Part shown: piece by piece, positions 1 through 39,174 of the stretch | How the letters are laid out: the number at the start of each line of letters is the position of its first letter | How positions within the stretch are numbered: position 1 is the stretch's first letter | Assembly (NCBI GenBank): GCA_016201185.1 | Contig: JACQDG010000156.1 | Location: forward strand, 1-39,174 | From: Acidobacteriota bacterium | GTDB taxonomy: Bacteria; Acidobacteriota; Terriglobia; Bryobacterales; JACQDG01 | Direction: 5' to 3' | Length of the DNA: 39,174 nt | Notes under the pieces: generated by a model | What the model saw: the letters and a program-made list of their open reading frames with translations, nothing else | Told to the model about the DNA's origin: nothing | Database searches by the model: none | Position numbers and translations under genes: made by a program

Positions 1-404
1 ACCTGAACCGGCTCCAGGCCGGCGATTACCTGGCGCTGCTGGCCTATATCCACATGAATGAGGCCAACGAGAGGCGACTCCAGGCCGCCCGTCATGCTGT
101 TCGTGACCAAAAGAAGGTCGCGACATGCCTGGGCTTTGGCCCGCGCTTCCTTCACTCCACCGGGCAGGCCTACAAGGGCGGGCCTAACACGGGAGTGTTC
201 TTGCAGATCACGGCGGAGTATGCCGACGATCTGCCGGTGCCCGGTCAGAAATACACCTTTGGGATTGTGATTGCGGCGCAGGCGCGCGGCGATCTCCGGG
301 TGCTTTCCGAGCGGAACCGGCGCGCATTGAGGGTTCATCTGGGCGCAGATGTCCCCGCAGGAGTGGCGGTGCTTGGCGCGGCGGTCGAGCAAGCGCTGGC
401 GTAA
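1..404 (+). CDS. pgi: C-terminal end of a glucose-6-phosphate isomerase domain, probably from a bifunctional transaldolase/phosphoglucose isomerase. The 5' end lies outside the window.
   Basis: Frame 3 is open from nt 3 (LNRLQAGDYLALLAYIHMNE...), so the listed 54..404 ORF is only the tail of a longer gene. The block LGFGPRFLHSTGQAYKGGP..GVFLQIT is a C-terminal motif I recognise from tal-pgi/PGI proteins. The gene sits directly upstream of gnd, a glucokinase and zwf. Confidence 0.7.
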   Translation, partial: LNRLQAGDYLALLAYIHMNEANERRLQAARHAVRDQKKVATCLGFGPRFLHSTGQAYKGGPNTGVFLQITAEYADDLPVPGQKYTFGIVIAAQARGDLRVLSERNRRALRVHLGADVPAGVAVLGAAVEQALA

Positions 405-446
405 CAGCGATAAGAGAGGAATTTCATCGAGAAAGGAGCAACTAGC

Positions 447-1430
447 ATGCAACTCGGCATGGTCGGCCTTGGGAGAATGGGGGCCAATATGGTGCGCCGC
501 TTGATGGCAGGGAAGCACCAGTGCGTGGTGTACGATCTCAGCGCGGATAGTGTGAAGCAATTGGCCAGCGAGGGGGCGACCGGCACGACCACGCTGGAGG
601 AGCTCGTACGCAGCCTGAACAAACCACGGGCGGCGTGGGTGATGGTCCCGGCCGGGGATCCGACTGAGAGAACCGTCATGTCGCTGGCCGCGAAAATGGA
701 GCCGGGCGACATCATCATTGACGGCGGCAACTCCTACTTCAAAGACGATGTTCGGCGGGCCAAAGCGCTCCAGCCGAAGGGCATCCAATACGTGGATGTC
801 GGCACCAGCGGCGGTATCTGGGGAGTCGAGCGAGGCTACTGCATGATGATCGGCGGGGAGCCGGCGACGATCCGCCGCCTTGAGCCTATTTTCAATACCC
901 TCGCGCCCGGCCGCGGGGACACCCCTCGCACGCCGGGACGAGAAAAAATGGGCGGCACCGCCGAGGAGGGATACCTGCGCTGTGGCCCGTCCGGCGCGGG
1001 CCATTTCGTGAAGATGGTTCACAACGGCATCGAGTACGGATTGATGCAGGCTTATGCCGAGGGCTTCGACATTTTTCGGAACGCGAACTCCAAGGAGCTT
1101 CCCGAGGAGCACCGCTACGACCTCAATGTGACGGACATTGCCGAAGTCTGGAGGCGCGGCAGCGTGGTCGGCTCCTGGCTGCTCGACCTGACAGCCATGG
1201 CCCTGGCGGAGAATCCATCACTTTCCAGCTTTACCGGCTCCGTTCAGGATTCCGGCGAAGGGCGCTGGACCATCATGGCCGCAGTCGAGGAGGCGGTGCC
1301 GGCCGACGTGCTCTCCGCGTCGCTGTATACGCGTTTCCGGTCGCGGCAGGAGCACACCTTTGCGGAAAGGGTGCTTTCGGCGATGCGGTATAAGTTCGGC
1401 GGCCATGTCGAACGCGCAGCGGGCGGTTAG
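447..1430 (+). CDS. gnd: 6-phosphogluconate dehydrogenase, decarboxylating (short, about 300-aa type)
   Basis: N-terminal Rossmann motif [19 protein letters not shown]. Conserved blocks [20 protein letters not shown]...[24 protein letters not shown] and GSV..SWLLDL. An RBS-like GAAAGGAG lies upstream of the ATG. Confidence 0.85.
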
Positions 1431-1439
1431 GAGCGGCTT

Positions 1440-2165
1440 ATGGCAAGCGCAAAAAAGAGCAACGAACATCCCGATTCGAAGCGAACACTGGCAGTTGACA
1501 TAGGCGGCACAGGCATCAAGGTTATGGTTTTGGATGAAAACGGGAGACCGCTGACGGAGCGGTCCCGGGTGGGGACTCCCCAGCCGGCCACTCCGAGCGC
1601 GGTGCTCGGAGCTATCGTAGGCTTAGTCAAGAAGCAGGACGCCTTCAGCCGCGCCTCCGTCGGGTTTCCGGGCGTTGTCCGCAACGGCATCACGGAAACG
1701 GCGCCCAACCTGAATCCGGCGTGGAAGGGTTTTAATTTGGCTCAAACGCTCTCCAGGCGACTGGGCAAGCCGGTGAGAGTGGCCAATGACGCAGACGTGC
1801 AAGGGTTCGGAGCCATCACCGGGCGCGGCGTCGAACTGGTGGTTACCCTGGGAACCGGTCTCGGTTCGGCGCTTTTTGTCAATGGCCGGCTCGTACCCAA
1901 TTTGGAAGTAGCCCATCATGCCTTTCGAAAAGGCAAAACCTACGAGGAGAATCTGGGCAACGCCGCGTTGAAAAAGGCCGGGAAAAAGAAATGGAACAAG
2001 ACGCTGCGCCGGGCCATTTTAGAGCTCGAGCGCCTGTTTAACTACGACTTCCTGTTCATCGGCGGCGGCAATGCGAAGAAGATCGCTGGCGGGCTGCCGA
2101 CCAACGTCAAAGTTGTTTCGAACGTCGCCGGGCTGCTGGGCGGAATCGCTTTGTGGCGCGACTAG
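1440..2165 (+). CDS. ppgK: ROK-family glucokinase, polyphosphate-glucokinase-like
   Basis: [16 protein letters not shown] (ATPase phosphate-1 motif), [27 protein letters not shown] and FIGGGNAKK match the ROK/PPGK layout. It lacks the Zn-Cys motif of classic ROK repressors. It lies between gnd and zwf. Confidence 0.65.
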
Positions 2166-2221
2166 GCACCCGCCGGCCGCTGCAAAGGACAATCATTGGA
2201 AGGGAAGATACGCAAGGGGGA

Positions 2222-3718
2222 ATGGCAATGACAACCACAGAGGCCATCCGCGGAGCAGCGGAAAAGGCCACTCATTCTGGCGATCCGTGCGTGATAGTGA
2301 TCTTCGGCGCCGCGGGAGACCTGACCAAGCGCAAACTGATCCCGGCGCTTTACAACCTGGCGAAGGGCAATTTGCTCCCGAGGAACTTCGCGGTGGTTGG
2401 GCTCGCGCGTAACGAGATGAACACGGAGCAGTTTCGCGAGAGAATGAGCCAGGACATCCAGGAGTTTGCCACCGACCACTTCGATCACAACCTCTGGGAA
2501 GGGATGGTCAAGAGGCTCTACTACATGCCGGGGACGTTCGGGGATGCCAACGCGTACAAGAATCTACGAGCCCTTCTGGGCCGGGTCGATCAAGAGCAGG
2601 GCACACGCTGCAACTACCTCTTTTACCTGGCCACCAATCCCAGCTTCTTCGGTGAGATCATCCGCCAACTGGGGACCGTGGGTCTCGCGCATGAGGAGAA
2701 CGGCCAATGGCGGCGAGTGATCATTGAGAAACCGTTTGGGCGCGACCTCGACACCGCCCGGGTTCTCAACAAAGAGATCACGAAAACTCTCGAGGAGAGC
2801 CAGATCTACCGCATCGACCACTATCTGGGTAAGGAGACCGTGCAAAACATTATGGTCTTCCGTTTCGGCAACAGCATCTTCGAGCCGGTGTGGAACCGTC
2901 GTTATATCGACCACGTGCAGATCACCGTCGCGGAGACGGTGGGGGTGGAACAGCGCGGCCTCTACTACGAAGAGGCGGGCGCGCTCCGCGACATGGTGCC
3001 GAACCACATTTTCCAACTGATCGCTCTGATCGCCATGGAGCCCCCGATCTCCTTCGACGCGGAGGAGGTCCGCGACGAAAAAGCGAAGGTGCTGCGCGCC
3101 ATCCAGCCCCTGGACCCGGAAGATGTGCTGACCCGCGCGGTACGCGGGCAGTATGGCGAAGGCACCATCAACCGGGAGAGTGCGCCTGGTTACCGCAGGG
3201 AAGTGGACGTGGCGCCGGACTCGCCAACAGAGACATTTGTGGCGCTGAAGCTGTTGATCGACAACTGGCGCTGGGCGGATGTGCCGTTTTACCTGCGGAC
3301 CGGCAAGCGGATGCCCAAGCGCTTGACCGAGATCGCGATTCAGTACAAGCGCGCTCCGTTCCTGCTGTTTCGCAAGACGCCCGTCGAACACCTGACTCCG
3401 AACCTTCTGGTTTTGCAAATCCAGCCGGACGAAGGCATCAAGGTACGCTTCGGCGCAAAGGTGCCCGGGCCGACGGTGCAGATGGGAGCGGTGGATATGG
3501 ACTTTCGCTATGCCGATTACTTCGGCACCACGCCCAGCACCCGGCCGCCATGCAGCACCACGGCGCAGTTGTACAAGCTGTCCTCGATCCGGAGCGGCAC
3601 GCCGACCACCGCGACCAGGCGATGCTTCGCCGTCGCTGCAGCGACCTGGCGCAAGCCATCGAGCACCCTTATCTCGGCCCGCCAAGAAACCACGCTACAT
3701 TGCGGCCGCTGTGAATGA
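2222..3718 (+). CDS. zwf: Glucose-6-phosphate dehydrogenase with an aberrant 3' end, possibly a pseudogene
   Basis: Dinucleotide-binding motif [21 protein letters not shown], active-site block RIDHYLGKE and EKPFG are present. Recognisable G6PDH sequence runs to about ...[12 protein letters not shown](TTPST) near nt 3525-3540. The last roughly 58 codons ([15 protein letters not shown]...HCGRCE) have no G6PDH character, and the usual C-terminal (E/G)YERLL...GD.TLF.R...W...AG.WGP block is missing. I chose the ATG at 2222 after an AAGGGGG RBS; the track's GTG at 2153 overlaps the glucokinase gene. Confidence 0.8.
3520..3678 (-). pseudogene. Internal fragment (about 50 aa) of a glutamine-dependent NAD+ synthetase (NadE) CN-hydrolase domain, out of context
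   Basis: Minus-strand translation gives (AEIR)[49 protein letters not shown] followed by a stop. This closely parallels the NadE block as I recall it from the M. tuberculosis enzyme (LLDAVEDALLDLV...VLVVGAPLRHRHRIYNTAVVIHRGAVLGVVPKSYLP). There is no start codon, and the expected SYLPNYREFYE continuation is absent. Confidence 0.6.
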
Positions 3719-4379
3719 CGATCTGGGAGGGCCAGCGGTGCGGGTCGTAAGGCTCATGCAGCACGGTGTGAATGATCGGGGCTTTCTCGCCGCCAGCCGT
3801 GAAAAACAGGATCTGACGCGCGGCCAGCAAGACGCCTGGCAGCAGGGTGATGCGCCAGGTGGTCAGCTTTGCTACGTGGACCGCGGCGGCGATACCGGAC
3901 CTGTCATCCACCAGAGCTTCGCCCGGGAACAAACTGGCGGTATGGCCGTCGGCGCCGAGGCCCAGGTGCAAGACGTCGAAAGAAGGCAGCGTGCCCTCAG
4001 TCAGCCTGAAAAACTGGCGGATATTTTCCGTGTACTGCTGGGCCGCCGACTCAGCGGGCAGTTCAGCCCGGATGCGATGGATCTGGCCCTCAGGGATGCG
4101 TGCCGGGCCGAGAAGCGCTTCCTGGGCGAGCCGGTAATTGCTATCGGAGTGTGCCGGAGGAACCACGCGCTCGTCCACCCAAAAGACATGGACGCCGTCC
4201 CAGCGAAAGGGGGAAGCCGCGAGCCTGGCGAAAAGAACCTGCGGCGTGGTCCCGCCGGAAAGAGCCAGCGTGGCGAAACCCCGGTCCTTTCGCGCCTCTT
4301 CCAACCGCCCGATCACATATTGAGCGGCGGCTTCGGCGGCAGTTTCCAGATCGGGCCGCTCATGCCATTGAATCGCCAT
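3669..4379 (-). CDS. pgl: 6-phosphogluconolactonase
   Basis: [49 protein letters not shown] and FFTAGGEKA are classic DevB/Pgl motifs. I chose the start at [12 protein letters not shown]. The C-terminus (...VAWFLGGPR) looks a few residues short and ends inside the NadE-like fragment. Confidence 0.8.
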
Positions 4380-4583
4380 TTGCTGAAAATCTGCGCCGGC
4401 CGCGTGCACTTGTCGGCGGCCCTTTAGGATAATATCCCTGGGCAACGGCAGGTTCAAGAACCAATTTCTTGCAGAAATATCAGCGAGCGAGATGATTCAG
4501 GAGGAGTTCAGGAACTTGCTCGCGGCTCCGGATGCCAGCAGCCACGAGCTTTGAACGCTTCCAATGAGAATCCGGGCCTCATA

Positions 4584-4609
4584 TCATGGAAACTGTTCAT
4601 GGAAACTGT
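4584..4609. repeat. Perfect 13-bp tandem direct repeat (TCATGGAAACTGT x2) in the pgl / outer-membrane-protein intergenic region
   Basis: Read directly from the sequence: 4584..4596 is identical to 4597..4609. The repeat lies about 97 nt upstream of the TTG start at 4706. Confidence 0.9.
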
Positions 4610-4705
4610 ACTTGCCCGGGCACACTAAGCTGTGGTAGTTTTTCGCCGACATTCGTCGGCTGGCTTTGAAAGAGCTCTCATGGGACGGCGTGCGTTGGAG
4701 GTCTC

Positions 4706-6850
4706 TTGGTTCGAAAGCTGAACGCGGCGTCTCCGCTGCTGGCGTTGTCGCTCTGGATTCCTGGCGCCAGGGTGAGTGCCACAATCACTCAGGCGGGCGC
4801 TCAGAGTCCTCCCGCTTTTGTGCAACGCATTCCGCGGCAGGCCGCGGCGGCCACGGCCGCCATACAAGGCATCGTGCGGAATGAGGATCGTCTGGGCCTG
4901 GGCGGTGTGACGGTCATTCTCCGGGATGTTTCTGGCGGCCAGAGTTTTCAGGCGAACACTACCGGCGACGGCGTCTTCCGCCTGCTCAACTTGCCCGCAG
5001 GCCGCTATGAGATGACCGCTCGGCGGGAAGGGTTCGAGCCCTTTGAGCGAGCGGACATTCCGCTCGCGGCGGGCGACGTTTTCACCTTAGATATGAGTTT
5101 GAAAATGATTCCCGCCGCTGGTCCCATGCGCCTGCGCGAGCTGCCGCGATGGCCGGACCTCGGCCCCTTACCGCCTCCGCCTGCGGCTGCTCCAGCGTCT
5201 CCGTATCACACGCTTACCTGGGCTCCTGCCCCAGGACCTGCCGGCGAGCCGCCACAAGCCTTGCCGCCGGACGACAAGGTCTTTGCTCGCGTGCCAGATC
5301 GCTGGACCTACCAATGGCCAATCTACCGCCGCTACTCCGAGAGTGGCGAGTACCCCTGGACGGTCGGCCACTGGTACGACCCCTTTAGCCGCCACAAGCT
5401 CAAGGGAGACTACCCCCTGTTTGGAAGAACCTTTCTGAACATAACCGGCACCAGCGACACCTTCGTCGATGGCCGACGCCTGCCTACCCCGAGCAACGTC
5501 GGCGCGGAGCGTCCCGGGAGCAAAGAGTTTTTCGGGCGGTCCGGCCAGTTCTTCACCAGTGAAAACCTGAGCTTTTCATTTGATCTCTTCCACGGCGACA
5601 CCTCTTTTCGCCCGATTGACTGGCGCTTCAGGGTAACACCGGAGGTAAACATCAACTACTTCAACGTCAAGGAGAGAGGCATTGTCAACGCCGATGTAAG
5701 GAAAGGGACGACTCGCACCGACGCCCACCTCGGGCTGCAGGAAGCGTTCTTCGAAGTCAAGCTGCACGACCTGAGCCATGACTATGACTTCGTCTCAGCG
5801 CGCGCCGGCATCCAGCCCTTTACCAGCGATTTCCGGGGGTTCATATTCTCCGATCAGGAGCCCGGTTTCCGGCTGTTCGGCAACCTACGTTCCAACCGCT
5901 ACCAGTACAACGCGGCTTATTTTTCCATGCTGGAGAAGGATACGAACAGCGGCCTGAATACCCTGCAGAGCCGCAACCAGCAAGTATTCATTGCAAATCT
6001 TTACCGGCAGGACTTTATCAAGCTGGGTTACACCATCCAGGCCAGCTTTCACTACGACAAGGACGATCCATCCTTTCAACTCGACAACAACAACTTCCTG
6101 GTTCGGCCCGCCCCGATCGGCAACGTGAGAGAGCACAGCATCCGGGCGTATTACCTGGGCGTGGCCGGGGATGGGCATATCGGCCGGATCAACGTCAGTC
6201 ACGCTTTCTATCAGGTCTTAGGCCACGATAAATTCAACCTCATCGCCGGAAGACGTGTGGACATCAATGCGCGCATGGCGGCGCTGGAACTGTCGCGTGA
6301 CAAAGACTGGATGCGGTTCAAGGCGTCATTCTTCTGGGCGTCGGGCGATTCCAACCCCCGCGACGGCCACGCCCACGGGTTTGACGCCATCTTCGACAAC
6401 CCGAATTTTGCCGGAGGTTTTTTCAGTTTCTGGGGCCGGGAGGGAATCCGGCTGACCAGCACCGGGGTCGGTCTGGATGGGTTAAACAGCCTCCTACCGA
6501 GCTTGCGTTCCAGCAAGACACAAGGCCAGGCGAACTTCGTCAATCCCGGGCTGTACCTGTACAATGCGGGGGCGGACCTGGATCTCACGCCCAAGATGCG
6601 CGTCTCCCTCAACGAGAACCTCGTTCGGTTCCACCACACCGCGCCACTGGAACTGCTCCTTTTCCAGAAACCCGTGCACGCCGGAATCGGGTCAGACTCC
6701 AGCATCGGCGCTTCCTATCGCCCGACCTTGTCGGACAACATTATCTTCACCGGCGGCGTCAGTGTTTTCTCTCCGTTCCGGGGCTTCCGGGAAATATATA
6801 CCGGTCAAACGCTGGTCTCGCTTTTCAGCAATATAAGGGTCAGGTTTTAG
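4706..6850 (+). CDS. Outer-membrane beta-barrel protein with an N-terminal carboxypeptidase-regulatory-like (CarboxypepD_reg) domain
   Basis: Signal-peptide-like N-terminus ([15 protein letters not shown]). CarboxypepD_reg-like block [20 protein letters not shown]...[29 protein letters not shown] Pro-rich linker is followed by about 520 aa rich in aromatic, Gly, Asn and Asp residues, ending in ...FSNIRVRF (C-terminal Phe beta-signal). Confidence 0.6.
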
Positions 6851-6870
6851 CAAGGGCAAAACGGCAACTT

Positions 6871-9800
6871 TTGAAAATGTTTGAACTCTTGAAGGGCTCT
6901 GGAACGGCGGCAGGCAGCCGCCATCGTCAACTGGTGCGGTTCGGTTCTCCGGGCCTGGCGGCCGGCCTGTGTCTGCTCTTGTGCCTATTCTTGACGCTTT
7001 CGCCTACTCCCGCCCAGGAAGAGCAGAGGTCGCGGCCATCCGCCGTTTCACGACTCGTCAACGAGACGCAGGCGGAAGCAGACCAAAAGAGCGCCGGTTG
7101 CATCACCTGTCACGTCAAGACGGATGCGCCCACCATGCATACGACTGGAACCGTGCGCCTCGGTTGCGCCGATTGCCATGGCGGGAATGTCGAAGCGCGA
7201 GTCCCGGCCGGAACGGCGCCGGGCTCTGCTGCCTACGAGGAGGCGAAGAAAAAAGCGCATCCGCAGCCCCGCATCCCGAGCCTCTGGAAAGGCTCGGCCA
7301 ATCCAGTGCGCCCCTATACTGGTTGGCTCCAAGAGAGCAAAGAATATATTCAGTTTGTCAATCCCGGTGATCTGCGCGTGGCTGAGCAGACCTGCGGGTC
7401 GGTGGGCTGTCACCCCCAAGAAGTGCGGGCGGTTCGGACCAGCATGATGACGCACGGCGCCATGTTGTGGCAGGCGGCGCTTTACAACAATGGCGGCTTC
7501 CCCTACAAGAATGCCCGGTTTGGCGAGAATTATTCTGCGGACGGTTTACCCCAGCGGATCAGCACCTGGCCGCCGCCGAGCCAGGAGCAAACCAAGAGCA
7601 AGGGCATCCTTCCCCACCTGGATCCGCTTCCTCGCTGGGAGGTTTCCGAGCCCGGCAACGTGCTGCGCGTTTTCGAGCGCGGCGGGGGGCCGCGCCCTGA
7701 GATTGGCAGCCCTAATCCGAAAGAGGATCCCGGCCGGCCCGACGAAAAGTTGAGCGACCGCGGTTTTGGCACGCTGCTGCGGACGGATCCGGTATTTCTC
7801 GGTCTGCAAAAAACACGACTGCTCGACCCGCTGCTTTCGCTTCCCGGCACCAACGACCACCCTGGCGATTATCGCAACAGCGGCTGTTCAGCCTGCCACG
7901 TGATTTACGCCAACGATCGCTCCTCCATCCACTCCGGGTCCTACGCCGTGTACGGCAACCAGGCCAGGAGCGCCGAGGCGGATCCCACTATTCCCCGGAA
8001 TGAATCCGGCCATCCCATCAAGCACGAATTCACTCGCGCCATCCCAACCAGTCAATGCATCGTTTGCCACATCCATCCCGGAACCAATATGGTAGCTACC
8101 TACCTGGGCTACACCTGGTGGGACAACGAGATGGACGGCGAGTTCATGTACCCGAAAAAACAACGTCACCCCACCGACGAAGACAGGTACCGGGCGTGGG
8201 TATCGAATCCGGAGGCAGCCTCGGTGAATGGGCTATGGTCCGACCCCGGCTTTCTGGAGAAAGTTGGCACCCCTGAATTCAACCGGCAGCTCCAGCACAC
8301 CCAGTTTGCCGATTTCCACGGCCACGGCTGGGTGTTCCGCGCCGTTTACAAGAGGGACCGTAAAGGCCGCTTGCTCGACGCCGAAGACCATATCGTCCCG
8401 TTCGGGGACAAGGACAAGTTCCAGAAGGCGGTTCAGCTCCGGGACATCCACCTCGAAAAGGGAATGCACTGCGAGGACTGCCATTTCGCTCAGGATAACC
8501 ACGGCAACGGTAACATTTACGGAGAGACGCGGAACGCTCTCGAAATTGATTGCGTCGATTGCCACGGGACCATCCAGCAGCAAGCTACTCTGCACACGTC
8601 CGGCCCCGCTGCGCCACCGGGCGGCACGGATCTGCAACTGTTGCGCACGCCGTGGGGGCAGCGGCGGTTCTACTGGCAGGACGGTAAGTTGTATCAGCGC
8701 TCCATGGTCGAGAAGGACCGCCTGCCGTGGGAAGTGGTGCAGGCGGTCGATACCATAACCCCCGGCAATCCGCATTACAGCGAAAAATCCCGCCTGGCGA
8801 AAACCATTCTCAAGGACGGCAAGAGCTGGGGAGGCGCGCCGCAGGATGAGTCACAGTTGGCTCACGCGAACAGCAAGATGACCTGCTACGCCTGCCACTC
8901 GTCGTGGACCACCAGTTGCTTCGGGTGCCATCTGCCCATGGCCGCCAACCGCAAGATGCCGATGCTCCACAATGAAGGGCTGACGGCGCGGAATTACACC
9001 ACCTACAACTTTGAGGTCTTGCGCGACGACATTTACATGCTGGGCATTGACGGCACCGTGACCAAGCACCGTATAGCGCCTACGCGCTCCACTTGCGCGG
9101 TGGTGGTGAGCTCCCAGAACGCGAACCGCGGCTGGCTGTACTACATGCAGCAGACGATTTCCGCCGAAGGGTTCAGCGGGTTCGGCTTTAGTCCCTATTA
9201 CCCCCACACCGTGCGCTCCAAAGAAACGAAGAACTGCACGGATTGCCACGTTTCGCAGGCGGGGGACAACAATGCCTGGATGGCGCAGATCCTGATGCAG
9301 GGAACGAATCTTGTGAATTTCATGGGGCGCTACGTTTATGTCGCGATAGGGAATAAGGGGTTTGAGGCGATTTCCGTCGCCGAGCACGATGATCCGCCCG
9401 CCGTGATCGGCAGCGATTTGCAGCGGATCGCCTACCCCGAGAGTTACGAGGAGCATCTCAAACGCCACCGCGAACTCCAGGAAAGCGACCATCATCCGGG
9501 AAACGTTCTGGACGTGCAGTTGCGCGGCGAGTATCTCTACGCCGCACTGGGGGAAGGCGGATTCCGCGTCTATGACGTTGCCAACGTCGACAATAAAGAC
9601 TTCTCGGAAAAGATGGTCACGGCGCCGGTATCTCCGCTGGGACAGCGTTTCTACGTCAAAACCAAGTATGCAGCGGCCATCGCCTCTCCTTCCACACTGG
9701 CCGTCGATCCCCTCCGCACCCGCATCCCGGAAAATGAGGAGCAGCCGATCGCCCTGCTATATGGTTTCCTTTATGTGGCGGACAAGTACGAGGGGCTGGT

Positions 9801-10740
9801 CGTCGTCGGAGATCCAAACCTGAAAAGCAAAAGTCCCGGCGTGCTGACTCTGCTCGACGGAAACCCCGCCAATAACTTTTTGAAGCGGGCCCTGGCGTTC
9901 AACCCCAGCGGAATCCTCAACGGCGCGCGCCGCATCACCATTGGGGGCAATTACGCTTACATTCTCTGCGACCGCGGCCTGGTGGTAGTGAGCCTGGAAA
10001 ATCCTCTGGCTCCCAAGGTCGTTGGCGCGGTGGGAGCGCCGGATCTGGTGGACCCACAGGGCCTGGCGATCCAGTTTCGTTATGCCTTTGTGGTCGACCG
10101 GCAAGGGCTCAAGGTGCTGGATGTAACTTCACTCGAACACCCCCGCGTGGCGCCCGGCGCCTTCGTTCCCTTGCCAGACGCCCGGAACCTCTACGTGGCG
10201 CGCACCTACGCCTACGTGGCCGGGGGCAAGCAAGGACTGGTGATCGTGGATGTCGAGCGTCCGGAGCACCCCTTCCTCGATCAGGCCTTTACGGCCGAGG
10301 GAGAAATCAACGATGCGCGCGATGTGAAAGCCGCCATGACCGCCTCCAGCGCATTTGCTTATGTAGCTGACGGGAAGAACGGCCTGCGTGTGGTTCAATT
10401 GTTTTCTCCCACCGACACCCCCGAATTCCTTGGCTTCAGTCCCCGGCCCAAGCCGAAGCTCATTGCCACGGCCCATACCCGCGGGCCCGCCCTGGCTATC
10501 TCCAAAGGCATCGATCGGGACCGGGCCGTCGATGAAAGTGGAAACCAGTTGACTGTGTTTAACCGGCGCGGGTCACGGCCCTTTAACCGGCAAGAGGGGG
10601 AGCGGCTATACCTGCGCAACGGTCAGCTTTACACGGTGACGAATGACCCGCCGGGGTCACCGGTCCAACTGACGAAGGGCGCGCCGGAAAAACCGATGAA
10701 AGAAGCCAGATCGGATGCGCCTGGTAGAGCCACACGGTAA
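6871..10740 (+). CDS. Multiheme cytochrome c (9 CXXCH plus 1 CX4CH) fused to a C-terminal LVIVD-repeat beta-propeller; secreted or membrane-anchored
   Basis: Hydrophobic N-terminal anchor [16 protein letters not shown]. Heme motifs: CITCH, CADCH, CGSVGCH, CSACH, CIVCH, CEDCH, CVDCH, CYACH, CFGCH and CTDCH (nt 7099..9249). C-terminal repeats: [45 protein letters not shown] and GLRVVQLFS (nt about 9526..10415). The track start is a TTG; an ATG lies two codons later at 6877. Confidence 0.8.
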
Positions 10741-10817
10741 ACACTGGCGTTTTGCCGGCGCTGGGTCGCACGTCTTGGGCAGAAGTCTGGAAGCTTGGCG
10801 GGGAAACGGACCGAATT

Positions 10818-13505
10818 ATGACACCGACGCAGGAAAGCGAAGAGTATCAACGCTTGCATGAACCCTACACAGGTTTGGTGCGGCCCTGGCGCAAATGGGG
10901 CCCTTACGTCAGCGAGCGCGCCTGGGGAACGGTCCGTGAGGATTACAGCCCTTACGGCACGGCGTGGGACTATCTCACTCACGACCTCGCTCGCAGCAAG
11001 ACGTACCGCTGGGGCGAGGATGGAATCGCCGGAATCTGCGACCGCTATCAGATCCTGGTATTCGCAATGGCCCTTTGGAACGGCAGCGATCCCATCCTCA
11101 AGGAAAGGCTGTTCGGGCTGACGTCCGGCGAAGGCAATCACGGTGAAGACGTCAAAGAATACTATTTCTACCTGGACAGCACCCCCTCCCACAGCTACAT
11201 GAAGATGCTTTACAAGTATCCGCACGCCGCATTTCCCTATGCGCGGCTGGTGGAGGAGAACCGGCGAAGAGGCGGGCGCGGATTGGAATTCGAGCTGTTG
11301 GACACCGGGGTCTTCGATGAGGATCGTTATTTCGATGTCTTCGTGGAATACGCCAAGGTATCACCCGAGGACATCTCGATTCGCATCGAGGCTTTCAACC
11401 GCGGGCCGGAAGATGCGGACCTCCATATCCTGCCGCACTTGTGGTTTCGCAATTCCTGGAGCTGGACCGATCCTCCGGGCCCGGAGCCGGTTATCGCGCT
11501 GGGACCGGAAGGGAAGGGGTATCTCAGCCTTCAGGCTGATGACTCAAATGCAGAGCCGCCCAAGAATCTTCCGGCCGAATATCGTCTCGGGATTCGCTAT
11601 CTGTATGCGCAGGCCGGCGGCACGCCCCTTTTTACCGACAACGAAGCCAATGCTCCCAGGGTATATGGCCCGTGGGCTGCCAGCCGTAAGCCGCACGTCA
11701 AAGACGCATTTCACCGCTACCTTGTGAATGGCGAGACCGATGCGGTGAACCCTGCTCGCACGGGAAACAAGGCGTGCATCGACTACAGGCTGCGGATCGG
11801 AGCGGGCCGGTCGGCGGTGCTGCGCCTGCGCCTGACTCCGGACAAGCTGGCTGGCCCTTTGGGCGGCGTGGACCAAGTCATCGCGCAACGGAAAGAAGAG
11901 GCAGACCGGTTTTACTCGACCATTCATCCTCCTCGCGCGACCGAAGAGGAGCGCATGATTCAGCGCCAGGCGCTGGCCGGCCTGCTGTGGTCGAAGCAGA
12001 TTTATCTCTTTGACGTGGCCGTGTGGCTGGACGGCGACAATCCGAAGTGGCCGCCGCCCGAATCCCGAAAGCATCTACGCAATACCCGCTGGCGCCATCT
12101 GAACTCGATGCGCATCCTGTCGATGCCGGATAAGTGGGAATATCCCTGGTTCGCTGCGTGGGATCTGGCCTTCCAATGCATTACGTTCGCTCTGGTCGAC
12201 CCAGGATTCGCAAAGGATAACCTCTGGTTCTTATTGTTCGAGCAGTTCCAGCACATCAACGGCCAGCTCCCCGCTTACGAGTGGGAGTTCTCGGATCTCA
12301 ACCCCCCGGTCCACGCCTGGGCCTGCTGGCGAGTCTACGAGATCGAGCGGGAGCGCACCGGCAAGGGGGACTGTGAATTTCTGGAGAAGTGTTTCCACAA
12401 ATTGCTCATCAACTTCGCCTGGTGGGTGAACAAAGTTGACAGTCAGGGAAACAATGTGTTCGAAGGAGGCTTCCTGGGCCTCGACAACATTACGGTGGTG
12501 GATCGCAGCGAGAGGCTGCCCAACGGCGCGATTCTCGAGCAGTCGGACGGAACGGGTTGGATGGCGTTTTTCTGCCTTTACTTGATGCGGATGGCGCTGG
12601 AGCTGGCGAAGGAGAACAAGACCTACGAGGGGCTGGCGACGAAGTTTTTCGAGCACTATGTTTACATCGGCGCCGCAATGAAGAAGATGGGCGGCCGTGA
12701 CTATCAACTGTGGGATGAAACGGATGGCTTCTTTTACGACATCCTCCGCTACCCCAACGGCGAGTTCCACAAGTTCCGCGTTCGTTCCTTGGTTGGCATC
12801 ATCCCCATGTTCGCCGTCGAAGTTCTCCGCGATGAAGAGGTGCGGCAACATCCGGAGTTCCTGACCAACGTCGACTGGTTCATCCGAAACCGTCCCGAGC
12901 TGGTAGGACACGCCTGCTACACCGAGACGCGAGGCGGAGCGCCTCTGCACATCCTTTCCATCGTCGATCAGCACCAGTTGAAGGGAATCCTGAAACGCCT
13001 ATGGAGCCCTGACGAATTCCTGTCTGAACACGGAATCCGCAGTCTTTCCAAGTACCATAGGGATCACCCCTTTGTCTTTGGATCGAGCCAGGTGCGTTAT
13101 GAGCCAGCCGAAGAGGAAGTGAAGCTTAAGGGGGGCAACTCCAACTGGCGAGGTCCCATCTGGTTTCCCACCAGCTATCTCATCGTAGAGTCCCTGGTCA
13201 AGTTTAGCGAGGCCCTTGGCCCCGGCTTTGCGCTCGGGGCCCCCGGGAAAGGCCAGAAGGGTGTCACGCCGAAGATGATGGCGGAAGAAATCGCGAACCG
13301 CCTGATTGGTATCTTCAAACGTAATCCGGCGGGACGACGGCCGGTCTACGGAGACGCCGAGAAATTTCAGGCCGACGCGCACTGGCGGGACTACCTGCTC
13401 TTTTATGAGCATTTCCACGGCGACAAAGGCGCTGGACTGGGCGCCAGTCATCAGACCGGATGGACCAGCCTTGTCGCCAACCTGATCGACGAGTGGCGGC
13501 GATAG
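10818..13505 (+). CDS. GH63-like / MGH1-like glycoside hydrolase (annotated as glucosidase in many genomes)
   Basis: The N-terminal block [41 protein letters not shown], then [28 protein letters not shown], matches an ~890-aa glucosidase family I recognise. An (alpha/alpha)6-type C-terminal half follows. I chose the start at the ATG at 10818 ([10 protein letters not shown]). Confidence 0.65.
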
Positions 13506-13607
13506 CAAGTTAGCCCCTGCCGCGGCTGCGCTAACGGCTCAGCACAAGGCGGCTCTTCGGCTTAGCGCCGAGAATGCTGCTGGGAAACGCCCGCTGGCGA
13601 GAAATGC

Positions 13608-15008
13608 TCAGGGTTGAATGGAGGCCCGCCCCGCAGCCGATCCTGGTGAAGGTGATCGCCCGGCCTTGCTCAGAAGTTGCGGGACCGTGAACTTGCCTTT
13701 GACCGGTTTTTCCTGGGTCCAATCGTGGTACAGGTGGCACTCGAAACAGCGGGCCTCGGCGGCTTCAGCCCTGCCAGAGCGATGACATTGCTGGCAAGTG
13801 GCGATCCCTGGCAGCAGCACCTCAGAGGTTTTCTCGCTGGTGGCGGTCTGGACGTGACAGGCCGTGCAAGCCAGCATTTGATGGGCTTGGTGATCAAAGA
13901 TCGCATGGGGAAGCCAGCGCACCGTAATGGCGGACTTGGCTACATCGGGCAGCGACGCGCCGGCCGCAAAGCTGAGCGTGTGGCATTCTTTGCAGGTCTT
14001 CTCCCACAGGAGCAGTTCCGCGTCCTCCACGCGTTGCTCCACCCACTCGGCTGCATTCCGCGGCGCCGGTCGAGGGGGCCGGCCCGGTATCCTCGCTTCG
14101 GCCAAGCTCGGTTTGCGCAACTCTTCGGGATGGGCGGCGATGTACTCGGTAAACTTCTTGACCACGAAGTTGTAAACCACCTTCGGCTCTTTATGGGGTA
14201 CCGGCTCCCGAAATCGCTCGTCGAAATAAAGAGGATGGCAGGCGGAACAACTCTCGCTGTAATGGATGGTCGCCATATAGGCCCTCGCCGATACGCGGGC
14301 CGGTAAGGGCTGGGGCGGCGGCTCGGAAAGAGCCACTGTGGAAAGCTCCGCCTGGCCGAAGGGCCACGGCTCTTTCCCTCCCGGCGGCCGGTGGCAGTCG
14401 GCGCACTGCAACTGCACGGGTCCATGAGGGCCGCGCAGATCTGCTTTGAGGTGTATCTTGTGGTTCAACTTGATCGCGCCCGGGTCGCTGCGGCCGGGGC
14501 GCACCGAAGCGAACTCCGGATGCCCGCCGTTGAATTCCGTGATGTTGGCCGCGAAGCTCGGATGCCCGTCTTTGGTCTGCAAGCTGGCATGGCACCGGGT
14601 ACAAGCCCGGTCACTCGTTTGTGCCAATCGGACGGCGCCCACGTGTTCGACGTGACAGGACCCGCAAGAGGGGGTAAAGACCTGCTTTGCCTGATGGACG
14701 GGGCCGTCGTGGCAGGAGAGGCACGCTTGATCCGTCGCCTTCTTAAGGAAGATGTGGCTGACGTGACAAGCCGCGCAGTTGAGACCAAAGACAGCGTGCG
14801 AATGCGCCACGGGGCCGCCGGTGTAAACGTGCTGGTTGCCGGCGAGCCCCTCCCAACCCAGCCAAACGAGACCCAGGGCGACCAAACCTATGGAGAGAAT
14901 GCGGCGCCAGCGGGGCAGGGGATACAGGCGCTTGAAGTAATCCAGCTGGATGCGCTGTGCAAGTTTCTTTGTAGTCCGCGTTCTTCCCGGCACAGCGCTT
15001 CTCCTCAC
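13608..15008 (-). CDS. Membrane-anchored periplasmic decaheme cytochrome c with c3/c7-like modules
   Basis: N-terminal TM anchor ILSIGLVALGLVWLGW. Ten CXXCH motifs: CAACH, CLSCH, CGSCH, CTRCH, CADCH, CSACH, CKECH, CTACH, CQQCH and CFECH. FDHQAHQMLACTACH resembles the c7/c3 F.H..H....C..CH pattern. The GTG start directly abuts the upstream stop (TGAGTG). Confidence 0.85.
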   Translation of the reverse strand: MRRSAVPGRTRTTKKLAQRIQLDYFKRLYPLPRWRRILSIGLVALGLVWLGWEGLAGNQHVYTGGPVAHSHAVFGLNCAACHVSHIFLKKATDQACLSCHDGPVHQAKQVFTPSCGSCHVEHVGAVRLAQTSDRACTRCHASLQTKDGHPSFAANITEFNGGHPEFASVRPGRSDPGAIKLNHKIHLKADLRGPHGPVQLQCADCHRPPGGKEPWPFGQAELSTVALSEPPPQPLPARVSARAYMATIHYSESCSACHPLYFDERFREPVPHKEPKVVYNFVVKKFTEYIAAHPEELRKPSLAEARIPGRPPRPAPRNAAEWVEQRVEDAELLLWEKTCKECHTLSFAAGASLPDVAKSAITVRWLPHAIFDHQAHQMLACTACHVQTATSEKTSEVLLPGIATCQQCHRSGRAEAAEARCFECHLYHDWTQEKPVKGKFTVPQLLSKAGRSPSPGSAAGRASIQP

Positions 15009-15917
15009 TCAGTACCGCAGCGCGATCACTGCGTGAACTGACGCCAAGACCAAGAGGGCTATCGACAATGGGACATGGACCAGCAGCCACCCGTGCAGCC
15101 AATGGTAGAGACGAATCTGGCGGCTCAACTGGCGCTCTTCCTCCCAGATGTTTCCCAGGTTGTCCACCAGAGGGTGCAGTGGGACGGGCAGGAGCACCCG
15201 CAGCGACTGGAAAACTTCCTCGGCCCGTTGAGGAATGGCAAGCTCGGCGCCCGGCGCGCCCGGGTTCTCCAGGAACGGTCGCATCTTTTGGAGGTAGATT
15301 TCGCGAAAACGCTCCCTGGCTTCCTCCTCCACTTCGACCAGCGTGGCTACCGCCGCAGCCCCCTGCGCCGTGATTCGGTCCGAAACGGCTTGAGTTTGGC
15401 CCGCGCTGATCCCTAAAGGCCCGCAAACGGCGGCTGCCAGTTCGTCGGCTTCCCCTAGCAGTTGTTCGCGTACGTGCGGTATCTCTTCATAGATCGTTTC
15501 CATCGGCGCCTGCACAGTCATCATTTGAGGCAGATAATGCTGGAGCGCGGCGCCCAGCACCCCGCTGGCGATCACAATAAAGAACAGCACCATCAAGACG
15601 GTTGTCAAAGGTCCCCGAAAAGCGAAGCCGCTGTGGAACAGGATCAGAGGCAGGCTGACCAGTCCCAGCCAGAGATGACCCCTCATCCAGGTCTGGGCCC
15701 GGCCAATGCGCCAGACCGGTACTTTCTTGCGCGCTCCTAGCAAGCCGGCATACAACATCAATCCGTAGCCGATAATGCCGTAAGTGATCCCCAGCGTGCT
15801 GCCGCCGCTCGGTCCGCTCGGCGATCGCAGGACGTACGGTATGTAAATAGTGACGCCGGCGACCAGCAGGACCAGGGAGGCAATCATCCAGGGCCGGTGG
15901 GCTCCATCGATTCGCAT
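15009..15917 (-). CDS. Integral membrane protein (about 5 TM) with two H-x13-H pairs; putative di-heme b-type transmembrane electron carrier of unknown family
   Basis: Predicted TM helices at about aa 10-30, 42-62, 80-100, 104-127 and 273-300. H81-x13-H95 (HLWLGLVSLPLILFH) and H281-x13-H295 (HVPLSIALLVLASVH). A soluble helical insert of about 140 aa lies between TM4 and TM5. A GAGG RBS precedes the ATG, 9 nt after the upstream stop. Confidence 0.55.
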   Translation of the reverse strand: MRIDGAHRPWMIASLVLLVAGVTIYIPYVLRSPSGPSGGSTLGITYGIIGYGLMLYAGLLGARKKVPVWRIGRAQTWMRGHLWLGLVSLPLILFHSGFAFRGPLTTVLMVLFFIVIASGVLGAALQHYLPQMMTVQAPMETIYEEIPHVREQLLGEADELAAAVCGPLGISAGQTQAVSDRITAQGAAAVATLVEVEEEARERFREIYLQKMRPFLENPGAPGAELAIPQRAEEVFQSLRVLLPVPLHPLVDNLGNIWEEERQLSRQIRLYHWLHGWLLVHVPLSIALLVLASVHAVIALRY

Positions 15918-15926
15918 CGTACCTCG

Positions 15927-18089
15927 CTAGCGATCGGCAGACCTCCCCTGCGGCGCCCCCACAAGCCCGCTGAAGAACGTGTTGGGGTCCACCCGGTGAG
16001 CGGCATCGTGCGGGCAAGCGTACACGCAACTGGGTTCTACATGTTCCGTGCAAAGATCGCAGGAAGTAGCTTTTTGCTTGACAACAGCGACCTCTCGCTC
16101 CGGGGCAGCCGGATCCTTCGCATATACGGTGAAGGGGTGCATGTTGATGTTGCCGTACGGACAATTTTTGGCGCACAGGCCGCAGCCGATGCACCAGTCT
16201 TCGATAATTACCTCCAGAGAATTACGACGCCGGATAGAGCCCACCGGACAGCCCACCATACACAGAGGATCGCGACACTGCCGGCAGGAGGTGGCCACCA
16301 GATACTTGTCGAAGCGCACTCCTTCACGGATTAAGCGGGTTACGCCGTCGTGGGCGTCGGCGCAGGCGCGCACGCAGTTGTCACAGCGCGTGCACCGCTC
16401 CAGGTCGAGCACCAGCAAGCTTTGGGCCTCCATCAGGCCCTGGGCCAGAAACCGTTCGAGAGGGACGCTGGACGCGGCCGCGAGACGTTGTCGGTTTTGT
16501 TCCTCGCGCTCTTGGGCCACGGCTTCCAGACTACGCCGGACTTCGGGGAAGGCTAGCGTCATGCGGTGGAAATCTTCGCCATGGATACGGACCACCTCCA
16601 CGTGATCCAGCGCCGTGCAAGTGGCAGTGCGCCGACCCTCGCCTAGCAAACCCATCTCGCCGAAGTAGCCGCCGCGGCCCAGATAGGCCAGCACAAGCTC
16701 CCCTCCGGGGTGTATTTCGGAGACCTTTACAAAGCCGATGCGAACGAGATAGAAGCTGTCGGCTATGTCGCCCTGGCGGCAGATGACATCACCCTTGGAA
16801 TAACGCACCAGCTCCACCCTATCGCGCAGCGAATCGATGAAATCCTGGGTGAGCGTGGCGAATACAGGAACGCTGCGCAAATGGTCGTCGAGAGCGCGCC
16901 GCCGGTAGTTTTCCTCGATCTGCGCTTTGAGCGTCTTGTTCCTTTGCATGATGTCGAGGACGTTGCGCAGCATTTCTAGCATGGTGCAGTCGGTAGCAGC
17001 GCGAACGGTGGCGGAGCGCGGATACAGGCTCATGCAGGTCATTTCGCCGAACAGGTCGCCCGGACCAAGCTCGGCGACGGGATTTTCATAGGGCAGATCC
17101 ACCGGCGCATCAATCGGGATCATGCGGCGGTCCGCTTCTTCCGCGCGGCGATTCTCCCGCCGCCCGGCGAGACGGCTGGTGAGCTTGCTCAAGAAGCCCG
17201 TAGCGCCGCCCTCCGTCTTGACGTGGGCCAGGGGAGCGGAAAGGAACACCTGGGCCTTCCCCTGGAGGATATAGAATGCCGTGGAGCCGTACTCTCCTTC
17301 CCGGCAGACAATGTCTCCTTTCCGGAAGCGGCGAAGGACAATAGCGTTCTTATTCAGATCCAGGAAGGTCCCCGATACCTTCTGGAAGTAAGGCAATTGC
17401 AGCAACTCCTCCACGTTCACCGGCTCGCCTTGGGGCAAGACCGTCTTCACGACACTTTTGTTTGTCAGGGCGCCGGTGGGGCAGGAGACCATGCATTCCC
17501 CGCACGAAACGCAGGAAGAATAGCCCATGGGCTGGTTGTGATCGAAAGCGATGCCGGTCTGGTAACCTTTTCCCCTGCGGCCGAGCACGTCGTTGTGGCG
17601 GATTTCATCGCACCCGCGAATGCAACGATCGCAGAGGATGCAGGCCTCGTGGTCCACGGAGATCACAAAGGAGGTGTCATCCTGCCCGCGGGGCGAGAGG
17701 CGGCGGGCAAACCGCGGCTGGGTGACACCCTCCGTCCTGGCCAACATCTCGAGCTCGCAGTCGCCCGACTGTCGCTGGCGGGCGCAGGGGCTGGGATGGT
17801 CCGTCATCAGCAATTCGACCAGGGTACGGCGCACGTTTCTTACCTTTTCCGAGGTGGTGGAAATCACCATGCCGTTCTCCGCCAGTCGAATGCAAGAGGC
17901 GGCCAAAACACGGCCGCCTACATCCACCGCGCAAACGCGACAGACGCCCACCGGCGCTTCGTTCTGCTGGTGGCAAAGGGTGGGGATGGAGATGCCGTGG
18001 ATGCGGGCCGCATCGAAGATGGTAGTATCGGAAGGGACCGAAATCGGCCGGCCGTCGATGGTCAGTTGAACCTGGCTGTCCGAGCTCAT
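15927..18089 (-). CDS. Multidomain Fe-S protein: HoxU/NuoG-N-terminal-like [2Fe-2S] plus [4Fe-4S] module, two cyclic-nucleotide-binding domains, and a DmsB/HybA-like four-cluster ferredoxin
   Basis: N-terminus: LTIDGRPI...TLCH..(x)..CRVC..(x)..C ([2Fe-2S]), HPSPC...C, CILCDRCIRGC and CVSCGECMVSCP. cNMP domains: FRKGDIVCREGEYGSTAFYILQG...GPGDLFGEM...RSATVRA and YSKGDVICRQGDIADSFYLVRIG...GRGGYFGEMGLL...RTATCTA. C-terminus: CTRCDNCVRAC, CRQCRDPLCMVGCP, CIGCGLCAKNCP and CDLCTEHVEPSCVYACP. I chose the start at MSSDSQVQ, whose ATG overlaps the upstream TGA (ATGA at 18086..18089). No signal or Tat motif is present. Confidence 0.8.
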   Translation of the reverse strand: MSSDSQVQLTIDGRPISVPSDTTIFDAARIHGISIPTLCHQQNEAPVGVCRVCAVDVGGRVLAASCIRLAENGMVISTTSEKVRNVRRTLVELLMTDHPSPCARQRQSGDCELEMLARTEGVTQPRFARRLSPRGQDDTSFVISVDHEACILCDRCIRGCDEIRHNDVLGRRGKGYQTGIAFDHNQPMGYSSCVSCGECMVSCPTGALTNKSVVKTVLPQGEPVNVEELLQLPYFQKVSGTFLDLNKNAIVLRRFRKGDIVCREGEYGSTAFYILQGKAQVFLSAPLAHVKTEGGATGFLSKLTSRLAGRRENRRAEEADRRMIPIDAPVDLPYENPVAELGPGDLFGEMTCMSLYPRSATVRAATDCTMLEMLRNVLDIMQRNKTLKAQIEENYRRRALDDHLRSVPVFATLTQDFIDSLRDRVELVRYSKGDVICRQGDIADSFYLVRIGFVKVSEIHPGGELVLAYLGRGGYFGEMGLLGEGRRTATCTALDHVEVVRIHGEDFHRMTLAFPEVRRSLEAVAQEREEQNRQRLAAASSVPLERFLAQGLMEAQSLLVLDLERCTRCDNCVRACADAHDGVTRLIREGVRFDKYLVATSCRQCRDPLCMVGCPVGSIRRRNSLEVIIEDWCIGCGLCAKNCPYGNINMHPFTVYAKDPAAPEREVAVVKQKATSCDLCTEHVEPSCVYACPHDAAHRVDPNTFFSGLVGAPQGRSADR
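16557..17399 (-). other. Domain region: tandem cyclic-nucleotide-binding (CAP-effector-like) domains embedded between the Fe-S modules
   Basis: Two copies of the beta-roll signature (G.LFGEM / GYFGEMGLL followed by R[ST]ATV/C.A). The first copy carries an insertion of about 50 aa (FLSAPLAHVKTEGG...DLPYENP). Confidence 0.7.
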
Positions 18090-19765
18090 ACCAGCCTCTC
18101 TTCGCGCATGGGGCAGACCCTTTCGGGGCATTCCCGGCGGAGGATATGGGCCTCGACTTCTTTCCGGAAATGCTGCAGCACGGAAGTTATCGGTGCATGG
18201 GCGAATTGCCCCAGACCGCAAATGGAGGTCAGGCGCAGGGCGTCAGAGAGTTCATCCACCAACTGCAGATCAGCCGGTGAGCCTTTGCCTTGCGTCCAGC
18301 CGGTGAGGATGTCCACCAGTTTCTGGGAACCCATGCGGCAAGGTACGCACTTGCCGCAAGACTCGTTGCGGAAGAACTTCACTGCGTTCAAAGCCATGTC
18401 GAGCATACACCTGCCTTCGGCACAGACCACGATGGCACCCGAACCCAGCATGGAGCCGGCCGCGGCCATCGACTTGAAGTCGAGATGGACATCCACCAGG
18501 GAGGCCGGAAGATAGCCTGAAGACGGACCGGAAGGGGCAAAAGCCTTGAGTTGCTTGCCGTCGGGGGGACCGCCGGCGAGATTAAGAATCACCTCCGAGG
18601 CCGGCGTACCCATAGGGATTTCGAATACCCCCGGTTTACGCACATCGCCGCTGACGCCCACCATCTTCAAGCCGGCAGCTCCACCCTGTCCCTGGGTCTT
18701 ATACCATTCCACGCCGTTGGTCAGAATCTGAGGCACGTGGGCGAAGGTCTCGACGTTGTTGAGCACGGTCGGTTTGTTCCAGAGCCCATGGGTGACAGGG
18801 AAGGGCGGTTTGTTGCGGGGTTCGGCGCGCTTGCCTTCGATAGCTTCTAGCAAAGCGCTCTCCTCGCCGCAGATATAACCGCCCGGGCTGACGAAGATTT
18901 CCAGCTCGAAGGGGAGGTCAGACCCGAGCACCTGCAGCCCCAGGATGCCGTCTTGCTTGCATTTGTGAATCTCTTCGTCCAGGATCCTTTCCTGAACGCC
19001 GTACTCATGGCGAATGTAAAGGACACCCTTACGCGCCCCGGCCACCAACCCGGCGATGATCATCCCCTCGATGACGAGGTGGGGCAGGTGGTGCATGATG
19101 AAGCGGTCTTTGATGGTACCGGGCTCGCTCTCGTCAGCGTTGCACACGACGTACTTCTCCGTGCCCGGAGCTTTGCGAACGGCCTCCCACTTGACCCCCG
19201 TGGGAAAGCCAGCGCCTCCCATGCCGCTCAGTCCGCTGGCCTTTAAGGTCGCAATGACGCCGTCCCAGTCCCGGGTCTGGACCAGGCGCCGAAGTGCGCC
19301 GTAACGCGTGGCGCCCTTATAAGGGTCGGAAGCGAGATCCGTCCGCCTGTTTTCCACGGGCTGCTCCGGCAACTCACTGCCTCCCAGGGCGGCGAAGACC
19401 AGAGCCTCGGCCTGGGCCCCGGTGACCCCGCGGTAAATGTGGTCATTGACGGAAATAGCGGGGGCCCCGTCACATTGCCCCAAACAGGAGGTCTCGCGAA
19501 CAGAAACCTCGCTCTCGCCCAACGGCAGGAACCGCTGCTTGAGCTCGGCGCGCAACGGCTCGGCCCCTCTCAGGTGGCAAGACATGTCAGAGCAAACCCG
19601 CAGATTCACCTTGGCCGCAGGCGTCAGATAGAAATGAGGATAAAAGCTTGCCACGCCATGCAGGCGATAGAGGGGGATCTTGGTCTTCTTGGACAGCGCC
19701 TCCAAATGCTCGGCTGGCAGATAACCGTATTGACGCTGAATGGCCCTGAGTTCTTCGAAGATCAC
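18086..19765 (-). CDS. NuoE-NuoF fusion: NAD(P)H-binding FMN/Fe-S diaphorase subunit (HoxEF / NADH dehydrogenase 24-kDa plus 51-kDa type)
   Basis: NuoE-like N-terminus (GVASFYPHF...RVCSDMSCHLRG...CLGQCDGAPA). NuoF motifs GLSGMGGAGFPTGVKW, YVVCNADESEPGT.KDR, ICGEESALLEAIEGKR.EPR.KPPFP and the N3 cluster ESCGKCVPCRMG...CGLG. GTG start, with a possible TTG one codon upstream, after an AGGAG. Confidence 0.85.
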   Translation of the reverse strand: MIFEELRAIQRQYGYLPAEHLEALSKKTKIPLYRLHGVASFYPHFYLTPAAKVNLRVCSDMSCHLRGAEPLRAELKQRFLPLGESEVSVRETSCLGQCDGAPAISVNDHIYRGVTGAQAEALVFAALGGSELPEQPVENRRTDLASDPYKGATRYGALRRLVQTRDWDGVIATLKASGLSGMGGAGFPTGVKWEAVRKAPGTEKYVVCNADESEPGTIKDRFIMHHLPHLVIEGMIIAGLVAGARKGVLYIRHEYGVQERILDEEIHKCKQDGILGLQVLGSDLPFELEIFVSPGGYICGEESALLEAIEGKRAEPRNKPPFPVTHGLWNKPTVLNNVETFAHVPQILTNGVEWYKTQGQGGAAGLKMVGVSGDVRKPGVFEIPMGTPASEVILNLAGGPPDGKQLKAFAPSGPSSGYLPASLVDVHLDFKSMAAAGSMLGSGAIVVCAEGRCMLDMALNAVKFFRNESCGKCVPCRMGSQKLVDILTGWTQGKGSPADLQLVDELSDALRLTSICGLGQFAHAPITSVLQHFRKEVEAHILRRECPERVCPMREERLV

Positions 19766-19910
19766 AAGGCTCGCTCTCCTGTTCTAGAAGTCAGTCGGGT
19801 TTGTCCAGAATGCCTAGGGAATCATAACATTGATCTGCCCATCGAGCGAAAAACAATACCGGCGGACCGCTGGTTTCGGCTCCAGCTCTCTCTTATGTAC
19901 CGCTCTCTCT

Positions 19911-19939
19911 ATTGACTTCTGCCGTCGTGTAGAGTATAA
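19911..19939 (+). promoter_or_regulatory. Candidate sigma70-type promoter for the cytochrome/GlcG pair (-35 TTGACT, 17-bp spacer, -10 TATAAA)
   Basis: TTGACT at 19911..19916 and TATAAA at 19934..19939, about 70 nt upstream of the ATG at 20008, in the 242-bp divergent intergenic region. Confidence 0.5.
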
Positions 19940-20007
19940 ACGTCTGCGTTGTTCGGAGTAAATCCAGTGCGGCCTCGTGCGGTAGAGCAGACGCCTGAGG
20001 CCCTCCT

Positions 20008-21369
20008 ATGAGCCTGGTTCGCACCAGCTACATTTCACTTCTGGCGGTGTGGGCGGAAAGCGCCGTGGCTTGCCTGCTGATGGGGGGCGGGACTCTGCTT
20101 GCCGCTGAGGCCCCCCAAAGCAGCGCCTTGACATCGGAGGCCTCCAAGTTTACCGGGCCGGGTTCGTGCAGCTCCACCAGTTGCCATGGTGGCGTGCAGC
20201 CCCGGGCGGAAACCTCCGTTCGGCAAAATGAGTACAGCCTCTGGGTAGTGCGGGACAAACATGCCCACGCCTTTGCTGTGCTCTCGAATCCGGTTGGGAC
20301 ACGGATGGCTCGTATTCTGGGGCTGCCTCGGGCAGACACTGCTGAGAAGTGCCTGGCCTGTCACGCCCTGAATCCTCCTCCGGACCAGCGCGCCAAGACC
20401 TTCTCCGACCTCACCGACGGGGTAAGCTGTGAAGCCTGTCATGGGCCGGCGTCCAACTGGCTGGGCCCGCATACCACCCGCGGCTGGGCTTACGAGAAGT
20501 CGCTCCAAGCAGGCATGTACAATACCCGCGACCTGATCAAACGGAGCGAGAAGTGTCTCTCCTGCCATTTGGGCAATGAGGAAAAGTTTGTCGATCACGA
20601 GATGATTGCGGCCGGCCACCCCGACCTGTATTTCGAACTGGACTCCTTTTCGGCGGCGATGCCCCGGCATTGGAAAGAGCCGCTGGACAAGGATCCCTGG
20701 CTGGGGGTGCGAACGTTGGGCACGGGGCAGGCGGTGCAATTGCGGGAGCATCTGAGGCGCGTAGCCCGGCGGGCTCAGGGAAGCATCTGGCCGGAATTCT
20801 CCGAACTGCAATGCTTCGCCTGTCATCATGATTTGACGGCCGCGAAAGACAGTTGGAGGCAGGAACGTGGCTATCCGGGGCGGCGTCCGGGCGACCCGCC
20901 GTTCAATATGTCCCGCTATTCTATTTTCCGTCAGGTGGTTTACGAAGTGGACCGGCAGGAGGGCGGCCAGCTCGATTCCCAGCTCAACAAGCTGTTTGGC
21001 CTGATGAGTGAGCTCTCGGCCGACCGCAAGCAGGTCGTGGCTGCGGCCGAGAGTTCAGCCGAACTGGCTGACCGGCTGGCTCGCCGGATCGCCTCACTGC
21101 AATTCGACCAGGGGATGACCATGCGTTTGCTCAAAAGCATTTCCGGCGACGCTGACTACATCGCAGGGCAAGGTGAGCGGTCGGCCGAGCAGGCAGCCAT
21201 GGCGCTGGATTCTCTTTTCATCGCTTACATCCAGAGCGCGAAAATGGGAAACGAGCAGCAAGTCCGAGCGGCCATTAACTCCCTTTTCCAGGAACTGTCG
21301 AATCCTTCCGCCTATAATGCTTACACTTTCGCCCGTGAGGTGCATAAGTTGAATGCTTTGCTGCCGTAG
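20008..21369 (+). CDS. Secreted multiheme cytochrome c (cytochrome c554-family-like; 4 CXXCH plus 1 CX4CH) with a helical C-terminal domain of unknown function
   Basis: Signal peptide (LLAVWAESAVACLLMGGGTLLAAEA). Heme motifs CSSTSCH, CLACH, CEACH, CLSCH and CFACH. W..RDKHAHAF after the first motif resembles the c554-family layout. The last roughly 170 aa contain no Cys or heme motifs. Confidence 0.7.
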   Translation: MSLVRTSYISLLAVWAESAVACLLMGGGTLLAAEAPQSSALTSEASKFTGPGSCSSTSCHGGVQPRAETSVRQNEYSLWVVRDKHAHAFAVLSNPVGTRMARILGLPRADTAEKCLACHALNPPPDQRAKTFSDLTDGVSCEACHGPASNWLGPHTTRGWAYEKSLQAGMYNTRDLIKRSEKCLSCHLGNEEKFVDHEMIAAGHPDLYFELDSFSAAMPRHWKEPLDKDPWLGVRTLGTGQAVQLREHLRRVARRAQGSIWPEFSELQCFACHHDLTAAKDSWRQERGYPGRRPGDPPFNMSRYSIFRQVVYEVDRQEGGQLDSQLNKLFGLMSELSADRKQVVAAAESSAELADRLARRIASLQFDQGMTMRLLKSISGDADYIAGQGERSAEQAAMALDSLFIAYIQSAKMGNEQQVRAAINSLFQELSNPSAYNAYTFAREVHKLNALLP

Positions 21370-21386
21370 CCCCCGGCGCTAAACCC

Positions 21387-23009
21387 ATGCCCAGGGACCA
21401 TAACAAGTCGCGTTCCCGGAGGGCCATCCTGGCGATCCGTAACCTTATCATGCTGGTCTTGGTGGCGGCTGCCTCGCTAATCTGGGGGAACGGCCGCGGG
21501 GCCGACTCCGATCGCGCCATCCCGACCGTGCGCTTCCCACGCGTTCACCACGTCCCGCGAGCCCCCCACTTCAACAATTTCGACCCTCGCCCGATCCTGA
21601 CTGCCGGCGACGTGCAATCCGTTGTTCAACGCGCGGCCGAATCGCTGGATTCCACCGCCATGGTCATCGCCGTGACGGATCGCCAGGGCGACGTCCTGGC
21701 GCTATATCGGAAGCCTGGCGCCCCCCCAACGGCCGTGGGCAACTTCAGCATGATGGTTGACACCAACGAGCTGGCCGTTGCTTTAGCCCGTACGGCGTCG
21801 TTTTTCAGCAACAACCAGGCGCCCCTTTCCACGCGCACGGTTCGTTTCATCAGCGGCATTCATTTCCCTCCCGGGATTCCTTTCACCCCAAACGCGGCCC
21901 TCTACGGTATTGAGAATACCAACCGGGGCTGTCCGGTGAATGCCGATTTCATCCCGGGCCAGGAGGTTCCTCCCGCCCGTACCATCGACAGGACGCGGCC
22001 GGGGCTGGGAATCATTACCGGCAAAGCAGACCTGAACGACAGCGACAGCAACGCGGTGAATCCCGGAGGGGTCCCGCTGTTCAAGCAAGGGCAGTTGGTA
22101 GGCGGGGTCGGGGTTGCCGGCGTCTCTCCTAACCTGGTTGAATATGCCGCGTTTTCCGGCGCGGCCCGTGCGGGATTCGAGCCTTCGCCGGCGCCGCCCG
22201 AAGTGGTGATTATCGACGGTCTCGCCTTGCCTTTCGTCGATCAGAAAGCACAGCCTGCGGGAACAGGACCGGGGGCATTCGATGCCGCAAACTTCCTGAT
22301 CCCCCCGCGCGGCAGTCCCAAGCCGGCTCCGGAGGGCGACCTGGTAGCGCCCAAAGCCGGCCCCTTGGGTGGCCTGACGGCAGAAGAGGTCCGCCACATT
22401 ATTGATGCGGCAGTGGCAACAGCCGATCAGACACGGGGCGTGATCCGGCTGCCGCTGGGCTCGCGCGCTCGGATGGCGATAGCGGTCGCGGATCTGGACG
22501 GTACGATCCTGGCGTTGCACCGGATGCCGGATGCAACCATTTTCAGTATTGATGTGGCGGTGGCCAAGTCACGCAACGTGATTTACTTCAGCAGCGCGCA
22601 GCGCAGGCCGGAGGACCTCCCGGGCGTCCCCATGGGCACGGCGGTCAACAACAGGACCATCAGTTTCGGGGCGCAACCTCTCTTTCCGCCGGGCATTAAC
22701 TTCAGCCAGCCGGGGCCATTTTTTGATCTCTACAAATGGGATACGGCCAATCCTTGTACGCAAGGCTTTCAGGCTCCCAATTCCAACCAAAGCGGAATCG
22801 TATTTTTCCCGGGCAGTCTTCCGCTTTACAGGAATGCGGTGCTGGTGGGCGGGCTGGGCGTCAGCGGCGATGGAGTGGAACAGGACGACTTTGTCACCGC
22901 CGGCGCGGCGCAAGGCCTGGACGCTCCCGAGTCGATCCGGGCGGACCAGATCATAATCCGGGGAGTGCGACTCCCCTACCTGAAATTCCCTCGCAATCCG
23001 ACCCAATGA
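21387..23009 (+). CDS. Membrane-anchored or secreted protein with two tandem GlcG/HbpS-like (DUF336, heme-binding/degrading-like) domains
   Basis: N-terminal anchor AIRNLIMLVLVAAASLIW. Module 1: LTAGDVQSVVQRAAE...MVIAVTDRQGDVLALYR...GGVPLFKQGQLVGGVGVAGV. Module 2: LTAEEVRHIIDAAVA...IAVADLDGTILALHR...IDVAVAKSRN...GSLPLYRNAVLVGGLGVSGDGVEQDD. It starts 18 nt after the cytochrome stop. Confidence 0.6.
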   Translation: MPRDHNKSRSRRAILAIRNLIMLVLVAAASLIWGNGRGADSDRAIPTVRFPRVHHVPRAPHFNNFDPRPILTAGDVQSVVQRAAESLDSTAMVIAVTDRQGDVLALYRKPGAPPTAVGNFSMMVDTNELAVALARTASFFSNNQAPLSTRTVRFISGIHFPPGIPFTPNAALYGIENTNRGCPVNADFIPGQEVPPARTIDRTRPGLGIITGKADLNDSDSNAVNPGGVPLFKQGQLVGGVGVAGVSPNLVEYAAFSGAARAGFEPSPAPPEVVIIDGLALPFVDQKAQPAGTGPGAFDAANFLIPPRGSPKPAPEGDLVAPKAGPLGGLTAEEVRHIIDAAVATADQTRGVIRLPLGSRARMAIAVADLDGTILALHRMPDATIFSIDVAVAKSRNVIYFSSAQRRPEDLPGVPMGTAVNNRTISFGAQPLFPPGINFSQPGPFFDLYKWDTANPCTQGFQAPNSNQSGIVFFPGSLPLYRNAVLVGGLGVSGDGVEQDDFVTAGAAQGLDAPESIRADQIIIRGVRLPYLKFPRNPTQ

Positions 23010-23014
23010 AAATA

Positions 23015-23836
23015 TCAGAACTCGAGGTGCATGCCTTCGTAGGCCCCTTCGACACTGGCCAGCTCCTGCTGCCCTCGAGCCACCAGGCCATCAACAAAAC
23101 TGTCGTCGTGGTCGGGGTCGTGGTGAAATAGAAGCAGTTTTTTTACTCCGCTTTCACGCGCGATGCGGGTTCCCTCCAGCCAGCTACTGTGCCCCCAACC
23201 TTTCTTCTCCCCCTGCAATTGCTCGGGCGTGTACTGAGCATCGTAGACTAGCACATCCGCATCGCGGGCGAGTTCGCGCACTTTCTGGTCATGCGTAGGC
23301 GACCCCGGCTCCGTGTCGGTGGCCAGAACCAACACGACGCCGTCGGCCTCAATCCTGTAACCGGTACATCCCTGCGGATGATTCATCGGTGCAGTGCTGA
23401 TCACCGCGCCATTTACCTCAATAGGCTCCGGTCCTAGATCATAGAAGTTCCGCACGGATTGCATGGCCCTCATGTCGACAGGAAAGAATGGATCTGCCAT
23501 TTGGCCTTCAATCGCAGCTTTCAGCTTCATTCGACTTTGTTTGCGGGTGTGGAACAGGAAGGAGTTCCCTTTTCTGTAAAGCGGAGTGAAAAAGGGTATA
23601 CCCTGCATATGATCCCAGTGGAAATGGGTAACGAAAATGTAACCACCGATCGGCCGCTCGCCGAATTCCTGCGCCAAGCTCTTGCCGAGGCTCCGAAAAC
23701 CACTCCCGCAGTCTAAGACGAGCAGGGTCCCGTTCGCCAGCCTCACCTCAATACATGCGGTGTTACCGCCGTAACGTGCGTTCCGCGGCTCCGGGGTGGG
23801 AGTGGAGCCCCGGACGCCCCAAAACTTGACAGTCAT
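23015..23836 (-). CDS. MBL-fold metallo-hydrolase
   Basis: FWGVRGS.P......YGGNTACIEV...LVLDCGSG followed by the HxHxDH variant THFHWDHMQG. Confidence 0.75.
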   Translation of the reverse strand: MTVKFWGVRGSTPTPEPRNARYGGNTACIEVRLANGTLLVLDCGSGFRSLGKSLAQEFGERPIGGYIFVTHFHWDHMQGIPFFTPLYRKGNSFLFHTRKQSRMKLKAAIEGQMADPFFPVDMRAMQSVRNFYDLGPEPIEVNGAVISTAPMNHPQGCTGYRIEADGVVLVLATDTEPGSPTHDQKVRELARDADVLVYDAQYTPEQLQGEKKGWGHSSWLEGTRIARESGVKKLLLFHHDPDHDDSFVDGLVARGQQELASVEGAYEGMHLEF

Positions 23837-23884
23837 TTTCGCCCCGCACGAAGCCCCCGCCCAAATCCCATACTGGACCGAATC

Positions 23885-23913
23885 ATTTTGGCGTAAGCGA
23901 ACGGCCGTGTCAA
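23885..23913 (-). promoter_or_regulatory. Candidate sigma70-type promoter for the MBL-fold hydrolase gene (-35 TTGACA, 17-bp spacer, -10 CAAAAT on the minus strand)
   Basis: On the plus strand, TGTCAA at 23908..23913 and ATTTTG at 23885..23890. The site is about 50 nt upstream of the ATG at 23836. Confidence 0.4.
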
Positions 23914-23977
23914 TGTTTGCCGGCGCTATCCTCCTAACTCAAGCCGCGAACCCGCTGCGGCTTTCGGCATTCGCCAG

Positions 23978-26900
23978 CTATCGTACGGCGATGGTAACCG
24001 GGGCGCTGAGCTGCCCGGCGACGCTAAGCTGGACCTCGACCGCATCCCCAGGCGTCACGCCGGCGGGCACAAAGACGTTGACCTGGTATAAGCCGGCGAA
24101 GCTTGGCGTCAGCCCGGCAAAGAGGAGTTGCGCGGGAACCTTTCCGATGGTCACCGCAACCGGATTCACAGCCGTTGAGAGCGGCGATAGGCGCGCCGCC
24201 GCGCCGGCCGCGACCGGCGGATCCACCGCACCCAGTCCCGTACAGTAAATCACGATGGCGTCCCCAGACTTGGCGGGATTACCGGGCTCCACGAGGCGAT
24301 TTTGGAGATCCACGATCACACCCTGCCCCGTCCCCATCTGGTTCTTGGCGAAAATGCCTGGCGAAGCCGGCGCTATCGTCAGCGAGAGCGGCGTTGTGGC
24401 CGCGGTTCCCATTTGGACAAACATCGACAGCCGCGTATTCACCGGAATGTCATAGGGAATCTGCGCATTGATCTGTCCGGCCAGGGTGACCAGCAGCGGC
24501 AATGGCTCGCCCCGAATCACCGCTAGACTGCCGGCAAGTTGCGTCGGTAGAGGCAGAGAGGGAGCGTACGCCGTGTTACTGGCAAGACTGGCGCCAAACA
24601 GCGAGATCAGGCTGCCAGGCGCCAGCGGCGCCTGCGGCGCGAAACTGGCTGCGTTCACCACTCCCCCGAGCAGCGGAGGTTCCGGGTTCGGTTGCACCCC
24701 GCCGACCGCCTGAACCGTCGCGATGATGGCTGGCGGCACGCTGGCCGTCACCGTAATGGTGACCGCGGAGGACACCGACTGCGCCGGCCACGTGGCGCCC
24801 CAGCGACCGTCCCCCAGAGACGTCAGGTTCAGCGGGGGATCACCGTTCGAGAATGTCGCCACCACCGAGCCAGTGGTAATCAGATTGGCGCAGTCGTCCA
24901 CCACTTTCACTTCGATCGGGGTCGGCCATTTGGCCGGCACGTTGAAGTTAGACCCGTTGTAATTCGTCCCCAGTTGCGTGAATAAGGGAACCAGTTTTGT
25001 GGGCGTGCAGGCGGCCGCCTCAACGATGGGCAAAGCTTTTGCCGCCGGCGCAGCGGCGCCAGGCGCCACCACCAGCAACAACAAGTTGACCGTTTGGGCC
25101 GTGCCGTCTGAAAACAACAGCAGCAACGCTCCCTGGCGGACGTCCGGGCCCAAACCTGTGATATCGGGTTGCACCACGACTTGCGCGGGCGGGCCCTCCA
25201 TCACCGTGACGGTGGCGGTAGCATCGCCCAAAATGGCCTGCGCCGCAGTGACGCTCAACGTGCTCGTCAGGTTGTTGACCTGTACGCTCTGTGCGCTAGG
25301 CGAGGCCCCGCCGGCCACTGCCGTAAATAGCAGTCCGGTCGGCTGCAAATCGACAGCAAGCTGGCTCCCGGCGGCCAATACCTTTAAGACCACCGTCACG
25401 AACTGTGGTGAATTCTGGGAATCCGGCGCCGAGATCTGAATTGAGCCATAGTAAACACCATCGTCCAAACCAGCGGGAAGAATGCTGACCTCGACCGGCG
25501 GAACAGGCGAAGAGGGATCGGTCGAGCCGCTCGACGGCGACACCGAAAGCCAATCGCCTCCCGAAGATGTAGAAGCTTGCGCCGTCCACGGGAGCACACT
25601 ATGGCCCGTGGTGGCCACACCAAAACTCTGCGTCCCGCCGGCCGTCCCGCCCTCCACCGCCGTAAAGGTCAGCCCCGTTTCTGTCAGCGCGAGTTGAGGC
25701 TGCTGGCCGAGGATCAGCACGACCACCCTTACCTTCGTGCCGTTGATTGTGACCGAGCCCGAATAGACGCCGGAGCTCAGGCCGGTTGGATCTACCAGGA
25801 CCGATAACGTTGTGGCAGCTAGCGGGTTGACCACGCCCTGAGTAGGCGAACCGCTCAGCCAGTTGCCGCCATCCTCAGTGGCCGCAACGGCGGTGAAGGC
25901 GACAGAGCCGCCGGAGGCAGTAAGCACGAGCGGCTGGCCGGCGGGACTGGCGCCTGGCAAGAAGCTGAAGTTGAGCACTGGCGGCTGCACGTTCAAAGTG
26001 GGCTGTGATGGGGCGGGGCTGACCGTAAAGATCACCACGACCGTTTGCGTGGGGGGAGTGGTTCCTCGCCCCGTGATGGTGATGGTCCCCTGGTGCGTCC
26101 CCGCGGCCAGGGAGCCAGGGTTTGCCGTGATGAGGATCAGCGCCGGCGTGATGGCGTTGCTCTCGGTGGCGCTAAGCCATGTTCCTCCCGTGGTGGTGCT
26201 GATCGAGATTGTCACGGGGACGCCAGCGAACGAACTAACGATGCTGATGTTCTGCCCAGACGGCGCGGCGCCGCTGCTCTGACCGGCGAAAGAAAGCTGC
26301 AACGGCGAGACGGCCAGCTTGGCGGCTTCGACCACCTGCGCCAATGCTTCCGAAGTCACCCCCTGGAAGCTCGCGTCGCCGCTGTATATGGCGGTAATAG
26401 AGTGCGTACCCGGATCCAGTTGCACGGTCGTCAGCGTGGCCACCCCCGCCGGGCTCAAATCGGCCGGTGGGCCAAGTGCAACGCTACCATCCTTAAAGGT
26501 CACCGTACCGGTCGGCGTGCCGGAGCCACTTACCGTGCCGGTAAAGGTCACCGATTGGGCAAAAACTGACGGGTTCTGCGAAGAGGTCAAAGTGATCGCC
26601 GCGCGCGACTTGTCACCAGTCTCAACACGGCTAATGGTCAGGGATCCGCTGCCATTAATGCTAACTTGCAGTTGTATGCTCTGGATGGCTGTGAAATCTG
26701 CCCCTTTGCCGGATGTAATCACGAAACTCGAAAACGGGAAAACAAGATCGCTAGAAAAAGGCGTAGGCATTCGGGAAATAGATGAAGATCCCGCGGCGCT
26801 ACTCACCGTGATCATTAGAGTGGACTGAACAGTCGACGAAACTCCACTTGCAACAAAAGTCTTCTGGCCGCTGAGGTCTAGCGCGAGTTGGCCGGCCGTC

Positions 26901-27247
26901 TGGGCCGTGCCATCCACTGTCCCATCCCACGTGATCACAACAGAGCTGGACTGTATCGCGTCGGAACGCAAGACAAGCTGGCCCTGACCAGACGCTGCCG
27001 TCGCTTGACCCTGCGAAGAAGATGGTCCGGCAGTGAGCAGCATGTAACGCGCTCCGCCTACCGCCTCCGGAGCCGCAATCTCTGACGCAACCGAACCATT
27101 TGAGAAACTAAGCGATTGGGAGGTCTGAAAGGAATCAATAACTACCCCCCCCTGAGCGCTTCCCGACCCAGCCAGGACCAATGCATACAGGAGCAATATC
27201 CCCGCCCGACCACGATCCCACAAAGCTGATTTCAACGGTAGATCCAT
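23978..27247 (-). CDS. Large secreted Ig-like-repeat surface protein with a Solibacter-type C-terminal domain (TIGR03437-like, from memory)
   Basis: Signal peptide (GILLLYALVLAGSGSAQG). Ser/Thr/Gly/Ala/Val-rich Ig-like repeats, for example LTSSQNPSVFAQSVTFTGTV...GTVTFKDGS...HSITAIYSGDASF. The C-terminal 230 aa (VVNAASF...LAPGSLISLFG...PLPTQLAG...QINAQIPY...SPGIF...GQGVI...GDAIVIYCTGLG...FAGLTPSFAGLYQVNVFVP...VTIAV) match the Solibacter C-terminal domain pattern. I chose the start at the ATG at 27247 (MDLPLKS). Confidence 0.7.
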   Translation of the reverse strand: MDLPLKSALWDRGRAGILLLYALVLAGSGSAQGGVVIDSFQTSQSLSFSNGSVASEIAAPEAVGGARYMLLTAGPSSSQGQATAASGQGQLVLRSDAIQSSSVVITWDGTVDGTAQTAGQLALDLSGQKTFVASGVSSTVQSTLMITVSSAAGSSSISRMPTPFSSDLVFPFSSFVITSGKGADFTAIQSIQLQVSINGSGSLTISRVETGDKSRAAITLTSSQNPSVFAQSVTFTGTVSGSGTPTGTVTFKDGSVALGPPADLSPAGVATLTTVQLDPGTHSITAIYSGDASFQGVTSEALAQVVEAAKLAVSPLQLSFAGQSSGAAPSGQNISIVSSFAGVPVTISISTTTGGTWLSATESNAITPALILITANPGSLAAGTHQGTITITGRGTTPPTQTVVVIFTVSPAPSQPTLNVQPPVLNFSFLPGASPAGQPLVLTASGGSVAFTAVAATEDGGNWLSGSPTQGVVNPLAATTLSVLVDPTGLSSGVYSGSVTINGTKVRVVVLILGQQPQLALTETGLTFTAVEGGTAGGTQSFGVATTGHSVLPWTAQASTSSGGDWLSVSPSSGSTDPSSPVPPVEVSILPAGLDDGVYYGSIQISAPDSQNSPQFVTVVLKVLAAGSQLAVDLQPTGLLFTAVAGGASPSAQSVQVNNLTSTLSVTAAQAILGDATATVTVMEGPPAQVVVQPDITGLGPDVRQGALLLLFSDGTAQTVNLLLLVVAPGAAAPAAKALPIVEAAACTPTKLVPLFTQLGTNYNGSNFNVPAKWPTPIEVKVVDDCANLITTGSVVATFSNGDPPLNLTSLGDGRWGATWPAQSVSSAVTITVTASVPPAIIATVQAVGGVQPNPEPPLLGGVVNAASFAPQAPLAPGSLISLFGASLASNTAYAPSLPLPTQLAGSLAVIRGEPLPLLVTLAGQINAQIPYDIPVNTRLSMFVQMGTAATTPLSLTIAPASPGIFAKNQMGTGQGVIVDLQNRLVEPGNPAKSGDAIVIYCTGLGAVDPPVAAGAAARLSPLSTAVNPVAVTIGKVPAQLLFAGLTPSFAGLYQVNVFVPAGVTPGDAVEVQLSVAGQLSAPVTIAVR

Positions 27248-27719
27248 TTCAATCGTCTTCTTATAAACCGAGAGGAGGCGGGATAACCGGCGTTCGGATC
27301 GGGCGAAAAGCCATAAGGGGAGATGGCGCAAATGCCATAGACCGCTATGCTGCAAGCTCTCATCCACCCCCTGCGCGGTATGAACCTTAGGCCATTGCTG
27401 GATCCCAGACCAGTCACTCTACCATAAGCCCAGGGTGCGAGAATGATACAGAATTTCCTTCGTCGGCCTAACGACCAGATCGTCGGAAAAGGCGCACGCT
27501 GCTCTCCGGACGCGTGATGAGGGCAGAAAACCTGGCTTAGATCTTCACAGACCATTGCAATTTTACGTGCCTTTGCCTGCCCAGTCAAGGCCCATTCTTC
27601 CTATTCTTCCAGGAGCTTCCAGATGCAAAGAAACAGAGAAGTGCCGGTCTGTTTTGCCCATAGCAATGCCGGGAAGCGGGCGGCCGCGCTGAAGGAGCGA
27701 TGCCAAAGCCACCGGATCG

Positions 27720-27745
27720 ATATTACAACGGGATCCATATTACAA
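27720..27745. repeat. AT-rich 9-bp direct repeat (ATATTACAA x2, starts 17 bp apart) immediately upstream of the TonB-dependent receptor gene; the second copy contains a -10-like TACAAT
   Basis: Copies at 27720..27728 and 27737..27745, with TACAAT at 27741..27746. The ORF's GTG is at 27753 and the ATG at 27762. Confidence 0.6.
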
Positions 27746-27761
27746 TGCGTAGGTGCTGCAG

Positions 27762-30700
27762 ATGGACTCAAGGCGGCCGCAGCAGGCAATCTTCCTTGTT
27801 GGGGTCGCCTTAACCATTGGGGCTGTGACTTCCCTGGCTCAGACCACCCAGGGCCTGATTGCGGGCCGCGTGGTGGACTCACAGACCGGAGGCCCGATTG
27901 CCGGGGCGCAAGTCAATTACTGGAACGCGGCCACAAGCGAGACAGGCGCCACGCGAACGGGCGGCCCGGGTTACTATGTCTTGCCGATGCTTTCCCCGGG
28001 CTCGTATCGCATCCGTGTCACCGACCAGCGCTACCAGGCGCAGGAGGTCCAGGAGCTAGAACTGCCGGTGGCCGGGCGTATTGACTTGAACTTTCATTTG
28101 CGACCGCTGAGCGATGTCTGGGAGGCGGGCCAGTACCGGAGCGTGTTCCTGCCGGGATCCAAGAGGGTAGTGACCTTCTTCGGGCCTGACGTAGATACCA
28201 GCCACTCCGGATCGCTGGAAGCAACGCGGGGAAGCCGGGGTGCGTTGGAATCCACGGTTTCCCAGGTCATTGACCCGGCCCAGGTTCAGGATCTGCCCCT
28301 GGCCGGTCGCGACGTTTACACCATGCTCGTTACGCAACCGGCCGTCACGGCAGACACTACCACGGGCCGCGGCCTCGGGTTGTCGATCAATGGCCAGAGG
28401 CCAACCTCCTCCAACTTCATGCTGGACGGACTGGAAAACAACAACTATCTGGTCAGCGGGCCGCTGACGGCGATTGCTCCGGAGGCGGTCCAAGAATACC
28501 GCGTTTCCATCAGCAATTTTTCGGCCGAGTACGGACGAACGGCGGGCTATCTGGCGAATGCCATTACGCGTTCCGGCGGGAGCCAGTGGCATGGCATCGG
28601 ATATTACTACCTGAAGAACGACGCTCTCAACGCCAACGGTTTTCAAGAAAACCTGCGGGGGCTTTCGCGGCCTCCCCTAAAAGAAGCGCAATTAGGATTT
28701 CAGGCCGGAGGCCCCATCCTCGGCAAGTCTTTGTTTGCCTCCAGCGCCTTTGATCATCTGCGCAGTCGCACGCTCTTTGACCCACAGACAATCGCCGTCC
28801 CCACCGGCCACTTCGACTTTACGGCTCCCCTTGCGCGCCAGCTAATGCAGCGATTTCCCGCTCCCGCCGGCACTGAAACCAGCGCAACTACGGCGCAATT
28901 GAATATAGCCCAGCCGCTGTCGGTGGACCGATCGCTGGCCCTGGAACGCGTCGATTATGTACCGCCCTCGGGCCGGCATCGGCTGATGGCCCGCCTGGCG
29001 CTGGCCCGGCTCTCCCGTCCGGATTTTATCTGGAGCCCATACAAAGATTTTGTTTCCGGTCTCGAAGAGCCCGACATTGGCGTGGCCTTCAGCGCGGTCA
29101 GTTCCTTCAAAGCCAGGCTGGTGAATGAAGCCCGGTTTGGCTGGAGCCAGGACGACCTTCATTGGGATCGAGCGCATCCTGAAATACCTGCGCTCGCTTC
29201 CAGCGATGGCGCCTTTTTGCCGGGAAGCCCGGCCTTTTACGACTTTCGGAACCATAGTCGAAACTGGGAGGCAGCGGACAATCTGGTCTGGGCGCAAGGC
29301 CGGCACATCGTCAAGTTCGGAGGCAGTTTTCTTCTGCGCCGAATAGATGGATATCTTACAGCGGGCCGCGATGGGCGTTATTTATTCGACTCAACGTTCA
29401 GCTTTTTTCGGGATTCGCCCAGTTACTTTACTGCGTCGCTGGCGCGAGAAGCTCTTTCCCAGAAGTTTCAACAGAAGTTTCAACAGCCGGACTTTCAGCG
29501 AGGCTATGGATACAACCAATATTCTTTTTTCGTCCAAGACACCGTGAGAGTGACCCCGCGGCTAGCGGTGAACGTGGGGCTTCGTTACGAAGCTTTTGGC
29601 GCGCCTCGCAACACCGGTCAGGTGAAAGATGGTGTGGTCGCCCTCGGCTCGGGCGCAGATTTTGTTCAGCGCCTGGCATCGGCCGGTTTGGTGTTTCCGC
29701 AAACCGGGGACCAAAGCCTTTACCAGCCGGACAACGGAGACTGGGCGCCGCGTTTCGGCTTCTCCTATGATCTCAGAGGTAATGCCCGCACGGTGGTGCG
29801 TGGCGGCTTCGGCATATTCTACGATCGCCCCTTCGACAATCTCTGGCAATCTCTGCGCAACAACGGCTTTGTTCTCGCTACCTTCTGCCTTCAACCAACC
29901 AACTGCCTTCTAGGCCTGCCAACCAATTATCTGGCGCCGATTGCAAGCGTATTGCCGCTCTACCAGGGCCGGCGTTTTCCCACGAATTTTCCAAGCCCGA
30001 CGCTGTTCGAGCAAGATCTTCGCAACGGTTACGTGGAAAGCTTTTTCTTTGGCGTGCAGCAACAAATAACCGAGGCGTGGTCGTTGGAAGTCAACACGCT
30101 CGGCGCTCTAGGCCGGCGTCTGATCACCACCGATCAAGTGAACCGGCTCAGTAAACTGAACCCGCTTCCAACGATTTCCTATCGTGGCAGTCAAGGTCTT
30201 TCTGATTACAGTGCCCTCACGGCAGTGGCCCGTTATCGCGCCGGGCGAAAACAGTTCCAGTTCGCTTATACCTGGAGCCATTCGATCGATAACCAGAGTG
30301 ACCCGTTGGCCGGGGATTTTTTTGATCTCAGCTTTGTCAAGGTGGGGTCGGGCAGCCGACCAGGCGCCCAAGCAGCCTTTGCCCGCCAGTTCGATAGCAG
30401 GGGCGACCGGGGCAGCTCTGACTTTGACCAGCGGCACAACCTGGTCTTTTTCTCCATTTGGGATCTGCCGGCCTTCTTCTCTGCCTCCAGGGCGGGCGCG
30501 CTCTTCCGGGACTGGAGATTTTCCCAATTGGCCGCTTTTCGCTCCGGGTTTCCTTACACCGTGTTTGTACCGCTTTTAGACGTCATATACAACAATCGGG
30601 CCGATGTGATTGACCCGGCCCGCACCGTAATCTCGCAGCCCGCTAAAGGCGGCAAACTCCTTCTGAACTCGAGCGCGTTTCAAATTCCGGAAGCCGGCAT

Positions 30701-31001
30701 GCTCGGAAATTCCGGCCGCAACGCCTTCGCCGGGCCGGGGCTTTACAATATCGACATTTCGCTGAGCCGTTCGTTTCCCGTGCGCCGACTGGGTGAATCC
30801 GGCAAGGTTACCTTGCGCGCCGACTTGTTCAATTTTTTGAATCACGCCAACCTGAATAATCCCGATGCACAATTGGGGCAACAGAGCACTTTTGGGATTG
30901 CGACGTTCGGCCGCAATGGTTTCAACAGTGGCTTCCCGGCATTAACTCCCTTCAACGAAACTCCCCGGGAAATTCAGTTGCTGTTGAGGCTTGAATTCTG
31001 A
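27762..31001 (+). CDS. TonB-dependent receptor with an N-terminal CarboxypepD_reg domain (Acidobacteria type)
   Basis: Signal peptide (AIFLVGVALTIGAVTSLAQT). GRVVDSQTGGPIAGAQV...GYYVLPMLSPGSYRIRV. Plug-like region (DLPLAGRDVYTMLVTQPAV...INGQRPTSSNFMLDGLENNN). Long beta-barrel ending in ...LLLRLEF. Confidence 0.8.
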   Translation: MDSRRPQQAIFLVGVALTIGAVTSLAQTTQGLIAGRVVDSQTGGPIAGAQVNYWNAATSETGATRTGGPGYYVLPMLSPGSYRIRVTDQRYQAQEVQELELPVAGRIDLNFHLRPLSDVWEAGQYRSVFLPGSKRVVTFFGPDVDTSHSGSLEATRGSRGALESTVSQVIDPAQVQDLPLAGRDVYTMLVTQPAVTADTTTGRGLGLSINGQRPTSSNFMLDGLENNNYLVSGPLTAIAPEAVQEYRVSISNFSAEYGRTAGYLANAITRSGGSQWHGIGYYYLKNDALNANGFQENLRGLSRPPLKEAQLGFQAGGPILGKSLFASSAFDHLRSRTLFDPQTIAVPTGHFDFTAPLARQLMQRFPAPAGTETSATTAQLNIAQPLSVDRSLALERVDYVPPSGRHRLMARLALARLSRPDFIWSPYKDFVSGLEEPDIGVAFSAVSSFKARLVNEARFGWSQDDLHWDRAHPEIPALASSDGAFLPGSPAFYDFRNHSRNWEAADNLVWAQGRHIVKFGGSFLLRRIDGYLTAGRDGRYLFDSTFSFFRDSPSYFTASLAREALSQKFQQKFQQPDFQRGYGYNQYSFFVQDTVRVTPRLAVNVGLRYEAFGAPRNTGQVKDGVVALGSGADFVQRLASAGLVFPQTGDQSLYQPDNGDWAPRFGFSYDLRGNARTVVRGGFGIFYDRPFDNLWQSLRNNGFVLATFCLQPTNCLLGLPTNYLAPIASVLPLYQGRRFPTNFPSPTLFEQDLRNGYVESFFFGVQQQITEAWSLEVNTLGALGRRLITTDQVNRLSKLNPLPTISYRGSQGLSDYSALTAVARYRAGRKQFQFAYTWSHSIDNQSDPLAGDFFDLSFVKVGSGSRPGAQAAFARQFDSRGDRGSSDFDQRHNLVFFSIWDLPAFFSASRAGALFRDWRFSQLAAFRSGFPYTVFVPLLDVIYNNRADVIDPARTVISQPAKGGKLLLNSSAFQIPEAGMLGNSGRNAFAGPGLYNIDISLSRSFPVRRLGESGKVTLRADLFNFLNHANLNNPDAQLGQQSTFGIATFGRNGFNSGFPALTPFNETPREIQLLLRLEF

Positions 31002-31293
31002 CGAGCCAGATTTGCCTACCCCGGGTGCAACGCACAACGTGAACTGACGCTGTTCCACATGCCCGGGGCTGGTAGCAACACCTCACCGTGATGCCAGTAG
31101 CACTACCACCACGAGCGCTACCCAAATCCAAACCAGAAGCCGCAAAGTTCAGCGAGCAAGCGGCCGCCATTAAAGGCCCGCTCGCGCAGGAGGCCTTTCA
31201 CAATGCGCTGGTGATGAAAACCGAGGCCGGGAAGATGGGCGCCCGCTAGGCGGGCGGGTGTTCATGCACCGGCGAGGTTGCTGCCAGGCAGAG

Positions 31294-33549
31294 TCATTTC
31301 CGCAGGCGTGAGGCAATTTTCTCCCGTATGCCGATGGGGTCGAAACCGGCGGCGGCGTAGATTTCGTCGGACCGCCCGGACCGGGTGAAATGGTCGATGC
31401 CGAAACCACGCTTCTCGTGGTCCGCCGGCATCATCAGGGGATAAAGGAACCCCTTCCACCCGTTGTGGAACGCGAGGGCCTCCCGGCGCTCGTCGTCAGA
31501 GAGAATCGCTTCGGCTTTTTGCGGATCCCTTCGGCGAAGCTCTTCGAAAAGCTGTGGGGACGTGACGGCGACGATCTTGATGTCCGCCTCGCCGTCGAAA
31601 TACGGCAGGGCCGCCAGCACGTTCGCCATTACCTGTCCCCCGCATACCAACGCCGCAAACTTCTTCTTGCCGTTTTCCGAATACGGCTTGAAGACGTAGG
31701 CGCCGTTTACCGCCTCGGAGGCAGGCGGGACACCGTTGCCCCTGTGGAACACGGGAACCGGCGGGCGCACGACTGAAAAGGCCACCGGCTCCCCTCGGCT
31801 GGCAGCATGGAAGAGCATCTCAACCGCTTCGTTCGCGTCCAGTGGCTTGTAGACCTTGATGCCGGGATAGGCCGAATAGAGCGACATCCAGAAAAGCCCG
31901 TGGTGGGTGGGGCCGTCTTCCCCGGTTTCGGGGCCATCATGCGCGGCGAGCAGGATGAAGAACCCGCGCGACCGTGGGTTCACCTCGTTGCTGATGAGGG
32001 CCATCCGGACGGCATTGGCCATCATCACGGAAAATACCCCGTAGCTCGCGAACGCCGTCATCGGACGGAAATCGCCAGGCAGGATGTCTCCCGCCATCGT
32101 CACGCACATCATGGCCATGTTCTGCTCGGCAATGCCGAACCGGATGCCTCTGCCGAGGGGGTTCTCCCTGCTCATCACTCCGTAGATCTCCTCGGCTTTC
32201 CCGGTAAGGATCGACTTTGCCAGATCCCCGGCTCCGACGTAAAAGAAGGGGCTTCGCCGCATCAACCAGACGAACCAAGCTTCCGTTGCTTTTCGGGTAG
32301 GCACACGGTCGCCTTCCTTGAAGACCAGTTCCGGCGGCAGCACGTCAGGCCGCGCAATGGTCGAGTAATCTGCCAGGGGCCTGTCCCCCAGGGCCGTTCT
32401 CATGACCTGCGCCAGGCAAGGTTCGGAGGGGAGCAACGAGCGCGCGGCGTCTAGACGCCGTATGAGGTACTCGACCTCCTCCTCCGCAAGGGCGGCCAGC
32501 ACGGCTCCGATGTCCCTCGGCGTGTTTCCTTCCTCGGCGGACACCTCGAAGCCGAGAGCCTTCATTACTTGGACATACTCGCCGTGGGCGAGGGGCGTGC
32601 CGTGCGAATCGGCGGTCCCCTCGAGCCTCCCGTAATGTTTCCCTTTCAGGGTGTGGCAGATGATCACCGTCGGCGCCCGGTTGCCGAAACCGGCGGCCGC
32701 TTTGCGGTAGGCGTAAGCGAGTTCCCGGACATTGTGGCCGTTTACCTCGATGACGTTCCAGCCGAACGCGGACCAATGGCGCGTATACGGGAGCGGCAGA
32801 ACATCGGCCACCGGGCCGTCAATACCGAAGGTGTTATAGTCGAGGGCGACGATGATATTATCCATGCCGAGGTTCGACGCGAGGTTCCGCGCTTCATAGC
32901 TCATGCCCTCTTCGGTCTCGGCATCTCCGCCGATGATGAATACCTTCGTCGGCAGGCCGCAGGAACGGTGCAGCGCAGCGAGCCCCAACCCTGCGGAAAA
33001 GCCGTGTCCGGAAGACCCGGTGCAGGCGTCGGCCAGAGCTATCTCCGATTCCACATGCCCGCTCGGCCCGCCGTAGCGGCGGAACGAGGCCAGGTCTTCC
33101 GGGTAGGTGATCGCCTCGCGAATCCCTTGCGGGGGATGGATGCCATGACGGCGGAGAGATTCGTACACCAGGGAAACGACCGCATGAAAGAGAGGAGAGC
33201 AGTGCCCTGCCGACCATACGATCCGGTCGCGCCCGGGATGCTTTGGGCGCATGGCATCGAATCCGAGAACGCCGGAAGCGAGAAGCGTAACCACCATCTC
33301 GGTCTTCGAGGACGAGCCGCCAGGATGTCCGGATTTGGCTCCGTCCACGGCGGTAAAGGCCAACCCCCGCACGATTCGGGCGAGCTTCGAAAGCTTTTCT
33401 TCCTCGATGCCTTCGAGTTCTGCGAGGGCAAGCCCCCTGAGATCCAGGAAGGCCCCGCCTTCTCCCCCAGGGCAGAAACGGCCCGGCTCGCTCCCTTCGA
33501 GCGCCGCGAGCGCGCCCTCGTCCAGGACGTTGAAGCTGTTGCCGGGCAT
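31294..33549 (-). CDS. tkt: Transketolase (long form with an N-terminal extension of about 40 aa)
   Basis: AKSGHPGGSSS, GHCSP, TGSSGHGFSAGLGLA, IGGDAETEEGMSYEA and GIAEQNM are ThDP/transketolase signatures. Confidence 0.85.
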   Translation of the reverse strand: MPGNSFNVLDEGALAALEGSEPGRFCPGGEGGAFLDLRGLALAELEGIEEEKLSKLARIVRGLAFTAVDGAKSGHPGGSSSKTEMVVTLLASGVLGFDAMRPKHPGRDRIVWSAGHCSPLFHAVVSLVYESLRRHGIHPPQGIREAITYPEDLASFRRYGGPSGHVESEIALADACTGSSGHGFSAGLGLAALHRSCGLPTKVFIIGGDAETEEGMSYEARNLASNLGMDNIIVALDYNTFGIDGPVADVLPLPYTRHWSAFGWNVIEVNGHNVRELAYAYRKAAAGFGNRAPTVIICHTLKGKHYGRLEGTADSHGTPLAHGEYVQVMKALGFEVSAEEGNTPRDIGAVLAALAEEEVEYLIRRLDAARSLLPSEPCLAQVMRTALGDRPLADYSTIARPDVLPPELVFKEGDRVPTRKATEAWFVWLMRRSPFFYVGAGDLAKSILTGKAEEIYGVMSRENPLGRGIRFGIAEQNMAMMCVTMAGDILPGDFRPMTAFASYGVFSVMMANAVRMALISNEVNPRSRGFFILLAAHDGPETGEDGPTHHGLFWMSLYSAYPGIKVYKPLDANEAVEMLFHAASRGEPVAFSVVRPPVPVFHRGNGVPPASEAVNGAYVFKPYSENGKKKFAALVCGGQVMANVLAALPYFDGEADIKIVAVTSPQLFEELRRRDPQKAEAILSDDERREALAFHNGWKGFLYPLMMPADHEKRGFGIDHFTRSGRSDEIYAAAGFDPIGIREKIASRLRK

Positions 33550-33566
33550 CAGCGCCTCCCTACGCG

Positions 33567-34124
33567 CTATCTTACCTCGCCGGTGGAGACTATCTGGTTT
33601 CCGGTGACACGGGCGCTGCCGTACACCTGGGCGCCGCCGCAGACTTCGGCGTCACCGCAGACGGTCGCCTCATCGAACACCCAGGCATTTTCAAAAACCT
33701 TGGCATGGTCGTGGATCGCGACATGTCCGGAAGCGCGCGCATTGCCGGAGACCCTAGCATTGCCATAGACCATGGCACTGCCGAAGATCTCGGCGCAATC
33801 GGTCACCTCGGCGTTTTCAAAAACGGTCGCGCGATCGCGGATTCTCGCCCGGTCGGTGATCTTCGCTTGCTGCAGGACGACCGCATCTTCGCTGGCCTCG
33901 CTGTTGCCGCTAATGAAGGCACCGCCGCCGACACAAGCCCGGCCGGTAATACGAGCCCTCTCGAGAACCTTGGCCCGGCCTTTCACCATTGCGCGCGATC
34001 CAACAAACGCAGTCTCGGCCACCTCGGCGGTTTCGGCCACGAGACCCCCGCCGTTGGGATGGTGCCGATACTTCACGCCGTCAATTTCAACCGCGTAACC
34101 CGTGTAGAGGACATTTACCGCCAT
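33567..34124 (-). CDS. Left-handed beta-helix (hexapeptide-repeat) protein, YdcK-like, with no recognisable catalytic module
   Basis: About 25 consecutive A-x-[VI]-x-x-x hexads (AEVAET AFVGSR AMVKGR AKVLER ARITGR ... AEVCGG AQVYGS ARVTGN) follow a short N-terminal YAVEIDGVKYRHH segment. Confidence 0.6.
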   Translation of the reverse strand: MAVNVLYTGYAVEIDGVKYRHHPNGGGLVAETAEVAETAFVGSRAMVKGRAKVLERARITGRACVGGGAFISGNSEASEDAVVLQQAKITDRARIRDRATVFENAEVTDCAEIFGSAMVYGNARVSGNARASGHVAIHDHAKVFENAWVFDEATVCGDAEVCGGAQVYGSARVTGNQIVSTGEVR

Positions 34125-34166
34125 GGATCCCCCCTTATGGGACCGGGAATCAACAGAATCTTCCTC

Positions 34167-35135
34167 TCAGTGCGCCGGATGCAGGGTCAACTTCTGCACC
34201 CGCCAGTTCAAGAGCTCGCCCACGTAAAGCACGTTCTCGGAGGGACATGCTATTTCATGTATCCAGCCGAACTGGCCTGGCTGTTTGCCGTATTTTCCGA
34301 AGACCCCCCGGAGATTGCCGTCCAAGTCCAACTTGAAAATCTTTCCGGACATGGCGTCTGAGCTGTAAAGCGCCTGATTGGGGCCGGGCGTGATACAAAT
34401 GGCCCAGGGCGCCTCGACGTTCGTGAACTGTTTCAGGAACTTCCCGTCATCATCGAAGACCTGAATGCGCTTGTTTCCGCGGTCCCCCACGTACACAAGG
34501 CCCTTGGCGTCGGCGGCGATGGTGTGCGGGGTGTTCAACTCGCCGGGAGCCGTGCCCCTCTTGCCCCACGCCGTGATCCAGTTGCCGTACTTATCCACCT
34601 TCGCGACGCGCGAATTCCCGTATCCATCGCTGATGTAGCTGTTTCCCGCGGGGTCCCAGGCCACATCGGTAGGCCTGTTGAAAAGCCCGTCGCGGGCGGG
34701 AGGCGGGGGGGCGCCTGGAACATGGGGCGCGGGGGGCTCCACGGCCTCCGGCTTTCTTCCCAGAACCATCACAACCCGGCCCTCGGGGTTGAACTTGATC
34801 ACCATGTTCGACCCTTCATCCACGCACCAGATGTAGTCGTCCCTGTCGATTCGCACGGTGTGGGCGAATGTGAAGCCGTACAAGTCATTGCCGATGATGC
34901 GAAGGAAGGTTCCGTCGGGACCAAATTCCAAAAGCTGCGTGTGGCCGCTTCGGGAGTAAACGAAGATGTGCCCTTTGGAATTCAGCGCCACGCCCGCCGC
35001 TTCGCCCAGGTAGAGGTTCGGCGGGAGCTTCAGCAGGTTCGGATCGGCCTCGAAAGGTATTTCGGGCGCCGACTGCGGCTGGGCAAAGACGGCGGCATTC
35101 AGTACCAATAGCAGCACGATCAAACAGCTTCTCAA
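34167..35135 (-). CDS. Secreted NHL-repeat six-bladed beta-propeller, peptidyl-alpha-hydroxyglycine alpha-amidating lyase (PAL)-like
   Basis: NHL-like blades (GVALNSKGHIFVYSR; HTVRIDRDDYIWCVDEGSNMVIKFNPEGR; PTDVAWDPAGNSYISDGYGNSRVAKVDKYG; PHTIAADAKGLVYVGDRGNKRIQVFDDDGK). I chose the TTG start at 35135, preceded by AGGAGG (35141..35146), which gives the signal peptide LRSCLIVLLLVLNAAVFAQ. Confidence 0.65.
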   Translation of the reverse strand: MRSCLIVLLLVLNAAVFAQPQSAPEIPFEADPNLLKLPPNLYLGEAAGVALNSKGHIFVYSRSGHTQLLEFGPDGTFLRIIGNDLYGFTFAHTVRIDRDDYIWCVDEGSNMVIKFNPEGRVVMVLGRKPEAVEPPAPHVPGAPPPPARDGLFNRPTDVAWDPAGNSYISDGYGNSRVAKVDKYGNWITAWGKRGTAPGELNTPHTIAADAKGLVYVGDRGNKRIQVFDDDGKFLKQFTNVEAPWAICITPGPNQALYSSDAMSGKIFKLDLDGNLRGVFGKYGKQPGQFGWIHEIACPSENVLYVGELLNWRVQKLTLHPAH

Positions 35136-35460
35136 GGTAACCTCCTGCAAGCGAGTTGTCCTGTAGCAAAAAAAACAACAACAGAGCGATCTCCCGGTAT
35201 TTCCGTTCTGAAATGCCGGGTAGCTGGAAGTGTACACCAGACGGGCAGGCAGTGTCCTAACTAAGAGAGTGTGGCTGAATTAGTGGTCGTGCGCACGCAA
35301 ACGACGGAATGGCCCGCTCTGTTCCCTTTGAGGGCCCTATTCAGATCTCAGAATCACCAGACACTTAAGGACTTTGGCCGCGGGAGGGTAGGGAGCCCGC
35401 AACTACGCCAGGTGTACTGCGCCTTCCGTCGGGCCTGGTTGGTTAAGGGAGCGGCGGGAG

Positions 35461-35670
35461 TCAGGAAGCGGGCCGGGCGGGATCATCGCCGGGCGCGGCC
35501 TGTGGGCGCAAAACTTCCGTGGTTTCTTCGCCGGTTAGGTCCTGTCCCGGGCCGCGCTGCGTCTTCAGAAGCTTGCGCTCCGCGCGCCGCTCCATCTTTC
35601 TGCGCTGCTTTTCCTGCCGGGCCAGTTCCTTTTGCCGTTTCTGAAAAGTCGTCTTCTGTTTGTTAGGCAT
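35461..35670 (-). CDS. Small, highly basic hypothetical protein (69 aa)
   Basis: An AAGGA RBS lies 7 nt upstream of the ATG. The ORF is 32 nt downstream of the RRM gene on the same strand. The N-terminus is Lys/Arg-rich (KRQKELARQEKQRRKMERRAERK). I do not recognise a family. Confidence 0.35.
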   Translation of the reverse strand: MPNKQKTTFQKRQKELARQEKQRRKMERRAERKLLKTQRGPGQDLTGEETTEVLRPQAAPGDDPARPAS

Positions 35671-35702
35671 CGTGGATTCCTTTGCCGCAATCGCGCCGGG
35701 GA

Positions 35703-36050
35703 TTACCAGCGTGGTTCACGCGGTGGCCGGCCGGAGCCTCGGCCGCCCCTTCCGCCGCGCCCACCACGCTCGCCGAACCCGCCGCTGGGACGGAAGCCGC
35801 CTCCTCGTTCCACTTTCGGGCGAGCTTCGTTAACGTTGATCGTCCGGCCTTGGAGATCGCTGCCGTTCAGCGCAGCGATGGCCTTTTCGCCGCCCTCGGA
35901 CGACATTTCCACAAACCCGAATCCGCGCGGTTTACCCGTGTCGCGATCCATCACAATTTGCATGGACTGCACCTCGCCGAAGGGCTCAAACAATCCCTGC
36001 AGATCACCTTCGTTAGCGCTAAATGGAAGGTTACCAATAAAGATACGCAT
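35703..36050 (-). CDS. RRM-type RNA-binding protein with an Arg/Gly-rich tail
   Basis: RNP2 IFIGNL and RNP1 KPRGFGFVEM, followed by a C-terminal GGFGERGGRGGRGGRGSG tail. I chose the start at the ATG at 36050 (MRIFIGNL); the upstream 87 codons of the track ORF look non-coding. Confidence 0.85.
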   Translation of the reverse strand: MRIFIGNLPFSANEGDLQGLFEPFGEVQSMQIVMDRDTGKPRGFGFVEMSSEGGEKAIAALNGSDLQGRTINVNEARPKVERGGGFRPSGGFGERGGRGGRGGRGSGRPPREPRW

Positions 36051-36323
36051 AGTTCTTGCTCCAGTTATTTCGGAAAGCGCGCTTTCGCCTTGTGAAGGTC
36101 GGGCCTGCTTCCCGTCAACAGAAAGAACGCTGTCCAGCGGTTCAAGAAGAGCATCTGCCTCGGTTATCCCGAGGTGGTGAGCCGCAACTGAGGTCGCCAG
36201 CGAACGCTTTTTCCAACGTGCCATTTTAATGGTAGCACATCTGGGGTGCTGAGGCTCAAGAATCGTCGCCCCAAGCTCTGAAATACAAGGGCGAGGCCGG
36301 GGGGGAGACAAGTGGCGTTTTTC

Positions 36324-36352
36324 TTGACAGGGGATTTCTGGCGTGATAGTCT
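36324..36352 (+). promoter_or_regulatory. Candidate sigma70 promoter for the downstream TonB-dependent receptor (-35 TTGACA, 17-bp spacer, extended -10 TGaTAGTCT)
   Basis: TTGACA at 36324..36329, TG at 36344..36345 and TAGTCT at 36347..36352. An AAGGAGG RBS at 36399..36405 precedes the ATG at 36411. Confidence 0.45.
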
Positions 36353-36410
36353 CCTTTCAATCAAGGGGCTGGCAGTGGTACTTCGCAGGGGCAACCTTAA
36401 GGAGGCTGAG

Positions 36411-39174
36411 ATGAGACATCAATCCTTTTTGAGTGGATTGGGCTCCTGGGGCCGGTTCGTTCTCTGTGCCCTGCTGGTAGCGTCTGGGCTGCGCGCCGAC
36501 GTCACCGGGTCCATCCTAGGCGTGGTGCGGGATCCCACTGGAGCGGTGGTTGTGAACGCGCACATCGTGGCAGCCAACCTGGACACCAACTTGACCCAGG
36601 AGGCGTACTCCGACGCCGCCGGCCAGTATCGCATCCTGGTCCTTCCCGTTGGGAGATACAAGGTCGAGGCGACGCTCTCCGGCTTCCAGAAATTCGTGGC
36701 CACAGGCATCGAGCTCACCATCAACGAGCAGCGGCGCGTGGACATCACCTTGCAGGTCGGCGCGGTGGAGCAGGCCATCGAGGTTACGACCAGCGCCGTC
36801 CAGATTGAAACCACCAACAGTCAATTGGGCGAGGTCGTGGAGGAGAAGAAGATTCTCGCGCTTCCTCTCAACGGCCGGAGTTATATCGAATTGTTGGGCT
36901 TGCAGGCCGGCGTGGCGCCGGCCACCTCCGGGTCGATGCAGCAGGACCGGCCGGTGTCGGGCGGCCTGTCGGCCGGCAATCTGGCCGTAAACGGCCAGCG
37001 TGAAACGGCCAATGCATTTCTGGTGAATGGCGGCGACGTGAGCGAAGGCCGGAACCTCGGAGCCTCCATCATCCCTAATATCGATTCCGTGGCCGAGTTC
37101 CGCCTCATCACCAACACCTTCGACGCCGAGTACGGGCGCTTTAGCGGCGCCATCATGAACGCCATCACTAAAACGGGGACCAATGGCTTCCACGGTTCCG
37201 CGTTTGAATTCCTCCGAAACGATAAAATGGACGCCCGCAACTTCTTCGATCCGGAAAAAGGGACCCTGAAGCGGAACCAGTTTGGCTACGCCGTCGGGGG
37301 GCCGTTCCTGAAGAACAGGCTGTTCTGGTTCACAGATTACCAGGGAACCCGCGAGGTGCGTGGTCAGGGAACCGGGCTGGTGCAGCTTCCCACGCAGGCC
37401 ATGCGAAACGGCGATCTTTCCGCCGCCGACGATTTTCTGGACACCGGCGCCACCGTGAACGGCCACTACTGGGCGCAGGTGCTGTCGAACCGGCTGGGCT
37501 ACACGGTGACCAATGGCGAGCCTTACTCCCCGCGGGGATGCGCCAGCACCGCCGATTGCGTCTTTCCGGGCGGCATCATACCCCAGCGCGCTTTCTCGTC
37601 TCCGGTCGCCGGGACTCTGAAGTACATCCCGCTTCCGAACATCGGCGATAACCTCTTTTCGGCCGTCGACAACGGGAAAATCAACGACGACAAGGCGGGG
37701 CAGCGGGTGGATATTATTAACAGAAAGACGGGCAACTGGTTCATCTACTATTTCTTCGACGATTCGACCGTCCGCTATCCCTTTAACGGCGCCAGTGTGC
37801 CGGGATTTGAGAGCGTCACCCCGACCCGGGCCCAACAAGCAGTACTGAGCAATACCCATATCTTCGGGCCCACCACCGTCAACGAGGCGCGCCTCAGCTT
37901 CGTGCGCACGGCGACCACCACCGACGTGCCGCAGGCCGGCTTTGCCAAGCTGTCCGATCTGGGATTCATCGAGAACCAGGGGCTGGGCATCTTTCCCTCC
38001 GGGCCTCCCGGCTTCGAGGCGCTCCCGCCCTTGTACTTCAACAACTTCAGCATCGGCAGCCCAACCCTCACCACCACCCAACCGAACAACACCTGGCACG
38101 CCGCGGACAGTTTTTCCAAGATTTATCAGAAGCACAATTTCAAGTTCGGCGGCGAGTACCGCTACCTCCAGATCAACGAGCGGAATGTGTGCGCCCCGAA
38201 CGGCAGCTTTTCCTTCGATGGCTCGGAAACGGGCAATGACTTTGCTGACTACCTGCTGGGCGCGCCCTCCGAATACATCCAGTGCAGCATGCAGTTCCTC
38301 GATTCCCGCACCAAGTATGGCGGAATCTTTGGGCAGGACACGTGGCGGATCAAGCCCAACTTGACTCTCAATTACGGCCTGCGCTGGGAATTCAGCATGC
38401 CCTGGTACGACACCCAGGACAAGATTGAGACCATCGTCCCCGGCTTGCAATCCACCGTTTTCCCCACCGCTCCCCGGGGCTGGGTGGTGCCGGGAGACCC
38501 GGGCATCCCTAAGACGCTGTCGCCGACCGATTACAACAACTTCGGACCGCGCGTGGGAATCGCCTACTCGCCCAATTTCTCCGACGGCGCTCTGAAGAAG
38601 ATCTTTGGAGGCCCCGGCAAGACCAGCATCCGGGCGGCCTTCGGCGTCTACTATACGTCGGTGGAAGACTTGACCCTCTTTTACGAAGTTGGTGACGCTC
38701 CCTACGGCCTGTACTGGCCGAGCATCGTGCCGCCGCTGTTTGATGAGCCTTTCCGCACCCGGTCCGACGGGAGCTCCCAAACACAGCGCTTCCCCTTCAA
38801 GTTCCCTGTCCCCGGGGATCCCGCGCTTAAGACGTTGGATTATTCCGTGTACTTGCCCATCCAGAGCTCGCCCGGCTACGCCATCACCAACCGGTTGCCG
38901 TATGCCGAGCATTTCAACCTCGCCATCCAGCGGAGCCTGAGCCCCTCGACCCTCCTGACGGTAGCCTACGTAGGCACCGTGGGACACAAGCTGATCGGCC
39001 AGTATGAATCGAATCCAGGTGATCCCAACCTGTGCCTGAGCCTGCAAGGATCGGGGGTGATGGCCGGAACATCGGAGTGCGGCCGCCATGGGGAGAACGG
39101 GCTATACACCCGGCCGGACGGCACGCTGGTTTACGGAACTCGAGGCCCCCTGGGCTACGCCTTTGGAAGCAACG
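36411..39174 (+). CDS. TonB-dependent receptor with a CarboxypepD_reg domain; 3' end lies outside the window, so it is absent from the supplied ORF track
   Basis: My own translation gives MRHQSFLSGLGSWGRFVLCALLVASGLRADVTGSILGVVRDPTGAVVVNAHIVAANLDTNLTQEAYSDAAGQYRILVLPVGRYKVEATLSGFQKF... A plug-like segment follows (LPLNGRSYIELLGLQAGV...VNGQRETANAFLVNGGDVSEG...FDAEYGRFSGAIMNAITKTGTNGFHGSAFEFLRNDKMDARNFF). The segments I translated (36411 to about 36930 and about 37020 to 37260) contain no stop. The ORF track lists no complete ORF in this frame downstream of 36411, consistent with it staying open to 39174. A strong RBS is present. Confidence 0.8.
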   Translation, partial: MRHQSFLSGLGSWGRFVLCALLVASGLRADVTGSILGVVRDPTGAVVVNAHIVAANLDTNLTQEAYSDAAGQYRILVLPVGRYKVEATLSGFQKFVATGIELTINEQRRVDITLQVGAVEQAIEVTTSAVQIETTNSQLGEVVEEKKILALPLNGRSYIELLGLQAGVAPATSGSMQQDRPVSGGLSAGNLAVNGQRETANAFLVNGGDVSEGRNLGASIIPNIDSVAEFRLITNTFDAEYGRFSGAIMNAITKTGTNGFHGSAFEFLRNDKMDARNFFDPEKGTLKRNQFGYAVGGPFLKNRLFWFTDYQGTREVRGQGTGLVQLPTQAMRNGDLSAADDFLDTGATVNGHYWAQVLSNRLGYTVTNGEPYSPRGCASTADCVFPGGIIPQRAFSSPVAGTLKYIPLPNIGDNLFSAVDNGKINDDKAGQRVDIINRKTGNWFIYYFFDDSTVRYPFNGASVPGFESVTPTRAQQAVLSNTHIFGPTTVNEARLSFVRTATTTDVPQAGFAKLSDLGFIENQGLGIFPSGPPGFEALPPLYFNNFSIGSPTLTTTQPNNTWHAADSFSKIYQKHNFKFGGEYRYLQINERNVCAPNGSFSFDGSETGNDFADYLLGAPSEYIQCSMQFLDSRTKYGGIFGQDTWRIKPNLTLNYGLRWEFSMPWYDTQDKIETIVPGLQSTVFPTAPRGWVVPGDPGIPKTLSPTDYNNFGPRVGIAYSPNFSDGALKKIFGGPGKTSIRAAFGVYYTSVEDLTLFYEVGDAPYGLYWPSIVPPLFDEPFRTRSDGSSQTQRFPFKFPVPGDPALKTLDYSVYLPIQSSPGYAITNRLPYAEHFNLAIQRSLSPSTLLTVAYVGTVGHKLIGQYESNPGDPNLCLSLQGSGVMAGTSECGRHGENGLYTRPDGTLVYGTRGPLGYAFGSN

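Follow-up and report, generated by a model that had tools for sequence, protein, structure and literature searches.

Which cellular process is served by an outer-membrane beta-barrel protein whose gene lies directly upstream of that for a giant multihaem cytochrome fused to an LVIVD beta-propeller? The question arises from positions 4706-10740 of the window, by which we mean the whole 39,174-nucleotide stretch analysed here (contig JACQDG010000156.1 of assembly GCA_016201185.1, Acidobacteriota bacterium). The initial annotation of this DNA had proposed either a porin-cytochrome module of a different kind or a surface-displayed redox enzyme whose propeller binds a substrate or mineral. Acidobacteriota predominate in acidic soils and peat, and the foremost hypothesis for how they respire anaerobically there is the transfer of electrons to iron or organic matter outside the cell.

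The outer-membrane barrel protein

The first gene and its predicted parts are as follows.

4706-6850, + strand: outer-membrane barrel gene (714 aa; predicted ORF and translation)
about 4706-4780, + strand: signal peptide of the barrel protein
4862-5104, + strand: CarboxypepD_reg domain (Pfam, residues 53-133)
5105-5269, + strand: Pro-rich linker
5270-5425, + strand: conserved pre-barrel segment
5426-6847, + strand: predicted barrel of ~18 strands with C-terminal Phe (AF2 model and Foldseek)

The description of this product as a 714-aa barrel-like protein with a CarboxypepD_reg domain and a C-terminal Phe was borne out by Pfam, the sequence itself, an AF2 model and Foldseek. CarboxypepD_reg (residues 53-133, 58.9 bits) is the sole Pfam match of the protein, which contains no Cys and ends in ...NIRVRF, and the barrel part matches no Pfam profile even at E <= 10, including MtrB_PioB and Alginate_exp. 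In the AF2 model (pLDDT 63, pTM 0.52), residues 242-713 form ~18 long strands, a count that is approximate because the model is of only moderate quality. The best Foldseek match of this model was AlgE (E 1e-13, TM 0.66 normalised to AlgE), with 12-13% identity, and the other top matches were MOMP, chitoporin and OccD/K. These matches are 18-stranded barrels, and MtrB is absent from the top 50. The modelled barrel therefore resembles an outer-membrane protein of AlgE/OprD size with ~18 strands.

Several other assignments of the barrel protein were rejected. It is not MtrB/PioB, because it lacks a profile match, is predicted to have ~18 rather than about 26 strands and matches the folds of AlgE, MOMP and OccD. 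A Cyc2-type fused cytochrome-porin can be dismissed, because the protein is free of cysteine and hence of haem motifs. CarboxypepD_reg domains in Acidobacteriota commonly partner TonB-dependent receptors (Plug plus a 22-stranded barrel), but assignment as such a receptor was rejected in the absence of Plug, TonB_dep_Rec or OMP_b-brl_4 matches. Another CarboxypepD_reg protein in the window (27753-31001) does carry TonB-dependent receptor domains. Distant homologues of the barrel protein lack the CarboxypepD_reg domain, and their alignments begin at residues 189-225.

Architecture of the decahaem-LVIVD fusion protein

The second gene encodes a protein of four recognizable parts.

6871-10740, + strand: fusion of a decahaem cytochrome c with an LVIVD beta-propeller (1289 aa from TTG 6871; 1287 aa from ATG 6877)
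6877-7014, + strand: Sec-type signal peptide (one hydrophobic segment, residues 25-43)
7048-9300, + strand: predicted decahaem domain (residues about 60-810; nine CXXCH, one CX4CH and ten conserved non-motif His)
9313-10440, + strand: seven-repeat LVIVD beta-propeller (residues about 815-1190)
10441-10665, + strand: conserved C-terminal tail (residues 1191-1265)

The 1289-aa ORF of the initial annotation exists, but the intergenic distance given with it needs correction: the deposited protein (1287 aa) starts at ATG 6877, and the gap between the two genes is therefore 26 nt, not 20. Nine CXXCH motifs (residues 77, 99, 339, 396, 534, 561, 672, 683 and 789) and one CX4CH motif (residue 175) had been noticed in the N-terminal ~800 aa, and both their positions and their conservation confirm this count. 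The motifs contain 20 of the 24 Cys residues of the protein, whereas its composition would lead one to expect 0.015 CXXCH, and 20,000 shuffles yielded two at most. None of the ten motifs varies among 59 close homologues, the sites are kept in 11 distant ones, and the motifs persist in relatives down to 39% identity. The third motif alternates between CX4CH and CXXCH among distant relatives and is therefore a genuine haem site; the same interchange led us to reject the idea that it marks a special catalytic haem. Likewise, Cys742 was rejected as a catalytic or haem-ligand residue, as it is invariant in Acidobacteriota, whereas distant homologues carry Ser or Ala at this position. The conserved His outside the motifs number exactly ten and could serve as distal haem ligands. 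Judging from these sequence features, the first ~750 residues of the mature protein probably bind ten c-type haems, which are apparently bis-His coordinated and wire-like. Ten haems per about 750 residues make the protein haem-sparse.

The fusion protein has no lipobox. Among 120 close homologues, a possible lipobox is present in six and absent from 114, and the distant homologues P0252 and P0257 carry lipoboxes, as MtrC/OmcA do.

LVIVD repeats had also been recognized correctly in the C-terminus, although not their extent: the propeller covers about 375 aa (815-1190) instead of ~300 and is followed by the 75-aa tail. Pfam LVIVD (PF08309) matches at 82.8-90.8 bits (six stretches at 90.8; cut-off 20.2), and seven repeats can be discerned by pattern at residues 821-1176. 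A weak match to TIGR04312 ('choice-of-anchor B') was also obtained; propellers of both the LVIVD and the 'choice-of-anchor B' kind are, as a rule, found in cell-surface proteins. In the AF2 model of the fusion (mean pLDDT 47.7), the propeller is the only part mostly above 70 and the haem domain is unusable, and Foldseek with this model retrieved only generic propellers (such as AztD, WD40 and BamB). A conserved cluster of His/Cys residues that could hold d1 haem, copper or PQQ is absent from the propeller. Down to 37-65% identity, relatives conserve the tail about as well as both domains, with R1216, R1218, D1221, G1224, Q1226, R1232 and G1234 being invariant.

Comparison of the fusion protein with known families

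Membership of the cytochrome domain in a known periplasmic enzyme family would speak against the initial proposal, but no enzyme-family assignment was obtained from Pfam, NCBIfam or PDB chains. Pfam yielded only sub-threshold local c3, c7 and c554 matches in the decahaem domain, and neither phmmer nor a 59-sequence profile found anything significant among all PDB chains (best E 0.13, at one local haem pair). Sequence and profile searches thus argue against NrfA, octahaem nitrite or tetrathionate reductase, HAO and MccA. MtrA/DmsE and MtrC/OmcA (TIGR03508/TIGR03507) were rejected as well, with no match at E<=0.01, 8 bits for PF22113 and no lipobox. The sole named family with a significant match was ExtM (NF040943, an equivalog profile; 78.5 bits, E 3e-22), which aligned in two local stretches around haems 6-7; since this score is one tenth of the cut-off of 800, the fusion protein is not ExtM. 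Pfam and NCBIfam gave no match named for the Geobacter Pcc proteins OmaB, OmbB and OmcB. In the published literature that we searched, no description of LVIVD-multihaem or propeller-cytochrome fusions was found.

Distribution and conservation

More than 8000 homologues of the fusion protein were detected among metagenomic proteins, none of which carries a name. Among species-representative genomes, at least 577 stretches match the module, and in the best 80 of these the fusion is 66-80% identical, across acidobacterial orders. Its hosts comprise hundreds of uncultured soil and peat Acidobacteriota plus a few other phyla; no cultured host is found among the 240 listed homologues and 80 loci, all of which come from MAGs or metagenome sequences. 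The median identity of the fusion is 70.5%, compared with 63.8% for the neighbouring G6PD, and is the higher of the two in all 12 paired loci. This degree of sequence conservation suggests an enzyme-like constraint. A widespread module that surpasses a housekeeping enzyme in conservation is without a name or an assigned function.

Conserved pairing of the barrel and fusion genes

The barrel gene is located directly upstream of the fusion gene, on the same strand, in all 70 loci from other genomes that have enough upstream DNA to be informative, and in four of five distant lineages (L081, L082, L083 and L085; 30-47% identity). This adjacency is constant while every other neighbour gets shuffled. 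The co-conservation on which the initial proposal depended is therefore real, and gene order suggests that the two proteins constitute a single obligate module located at the periphery of the envelope.

The same data bear on the view that the barrel is an AlgE-like polymer exporter or generic channel with no redox partner, its adjacency to the fusion gene reflecting shared envelope biogenesis or regulation. The alginate exporter AlgE is the closest fold, and a GH63 gene follows in the window and in 21 of 53 loci. However, an adjacency of 70 in 70 that holds to about 30% barrel identity across phyla would be hard to reconcile with this view, polysaccharide synthesis genes are not consistently linked, and the Alginate_exp profile is unmatched at the same permissive threshold as above (E <= 10). 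We regard such an exporter as highly improbable.

Linked genes for electron transfer

Further downstream, the window contains an operon at 13.6-19.8 kb and two additional genes that are recurrently associated with the pair.

13608-15008, - strand: membrane-anchored decahaem cytochrome c (466 aa; 10 CXXCH and an N-terminal TM segment)
15009-15917, - strand: candidate FRD/NOX/MsrQ-like dihaem-b membrane protein (302 aa; 4-5 TM segments)
15927-18221, - strand: cytoplasmic Fe-S subunit (HoxU/NuoG-N-like, then 3 cNMP-binding domains, then 2x[4Fe-4S])
18086-19765, - strand: NuoE-NuoF fusion, NADH/FMN-binding flavoprotein (TIGR01959, 455 bits)
20008-21369, + strand: secreted c554-like pentahaem cytochrome (4 CXXCH and 1 CX4CH)
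21387-23009, + strand: exported protein with HbpS-like domains (540 aa; three matched stretches)

Of the 53 loci with full flanks, 46 contain one or more genes of the decahaem/dihaem-b/Fe-S/NuoEF operon, in varying gene orders. The anchored decahaem cytochrome occurs in 33 of the 53 (and in L081, L082 and L084), the pentahaem cytochrome in 43 (and in L084) and the HbpS-like gene in 46 (and in L082). In L082, the whole linked set forms a single co-directional operon. The link that had been drawn between the pair, the operon and the pentahaem cytochrome is thus supported by a synteny that outlasts rearrangement and extends across phyla, and the earlier estimate of about 25 haem c sites also stands (10 + 10 + 5). 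The anchored decahaem cytochrome scores 23 bits on TIGR03508, against a cut-off of 192.

The 302-aa protein has only a very weak DUF4405 match in Pfam (E 1.5), and a distant homologue reaches 27.6 bits for Ferric_reduct (PF01794; cut-off 28). Its H81/H95 and H281/H295, each pair being 14 residues apart within TM helices, are invariant in all 42 homologues. The Fe-S subunit probably starts at the ATG at 18089; its cNMP plus ferredoxin half was found again in L082, L083 and L084, and in L082 and L083 a Pyr_redox_2 flavoprotein takes the place of NuoE-NuoF. Because non-homologous inputs (NuoEF plus a HoxU-like protein in Acidobacteriota versus Pyr_redox_2 in L082 and L083) serve the same chain, NAD(P)H is the likely partner. 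Oxidative pentose-phosphate genes, including that for G6PD, are adjacent to the module.

Regulatory features were also searched for. Rfam gave no match to a regulatory RNA or riboswitch across the whole window, and promoter and terminator scans returned counts equal to the shuffle level. A 13-nt tandem repeat precedes the barrel gene but does not recur in the second promoter region, and a shared operator was rejected on this basis.

The layout of the chain raises the alternative that it runs inward, the fusion protein oxidizing a low-potential periplasmic or extracellular donor and the dihaem-b route reducing cytoplasmic NAD(P)+. Diaphorase modules of the NuoEF/HoxU type are reversible, and Tmc/Hmc of sulfate reducers show a similar arrangement of a periplasmic multihaem protein, a membrane cytochrome b and a cytoplasmic Fe-S protein. 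However, electrons flowing inward would have to come from a donor at about -320 mV or lower and to overcome the membrane potential, genes for a hydrogenase, a formate dehydrogenase or the like are not linked to the module, and the adjacent pentose-phosphate genes suggest that NADPH is supplied rather than demanded. We therefore consider an inward chain improbable and, from thermodynamics and topology, infer that electrons flow outward.

Possible function of the module

Outward flow could end in a true trans-outer-membrane porin-cytochrome conduit, in which the fusion, or at least its propeller, would be exposed on the surface and electrons would cross at or through the barrel to reduce insoluble acceptors such as minerals or particulate organic matter, making the module a functional analogue of Mtr/Pcc built from unrelated parts. 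An obligate, tightly spaced barrel-cytochrome pair is what porin-cytochrome modules look like, ten apparently bis-His haems would provide a chain of Mtr-like length, and periplasmic multihaem cytochromes precede it in the chain. The typical surface location of LVIVD propellers and the lipoboxes of P0252 and P0257 point in the same direction. In addition, the transfer of electrons to extracellular organic matter has been proposed for peat and soil Acidobacteriota (bioRxiv 10.64898/2026.05.27.727921), the group to which the hosts belong. However, MtrB, which encloses MtrA, has 26 strands and is thus far wider than a barrel of ~18 strands, no MtrA/DmsE-type insert protein was found in the window with NCBIfam profiles, and a lipobox is lacking in the great majority of close homologues (114 of 120). 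We know of no solved structure that shows a haem wire inside a barrel of ~18 strands. The conservation of the fusion also appears far above that usual for extracellular-electron-transfer cytochromes (cf. PMC12977616). A conduit of this kind thus appears unlikely to us.

The analogy to Mtr, Pio and Pcc drawn in the initial annotation is weakened accordingly. Given the AlgE/OprD-like barrel of ~18 strands and the conserved, haem-sparse and normally lipobox-free cytochrome, its other option, a redox enzyme with a substrate-binding propeller, is at least as likely as a conduit, but display of this enzyme on the surface is less probable than had been suggested; the sequence features place the fusion more probably on the periplasmic side, beneath a dedicated putative channel.

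The reading that we favour, with a confidence that falls slightly short of even, is therefore that of a dedicated channel combined with a terminal reductase that would lie in the periplasm close to the outer membrane and receive electrons from NAD(P)H through an export chain independent of quinones. In this chain, NAD(P)H would give up its electrons to the cytoplasmic flavo-Fe-S proteins, the NOX/MsrQ-like dihaem-b protein would carry them across the inner membrane while bypassing quinones, and the two periplasmic cytochromes would relay them to the ten bis-His haems of the fusion. The fusion would act as the terminal reductase, with the propeller supplying a binding or catalytic site, and the barrel above it would let in an acceptor or redox shuttle that ordinary porins exclude. 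Candidate acceptors may be complexed Fe(III), quinone or humic moieties, or a polymer end. The role of the barrel as a channel is putative and follows from the model, with that of an anchor as an alternative. A precedent is provided by the Geobacter porin ExtI, which imports the substrate of the periplasmic multihaem reductase ExtKL/MccSep (PMC5877670, PMC13510729). Counting against a periplasmic position are the propellers, which are of a kind typically found at the surface, and the lipoboxes of some distant homologues; the presence of a third such protein, with ten haems, beyond the two periplasmic cytochromes would also fit a longer path that crosses the membrane.

In a broader sense, we tentatively propose that the pair may be the outer terminus of a new class of envelope-spanning electron export with interchangeable inputs and ~25 c haems. 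The fusion, situated at the AlgE-like barrel, would hand electrons to an extracellular or imported acceptor, and the NAD(P)H could come from the adjacent pentose-phosphate genes, as in an 'NADPH oxidase wired to cytochromes'. If this is true, the class would allow uncultured soil and peat Acidobacteriota and a few other phyla to dump reductant or to reduce extracellular iron and organic matter. Should the chain operate in the way that we propose, it would also add a quinone-independent, NAD(P)H-fed route of bacterial electron export and provide a concrete gene marker for peat and soil transcriptomes.

Comparison with known systems

The module shares with MtrCAB, PioAB and Geobacter Pcc a barrel gene that adjoins a gene for a c-type cytochrome of decahaem scale, linkage to more periplasmic multihaem proteins and a plausible role in delivering respiratory electrons to the cell exterior. 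It differs in its AlgE/OprD-like barrel of ~18 strands, in place of the 26-stranded MtrB/PioB of MtrCAB and PioAB. In contrast to these systems, its cytochrome is fused to a propeller, haem-sparse, highly conserved and usually lipobox-free, and its chain would draw electrons from NAD(P)H via the dihaem-b protein and not from a quinol dehydrogenase.

With regard to the barrel, the best structural matches of the model are the 18-stranded, substrate-specific barrels AlgE (PDB 3rbh) and OprD/Occ, from which it is distinguished by an additional CarboxypepD_reg domain and Pro-rich linker and by other genomic partners. The 302-aa protein, with its two TM His pairs, would resemble NOX/MsrQ and Tmc/Hmc in moving electrons between a cytoplasmic flavo/Fe-S donor and a periplasmic acceptor without quinones. 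Unlike NOX/MsrQ, it is sub-threshold in Pfam, has a 150-residue cytoplasmic insert and is partnered by a cNMP/ferredoxin subunit and multihaem cytochromes instead of a fused FAD/NADPH domain or MsrP. In cytochrome cd1 nitrite reductase, hydrazine synthase and quinohaemoprotein dehydrogenases, c haems feed or drain a catalytic propeller; the fusion may follow the same general logic, although no sequence or fold match between them was found.

The Geobacter ExtI + ExtKL (MccSep) + ExtM system similarly places a dedicated porin beside multihaem cytochromes (PMC5877670, PMC13510729). However, the Ext proteins have no propeller, and the selenocysteine, rhodanese, Rieske and cytochrome bc-type partners of that system have no counterpart here.

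Finally, two further clusters of Acidobacteriota were described in 2026 in a survey of the multihaem machinery of peat (bioRxiv 10.64898/2026.05.27.727921). One of them, EET1, consists of a porin, an NHL propeller and a cytochrome c and has been proposed to function in extracellular electron transfer; LVIVD is mentioned neither in that paper nor in its supplements (bioRxiv 10.64898/2026.05.27.727921). Identity of our module with the published EET1 or EET2 was rejected (bioRxiv 10.64898/2026.05.27.727921). EET1 and the present module occur in the same phylum and habitats, and each is a conserved cluster in which an outer-membrane barrel is found together with a beta-propeller and a multihaem cytochrome. 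In EET1, however, the three components are encoded by separate genes, the porin is MtrB-like and the propeller is of the 6-bladed NHL/DUF5128 type, whereas here the cytochrome is fused to a seven-repeat LVIVD propeller and accompanied by an AlgE-like barrel.

The barrel and decahaem-propeller genes

Both ORFs described in the initial annotation are present in the window, which is part of an Acidobacteria MAG:

4706-6850, + strand: gene for the outer-membrane barrel protein, ORF of 714 aa
6871-10740, + strand: gene for the decahaem-LVIVD propeller fusion protein (the cytochrome), ORF of 1289 aa; the deposited protein (HY236_06340) is 1287 aa long, from the ATG at 6877

The nine CXXCH motifs and the single CX4CH motif that had been attributed to the fusion protein were confirmed by a motif scan, which located the former at residues 77, 99, 339, 396, 534, 561, 672, 683, and 789 and the latter at residue 175. 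The number of CXXCH motifs expected from the composition of the protein is 0.015, and the maximum among 20,000 shuffles was 2. The C-terminal LVIVD propeller is also present, matching far over the Pfam threshold with seven repeats within residues 821-1176, but its length is ~375 aa rather than the ~300 aa given originally, and a conserved 75-aa tail lies C-terminal to it. Propeller residues that are invariant include D902, K909, E957, D971, R1070, and Y1071. The signal peptide is of the ordinary Sec type. A possible lipobox was found in 6 of 120 close homologues and is clear in a few distant ones.

The structure model of the fusion protein (mean pLDDT 47.7) is usable for the propeller only, and Foldseek retrieved only generic propellers with it, the model of the haem domain being poor. 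In sequence searches, the haem domain yielded local c3, c7, and c554 motif matches, all of which were sub-threshold. The searches assigned it to no known periplasmic enzyme family. Its similarity to ExtM of Geobacter is significant but small (78.5 bits against a family cut-off of 800), and it gave no match to the PDB by sequence or profile. Exactly ten histidines outside the motifs are kept in relatives down to 39% identity; as a count and not a structural assignment, these would be enough for ten bis-His haems of the electron-transfer type.

The barrel protein contains no cysteine, ends in ...NIRVRF, and has a CarboxypepD_reg domain (residues 53-133) as its sole Pfam match; the barrel part itself matched no Pfam family even at E <= 10. 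The barrel was modelled with moderate confidence (pLDDT 63, pTM 0.52), giving ~18 long strands in residues 242-713. The top Foldseek match of the model in the PDB was AlgE, an alginate exporter with 18 strands (E 1e-13, TM 0.66 on AlgE), followed by MOMP, chitoporin, OccD/OccK, and general porins, and MtrB and TonB-dependent receptors were absent from the top 50 matches. As modelled, the barrel is of the substrate-channel size class, the number of ~18 strands being approximate.

The most conserved stretch of the barrel (GDxxPxDGxAxGFDxIFDNPxFAGG...; window 6200-6550, residues about 546-615) is a low-confidence, non-strand region in the model and may serve for docking, or as a plug or constriction loop. 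At 4585-4610, ~100 nt upstream of the barrel gene, a 13-nt sequence, CATGGAAACTGT(T/A), is directly repeated in tandem; this repeat was not found in the divergent promoter region at 19765-20008. A second CarboxypepD_reg outer-membrane protein, encoded at 27753-31001 (+), contains Plug and OMP_b-brl_4 domains and is ordinary TonB-dependent-receptor-like, providing an internal contrast to the 714-aa barrel.

Obligate pairing and distribution

The pairing of barrel and cytochrome is obligate. Among the 80 fetched loci, which are the best genome matches, 70 contain at least 2.3 kb of upstream sequence, and in all 70 a barrel homologue is encoded directly 5' of the cytochrome on the same strand. 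The same holds for four distant loci (L081, L082, L083, and L085; 30-47% barrel identity), so that the co-conservation expected of a functional pair is borne out; in a fifth, L084, the gene before the cytochrome lies at the contig edge and encodes a different repeat protein. The barrels of the distant loci do not contain CarboxypepD_reg, indicating that this domain and the Pro-rich linker lie outside the core common to distant lineages.

More than 8000 cytochrome homologues were found in a collection of 5.8 billion proteins, the best 120 of which are 71-81% identical and all annotated as 'hypothetical protein'. Searched exhaustively with HMMER, 1.84 billion cluster representatives yielded 1672 proteins at E <= 1e-30, and in species-representative genomes a scan identified a relative in at least 577 stretches, of which the best 80 are all from MAGs, mostly labelled Acidobacteriota (Bryobacterales, Terriglobales, and Acidiferrales). 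Fused full-length relatives reach down to about 40% identity, some of them encoded by one MAG each of Pseudomonadota and Candidatus Xenobia. These distant proteins keep all ten haem motifs, and motif 3 is either CX4CH or CXXCH depending on the protein, which makes this an ordinary haem site. Of the two partners, the cytochrome is under the stronger constraint: its median identity is 70.5% versus 53.8% for the barrel, and in all 12 paired comparisons its identity exceeded that of the G6PD next to it.

Linked electron-transfer genes

Six further genes accompany the pair. Four of these form an operon in the window:

13608-19765, - strand: four-gene operon encoding a decahaem cytochrome (466 aa), a membrane protein (302 aa), an Fe-S protein with three cNMP-binding domains, and a NuoE-NuoF fusion

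Linked genes among the 53 loci with complete flanks of 10 kb
At least one gene of the four-gene operon: 46/53
c554-like pentahaem: 43/53
HbpS-like protein: 46/53

The linkage of the pair to this NAD(P)H/Fe-S/dihaem-b/cytochrome set is conserved. The order and orientation of the linked genes differ between loci, which argues that the linkage is kept by selection and is not frozen synteny. In L082 (Pseudomonadota), the whole set forms a single co-directional operon in the order cNMP and ferredoxin flavoprotein, 298-aa membrane protein, multihaem cytochrome, HbpS-like protein, barrel, and fusion protein. The NAD(P)H-binding input is a NuoE-NuoF fusion plus a HoxU-like domain in Acidobacteriota and a Pyr_redox_2 flavoprotein in L082 and L083 (L082:1117-3513, L083:4278-8168; compare window 15927-19765), while the cNMP/ferredoxin part is constant across these lineages. 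In one of the two distant lineages, the flavoprotein is fused to three FHA domains.

The operon looks like a quinone-independent module carrying electrons from NAD(P)H to the periplasm. The ATG at 18089, which overlaps the stop codon of NuoEF (ATGA), is the probable start of the Fe-S gene. The 302-aa protein has four to five TM segments and contains the His pairs H81/H95 and H281/H295. In each pair the two residues are 14 positions apart within a TM helix, and all 42 homologues retain them. One distant homologue scored 27.6 bits against Pfam Ferric_reduct (cut-off 28), and others gave weak matches to DUF4405 or Ni_hydr_CYTB (cytochrome b561). From these sequence features, we read this protein as a candidate NOX/MsrQ-like dihaem-b electron carrier. 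In the 466-aa decahaem, the N-terminus is positively charged and a single TM segment serves as anchor. The HbpS/GlcG-like exported protein (540 aa; 21387-23009, +), with three matched stretches and a counterpart in L082, could function in haem or cofactor handling or in redox sensing.

Proposed electron flow

Electrons from NAD(P)H would pass outward over the inner membrane, bypassing quinones, and the anchored decahaem and the pentahaem would hand them to the ten haems of the fusion protein, the putative terminal reductase. The outward direction is suggested because inward flow to NAD(P)+ requires a donor near or below ~-320 mV and would oppose the membrane potential, and because an enzyme for a low-potential donor is not among the linked genes.

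In Geobacter, the periplasmic multihaem reductase ExtKL/MccSep receives its substrate through the porin ExtI (PMC5877670, PMC13510729). Given this precedent, and because the 18-stranded barrel of the moderate model has the size of a substrate channel and appears too narrow to enclose an insert of the MtrA kind, the cytochrome has few haems for its length and evolves in the manner of an enzyme, and a lipobox is normally absent from it, we tentatively favour a periplasmic, outer-membrane-proximal reductase with a dedicated channel. Propellers of the LVIVD type usually belong to surface proteins, the haems of the fusion protein look wire-like, and some of its relatives are lipoproteins; these features would fit a genuine trans-outer-membrane conduit with the propeller at the surface, which we consider less likely.

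Other genes in the window

Pentose-phosphate genes (6PGD, ROK kinase, G6PD, 6PGL, and transketolase-like) flank the system at 447-4457 and 31294-33549. G6PD adjoins the pair in 12 of the 80 acidobacterial loci, and PGI, transketolase, RPI, and transaldolase genes are adjacent to a relative of ~40% identity (L083:16058-23714). These neighbours may hint at NADPH supply.

10752-13505, + strand: GH63/MGH1-like glycoside hydrolase, 917 aa, likely ATG at 10818

This gene begins 11 nt (ORF start) or about 77 nt (likely ATG) after the cytochrome gene. Its product has no signal peptide, and it is found within 10 kb in 21 of the 53 loci, its position not being fixed. An NHL-repeat propeller protein is encoded at 34167-35237 (-), with no adjoining cytochrome or porin gene within the window. 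The Arg/Gly/Ala-rich 857-aa ORF at 36516-39089 (-), which has no family match, looks like an antisense-frame artefact of a + strand gene running off the window.

Comparison with known systems

Among published acidobacterial systems, EET1 and EET2 (bioRxiv 10.64898/2026.05.27.727921) come closest but differ from the pair: in EET1 the NHL propeller and the cytochrome are separate proteins accompanied by an MtrB-like porin, whereas the pair has a fused LVIVD propeller. LVIVD is mentioned nowhere in that preprint, and full-text literature searches found no paper describing a multihaem-LVIVD fusion. In the comparisons made, the pair fell outside the Mtr/Pio and MtrC/OmcA systems, ExtM, TonB-dependent receptors, Cyc2, and solved multihaem enzymes. 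The suggestion of a different kind of porin-cytochrome module is partly supported: the pair is obligate and distinct from Mtr/Pio, and a periplasmic reductase with a channel is tentatively favoured over a conduit. As a two-gene module the pair is real, widespread, and strongly conserved, and its parts are unrelated to those of the porin-cytochrome systems compared; around it lies a larger, likewise conserved set of electron-transfer genes, the inner-membrane step of which looks new as well.

Follow-up and report, generated by a model that had tools for sequence, protein, structure and literature searches.

In FdnH-FdnI and NarH-NarI, an Fe-S subunit with four clusters docks on a di-haem cytochrome b; the initial annotation of the present locus, which gave NrfD/DmsC-type proteins as the usual anchors of such subunits, was incomplete on this point. 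The window, a stretch of 39,174 nucleotides from an Acidobacteriota bacterium (contig JACQDG010000156.1), contains a four-gene operon on the minus strand, encoding a NAD(P)H-oxidising flavoprotein (g1), an Fe-S protein with a cyclic-nucleotide (CNB) module (g2), a membrane protein (g3) and a decahaem cytochrome c (g4) (Table 1). As had been supposed, no characterised complex in the databases and literature corresponds to this four-gene assembly. The core trio (CNB-FeS protein, membrane protein and decahaem) had nevertheless already been noticed: its architecture corresponds to that of ptdEFG, a set of uncharacterised genes to which one preprint gave this name.

Table 1. Features of the operon and its neighbours (positions in the window)
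Feature	Position	Strand	Evidence
714-aa exported protein with CarboxypepD_reg domain, p630 family	4706..6850	+	Pfam
Exported decahaem, 1289 aa, C-terminal LVIVD beta-propeller region, convergent neighbour	6871..10740	+	Pfam LVIVD
g4: decahaem c-type cytochrome, 466 aa (461 aa if start 14993)	13608..15008	-	CXXCH count, Pfam
g3: 302-aa 5-TM protein, putative di-haem b cytochrome	15009..15917	-	Hydropathy, His conservation, AF2
g2 residues 555-720: four-cluster [4Fe-4S] tail, FdnH/DmsB/HydN type	15927..16427	-	NCBIfam, BLASTP
g2 residues ~240-545: tandem CNB-A + CNB-B	16455..17372	-	Pfam, PDB 3of1, conservation, AF2
g2 residues 1-225: HoxU/NuoG-N-terminal-like module	17415..18089	-	NCBIfam, PDB, Cys conservation
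g1: HoxF/FdsB-type NuoE-NuoF fusion flavoprotein, 559 aa	18086..19765	-	Pfam, NCBIfam, PDB relatives
Intergenic region, divergent, 242 nt, g1 and c554-like gene	19766..20007	.	Sequence
c554/c552-like pentahaem cytochrome, 453 aa, divergent neighbour	20008..21369	+	Pfam Cytochrome_C554; PDB 1bvb, 5ze8
Exported HbpS-like (GlcG/DUF336) protein, 540 aa	21387..23009	+	Pfam HbpS-like

All four open reading frames were read from the sequence between 13608 and 19765, in a single orientation, and no junction exceeds 15 nt. The genes g1 and g2 share an ATGA overlap at 18086-18089, while g2 and g3 are separated by 9 nt at 15918-15926 (TAG-CGAGGTACG-ATG), both as initially annotated. The TGAGTG at 15006-15011, between g3 and g4, is also present, but it is probably not the start of g4. 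A further in-frame GTG (14993-14991) follows an AGGAG at a distance of 7 nt, and residue 6 is where most of the ortholog alignments begin, so the true start is probably at 14993, with a 15-nt gap after g3. The tight coupling of the two genes holds even with this later start. In the divergent intergenic region, AGGAG lies 8-13 nt ahead of the g1 GTG, one sigma-70-like match is found on the minus strand (19962-19933; the promoter scan was no higher than the shuffle expectation), and no Rfam family matched.

The flavoprotein g1 comprises 2Fe-2S_thioredx (NuoE), Complex1_51K, SLBB and NADH_4Fe-4S domains (Pfam/NCBIfam), and among solved structures it is closest to HydB, HoxF, FdsB and Nqo1 (E down to 1.7e-122), in agreement with the NuoE-NuoF fusion first proposed as the NAD(P)H/FMN entry point. 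It is predicted to carry FMN, an NADH site, a [2Fe-2S] cluster and an N3-type [4Fe-4S] cluster. Neither the FMN/NADH motifs of NuoF, nor the N3 cysteines, nor the 2Fe-2S cysteines of NuoE show any degeneration, and their conservation is about 100% (96-100% among orthologs for C58/C63/C94/C98, CNADESEPGT, GEE, ESCGKCVPCR and CGLGQ). Unlike bifurcating HydB, g1 has no C-terminal ferredoxin domain.

The 720-aa Fe-S protein g2 consists of a HoxU-like head, a tandem CNB module and an FdnH/DmsB-like four-cluster tail. The head and tail had been recognised correctly, but the CNB module between them was overlooked; no other feature is as conserved or as unusual. The head contains Fer2_4 and NuoG/HoxU-type clusters (Pfam/NCBIfam); residues 7-213 match HoxU PRK07569 (E 4e-49), and the head further matches the N-terminus of group A6 FeFe-hydrogenase (E 1.6e-61) and resembles the HydA/NuoG N-termini in the PDB. 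Its [2Fe-2S] site (C39, C50, C53, C66) and two ferredoxin-type [4Fe-4S] sites (C150-C160 and C193-C203) have cysteines with 100% conservation among orthologs. The His-ligated cluster site is one cysteine short (H98-x3-C102-x2-Q105-x5-C111), with the canonical Cys replaced by Gln in 94-96% of orthologs, which counts against the electron route proposed below. The middle of the protein holds two cNMP_binding domains (Pfam, 133.8 bits with a cut-off of 27.5), of which CNB-A carries a ~50-aa disordered insert; residues 335-510 match the PKA regulatory subunit 3of1. The phosphate-binding cassettes of both domains, FGEMTCMSLYPRSATV and FGEMGLLGEGRRTAT, are intact, with cassette residues conserved at 97-100% both among 75 close orthologs and among 66-71 more distant ones. 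The CNB domains are modelled by AF2 with pLDDT of 80-92, but the model of whole g2 is poor (pLDDT 67, pTM 0.40) and gives no support to an electron-transfer distance between its two Fe-S modules. The tail has 16 cysteines in four groups (99-100% conserved), NCBIfam matches to HydN, DmsB and DsrO, and an end-to-end alignment with E. coli FdnH in which all the Cys groups are paired (BLASTP, E 3e-10). It bears neither a Tat nor a Sec signal and is therefore placed in the cytoplasm.

In the case of g3, five hydrophobic helices are found with the two initially described histidine pairs, H81/H95 and H281/H295 (13-residue spacing in each). Among 75 diverse members His81, His95 and His281 are invariant and His295 is at least 90% conserved. 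According to the AF2 model (pLDDT 92.4), the putative haem pairs would be formed by H81 and H281 near the cytoplasmic face and by H95 and H295 near the periplasmic one. A cytoplasmic helical domain of ~140 aa, with an invariant VPMETIYEEIPHVR motif, is located between TM4 and TM5, and the loop 63-80 is assigned to the inside because of its six Arg/Lys residues. The family has at least 3589 homologs (2390 clusters at 50% identity), every one named 'hypothetical'. Pfam and NCBIfam, which assigned the other three proteins, give no g3 family assignment above threshold; members show recurrent sub-threshold matches to three families of two-haem cytochromes b (DUF4405, Ferric_reduct, Ni_hydr_CYTB). 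No fold match (Foldseek, top TM-score 0.37) and no sequence match were found in the PDB, hhalign probabilities were below 1% for each of E. coli MsrQ, YodB, NarI and FdnI, and no solved, curated or characterised homologue was found in Pfam, NCBIfam, the PDB or the literature. We regard g3 as a putative new two-haem membrane protein.

The decahaem g4 (Pfam Cytochrome_C7, Paired_CXXCH and c3) has a basic N-terminus, a single TM anchor (residues 37-56) and a periplasmic haem domain. It contains exactly 10 CXXCH motifs, as annotated, and exactly 10 additional invariant histidines, all 100% conserved, a number sufficient to give each of ten haems two His ligands; a remote homolog in locus L084 has 10 CXXCH as well. 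By hydropathy and the positive-inside rule, g4 is placed outside and both g1 and g2 inside, the topology initially expected.

The gene order, whose conservation had been set as a check on the annotation, holds for 69/70 GTDB species loci and 44/44 metagenome loci (113/114 altogether, counting only loci with enough flanking DNA, upstream for the GTDB species loci). It persists at g3 identities down to 43% and exceeds chance. Across the operon proteins, nearly every ortholog keeps the FMN, Fe-S, His and CXXCH ligands (about 100%). Outside the main set, five loci of other lineages (L081, L083, L084, L085, L170; two or more are from Planctomycetota) keep the core trio in order, and in these loci minimal CNB-FeS proteins without the HoxU head stand directly before g3. 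An NAD(P)H-oxidising flavoprotein is associated with the core in two forms, as NuoEF with a fused HoxU head and as NDH-2 fused to CNB. The hosts belong to soil and peat heterotroph lineages, and the main set to soil Acidobacteria.

The four genes are not the self-contained unit first described; they make up the inner-membrane portion of a larger conserved cluster, which has about 8-10 genes. The c554-like pentahaem gene (4 CXXCH and 1 CX4CH) has the same divergent position in 57/80 GTDB loci and occurs in Planctomycetota loci too; the HbpS-like gene is present in 43/80 loci, and in L085 and L170. The LVIVD decahaem (9 CXXCH and 1 CX4CH, with a weak ExtM-like match), a candidate distal or terminal redox partner, is found in 44/80 loci, mostly immediately after g4, and likewise in L084, L085 and L170. 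The p630 family (630-714 aa; 33/80 loci) invariably comes before it, the member in the window being 49% identical to the 630-aa protein of L085. Cyclase genes adjoin the cluster in several loci.

We propose, giving the idea an even chance, that g1-g4 would form one membrane-bound, cyclic-nucleotide-gated complex, taking electrons from NADH in the cytoplasm and delivering them to multihaem cytochromes c at the outer side of the cytoplasmic membrane. NADH would reduce the FMN of the HoxF-type g1, from which electrons would pass through the N3-type [4Fe-4S] cluster to g2, entering at its HoxU-like head (one [2Fe-2S] and two [4Fe-4S]) and moving on to its FdnH-like four-cluster tail. The tail would dock onto the conserved cytoplasmic helical domain of g3, for which its homology to FdnH, itself docked on a di-haem cytochrome b, counts. 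The membrane would be crossed via two bis-His haems b (H81/H281, then H95/H295) to the anchored decahaem g4, and the c554-like and LVIVD cytochromes would pass electrons to a periplasmic or extracellular acceptor, e.g. Fe(III), Mn(IV) or humic matter. Placed between the Fe-S modules, the CNB module would make the flow switchable or tunable by cAMP or cGMP; the cyclase genes beside the cluster and the conserved cassettes count for this role. The outward direction is favoured by the NADH potential of -320 mV and by the inside-negative membrane potential. A path in which a membrane haem protein connects an NAD(P)H module with multihaem cytochromes of the periplasm, initially put forward as the most economical reading, stands as such because the genes are syntenic in other genomes, no characterised complex matches, the decahaem is placed outside and the NuoF motifs are intact. 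It is only partly supported, since we infer electron flow, direction and quinone independence, and since the CNB module, the wider cluster, the di-haem anchors and the earlier notice of ptdEFG had been missed.

A quinone-coupled g3, functionally like CymA, CbcL, ImcH, NarI or FdnI, would interact with quinone or quinol and leave the pool unbypassed; g1-g2-g3 would then be a non-pumping NADH:quinone oxidoreductase, or g3-g4 a quinol:cytochrome c oxidoreductase merely supplemented by the NADH module. We consider this possible but unlikely. To our knowledge, every characterised di-haem b partner of FdnH/NarH-type subunits binds quinone, which speaks for it, as does a g3-g4 pair found with cytochromes and no adjoining Fe-S protein (L082). 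Genes for NDH-2 (a quinone reductase) fused to CNB share the cluster in L084, L085 and at least nine Bryobacterales loci, a hint of quinone involvement. However, in the PDB and hhalign comparisons g3 resembles no known quinone-binding cytochrome b in sequence or fold, its most conserved partner across phyla is the CNB-FeS protein, and with quinol as the donor a full NADH-to-Fe-S chain on the cytoplasmic face would be redundant.

It is rather improbable that soluble g1-g2 would be an independent cyclic-nucleotide-regulated NADH:acceptor (e.g. ferredoxin-like) oxidoreductase, co-regulated with g3-g4 but not wired to them. Such a pair can exist alone, as in a Planctomycetota MAG with NuoEF and HoxU-CNB-FeS and no g3 or g4 within 10 kb (L166, L167), and L168 has the CNB-FeS protein alone. 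Yet g2 lies immediately upstream of g3 with few-base gaps in 113/114 loci, the headless CNB-FeS proteins precede g3 in the five other-lineage loci, and the strongly conserved cytoplasmic domain and motif of g3 have no other obvious partner. The chance of inward operation, with a periplasmic or extracellular donor reducing cytoplasmic NAD+ through the multihaem cytochromes, is slimmer still. HoxFU/NuoEF modules are reversible in principle and the cytochrome chain is direction-neutral, but electron entry would oppose the inside-negative potential and run uphill to -320 mV at typical multihaem potentials, neither an ion-pumping coupling subunit nor bifurcating HydB-type extra clusters were found in the operon proteins, and the hosts are of heterotroph lineages. 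Least probable is a sensing device of negligible flux, reporting on the redox state of the periplasm or on the amount of cyclic nucleotide. In its favour, CNB domains are well-known sensor modules, some loci have cyclase genes close by, and in Streptomyces HbpS-like proteins are connected with redox sensing. Against it, no output domain (HTH, kinase, GGDEF, cyclase) is found in any of the four proteins by Pfam/NCBIfam, and a sensor would need far less than a complete NADH dehydrogenase module, 7 or more Fe-S clusters and 12 haems.

In the proposed outward complex of g1-g4, the CNB module would most likely act to make the assembly a second-messenger-gated electron valve. Since an outward, non-pumping drain of NADH would conserve no energy, its benefit to the cell would have to be redox balancing or acceptor reduction.

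The operon consists of four minus-strand open reading frames of the window, a contig from an Acidobacteria MAG, found where the initial annotation had placed them: g1 (NuoE-NuoF flavoprotein), g2 (Fe-S protein), g3 (membrane protein), and g4 (decahaem cytochrome). The junctions read from the sequence are the ones it had described: an ATGA overlap at 18086-18089, in which the ATG of g2 overlaps the g1 stop, a 9-nt gap at 15918-15926, and TGAGTG at 15006-15011. In the case of g4 the start is ambiguous (14991-15008), as the GTG at 15008 abuts the g3 stop and a second in-frame GTG lies at 14993. The latter is preceded at the ideal spacing of 7 nt by AGGAG, and the similarity to g4 orthologs extends mostly from about residue 6, so the gap between g3 and g4 is probably 15 nt and not 0. 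The four genes fit an operon, being co-directional, joined by coupling-type junctions and conserved in order. Consensus scans for an internal promoter or terminator in the operon stayed at chance level, and Rfam and tRNA scans of the whole window gave no matches.

Positions of the operon genes, their neighbours and related features (window coordinates unless a locus from another genome or metagenome is named; CNB, cyclic-nucleotide-binding domain; occurrences are counted over the best 80 of 263 loci and, for the partner genes, are limited by flank length)
Feature	Position	Strand or orientation	Details
g1, NuoE-NuoF flavoprotein	18086-19765	-	559 aa
g2, Fe-S protein	15927-18089	-	720 aa
g2, His-ligated [4Fe-4S] site	17757-17798		residues 98-111
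g2, tandem CNB domains	16455-17372		aa ~240-545
g3, five-helix membrane protein	15009-15917	-	302 aa
g3, conserved cytoplasmic motif	15468-15509		residues 137-150
g4, decahaem cytochrome	13608-15008	-	466 aa
c554/c552-like pentahaem	20008-21369	divergent upstream	57/80 loci
HbpS-like exported protein	21387-23009	divergent upstream	43/80 loci
LVIVD-repeat decahaem	6871-10740	convergent downstream	1289 aa; 44/80 loci
p630-family exported protein	4706-6850	convergent downstream	714 aa; 33/80 loci
GH63/MGH1-like glycoside hydrolase	10752-13505		8/80 loci
MBL-fold hydrolase	23015-23836		4/80 loci
Sugar and pentose-phosphate genes	447-3718; 31294-33549		glucose-6-phosphate dehydrogenase in 1/80 loci
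Big_3_5/BACON-domain surface protein	23978-27367		1129 aa
CarboxypepD_reg and TonB-dependent-receptor-like barrel	27753-31001		1082 aa
NDH-2-CNB	L016, L021, L023-L026, L035, L048, L079 (positions 1-1341)
NDH-2-CNB	L084 15830-17467; L085 14018-15655
Class III cyclase	L060-L062, L071, L073 (about 10235-11283)	-
Class III cyclase	L105, L107, L165, L156; L084 12432-14183
Planctomycete g3 homolog with cytoplasmic insert	L083 10001-12388
NuoE-NuoF and HoxU-CNB-four-cluster pair	L166 8204-12328; L167		no g3/g4 within 10 kb

By domain search, g1 joins a NuoE-like [2Fe-2S] domain and a complete NuoF core in one protein, with a Complex1_51K FMN/NADH domain scoring 144.6 bits in Pfam. The core can be aligned with HydB (406.8 bits) and Nqo1, and the alignments to FdsB (7e5z_B, residues 2-533) and HoxF (5xf9_A, residues 15-541) are nearly full length. 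Across 80 orthologous GTDB loci, the Gly-rich loop, the NADE(G/S)EPG motif and the GEE motif are 96-100% conserved (the loop positions S180 and M182 vary among orthologs to R, P or L). The NuoE-type [2Fe-2S] cysteines C58/C63/C94/C98 (C-x4-C...C-x3-C) and the N3 [4Fe-4S] cysteines C470/C473/C476/C516 (ESCGxCxPCR...CGLGQ) are all 100% conserved. The NuoF motifs are therefore not degenerate, and the FMN/NADH site on which the earlier reading depended is intact. Electron bifurcation of the HydABC kind was set aside, because the g1 alignment ends at the HydB core, before the additional C-terminal two-cluster ferredoxin domain. Neither the window nor the 8-10 kb flanks of the related loci contain a gene for a catalytic partner of the hydrogenase, formate dehydrogenase or complex I kind.

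Of the four proteins, g2 shows the highest conservation (~80% identity) and g4 the lowest. The head of g2 (aa 1-225) is of the HoxU/NuoG type (E = 4e-49 for HoxU) and aligns with the N-termini of HoxU, HydA and NuoG. This head has all four cysteines of the [2Fe-2S] cluster and two CxxCxxCxxxC motifs, each with 100% conservation. Within the ~100% conserved [2Fe-2S] and [4Fe-4S] cysteines of the 80 GTDB loci, the sole irregularity is the His-ligated [4Fe-4S] site, H98-x3-C102-x2-Q105-x5-C111, where Gln105 replaces the canonical second cysteine in 94-96% of orthologs; judged from these residues, the site may hold no cluster or one with unusual ligands. The tail (aa 555-720) carries 16 cysteines in four groups (C566-C692, 99-100% conserved), which are in register with those of E. 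coli FdnH (E = 3e-10). Matches of the tail to the NCBIfam HydN and DmsB models lie below the equivalog cut-offs.

The HoxU-like head and the four-cluster tail agree with the initial annotation, which had overlooked two tandem CNB domains between the two Fe-S modules. The pair scores 133.8 bits against the Pfam cNMP_binding model (cut-off 27.5) and resembles the regulatory subunit of PKA. Both phosphate-binding cassettes (FGE...PRSATV and FGE...RTAT) are intact and 97-100% conserved, distant homologs included. The first domain, CNB-A, carries an insert of ~50 aa modelled at low confidence (aa 285-334). The AlphaFold2 (AF2) model of g2 (pLDDT 67, pTM 0.40) leaves the Fe-S regions and this insert unmodelled and is too poor for distances between the modules. 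The FMN, N3 and [2Fe-2S] ligands are common to HoxFU of the NAD+-reducing [NiFe] hydrogenases, the NuoEFG N-module and FdsBG; in contrast to these, the HoxU-like head here continues within one protein into the CNB domains and the four-cluster tail, and its His-ligated site is one cysteine short.

The g3 protein is identical to the NCBI entry 'hypothetical protein HY236_06355', and the window protein has no match in Pfam or NCBIfam at E<=0.01. Its family comprises 2390 clusters at 50% identity (E<=1e-3). The AF2 model (pLDDT 92.4, pTM 0.83), together with hydropathy and the positive-inside rule, gives a protein with the N-terminus inside, five transmembrane helices and the C-terminus outside. 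By the same simple rules, its cytoplasmic parts are an Arg/Lys-rich loop (63-80) and a 140-residue helical domain (aa 130-270). Four histidines lie on two of the modelled transmembrane helices, ~13 residues apart, with one pair per leaflet; by topology and model, the H81/H281 pair sits towards the inner face and the H95/H295 pair towards the outer one. In 80 orthologs each of the four shows 100% conservation; in 75 diverse family members H81, H95 and H281 never vary, and H295 is retained in >=90%. Just after TM4, on the cytoplasmic side, the motif VPMETIYEEIPHVR is almost invariant, with E140 >=90% conserved throughout the family. The Fe-S tail may dock, or pass its electrons into g3, at this segment. 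In the planctomycete homologs (the L083 protein, P0150 and P0257), the cytoplasmic stretch from TM4 to TM5 is enlarged by disordered inserts of 300-550 aa, in which a 'KKSPLELAREQ'-like motif recurs many times.

Searches for a known relative of g3 gave no significant match. Foldseek of the model against the PDB returned generic helical bundles alone (the TorS sensor, ABC exporters; TM-score <=0.37), and the family profile found nothing below E = 1 among the PDB sequences. The hhalign probabilities to E. coli MsrQ, YodB, NarI and FdnI are <1% each, which gives no ground for claiming that g3 is homologous to known cytochromes b. As a membrane partner for the g2 tail, g3 matches none of the NrfD/DmsC- or FdnI/NarI-type families, and no significant profile match places it in the Ferric_reduct/DUF4405/Ni_hydr_CYTB group. 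At a lax threshold, the 75 family members gave sub-threshold matches to DUF4405 (47 members), Ferric_reduct (25; the best at E = 2.8e-4, below the Pfam threshold) and Ni_hydr_CYTB (18), all three being families of two-haem membrane cytochromes b. These recurrent weak matches and the invariant H-x13-H pairs make a putative di-haem b cytochrome our best guess; we treat g3 as a new family that probably works like a two-haem cytochrome b.

The single transmembrane segment and ten CXXCH motifs ascribed to g4 in the initial annotation were both counted in the protein. Exactly ten further histidines are invariant, and motifs and histidines alike are ~100% conserved over the 80 loci; the Pfam Cytochrome_C7 match scores 48.5 bits. 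The first 36 residues contain 12 Arg/Lys and are followed by the transmembrane helix and then the haem domain (N-in/C-out), which places the haems outside. By simple rules, g1 and g2 have neither a transmembrane segment nor a signal sequence. Hydropathy and the positive-inside rule thus put the decahaem outside the membrane and the Fe-S and NuoEF proteins inside, as had been anticipated. Sequence searches of the PDB with g4 and the LVIVD proteins gave no meaningful matches.

With one genome taken per GTDB species, at least 263 genomes, mostly of Bryobacterales and Terriglobia, encode a g3 relative, and the best 80 of these were analysed for synteny. Among these 80, nearly every host carries the label Bryobacterales, Terriglobia, 'Acidiferrales' or another acidobacterial one. 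The order g1-g2-g3-g4 is kept in 69/80 loci; another ten are cut by contig ends, and one (L047) is minimal, being the only full-flank locus of the best 80 of 263 without NuoEF and the HoxU head. L047 belongs to a MAG labelled Dormiibacterota and L040 to one labelled Limnocylindrales, and both are of acidobacterial type by sequence identity; binning contamination or horizontal transfer is a possible explanation for their placement in other phyla. A metagenome scan seeded with distant members of the g3 family returned mostly soil contigs. All 44 metagenome loci with enough upstream DNA contain NuoEF, the HoxU head, the CNB domains, the four-cluster tail, g3 and g4, at 43-63% g3 identity to the window.

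The conserved order upholds the four-gene unit as initially described, which did not take in the larger conserved cluster around it. The c554/c552-like pentahaem and HbpS-like genes diverge from the operon upstream, and the LVIVD decahaem and p630 genes converge on it downstream (table). Together, g4 and these conserved partners contain 25 c-type haem motifs in the window. The GH63/MGH1-like gene between g4 and the LVIVD decahaem is probably unrelated cargo, since it takes that position in just 8/80 loci. The MBL-fold hydrolase gene 3' of the HbpS-like gene is not claimed as a cyclic-nucleotide phosphodiesterase, as it shares the metal-binding motif alone with the Apyc1-like MBL protein of L084. 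Farther out, the window encodes a 6-phosphogluconate-dehydrogenase-like protein, a ROK kinase, glucose-6-phosphate dehydrogenase and a transketolase-like protein. These sugar and pentose-phosphate genes are not conserved beside the operon in relatives. The surface protein and the outer-membrane barrel listed in the table have no evident link to the operon.

In relatives, two further genes occur in the cluster, both of them missing from this window. One codes for a type-II NADH dehydrogenase with a CNB domain at its C-terminus (NDH-2-CNB) and was seen in at least nine Bryobacterales loci and in non-acidobacterial loci; by its domains, this protein would be a second cyclic-nucleotide-regulated NADH enzyme in the clusters that carry it. 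The other, for a class III adenylate/guanylate cyclase, is an immediate neighbour of the g4 or p630 gene in several relatives, which fits local cyclic-nucleotide signalling.

Outside the Acidobacteriota, Planctomycetota and other lineages keep the order of a CNB-FeS protein (a g2-type protein with CNB domains and four-cluster tail, here without the HoxU head), a g3-like protein and a decahaem. Such minimal loci were found in Thalassoroseus pseudoceratinae (L083), in a Phycisphaerales MAG (L170), and in L081, L084 and L085. The core is often accompanied there by c554-like, LVIVD, p630 and HbpS-like genes; L084 additionally encodes an NDH-2-CNB, a cyclase and the Apyc1-like MBL protein, and L085 an NDH-2-CNB. 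Conversely, a Planctomycetota MAG (L166, L167) has the NuoE-NuoF and HoxU-CNB-four-cluster genes as a pair, with no g3 or g4 in the surrounding 10 kb. Because the core occurs without the NADH module, and the NuoEF/HoxU-CNB-FeS pair without g3 and g4, gene content indicates that CNB-FeS, g3 and the decahaem form the core and that the NADH module is an add-on in two forms.

The operon most likely encodes an outward electron conduit; that the products form a complex, that g3 binds haem b, that the flow is outward and gated, and that it is independent of quinone are what we infer from the protein sequences. Electrons would pass from NADH to FMN, to N3, through the HoxU-like clusters of g2 and on to the four-cluster tail, from which a pair of g3 haems b would take them across to g4, the decahaem. 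They would then reach the final acceptor by way of the c554-like and LVIVD cytochromes. Lying between the Fe-S head and the Fe-S tail of g2, the CNB tandem would switch the flow in response to a cyclic nucleotide. In respect to direction, the NADH couple lies at -320 mV and the membrane potential is inside-negative; both favour outward flow, and inward flow to NAD+ would oppose both. The architecture of an NAD(P)H-to-periplasmic-cytochrome route, as first put forward, passed all the tests run, and the CNB module and the wider cluster are what that reading had missed. The fuller proposal, that cAMP or cGMP bound to the CNB tandem gates a quinone-independent NADH:multihaem-cytochrome wire crossing the membrane through a new di-haem family, is tentative, and we consider it possible but rather doubtful as a whole.

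Working analogues of such a conduit may be seen in NOX/FRE, MsrQ-Fre, NarHI/FdnHI and the Tmc/Hmc complexes. NOX/FRE and MsrQ-Fre take electrons from cytoplasmic NAD(P)H, pass them over a flavin and a stack of two bis-His haems b, and hand them to an acceptor outside the cytoplasm, quinone playing no part. The H-x13-H spacing on two helices is common to these and g3, and the g3-g4 route may work alike; g3 differs in having five transmembrane helices with a 140-aa cytoplasmic insert, and its proposed donor is an Fe-S chain instead of a directly bound flavin domain. In the case of FdnGHI and NarGHI, the g2 tail is homologous to FdnH, and g3 has two His pairs on two transmembrane helices like FdnI, NarI and cytochrome b. 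In contrast to these enzymes, there is no molybdoenzyme here, g3 has no detectable homology to FdnI or NarI, the partner is a periplasmic decahaem c and not quinone, and the Fe-S subunit is proposed to be fed by NADH. The Tmc, Hmc and DsrMKJOP complexes of sulfate reducers move electrons across the membrane with periplasmic multihaem c, membrane cytochrome b and cytoplasmic Fe-S proteins, and the window complex would follow the same logic by analogy. They rely on cytochromes b of the NarI family together with HdrD-like CCG proteins, and are linked to sulfite or disulfide reduction; we know of none with a NuoEF, HoxU or CNB module. The sole sequence signals toward them are weak NCBIfam DsrO/HmcA matches far below cut-off.

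No characterised complex matching the cluster was found, in agreement with the initial annotation, and the core trio has been named before, as the uncharacterised ptdEFG. The ptdABCDEFG cluster was described in marine Alpha- and Gammaproteobacteria, Nitrospirales and Planctomycetes, with PtdE as a cNMP-binding 4Fe-4S protein, PtdF as a 'ferric reductase-like' transmembrane protein and PtdG as a periplasmic decahaem (10.1101/2023.11.21.568154). PtdA is a pentahaem related to T. tepidum c552, PtdB a porin, PtdC an FAD/NAD(P) oxidoreductase and PtdD a tetrahaem, and according to its authors the function of the cluster 'remains completely unknown' (10.1101/2023.11.21.568154). Likened by this published description and not by sequence, the two clusters have in common the core order (CNB-FeS, transmembrane protein, decahaem), an NAD(P)H flavoprotein and Planctomycetes hosts; the window pentahaem matches the same PDB entry (5ZE8, T. 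tepidum c552) to which PtdA is related. The differences are that the window has a NuoE-NuoF flavoprotein and a HoxU head fused onto CNB-FeS, both absent from the preprint, that among its partners the LVIVD decahaem, p630 and HbpS-like proteins take the place of the PtdB porin and the PtdD tetrahaem, and that the hosts of the window form are soil Acidobacteriota and not marine lineages. No paper describing the NuoEF/HoxU-fused form was found in the literature searched. Two candidate earlier descriptions were rejected: a peat extracellular electron transfer preprint (2026), whose acidobacterial clusters EET1 (porin-NHL-cytochrome) and EET2 (MtrC/DmsE/porin) come with no mention of NuoF, HoxU, cNMP or LVIVD, and the Tenderiales uet paper, in which LVIVD is just an attachment protein.

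In general, by its gene content the system appears to belong to the transmembrane conduits built from Fe-S, haem b and multihaem c, and to be widespread in soil Acidobacteriota; its apparently novel parts are the unannotated membrane-protein family, the built-in second-messenger receptor and the NuoEF/HoxU-fused form. The g3 protein defines a large family without a Pfam, NCBIfam or PDB relative. The idea can be tested experimentally, because the cultured planctomycete T. pseudoceratinae carries the core. To our knowledge, extracellular electron transfer in Gram-negative bacteria begins at quinol (CymA, ImcH, CbcL); the conduit, if real, would link the NADH pool directly, and possibly bypassing quinone, to multihaem cytochromes on the extracytoplasmic side. 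It would also be, as far as the literature searched shows, the first known electron-transfer chain with a built-in cyclic-nucleotide receptor, tying second-messenger signalling directly to respiratory flux. Bryobacterales and Terriglobia dominate soils and peat. If the gated reading is true, Acidobacteriota of these habitats, and Planctomycetota with the minimal form, would dump cytoplasmic reducing power outward under regulation, with a bearing on how anaerobic carbon oxidation is coupled to Fe(III) and humic acceptors in soils and peat.

What the first reader, a model, noticed from the sequence alone, without database searches (positions are those of the whole stretch)
15009..15917. Uncharacterised 5-TM protein with two H-x13-H pairs, a cytochrome-b-like di-heme signature
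Seen in sequence: H81-x13-H95 lies in TM3 (HLWLGLVSLPLILFH) and H281-x13-H295 lies in TM5 (HVPLSIALLVLASVH). A soluble helical insert of about 140 aa separates TM4 and TM5.

Established knowledge: paired His residues spaced 13-14 apart on two helices are the classic ligation pattern for two stacked b hemes spanning a membrane, as in cytochrome b of bc1/b6f.

Inference: this protein does not resemble NrfD, FdnI/HydC or NarI in layout. It may be a new family of transmembrane electron carrier between the cytoplasmic Fe-S protein and the periplasmic decaheme.
Basis: partly seen in the sequence, partly recalled or inferred. Interest (0 to 1): 0.6.

Follow-up and report, generated by a model that had tools for sequence, protein, structure and literature searches.

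The report
Two-haem membrane wire, ferric-reductase-like
This unannotated 302-residue membrane protein of a soil acidobacterium is most likely a distant, rearranged relative of ferric-reductase/NADPH-oxidase membrane domains that holds two stacked haems and passes electrons from an NADH-oxidising iron-sulfur module inside the cell to a ten-haem cytochrome outside the inner membrane; haem binding has not been tested.

Summary
The gene lies on the minus strand (15009-15917) and encodes 302 aa with five TM helices. H81-x13-H95 is in TM3 and H281-x13-H295 in TM5, with a ~140-aa helical insert between TM4 and TM5.

- **Conservation:** none of the four His is substituted in 270 homologues. Each follows an invariant Trp, giving W-x3-H-x13-H twice.
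- **Topology:** charge distribution and natural fusions place the N-terminus and insert in the cytoplasm. TM3 and TM5 then run in parallel, giving one His pair per membrane face.
- **Family:** no Pfam or NCBIfam model reaches threshold, and Foldseek finds no solved fold. The sub-threshold hits are consistently Ferric_reduct, DUF4405 and Ni_hydr_CYTB. With the insert removed, the profile aligns colinearly with four-His ferric-reductase domains, His on His (E 1.2e-3, above controls).
- **Context:** NuoEF, Fe-S/cNMP protein, this protein and a decahaem are syntenic in all loci whose contig extends far enough (71 of 80). In other Acidobacteriota the cNMP/4Fe-4S module is fused to this membrane domain.

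Verdict: a probable di-haem b electron conduit and an unclassified branch of the ferric-reductase superfamily. It probably corresponds to "PtdF" of one preprint and is untested. This is a new variant of a known kind; interest 0.6.

The parts
15009..15917 (-). The finding: a 302-aa, five-TM protein with two W-x3-H-x13-H helices (TM3 with W77/H81/H95; TM5 with W277/H281/H295) and a cytoplasmic helical insert (~137-270). Proposed di-haem b transmembrane electron carrier.
15633..15689 (-). TM3 motif W77-x3-H81-x13-H95. H81 is the proposed ligand of the cytoplasmic-side haem and H95 of the periplasmic-side haem.
   Evidence: Invariant in 269/269 (His) and 268/269 (Trp) sequences covering it. Aligns with the first bis-His helix of four-His FRD proteins and with the DUF4405 bis-His helix.
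15033..15089 (-). TM5 motif W277-x3-H281-x13-H295, providing the second ligand of each proposed haem.
   Evidence: Invariant in 254-255 sequences covering it. hhalign to the DUF4405 helix gives E 1.1e-3. Internal similarity to TM3 gives E 0.011.
15108..15509 (-). Cytoplasmic helical insert in the TM4-TM5 loop (residues ~137-270). Conserved ends are P-x-ETIYEQ after TM4 and RPFL ... ERRQL-x2-Q-x-RLH-x-WLH before TM5; the middle is variable. Proposed docking platform for the Fe-S subunit.
   Evidence: Conservation. Length varies from ~80 aa to more than 600 aa in homologues. Helical with pLDDT 66-97.
15927..18089 (-). Partner: Fe-S protein of ~720 aa. It has a HoxU/NuoG-N-terminal-like [2Fe-2S]+[4Fe-4S] part, cNMP-binding domains and a C-terminal 2x[4Fe-4S] ferredoxin domain. 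Proposed direct electron donor.
   Evidence: The homologous cNMP+Fer4 module is fused to the membrane domain in L156-L158.
18086..19765 (-). Partner: NuoE-NuoF fusion (FMN, NADH site, [2Fe-2S], [4Fe-4S]). Proposed electron entry point.
13608..15008 (-). Partner: decahaem cytochrome c (10 CXXCH) with an N-terminal membrane anchor. Proposed electron acceptor on the periplasmic face.
   Evidence: The start codon abuts the stop codon of the finding.
20008..21369 (+). Divergently transcribed c554-like multihaem cytochrome, conserved next to the operon in most related loci. Probable periplasmic relay.

Best explanation
The protein is a transmembrane di-haem b cytochrome. It belongs to an unclassified, rearranged branch of the ferric-reductase-domain (FRD) / DUF4405 / cytochrome b561 superfamily.

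Proposed structure:
- TM3 and TM5 run in parallel from the cytoplasm to the periplasm.
- H81 and H281 ligate one haem b near the cytoplasmic face. H95 and H295 ligate a second haem near the periplasmic face.
- The two His in each helix are 14 residues apart, which is about 21 A, and they lie on nearly the same helix face.

Proposed electron path:
1. NADH is oxidised at the FMN of the NuoE-F fusion.
2. Electrons pass through the Fe-S chain of the HoxU-like/cNMP protein to its C-terminal 2x[4Fe-4S] domain.
3. That domain docks on the cytoplasmic face of this protein. The enlarged TM4-TM5 loop, equivalent to the D-loop of NADPH oxidases, probably forms the platform.
4. Electrons cross the membrane through the two haems.
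5. They are handed to the membrane-anchored decahaem cytochrome c, then to periplasmic and outer-membrane cytochromes.

The route bypasses the quinone pool, as NADPH oxidases do. Electron export is favoured by both redox potential and membrane potential, so it would act as an electron sink rather than a coupling site.

Shown here: the motifs, their invariance, the topology indicators, the remote homology, the synteny and the fusions. Inferred: haem binding, direction of flow, and which partners dock.
For: 1. Conservation. The four His are invariant, as are the preceding Trp residues, in 270 homologues. Small residues on the flanking helices are also invariant or nearly so (G43, G47, G119, G122), as expected where haems pack.

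2. Topology. The positive-inside rule and natural fusions of a cytoplasmic cNMP+4Fe-4S module to the N-terminus of all five TM helices both give N-terminus in and C-terminus out. This puts the His pairs at matching depths.

3. Remote homology.
- Scanning 65 members separately against 24,736 Pfam models, the three most recurrent families are DUF4405 (39/65, best E 1.1e-3), Ferric_reduct (25/65, best 2.8e-4) and Ni_hydr_CYTB (14/65, best 2.6e-3).
- A sister subfamily is linked to this family at HMM E 3e-45. It reaches Ferric_reduct 25.7 bits (E 1.3e-5), Ni_hydr_CYTB 25.5 bits and DUF4405 21.6 bits.
- With the insert excised, the profile aligns colinearly over 164 columns with four-His Ferric_reduct proteins. 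All four His fall on their four His, with E 1.2e-3 and score 28.3, against 13.5 reversed and a maximum of 21.7 in 30 column shuffles.
- TM5 and TM3 each align with the DUF4405 bis-His helix (E 1.1e-3 and 2.3e-2).
- DUF4405 has been shown experimentally to bind haem b (PMC11334425).

4. Fold. AlphaFold2 gives a confident single fold (pLDDT 92.9, pTM 0.84).

5. Context.
- The order NuoEF, Fe-S/cNMP, this gene, decahaem is kept in all 71 of 80 loci long enough to show it. The other nine are cut short by contig ends and keep every gene that fits. At least 582 stretches in species-representative genomes encode a relative.
- Variant clusters replace NuoEF with a Pyr_redox flavoprotein but keep the sandwich of Fe-S/cNMP, membrane protein and multihaem cytochrome.
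Against: - No haem-binding experiment exists for this family.
- The homology signals are all below the curated Pfam thresholds, and P0001 itself scores only 9.8 bits on DUF4405.
- The reverse HMM search finds no other cytochrome b in the genome. The MsrQ-type profile comparison is not above controls.
- Foldseek found no solved structure resembling the full model (best E 0.05, TM 0.33, TorS sensor) or TM1-4 alone (best E 1.6; cytochrome b561 at E 5, TM 0.36-0.39).
- The helix-face conservation test is not significant once the His are left out.
- One long-insert homologue sits next to the cNMP/Fer4 protein with no cytochrome c nearby, so the acceptor is not always a multihaem cytochrome.
Confidence: 0.7

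Rival explanations
1. Quinone-coupled di-haem anchor. The two haems connect the Fe-S subunit (or the decahaem) to a quinone site. The complex would then be an NADH:menaquinone or a quinol:cytochrome c oxidoreductase, like the five-TM di-haem anchor of type-B fumarate reductase/succinate dehydrogenase, or like CbcL/CymA-type quinol oxidases. It would not be a direct NADH-to-cytochrome wire.
For: - The three-part layout (flavoprotein, Fe-S protein, five-TM di-haem anchor) mirrors type-B quinol:fumarate reductase (established knowledge).
- The weak similarity includes Ni_hydr_CYTB, which from memory is the model covering quinone-reactive FdnI/HyaC-type subunits.
- One homologue has no cytochrome c gene nearby.
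Against: - No quinone-site motif or family match was found.
- The decahaem gene is translationally coupled to this gene.
- A multihaem cytochrome follows the membrane protein in all 80 genome loci and in the fused and Pyr_redox variants.
- The nearest relatives by profile (FRD, DUF4405) are quinone-independent carriers.
Confidence: 0.15
2. The protein binds no haem. It would be a membrane anchor or scaffold (or a metal-binding or signalling subunit) that tethers the Fe-S/cNMP protein to the membrane, with the conserved His serving a structural or metal-site role.
For: - No Pfam/NCBIfam family is reached at threshold and there is no structural match.
- The long helical cytoplasmic bundle weakly resembles sensor four-helix bundles (TorS, McpS).
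- The partner carries cNMP-binding domains, which hints at regulation.
Against: - Four invariant His arranged as two W-x3-H-x13-H motifs on parallel helices is the FRD haem-ligand pattern, and they align His-on-His with FRD and DUF4405.
- Without a redox cofactor in the membrane, no route would link the cytoplasmic NADH/Fe-S module to the periplasmic cytochromes that always accompany it.
Confidence: 0.08
3. Di-haem b protein with a different acceptor or direction. It would act like a true ferric reductase/NADPH oxidase and reduce a small periplasmic acceptor (Fe(III) chelate, O2), with the decahaem incidental. Alternatively it would carry electrons inward from cytochromes to NAD+.
For: - Relatives in the FRD superfamily reduce Fe(III) chelates or O2 (established knowledge).
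- A homologue lacks a neighbouring cytochrome.
Against: - The tight coupling with the decahaem argues against an incidental decahaem.
- Inward flow to NAD+ is uphill in redox potential and opposed by the membrane potential (inference).
Confidence: 0.07

Closest known systems
Ferric-reductase domain (FRD) superfamily: NOX/DUOX, fungal Fre, bacterial four-His FRD proteins, MsrQ/YedZ (Pfam PF01794)
   Same: - Two bis-His haem sites formed by TM3 and TM5, both running inside to outside, with H-x13-H spacing.
- Colinear profile alignment with all four His matched and recurrent sub-threshold PF01794 hits.
- The same logic of moving electrons from a cytoplasmic NAD(P)H-linked module straight across the membrane without quinone.
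   Different: - Five TM helices instead of six (no TM6).
- The TM4-TM5 loop is expanded to ~140 aa, and to more than 600 aa in some homologues.
- The donor is a separate or N-terminally fused Fe-S/cNMP protein rather than a C-terminal FAD/NADPH domain.
- The presumed acceptor is a multihaem cytochrome c rather than O2, Fe(III) chelate or MsrP.
- Scores stay below the Pfam gathering cut-off.
DUF4405 (PF14358) and FezC cytochromes (Huang et al., mSystems 2024, PMC11334425)
   Same: - The W-x3-H-x13-H helix aligns with both TM3 and TM5.
- DUF4405 is the most frequent weak Pfam hit (39/65).
- DUF4405 was shown to bind haem b and was proposed as a membrane electron carrier.
   Different: - The acidobacterial DUF4405 proteins examined here have a single bis-His helix and would need to dimerise, whereas this protein carries both helices in one chain.
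- DUF4405 clusters are associated with flavinylation (ApbE), not with NuoEF/Fe-S and multihaem cytochromes.
PtdF of the ptdABCDEFG cluster (bioRxiv 10.1101/2023.11.21.568154)
   Same: [quoted passage not shown] This matches the core seen here and the Pyr_redox variant found in L159/L160.
   Different: - Ptd was defined in marine Alpha-/Gammaproteobacteria, Nitrospirales and Planctomycetes, from gene neighbourhoods only.
- Here the NAD(P)H module is NuoEF plus a HoxU-like domain.
- The preprint gives no analysis of haem ligands or topology.
Cytochrome b of bc1/b6f complexes
   Same: Two H-x13-H pairs on two parallel helices ligate two haems stacked across the membrane, with conserved glycines on the neighbouring helices.
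   Different: - No detectable sequence or fold relationship was found.
- There are no Qo/Qi sites.
- The helix count and partners differ.
Tmc/Hmc/DsrMKJOP-type complexes of sulfate reducers (NarI/HdrE-type cytochrome b)
   Same: A membrane cytochrome b links a cytoplasmic Fe-S protein to a periplasmic multihaem cytochrome c (established knowledge).
   Different: - Those use NarI-family subunits with different His spacing and CCG-type Fe-S proteins.
- There is no NADH module.
- No sequence similarity was found here.

Membership tests
Pfam Ferric_reduct (PF01794) | HMM score at or above the gathering cut-off (28 bits) | tested here: not met
   P0001 gives no hit even at E<=10. 25 of 65 relatives give sub-threshold hits, best E 2.8e-4. 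The sister subfamily reaches at most 25.7 bits.
Pfam Ferric_reduct (PF01794) | Two His pairs (H-x12/13-H) on TM3 and TM5, both helices running inside to outside | tested here: met
   A colinear hhalign places the four His on the four His of L115/L119/L120, above reversed and shuffled controls.
Pfam Ferric_reduct (PF01794) | Six-TM core with a short cytoplasmic TM4-TM5 loop | tested here: not met
   Five TM helices and a ~140-aa insert in that loop.
Pfam DUF4405 (PF14358) | HMM score at or above 26.7 bits | tested here: not met
   9.8 bits, E 1.5. 16.6 bits in the whole-genome search. 39 of 65 relatives hit weakly.
Pfam DUF4405 (PF14358) | Bis-His helix with the conserved His as the most conserved residues | tested here: met
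   hhalign of TM5 gives E 1.1e-3 and of TM3 E 2.3e-2, His on His. Real score 27.0 against 18.9 reversed and 17.2 shuffled maximum.
Pfam Ni_hydr_CYTB (PF01292; CybB-type and, from memory, FdnI/HyaC-type) | HMM score at or above 30.1 bits | tested here: not met
   No hit for P0001. 14 of 65 relatives hit weakly. The sister subfamily reaches at most 25.5 bits, on the last helix only.
Cytochrome b (bc1/b6f) | Sequence or fold homology to the eight-TM cytochrome b | tested here: not met
   No Pfam, PDB sequence or Foldseek match. The family HMM does not hit the genome's own cytochrome b.
NarI/HdrE/DsrM cytochrome b | His ligands on TM2 and TM5 with unequal spacing; family HMM match | tested here: not met
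   The His are on TM3 and TM5 with equal x13 spacing. No family match.
PtdF (ptd cluster) | Position between a cNMP/4Fe-4S protein and a decahaem cytochrome | tested here: met
   Description of the Ptd cluster.
PtdF (ptd cluster) | Sequence homology to the published PtdF | not testable with these tools
   The supplements held contain no Ptd entries. The only indirect evidence is the sister subfamily in Pyr_redox-type clusters, which is homologous (E 3e-45).
Any b-type cytochrome | Bound haem b (spectra, pyridine haemochrome) | not testable with these tools
   This requires an experiment.

The most novel reading that the evidence does not exclude
The family is the membrane core of a widespread, quinone-independent NAD(P)H-to-extracellular electron-export system that is gated by cyclic nucleotides and has not been characterised. 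It would be a bacterial counterpart of NADPH oxidases in which an Fe-S/cNMP module replaces the flavin domain and a multihaem cytochrome replaces O2. It would be a major route of anaerobic redox balancing in soil and peat Acidobacteriota.
Probability: 0.45. Interest if true: 0.8.

Novelty: new variant of a known kind. Interest (0 to 1): 0.6.

Why it matters
Acidobacteriota are among the most abundant soil and peat bacteria, and how they dispose of electrons without oxygen is an open question.

A recent peat preprint describes their outer-membrane cytochrome/porin machinery. Its text never mentions NADH, NuoF, 'cytochrome b' or 'inner membrane', so the inner-membrane link is not addressed there.

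This protein is the only candidate in the operon that could carry electrons across the inner membrane. If it is a di-haem wire fed directly by an NADH/Fe-S module, these organisms could export electrons without using quinones. That would change how their energy budgets, and the electron flow to humics or iron in peat, are modelled.

For protein science, the family shows the ferric-reductase fold adapted to an Fe-S donor and a cytochrome c acceptor. It also gives a defined, testable family: at least 2,390 clusters at 50% identity, none annotated.

Tried and rejected
**Searches that found nothing useful**
- Pfam and NCBIfam scans of P0001 gave nothing at threshold.
- PDB sequence searches with the protein and with the family profile gave only chance helical matches.
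- Foldseek of the full AlphaFold model against the PDB gave best hits to TorS/McpS sensor bundles and ABC-transporter TM domains (E >= 0.05, TM <= 0.35). I judged these generic helical-bundle matches.
- Foldseek of a separate TM1-4 model (pLDDT 92.7) gave nothing below E 1.6. Cytochrome b561 appeared at E ~5, which is not evidence.
- A reverse search of the family HMM over all ORFs of the genome found no paralogue and no other cytochrome b.
- Pfam scans of ten long-insert homologues found no domain in the inserts, which are low-complexity repeats.

**Tests that were not significant**
- hhalign against an MsrQ-type (three-His) profile gave E 0.06-0.07, not above shuffled controls. I rejected it as evidence.
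- The helix-face conservation test without the His gave p 0.24 and 0.09. It is consistent with the model but not significant.

**Data handling and access problems**
- A first four-His FRD profile was contaminated by a wrongly extracted frame (L092). I repeated it without that sequence.
- My first extraction of loci ignored strand and frame and gave nonsense. It was corrected.
- To test presence outside Acidobacteriota I used the genome labelled Verrucomicrobiia as a centre. The sampling returned the same genomes as for Acidobacteriota, so no conclusion on other phyla follows.
- The supplements of the ptd preprint hold no Ptd sequences.
- Model coordinates are not exposed, so His-His geometry could not be measured.
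Full report
**1. The observation**

The ORF lies on the minus strand at 15009..15917 and encodes 302 aa.
- It has a GAGGT ribosome-binding site 4 nt before the ATG.
- Its TGA stop is followed directly by the GTG start of the next gene.
- His residues sit at 7, 81, 95, 127, 148, 248, 272, 275, 281 and 295.

Hydropathy and the AlphaFold2 secondary structure agree on five membrane helices: 5-31, 41-65, 74-96, 103-136, and the end of a long helix 245-301. An all-helical insert lies between TM4 and TM5.

The pattern is rare. Of 22,981 six-frame ORFs in the same genome, this is the only one with two W-x3-H-x13-H motifs.

**2. Conservation**

The family is large and unannotated.
- More than 3,589 proteins match among the 8,000 scored candidates in the 90% clustered collection. 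Every source name among the 120 listed is 'hypothetical protein', and none carries a Pfam domain.
- 2,390 clusters at 50% identity match with E <= 1e-3.
- In 65 representatives at 35-55% identity the invariant columns are G43, W77, H81, H95, G119, P130 and H281. H295 is missing only in one truncated sequence.
- In 270 sequences aligned to the family HMM, none of the four His is ever replaced. W77 and W277 are equally constant, so each helix carries W-x3-H-x13-H.
- The other six His of P0001 vary, except H275 (249 of 255).

**3. Topology**

Mean K+R counts across the family are 2.1 (N-terminus), 6.2 (TM2-TM3 loop) and 4.1 (before TM5). They are 0.7, 0.7 and 0.6 for the TM1-TM2 loop, the TM3-TM4 loop and the C-terminus. 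This gives N-terminus in, C-terminus out, and a cytoplasmic insert.

Natural gene fusions support this independently. In other Acidobacteriota, a module of two cNMP-binding domains plus 4Fe-4S clusters is fused to the N-terminus of all five helices, and both motifs are retained. The module has no signal peptide and is necessarily cytoplasmic. Examples are L156, L157 and L158.

TM3 and TM5 therefore both run inside to outside. H81/H281 share the cytoplasmic level and H95/H295 the periplasmic level. Fourteen residues correspond to about 21 A and a rotation of -40 degrees, so the two His of one helix face the same side (inference from helix geometry).

The His lie 45 and 15 degrees from the conserved helix faces computed without them. 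This is consistent with inward-facing His but not significant.

**4. Family relationship**

No curated model is reached. The weak signals, however, all point in one direction.
- Scanning the 65 members separately, the three most frequent families out of 24,736 are DUF4405 (39 members), Ferric_reduct (25) and Ni_hydr_CYTB (14). From memory, these belong to one Pfam clan of two-haem cytochromes.
- A sister subfamily from Thermoanaerobaculia-type genomes is tied to this family at HMM E 3e-45 and BLASTP E 4e-24, with His on His. It reaches Ferric_reduct 25.7 bits over TM2-TM4 (profile positions 2-87 of 121), Ni_hydr_CYTB 25.5 bits over the last helix, and DUF4405 21.6 bits. Some sources call these proteins 'cytochrome b561' or 'ferric reductase like'.
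- With the insert removed, the family profile aligns colinearly over 164 columns with three acidobacterial Ferric_reduct proteins that carry four His. H81, H95, H281 and H295 fall on their four His. The E-value is 1.2e-3 and the score 28.3, against 13.5 for the reversed template and at most 21.7 in 30 column shuffles.
- TM5 and TM3 each align with the bis-His helix of acidobacterial DUF4405 proteins (E 1.1e-3 and 2.3e-2). They also align with each other (E 0.011), which suggests an internal repeat.
- DUF4405 has been purified and shown to bind haem b (PMC11334425).

The comparison with three-His MsrQ proteins did not exceed controls.

The structure searches were uninformative, although both models are confident (pLDDT 92.9 and 92.7). 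Neither the whole chain nor TM1-4 resembles a solved structure.

I therefore place the protein in the ferric-reductase/DUF4405 superfamily as a separate branch without a family model. It differs by having five helices, no TM6, and a greatly enlarged TM4-TM5 loop.

**5. Context**

The operon on the minus strand contains, in order:
1. a NuoE-NuoF fusion;
2. a ~720-aa protein with a HoxU/NuoG-N-terminal-like part, cNMP-binding domains and a C-terminal 2x[4Fe-4S] domain;
3. this protein;
4. a decahaem cytochrome c with an N-terminal anchor.

The four genes occur in this order in all 71 of the 80 related genome loci whose contig extends far enough. In the other nine, cut short by contig ends, every gene that fits is present in order. 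At least 582 stretches in the species-representative genome collection encode a relative. A c554-like multihaem cytochrome is usually transcribed divergently.

More distant members keep the same arrangement with different parts:
- a Pyr_redox flavoprotein fused to cNMP and Fer4 domains, then the membrane protein, then an FHA-decahaem (L159, L160);
- the cNMP/Fer4 module fused to the membrane domain, followed by an FHA-multihaem cytochrome (L156-L158);
- a long-insert form beside the cNMP/Fer4 protein alone (L153);
- forms beside c554-like and LVIVD multihaem cytochromes (L151, L152).

About 19% of sampled Acidobacteriota genomes (58 of 301) carry a member.

**6. Mechanism**

The most likely role is a two-haem wire. 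NADH is oxidised at the NuoF FMN. Electrons run through the Fe-S chain to the C-terminal ferredoxin domain, which docks on the cytoplasmic face. By analogy with the D-loop of NADPH oxidases, the enlarged TM4-TM5 loop is the probable platform. Its juxtamembrane ends (P-x-ETIYEQ; ERRQL...RLH-x-WLH) are conserved while its middle is variable.

The electrons then pass through haem H81/H281 and haem H95/H295 to the decahaem. The steps are inferred; the parts list is shown.

Rivals:
- a quinone-coupled anchor, as in type-B fumarate reductase (0.15);
- a haem-free scaffold (0.08);
- a different acceptor or direction (0.07).

**7. Prior knowledge and novelty**

- One preprint named a ptdABCDEFG cluster in marine bacteria. 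It listed PtdE (cNMP, two 4Fe-4S), PtdF ('transmembrane ferric reductase-like') and PtdG (decahaem) and stated that the function is unknown. No other paper in the library mentions it.
- A 2026 peat preprint covers the outer-membrane part. Its text never mentions NADH, NuoF, 'cytochrome b' or 'inner membrane'.
- New here are the haem-ligand analysis, the topology, the fusions, the colinear FRD alignment and the NuoEF/HoxU variant.
- The kind of component, a di-haem b transmembrane carrier of the FRD type, is known.

I rate it a new variant of a known kind, with interest 0.6.

**8. Limits**

- There is no experimental evidence of haem binding.
- All homology scores are below curated cut-offs.
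- Model coordinates could not be read.
- PtdF sequences could not be obtained.

Noticed in passing
L156:4192-6933 (-), L157:1522-4725 (+), L158:1900-4350 (+): Natural fusions of 816-1067 aa: two cNMP-binding domains plus 4Fe-4S clusters, followed by all five TM helices of this family with both W-x3-H-x13-H motifs. Roughly 20 of the 58 positive Acidobacteriota genomes show such 800-1070-aa open frames.
   Followed up: partly
L156:869-4108 (-): A single 1079-aa protein combines an N-terminal FHA domain, eight CXXCH haem motifs, a 4Fe-4S domain and a C-terminal Pyr_redox flavoprotein domain. It would have to cross the membrane twice.
   Followed up: no
homologues P0155 (824 aa) and P0133 (629 aa), within the TM4-TM5 loop: The insert is expanded by about ten tandem copies of a short amphipathic motif (LSPLELMKQQAAAKKAA or LSAADKIAMMRAAKA), separated by Ala/Pro-rich linkers. 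No Pfam domain is found and the function is unknown.
   Followed up: partly
L159:2547-4922 (+) and L160:3046-5427 (+): In a sister cluster the NAD(P)H module is a Pyr_redox flavoprotein fused to two cNMP-binding domains and 4Fe-4S clusters (791 aa). It is followed by the membrane protein and an FHA-domain decahaem. This matches the published ptdC/E-F-G description.
   Followed up: partly
sister-subfamily proteins P0276, P0304, P0317 and others: JGI names many of these 'predicted membrane channel-forming protein YqfA (hemolysin III family)'. This looks like a misannotation, since other members are named cytochrome b561 or ferric reductase-like.
   Followed up: no
own genome, contig C1:1079-3019 (locus L084): A DUF4405-like membrane domain with an H-x13-H helix is fused to a large multihaem cytochrome c (647+ aa). 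This is a second, different b-type/c-type link in the same organism.
   Followed up: no
L069 (NCBI label Verrucomicrobiia), L032 (Candidatus Binatus), L060 (Betaproteobacteria): These records carry near-identical operons. Sampling the 'phylum' around the L069 genome returned the same genomes as for Acidobacteriota, so that NCBI label is probably wrong. L032 and L060 were not checked in this way.
   Followed up: partly
window 447-3718 (+): Genes for a 6-phosphogluconate dehydrogenase-like protein, a ROK-family sugar kinase and glucose-6-phosphate dehydrogenase lie just upstream of the cytochrome cluster. These are NAD(P)H-producing enzymes, and a functional link is speculative.
   Followed up: no
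window 21387-23009 (+): A 540-aa protein with an HbpS-like (haem-degrading/GlcG) domain follows the divergent c554-like cytochrome.
   Followed up: no

Follow-up and report, generated by a model that had tools for sequence, protein, structure and literature searches.

The known routes of cyclic nucleotide action in bacteria are transcription factors, channels, an acetyltransferase, and a small number of enzymes. Effectors that work outside transcription include mycobacterial Pat, the family 2B encapsulin shell, the SthK and MloK1 channels, and the EAL phosphodiesterase Bd1971, in all of which a cyclic-nucleotide-binding (CNB) domain is fused directly to an output that does not bind DNA. We know of no description of an electron-transfer chain that is controlled post-translationally by a built-in cyclic nucleotide (cNMP) sensor. 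Full-text literature searches also found no description of a CNB domain fused to an Fe-S electron-transfer chain. Here, we describe an acidobacterial protein in which two CNB domains share a polypeptide with two Fe-S modules. The window that we analyzed is the whole 39,174-nucleotide stretch of contig JACQDG010000156.1, and its relevant genes are as follows.

15927 to 18089, minus strand: target gene, 720 aa, with a HoxU-like module, tandem CNB domains, and a four-cluster ferredoxin module (open reading frame, Pfam, NCBIfam)
18086 to 19765, minus strand: NuoE-NuoF fusion, 559 aa, NADH/FMN input flavoprotein (Pfam 2Fe-2S_thioredx, Complex1_51K, and NADH_4Fe-4S)
15009 to 15917, minus strand: 302-aa membrane protein with five predicted transmembrane helices, a putative di-haem b carrier (transmembrane prediction, His pattern)
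13608 to 15008, minus strand: decahaem cytochrome c, 466 aa, with an N-terminal membrane anchor (10 CxxCH motifs)
20008 to 21369, plus strand: c554-like multihaem cytochrome, 453 aa, with four CxxCH motifs and one CxxxxCH motif (Pfam Cytochrome_C554)
6871 to 10740, plus strand: LVIVD-repeat protein with a c-type haem region, 1,289 aa (LVIVD, 1e-23; weak cytochrome matches)

In NCBI, an identical protein (P0001) has no name beyond "cyclic nucleotide-binding domain-containing protein." The target gene begins within the end of the NuoE-NuoF gene before it, where start and stop codon overlap as ATGA (4 nt), and the two genes are translationally coupled. The target sequence contains no signal or TAT peptide. 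The Pfam and NCBIfam scores of its domains are far above chance level. Pfam matched no output domain of the DNA-binding, kinase, or channel type. Therefore, the Fe-S modules are the sole candidates for the output. An AlphaFold2 model of the protein had a pLDDT of 81.6 and a pTM of 0.66, with low-confidence linkers at about aa 211 to 220 and 540 to 550. A fold search of the PDB matched individual modules only, with no structural analogue of the whole protein.

The target contains a tandem CNB sensor with intact phosphate-binding cassettes

The sensor region was divided into the following features.

16896 to 17417, minus strand: CNB-A, about aa 225 to 398 (cNMP_binding match, PKG/PKA-R alignments, beta-barrel and helices in the model)
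17082 to 17237, minus strand: insertion into the beta-barrel of CNB-A, variable and about 50 aa long, about aa 285 to 336 (split Pfam and PDB alignments, pLDDT)
16998 to 17051, minus strand: phosphate-binding cassette A, aa 347 to 364, FGEMTCMSLYPRSATVRA (motif, family conservation)
16476 to 16895, minus strand: CNB-B, about aa 399 to 538, ending in a long helix (best Pfam stretch, aa 428 to 510)
16611 to 16664, minus strand: phosphate-binding cassette B, aa 476 to 493, FGEMGLLGEGRRTATCTA (motif, family conservation)

An earlier sequence-only reading of this DNA had proposed two cNMP-binding domains, the first with about 50 aa inserted. Both proposals were borne out. The Pfam cNMP_binding family (PF00027) matched the target in three stretches that make up two domains (E = 2.1e-39; 133.8 bits against a threshold of 27.5), and both cassettes were found. 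The insertion splits the Pfam match of CNB-A, makes the PKG alignments skip from query aa 284 to 337, and has a pLDDT below 50 at aa 288 to 314. Its length varies widely among relatives. The sensor was originally put at about 280 aa, but it spans about 310 aa when the insertion and the C-terminal helix are counted. In the model, this helix (aa 504 to 538) links CNB-B to the four-cluster module (C4).

Both cassettes have the G-E...R-[ST]-A pattern, which is kept in about 97 to 99% of about 380 relatives for CNB-A and in about 88 to 98% for CNB-B. In cassette A, the conserved positions are G348 (377 of 381 relatives), E349 (373 of 381), R358 (371 of 381), and A360 (363 of 381). The corresponding counts in cassette B are 376 of 382 for G477, 358 for E478, 338 for R487, and 311 for Thr or Ser at position 488. 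The cassette residues are kept also in variants that lack the HoxU module. It had been suggested that degenerate cassettes would make these domains structural only, but the Arg and Glu are retained in the query and in most of about 380 relatives. Ligand sensing by the CNB pair is plausible because the Glu and Arg that contact cAMP or cGMP, together with the adjoining Gly and Ala, are intact in both cassettes and conserved family-wide. The RSA of CNB-A and the RTA of CNB-B cannot, from sequence alone, separate a cAMP from a cGMP preference. Conserved Cys residues (C352 and C491) are also found within or next to the cassettes.

The best sequence matches of the tandem were the PKA-R/PKG tandems (Bcy1 3of1, E = 1.4e-22), and a single unbroken alignment to Bcy1 runs from cassette A through CNB-B. 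PKG I-beta (4z07), Bcy1 (3of1), and RI-alpha (1rgs) were the best fold matches, and nucleoside-bound trypanosome PKA-R was also among the CNB fold matches. The NCBIfam profiles for Pat and encapsulin 2B matched the CNB region. No helix-turn-helix was found with Pfam or NCBIfam; the CRP and YeiL profiles cover the CNB part only (about positions 12 to 160). Pfam also matched no dimerization/docking domain, inhibitor sequence, or kinase domain. By its domain content, the target resembles a tandem CNB sensor, yet it is not a PKA-R or a PKG.

Two Fe-S modules flank the sensor

The predicted cluster sites of the target are listed here from the N to the C terminus.

17850 to 18077, minus strand: [2Fe-2S] domain, aa 5 to 80, ligands C39, C50, C53, and C66 (Pfam Fer2_4, E = 1.8e-16)
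17712 to 17831, minus strand: degenerate His-ligated [4Fe-4S] site, aa 87 to 126, with H98, C102, Q105, and C111 (PF10588, alignment to 7q4v_A)
17460 to 17666, minus strand: ferredoxin-like domain, aa 142 to 210, containing two [4Fe-4S] sites (Pfam Fer4 dicluster, CxxCxxCxxxC motifs)
15975 to 16427, minus strand: C4 module, about aa 555 to 705, with four [4Fe-4S] sites and 16 Cys from C566 to C692 (Cys motifs, NCBIfam)

The N-terminal module matched NCBIfam HoxU over aa 7 to 213 (4e-49) and HydA1 of 7q4v (7e-42). Its fold aligned with the N terminus of HydABCSL subunit A (7t30_A) at an rmsd of 1.9 Å over 210 columns. The target missed both curated NCBIfam equivalog cutoffs, scoring 167 against 333 for HoxU and 121 against 470 for NuoG. 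One [2Fe-2S] and about three [4Fe-4S] clusters had been ascribed to this module. The [2Fe-2S] site stood, and none of its four ligands varies in any of the 39 diverged relatives, but only two of the [4Fe-4S] sites are complete. Their CxxCxxCxxxC motifs (C150/153/156/160 and C193/196/199/203) are invariant in diverged relatives (n = 39). The third site should read H-x3-C-x2-C-x5-C, and alignment to HydA1 (7q4v_A) puts Q105 in place of its second Cys. The PF10588 match scored 25.1, under the cutoff of 27. Among diverged relatives, H98, C102, and C111 are poorly conserved, and Cys is absent from the residue counts listed for position 105. On this evidence, the His-ligated site is degenerate and decaying across the family.

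The description of the C-terminal region as a four-cluster ferredoxin tail proved accurate. Its 16 Cys fall into four groups, which suffices for four [4Fe-4S] clusters. Across 39 diverged relatives, fifteen of them never vary, whereas C680 is kept as Cys in 33. Matches were to Pfam Fer4 (about aa 596 to 700), to HydN/DmsB-like NCBIfam profiles (aa 554 to 704), and also to DsrO and PadI. All of the curated family cutoffs were missed (HydN, 52.5 against 260; DmsB, 42 against 214; DsrO, 32 against 200).

The target is part of a conserved operon

The gene order NuoEF, target, membrane protein, and multihaem cytochrome was found in 80 of 80 Acidobacteriota loci, wherever the contig reaches far enough. 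The NuoE-NuoF fusion adjoins the target in all 80. It matched nuoF_fam of NCBIfam (1.2e-136) and has an FMN motif (GMGGAGF) and cluster Cys at 58/63/94/98 and 470/473/476/516. NuoEF has no extra Fer4 or ferredoxin domain, only the NuoE [2Fe-2S] and NuoF N3-type Cys.

The gene that directly follows the target in each of the 80 loci, and that also follows variants with only the CNB-CNB-C4 core, encodes the 302-aa membrane protein. It had no match in Pfam or NCBIfam, a PDB profile search was empty, and a fold search returned generic helical bundles (E ≥ 0.15) with an AlphaFold2 model of pLDDT 68. Its 4,254 homologues are all labeled hypothetical. Two His pairs, H81/H95 in TM3 and H281/H295 in TM5, are invariant, and the members of each pair are 14 residues apart. 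By the positive-inside rule, a soluble insert of about 150 aa is predicted to face the cytoplasm. By its His pattern, the protein is a putative di-haem b transmembrane electron carrier.

The start of the decahaem cytochrome gene abuts the stop of the membrane protein gene, and the two are syntenic in nearly all of the 80 loci. The cytochrome matched the Pfam cytochrome c7, cytochrome c3, and paired CXXCH families and, weakly, the NCBIfam NrfH and DmsE families. The same membrane protein and cytochrome genes lie behind core-only genes with neither HoxU nor NuoEF. Therefore, the sensor-plus-C4 unit is tied to the membrane pair. The c554-like cytochrome gene is divergent in most of the 80 loci and is also found at core-only loci. 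LVIVD proteins recur beside the system in L083, L085, and L092, and the 1,289-aa LVIVD protein, which is loosely associated with the system, may be a partner further along the chain in the periplasm or at the surface. In the 240-bp promoter region between the divergent genes, a search for a CRP/FNR-type operator gave only weak short palindromes. The window has no cyclase gene.

The sensor and the four-cluster module form a self-standing unit

For the family analysis, we used the best 150 of 1,506 clusters at E ≤ 1e-30, and all 150 have CNB and/or C4 segments. The figure of 1,506 is an over-count because homologues of the N-module only (HydA and NuoG) also score at E ≤ 1e-30. There are at least 420 family matches among species-representative genomes, and the family is abundant in soil Acidobacteriota. 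Organism names came from the cluster entries, and the few named for distant relatives were Planctomycetales and "Candidatus Angelobacter."

The CNB pair had been described as inserted in the middle of an electron-transfer protein. This view did not hold up. CNB-CNB-C4 without an N-terminal module is a complete protein in P0282 and P0287, which have intact upstream intergenic regions. It also occurs with FHA domains or N termini of no known type, and cores that differ at the N terminus can be 79% identical (P0274 against the HoxU-type P0272). Therefore, the sensor belongs to the four-cluster module. By sequence comparison, CNB-CNB-C4 is a self-standing unit and HoxU is an exchangeable N-terminal fusion.

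NuoEF is present beside every HoxU-bearing variant that we examined. In P0179, a single metagenomic gene call, NuoE, NuoF, HoxU, both CNB domains, and C4 are in one polypeptide. This fusion could be a frameshift artifact and is supportive evidence at most. Elsewhere in the family, signaling inputs include FHA domains, neighboring Ser/Thr kinases (some of them giant), and a class III cyclase, and one locus has an NDH-2 fused to a cNMP domain. Planctomycete-type loci have NuoEF and the target homologue without an adjacent membrane protein or cytochrome. Therefore, the conduit context is not universal.

A proposed electron conduit and its control

We see about an even chance that the target is a cNMP-regulated subunit, an Fe-S wire, in a conduit encoded by four genes that moves electrons from NADH in the cytoplasm to multihaem cytochromes of the periplasm, probably without quinone. 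Electrons would pass from NADH to FMN, the NuoF [4Fe-4S] cluster, the clusters of the HoxU module, and the four C4 clusters. From C4, they would cross the membrane on two b haems to the decahaem cytochrome and then reach the c554-like and LVIVD/cytochrome partners. Quinone might serve as an intermediate at the membrane protein or at the cytochrome. Nucleotide binding and regulation are what we infer from the motifs. On binding of cAMP or cGMP, the CNB lobes and the helix at aa 504 to 538 would take up new orientations, as happens in PKA-R, PKG, and CRP. The helix shift may alter the docking of C4 to its donor (here the fused HoxU module) and/or to the membrane cytochrome, and altered docking would switch electron flow on or off. 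Such control might be needed because unchecked export of NADH electrons over an energized membrane would waste reductant and membrane potential.

The original proposal was different: the CNB pair would physically separate the HoxU chain from the C4 chain, and nucleotide would gate electron transfer within the molecule. In a specific form of it, nucleotide opens or closes a gap of more than 14 Å. The order of the modules in the target and the intact cassettes fit this idea. PKA-R-type tandems undergo large lobe rearrangements, and the CNB pair has its best fold matches among such tandems. However, modules that are separate along the sequence need not be far apart in space. Furthermore, CNB-CNB-C4 exists without the N-terminal Fe-S module, and near-identical cores swap N termini. 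Therefore, chain separation cannot be the conserved function of the family, and gating between two cluster chains fails as its general mechanism. For the target itself, we consider it unlikely. Another explanation is that the CNB domains are a structural or dimerization scaffold, or bind a ligand that is not a cyclic nucleotide, and that electron transfer is constitutive. Some CNB folds bind nucleosides, as in the trypanosome PKA-R found among our fold matches, or haem, and the large variable insertion in CNB-A and the conserved C352 and C491 could be read in the same way. However, a cyclic-phosphate clamp (Gly-Glu and Arg-[Ser/Thr]-Ala) conserved at about 97 to 99% in CNB-A and 88 to 98% in CNB-B is unexpected in a purely structural domain. 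Lineages that changed ligand, such as trypanosome PKA-R, CooA, and FNR, have lost the residues that clamp the cyclic phosphate. This explanation is decidedly unlikely.

The membrane partners bear on two further explanations. The system might deliver electrons to the quinone pool, with NuoEF, the target, and the membrane protein forming a non-pumping NADH:quinone oxidoreductase and the decahaem protein acting as a separate quinol dehydrogenase. A cytoplasmic four-cluster subunit on a five-helix di-haem b anchor is the NarH/NarI arrangement, and the membrane-anchored multihaem protein weakly matches the NrfH and DmsE families. However, profile and fold searches detected neither a quinone-site motif nor homology to NarI or FdnI, and the idea seems doubtful. 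So does its alternative form, in which periplasmic donors feed NAD+ reduction: this flow would be uphill against the redox and membrane potentials, coupling subunits are absent, and NuoF does not have the additional clusters that mark bifurcating enzymes. It is improbable that the target is instead a redox and second-messenger signaling protein, in which C4 senses redox and the output is a protein-protein interaction. The FHA variants, the giant Ser/Thr kinase neighbors, and the planctomycete-type loci without adjacent membrane partners would suit such a role. However, C4 has its 16 nearly invariant Cys in the CISM-beta/HydN arrangement, as four-cluster wires typically do. The operon also provides a complete input module for NADH and FMN, and there is tight, translationally coupled synteny with the His-pair membrane protein and the decahaem cytochrome.

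If the target is the regulated wire of a conduit from NADH to periplasmic cytochromes, a respiratory pathway may be under direct cAMP or cGMP control. The operon would seem to be a new route for NADH electrons over the inner membrane to multihaem cytochromes. Such a conduit bears on reductant disposal or metal respiration in soil Acidobacteriota, which are globally abundant and hard to culture. The large unannotated membrane protein family may prove to be a new type of transmembrane haem carrier. The system lends itself to experiment, with soluble domains, obvious ligand candidates, and spectroscopic assays. More tentatively, cAMP or cGMP could gate respiration through a PKA-R-like tandem in the Fe-S wire of an undescribed quinone-independent transmembrane conduit. 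This fuller picture, possible but not probable, would have a new di-haem b family, a switch on the flow of NADH electrons out to acceptors in the periplasm or outside the cell in Acidobacteriota, and exchangeable N termini (HoxU, FHA, or none) that make up a whole family of signal-gated conduits.

Comparison with known systems

HoxU, the HydA N-terminal domain, and the NuoG N terminus have the same [2Fe-2S] and two ferredoxin-type [4Fe-4S] sites as the target, and the adjoining NuoE-NuoF flavoprotein, with its FMN and cluster motifs, is like the HoxF/NuoEF diaphorase that accompanies HoxU. However, the His-ligated site of the target is degenerate (Q105), and its module is fused to sensors and a four-cluster module. 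In contrast to NAD-linked hydrogenases, formate dehydrogenases, and the complex I N-module, the target has no hydrogenase, formate dehydrogenase, or quinone module. NuoEF here also lacks the extra Fe-S domains of electron-bifurcating Bfu-type NuoF/HydB enzymes.

C4 shares 16 Cys in four CxxCxxCxxxC-type groups with the CISM/HydN family (DmsB, NarH, FdnH, HybA, NrfC, DsrO, and HydN), and a membrane protein gene lies directly downstream of the target, as in that family. However, C4 is predicted to be cytoplasmic, has no TAT signal, and has CNB sensors in front, and the membrane partner is from an unrelated, unannotated family. This partner resembles NarI, FdnI, cytochrome b561, and the NOX/ferric-reductase domain in having two His pairs on two transmembrane helices of a small bundle and a donor domain in the cytoplasm, but it has no detectable sequence or fold homology to them. 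The layout would follow a NOX-like logic, with a cytoplasmic nicotinamide donor, two stacked haems (putative here), and an acceptor outside.

PKA regulatory subunits and PKG also have two consecutive CNB domains with canonical cassettes. Unlike them, the target lacks a dimerization/docking domain, an inhibitor site, and a kinase partner, has an insertion of about 50 aa in CNB-A, and is flanked by Fe-S modules. Compared with Pat, encapsulin 2B, SthK, MloK1, and Bd1971, the difference is in the putative output, which in the target is an Fe-S electron-transfer chain.

A single gene encodes the cluster-binding and cNMP-binding domains

One gene fills the span in question. Its open reading frame runs to 764 aa from a TTG, and we trimmed it to the ATG at 18089. 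It shares the bases ATGA with the stop of the upstream gene, an overlap typical of translational coupling. An identical protein from an acidobacterial MAG is in NCBI, named only "cyclic nucleotide-binding domain-containing protein." The gene and the segments of its product are as follows:

15927-18089, minus strand, target gene, 720 aa
aa 5-80, Fer2_4 (Pfam, 1.8e-16)
aa 87-126, NADH-G_4Fe-4S_3, sub-threshold (Pfam, 25.1 bits versus a cutoff of 27)
aa 142-210, Fer4 dicluster (Pfam)
about aa 225-398, first cNMP-binding domain (CNB-A)
aa 347-364, cassette A, FGEMTCMSLYPRSATVRA
about aa 399-538, second cNMP-binding domain (CNB-B)
aa 476-493, cassette B, FGEMGLLGEGRRTATCTA
three stretches, cNMP_binding (Pfam, 2.1e-39)
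about aa 596-700, Fer4 domains (Pfam)

Pfam revealed no HTH, kinase, channel, or esterase domain in the protein. The best partial NCBIfam matches were FeFe-hydrogenase A6 and HoxU at aa 7-218 and HydN, DmsB, DsrO, and PadI over aa 554-704. All fell far below the whole-protein cutoffs. Therefore, no curated family covers this protein.

Ligand conservation was assessed in 39 full-length relatives, only 38 to 60% identical to the target. The sequence-only reading had given the HoxU/HydA-type N-terminal module one [2Fe-2S] and about three [4Fe-4S] sites. The [2Fe-2S] site stands, with C39, C50, C53, and C66 invariant, as do two [4Fe-4S] sites, whose CxxCxxCxxxC motifs (from C150 and from C193) are also invariant. 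The remaining site does not. In modules of the HoxU/HydA/NuoG type it is a His-ligated cluster (H-x3-C-x2-C-x5-C). A residue-level alignment to A. woodii HydA1 (7q4v_A) placed it at H98, C102, Q105, and C111, where Gln replaces the second Cys. No Cys was among the residue counts listed for position 105, and C102 and C111 were mostly lost too in diverged representatives (e.g., Asn at 111 in 40 of them). In HydA and HoxU-type modules of known structure, the His-ligated cluster branches off to the side. By analogy, its loss need not break a chain from the [2Fe-2S] to the two [4Fe-4S] clusters. The four-cluster ferredoxin tail (C4) was borne out: it has 16 Cys in four groups, from C566 to C692, 15 of them invariant and the other, C680, a Cys in 33 of the 39 relatives. 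They are predicted to amount to four [4Fe-4S] clusters in a CISM-beta/HydN arrangement.

The CNB pair resembles the tandem sensors of PKA and PKG

Two cNMP-binding folds, the first with an insertion of about 50 aa, had been proposed, and both features are real. Among solved structures, the region comes closest to the paired CNB-A/B domains of PKG and PKA regulatory subunits. Yeast Bcy1 (3of1) gave one continuous alignment (E = 1.4e-22), and Plasmodium PKG (5dyk) was also among the best sequence relatives. A fold search with an AlphaFold2 model of the target (pLDDT 81.6, pTM 0.66) agreed, returning 4z07, 3shr, 3of1, and 1rgs. The CNB-A insert (about aa 285-336) is poorly modelled at aa 288-314, where pLDDT is below 50, and its length differs widely between relatives. 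The model also has a long helix (aa 504-538) leading from CNB-B into C4. In CRP, PKG, and related sensors, this is the position from which the output is driven.

The nucleotide-contacting Gly, Glu, and Arg are retained in both domains. Among approximately 380 family proteins, cassette A keeps G348 (377/381), E349 (373/381), R358 (371/381), and A360 (363/381), and cassette B keeps G477 (376/382), E478 (358/382), R487 (338/382), and Thr or Ser at 488 (311/382). An alignment of 38 diverged sequences and the HoxU-less variants show them too. Degenerate cassettes, which would have counted against the sequence-only reading, were thus not seen. The sensor also has conserved cysteines: C352 in cassette A (359/381), C491 in or near cassette B (314/382), and C262 in beta-2 of CNB-A (27/39). 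Redox modulation of ligand binding through them is one possibility.

HoxU is an N-terminal fusion to a CNB-CNB-C4 core

We searched 1.84 billion representative proteins and used the best 150 clusters (E of 4e-88 or better), all of which have CNB and/or C4 segments. Six architectures were found:

HoxU-CNB-CNB-C4, that of the target itself
CNB-CNB-C4 alone (core-only), about 500-550 aa
FHA(-FHA)-CNB-CNB-C4
N terminus of unknown kind (about 200-400 aa), then CNB-CNB-C4
FHA-HoxU-CNB-CNB-C4
NuoE-NuoF-HoxU-CNB-CNB-C4 on one 1,483-aa chain, seen in one metagenomic gene call and to be taken with caution

The core-only proteins are complete genes, each with its own intergenic region upstream. Furthermore, P0274, a homologue with an unknown N terminus, is 79% identical over the shared core to the HoxU-type homologue P0272. 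Core-only genes, and close cores with swapped N termini, argue that the CNB pair belongs to C4 and that HoxU is an N-terminal add-on, one of several that can replace each other. Therefore, the CNB domains were not inserted in the middle of an existing subunit, as the sequence-only reading had it. One 1,058-aa family member (L091:6001-9177, plus strand) has a weak NUDIX match inside the polypeptide, possibly a further nucleotide-related insertion.

Neighbouring genes encode a flavoprotein and putative haem proteins

The genes next to the target are as follows:

18086-19765, upstream of the target, NuoE-NuoF fusion (NuoEF) with the NuoE [2Fe-2S] Cys, FMN motif GMGGAGF, GGYICGEE, and N3-type Cys
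15009-15917, minus strand, 302-aa membrane protein, nine bases downstream of the target
directly abutting the 302-aa protein gene, decahaem cytochrome (466 aa, 10 CxxCH, N-terminal membrane anchor)

No extra ferredoxin domain was found in NuoEF, which is therefore of the simple, non-bifurcating type. Searches of Pfam, NCBIfam, PDB sequences, and folds gave no match for the 302-aa protein. Five TM helices are predicted, and TM4 and TM5 flank a soluble stretch of about 150 aa, which positive-inside charges place in the cytoplasm. H81 and H95 in TM3 and H281 and H295 in TM5 are invariant, distant orthologues included. The His of each pair are 14 residues apart, and each pair is on its own helix, the pattern by which two stacked b haems are classically recognised in cytochrome b, NarI, and NOX-type domains; the protein may bind two b haems. 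Its 4,254 homologues are all labelled "hypothetical protein." With its four invariant TM histidines arranged like bis-His haem b sites, this is a candidate new family of transmembrane cytochromes.

Other genes in the window include the following:

447-3718, plus strand, pentose-phosphate/glucose-entry cluster (6-phosphogluconate-dehydrogenase-like, ROK glucokinase, and glucose-6-phosphate dehydrogenase), ordinary metabolism yet a source of reduced nicotinamide cofactors
6871-10740, plus strand, 1,289-aa protein with LVIVD repeats and a short stretch (aa ~517-575) resembling c-type cytochromes; LVIVD proteins recur adjoining related systems (L083, L085, and L092)
21387-23009, plus strand, 540-aa protein with HbpS-like (haem-degrading/sensor) domain repeats, immediately following the gene for the c554-like cytochrome
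23978-27367, minus strand, 1,129-aa surface-type protein with Big_3_5/BACON domains
36516-39089, minus strand, 857-aa ORF without any Pfam match

Scanning a single genome for each species gave at least 420 relatives, and we inspected gene order for the best 80. Almost all of these are labelled Acidobacteriota (Bryobacterales, Acidoferrales/Acidiferrales, Terriglobales, and Vicinamibacterales); two odd labels, Bordetella and Chthoniobacterales, probably reflect binning. As far as the contigs reach, all 80 loci run NuoEF, target, membrane protein, decahaem cytochrome. Most also have the divergent c554-like cytochrome gene, and about a quarter have the HbpS-like repeat protein.

NuoEF adjoins each HoxU-bearing variant examined. 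No NuoEF gene accompanies the core-only and other HoxU-less variants, yet homologues of the membrane protein (42 to 43% identity) and of the cytochrome still follow them; the two core-only loci also retain the divergent c554-like gene. Apparently planctomycete loci, assigned from one source name (P0170) and neighbouring Pfam families (P0179), have NuoEF and the target homologue with the membrane pair absent nearby. Two associations emerge from gene order: HoxU with NuoEF, and CNB-CNB-C4 with the membrane protein and multihaem cytochrome.

Signalling genes were also seen in these loci. At L081:3755-5374 (minus strand), a type II NADH dehydrogenase (Pyr_redox_2 and NDH2_C) with a fused C-terminal cNMP_binding domain adjoins the c554 gene of a core-only locus; by its domains, it is a second respiratory enzyme with a predicted cyclic-nucleotide sensor. 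A giant Ser/Thr protein kinase adjoins an FHA-bearing variant (L085:1-3951, minus strand). A HoxU-type variant has adjoining giant Ser/Thr kinase(s) and, about 5 kb downstream, a class III nucleotide cyclase (L090:8590-13131, minus strand, and 13591-14478, plus strand).

Discussion

The best-supported reading of these components is an electron conduit. Electrons would pass from NADH through FMN and the NuoF cluster to the HoxU-module clusters, then through the four C4 clusters and two b haems across the membrane to the decahaem cytochrome. Periplasmic or surface c554-like and LVIVD/cytochrome proteins would receive them next. The outward direction follows from NADH being a strong reductant and from the membrane potential, which favours outward electrons. 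Quinone-mediated or reverse operation is unlikely; reverse flow would run against both redox potential and membrane potential, and the system lacks coupling subunits. An outward conduit would drain reductant and membrane potential, a rationale for tight allosteric control, and the conserved tandem CNB is the obvious candidate to provide it. It could act where the donor meets C4, where C4 meets the membrane haem, or through oligomerisation.

The CNB domains do lie between two cluster chains in the target, and they had been proposed to gate that gap. With CNB-CNB-C4 a unit in its own right, the idea that they evolved to separate the chains is undercut, and we consider literal gap-gating improbable; CNB control of hand-over from whichever donor is present would be compatible with the fusion architecture. 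That the domains are structural, or bind a ligand other than a cyclic nucleotide, is quite unlikely beside cassettes so consistently retained. In related loci, FHA domains, Ser/Thr kinases, one class III cyclase, and the NDH-2-cNMP fusion all suggest that signals feed heavily into this system. A redox-signalling role in place of electron carrying is very unlikely. The main weakness of the regulated conduit is that we infer regulation, haem binding, and electron path alike from sequence and synteny.

Our full-text literature search, which covered part of the journals, turned up nothing on a CNB-bearing Fe-S electron-transfer subunit, on this operon, or on the membrane-protein family. None of the modules is new in kind, and public databases already list the protein family under a generic name. 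Together, the modules would make a modular NADH-dehydrogenase, four-cluster, and haem conduit with a built-in second-messenger sensor.
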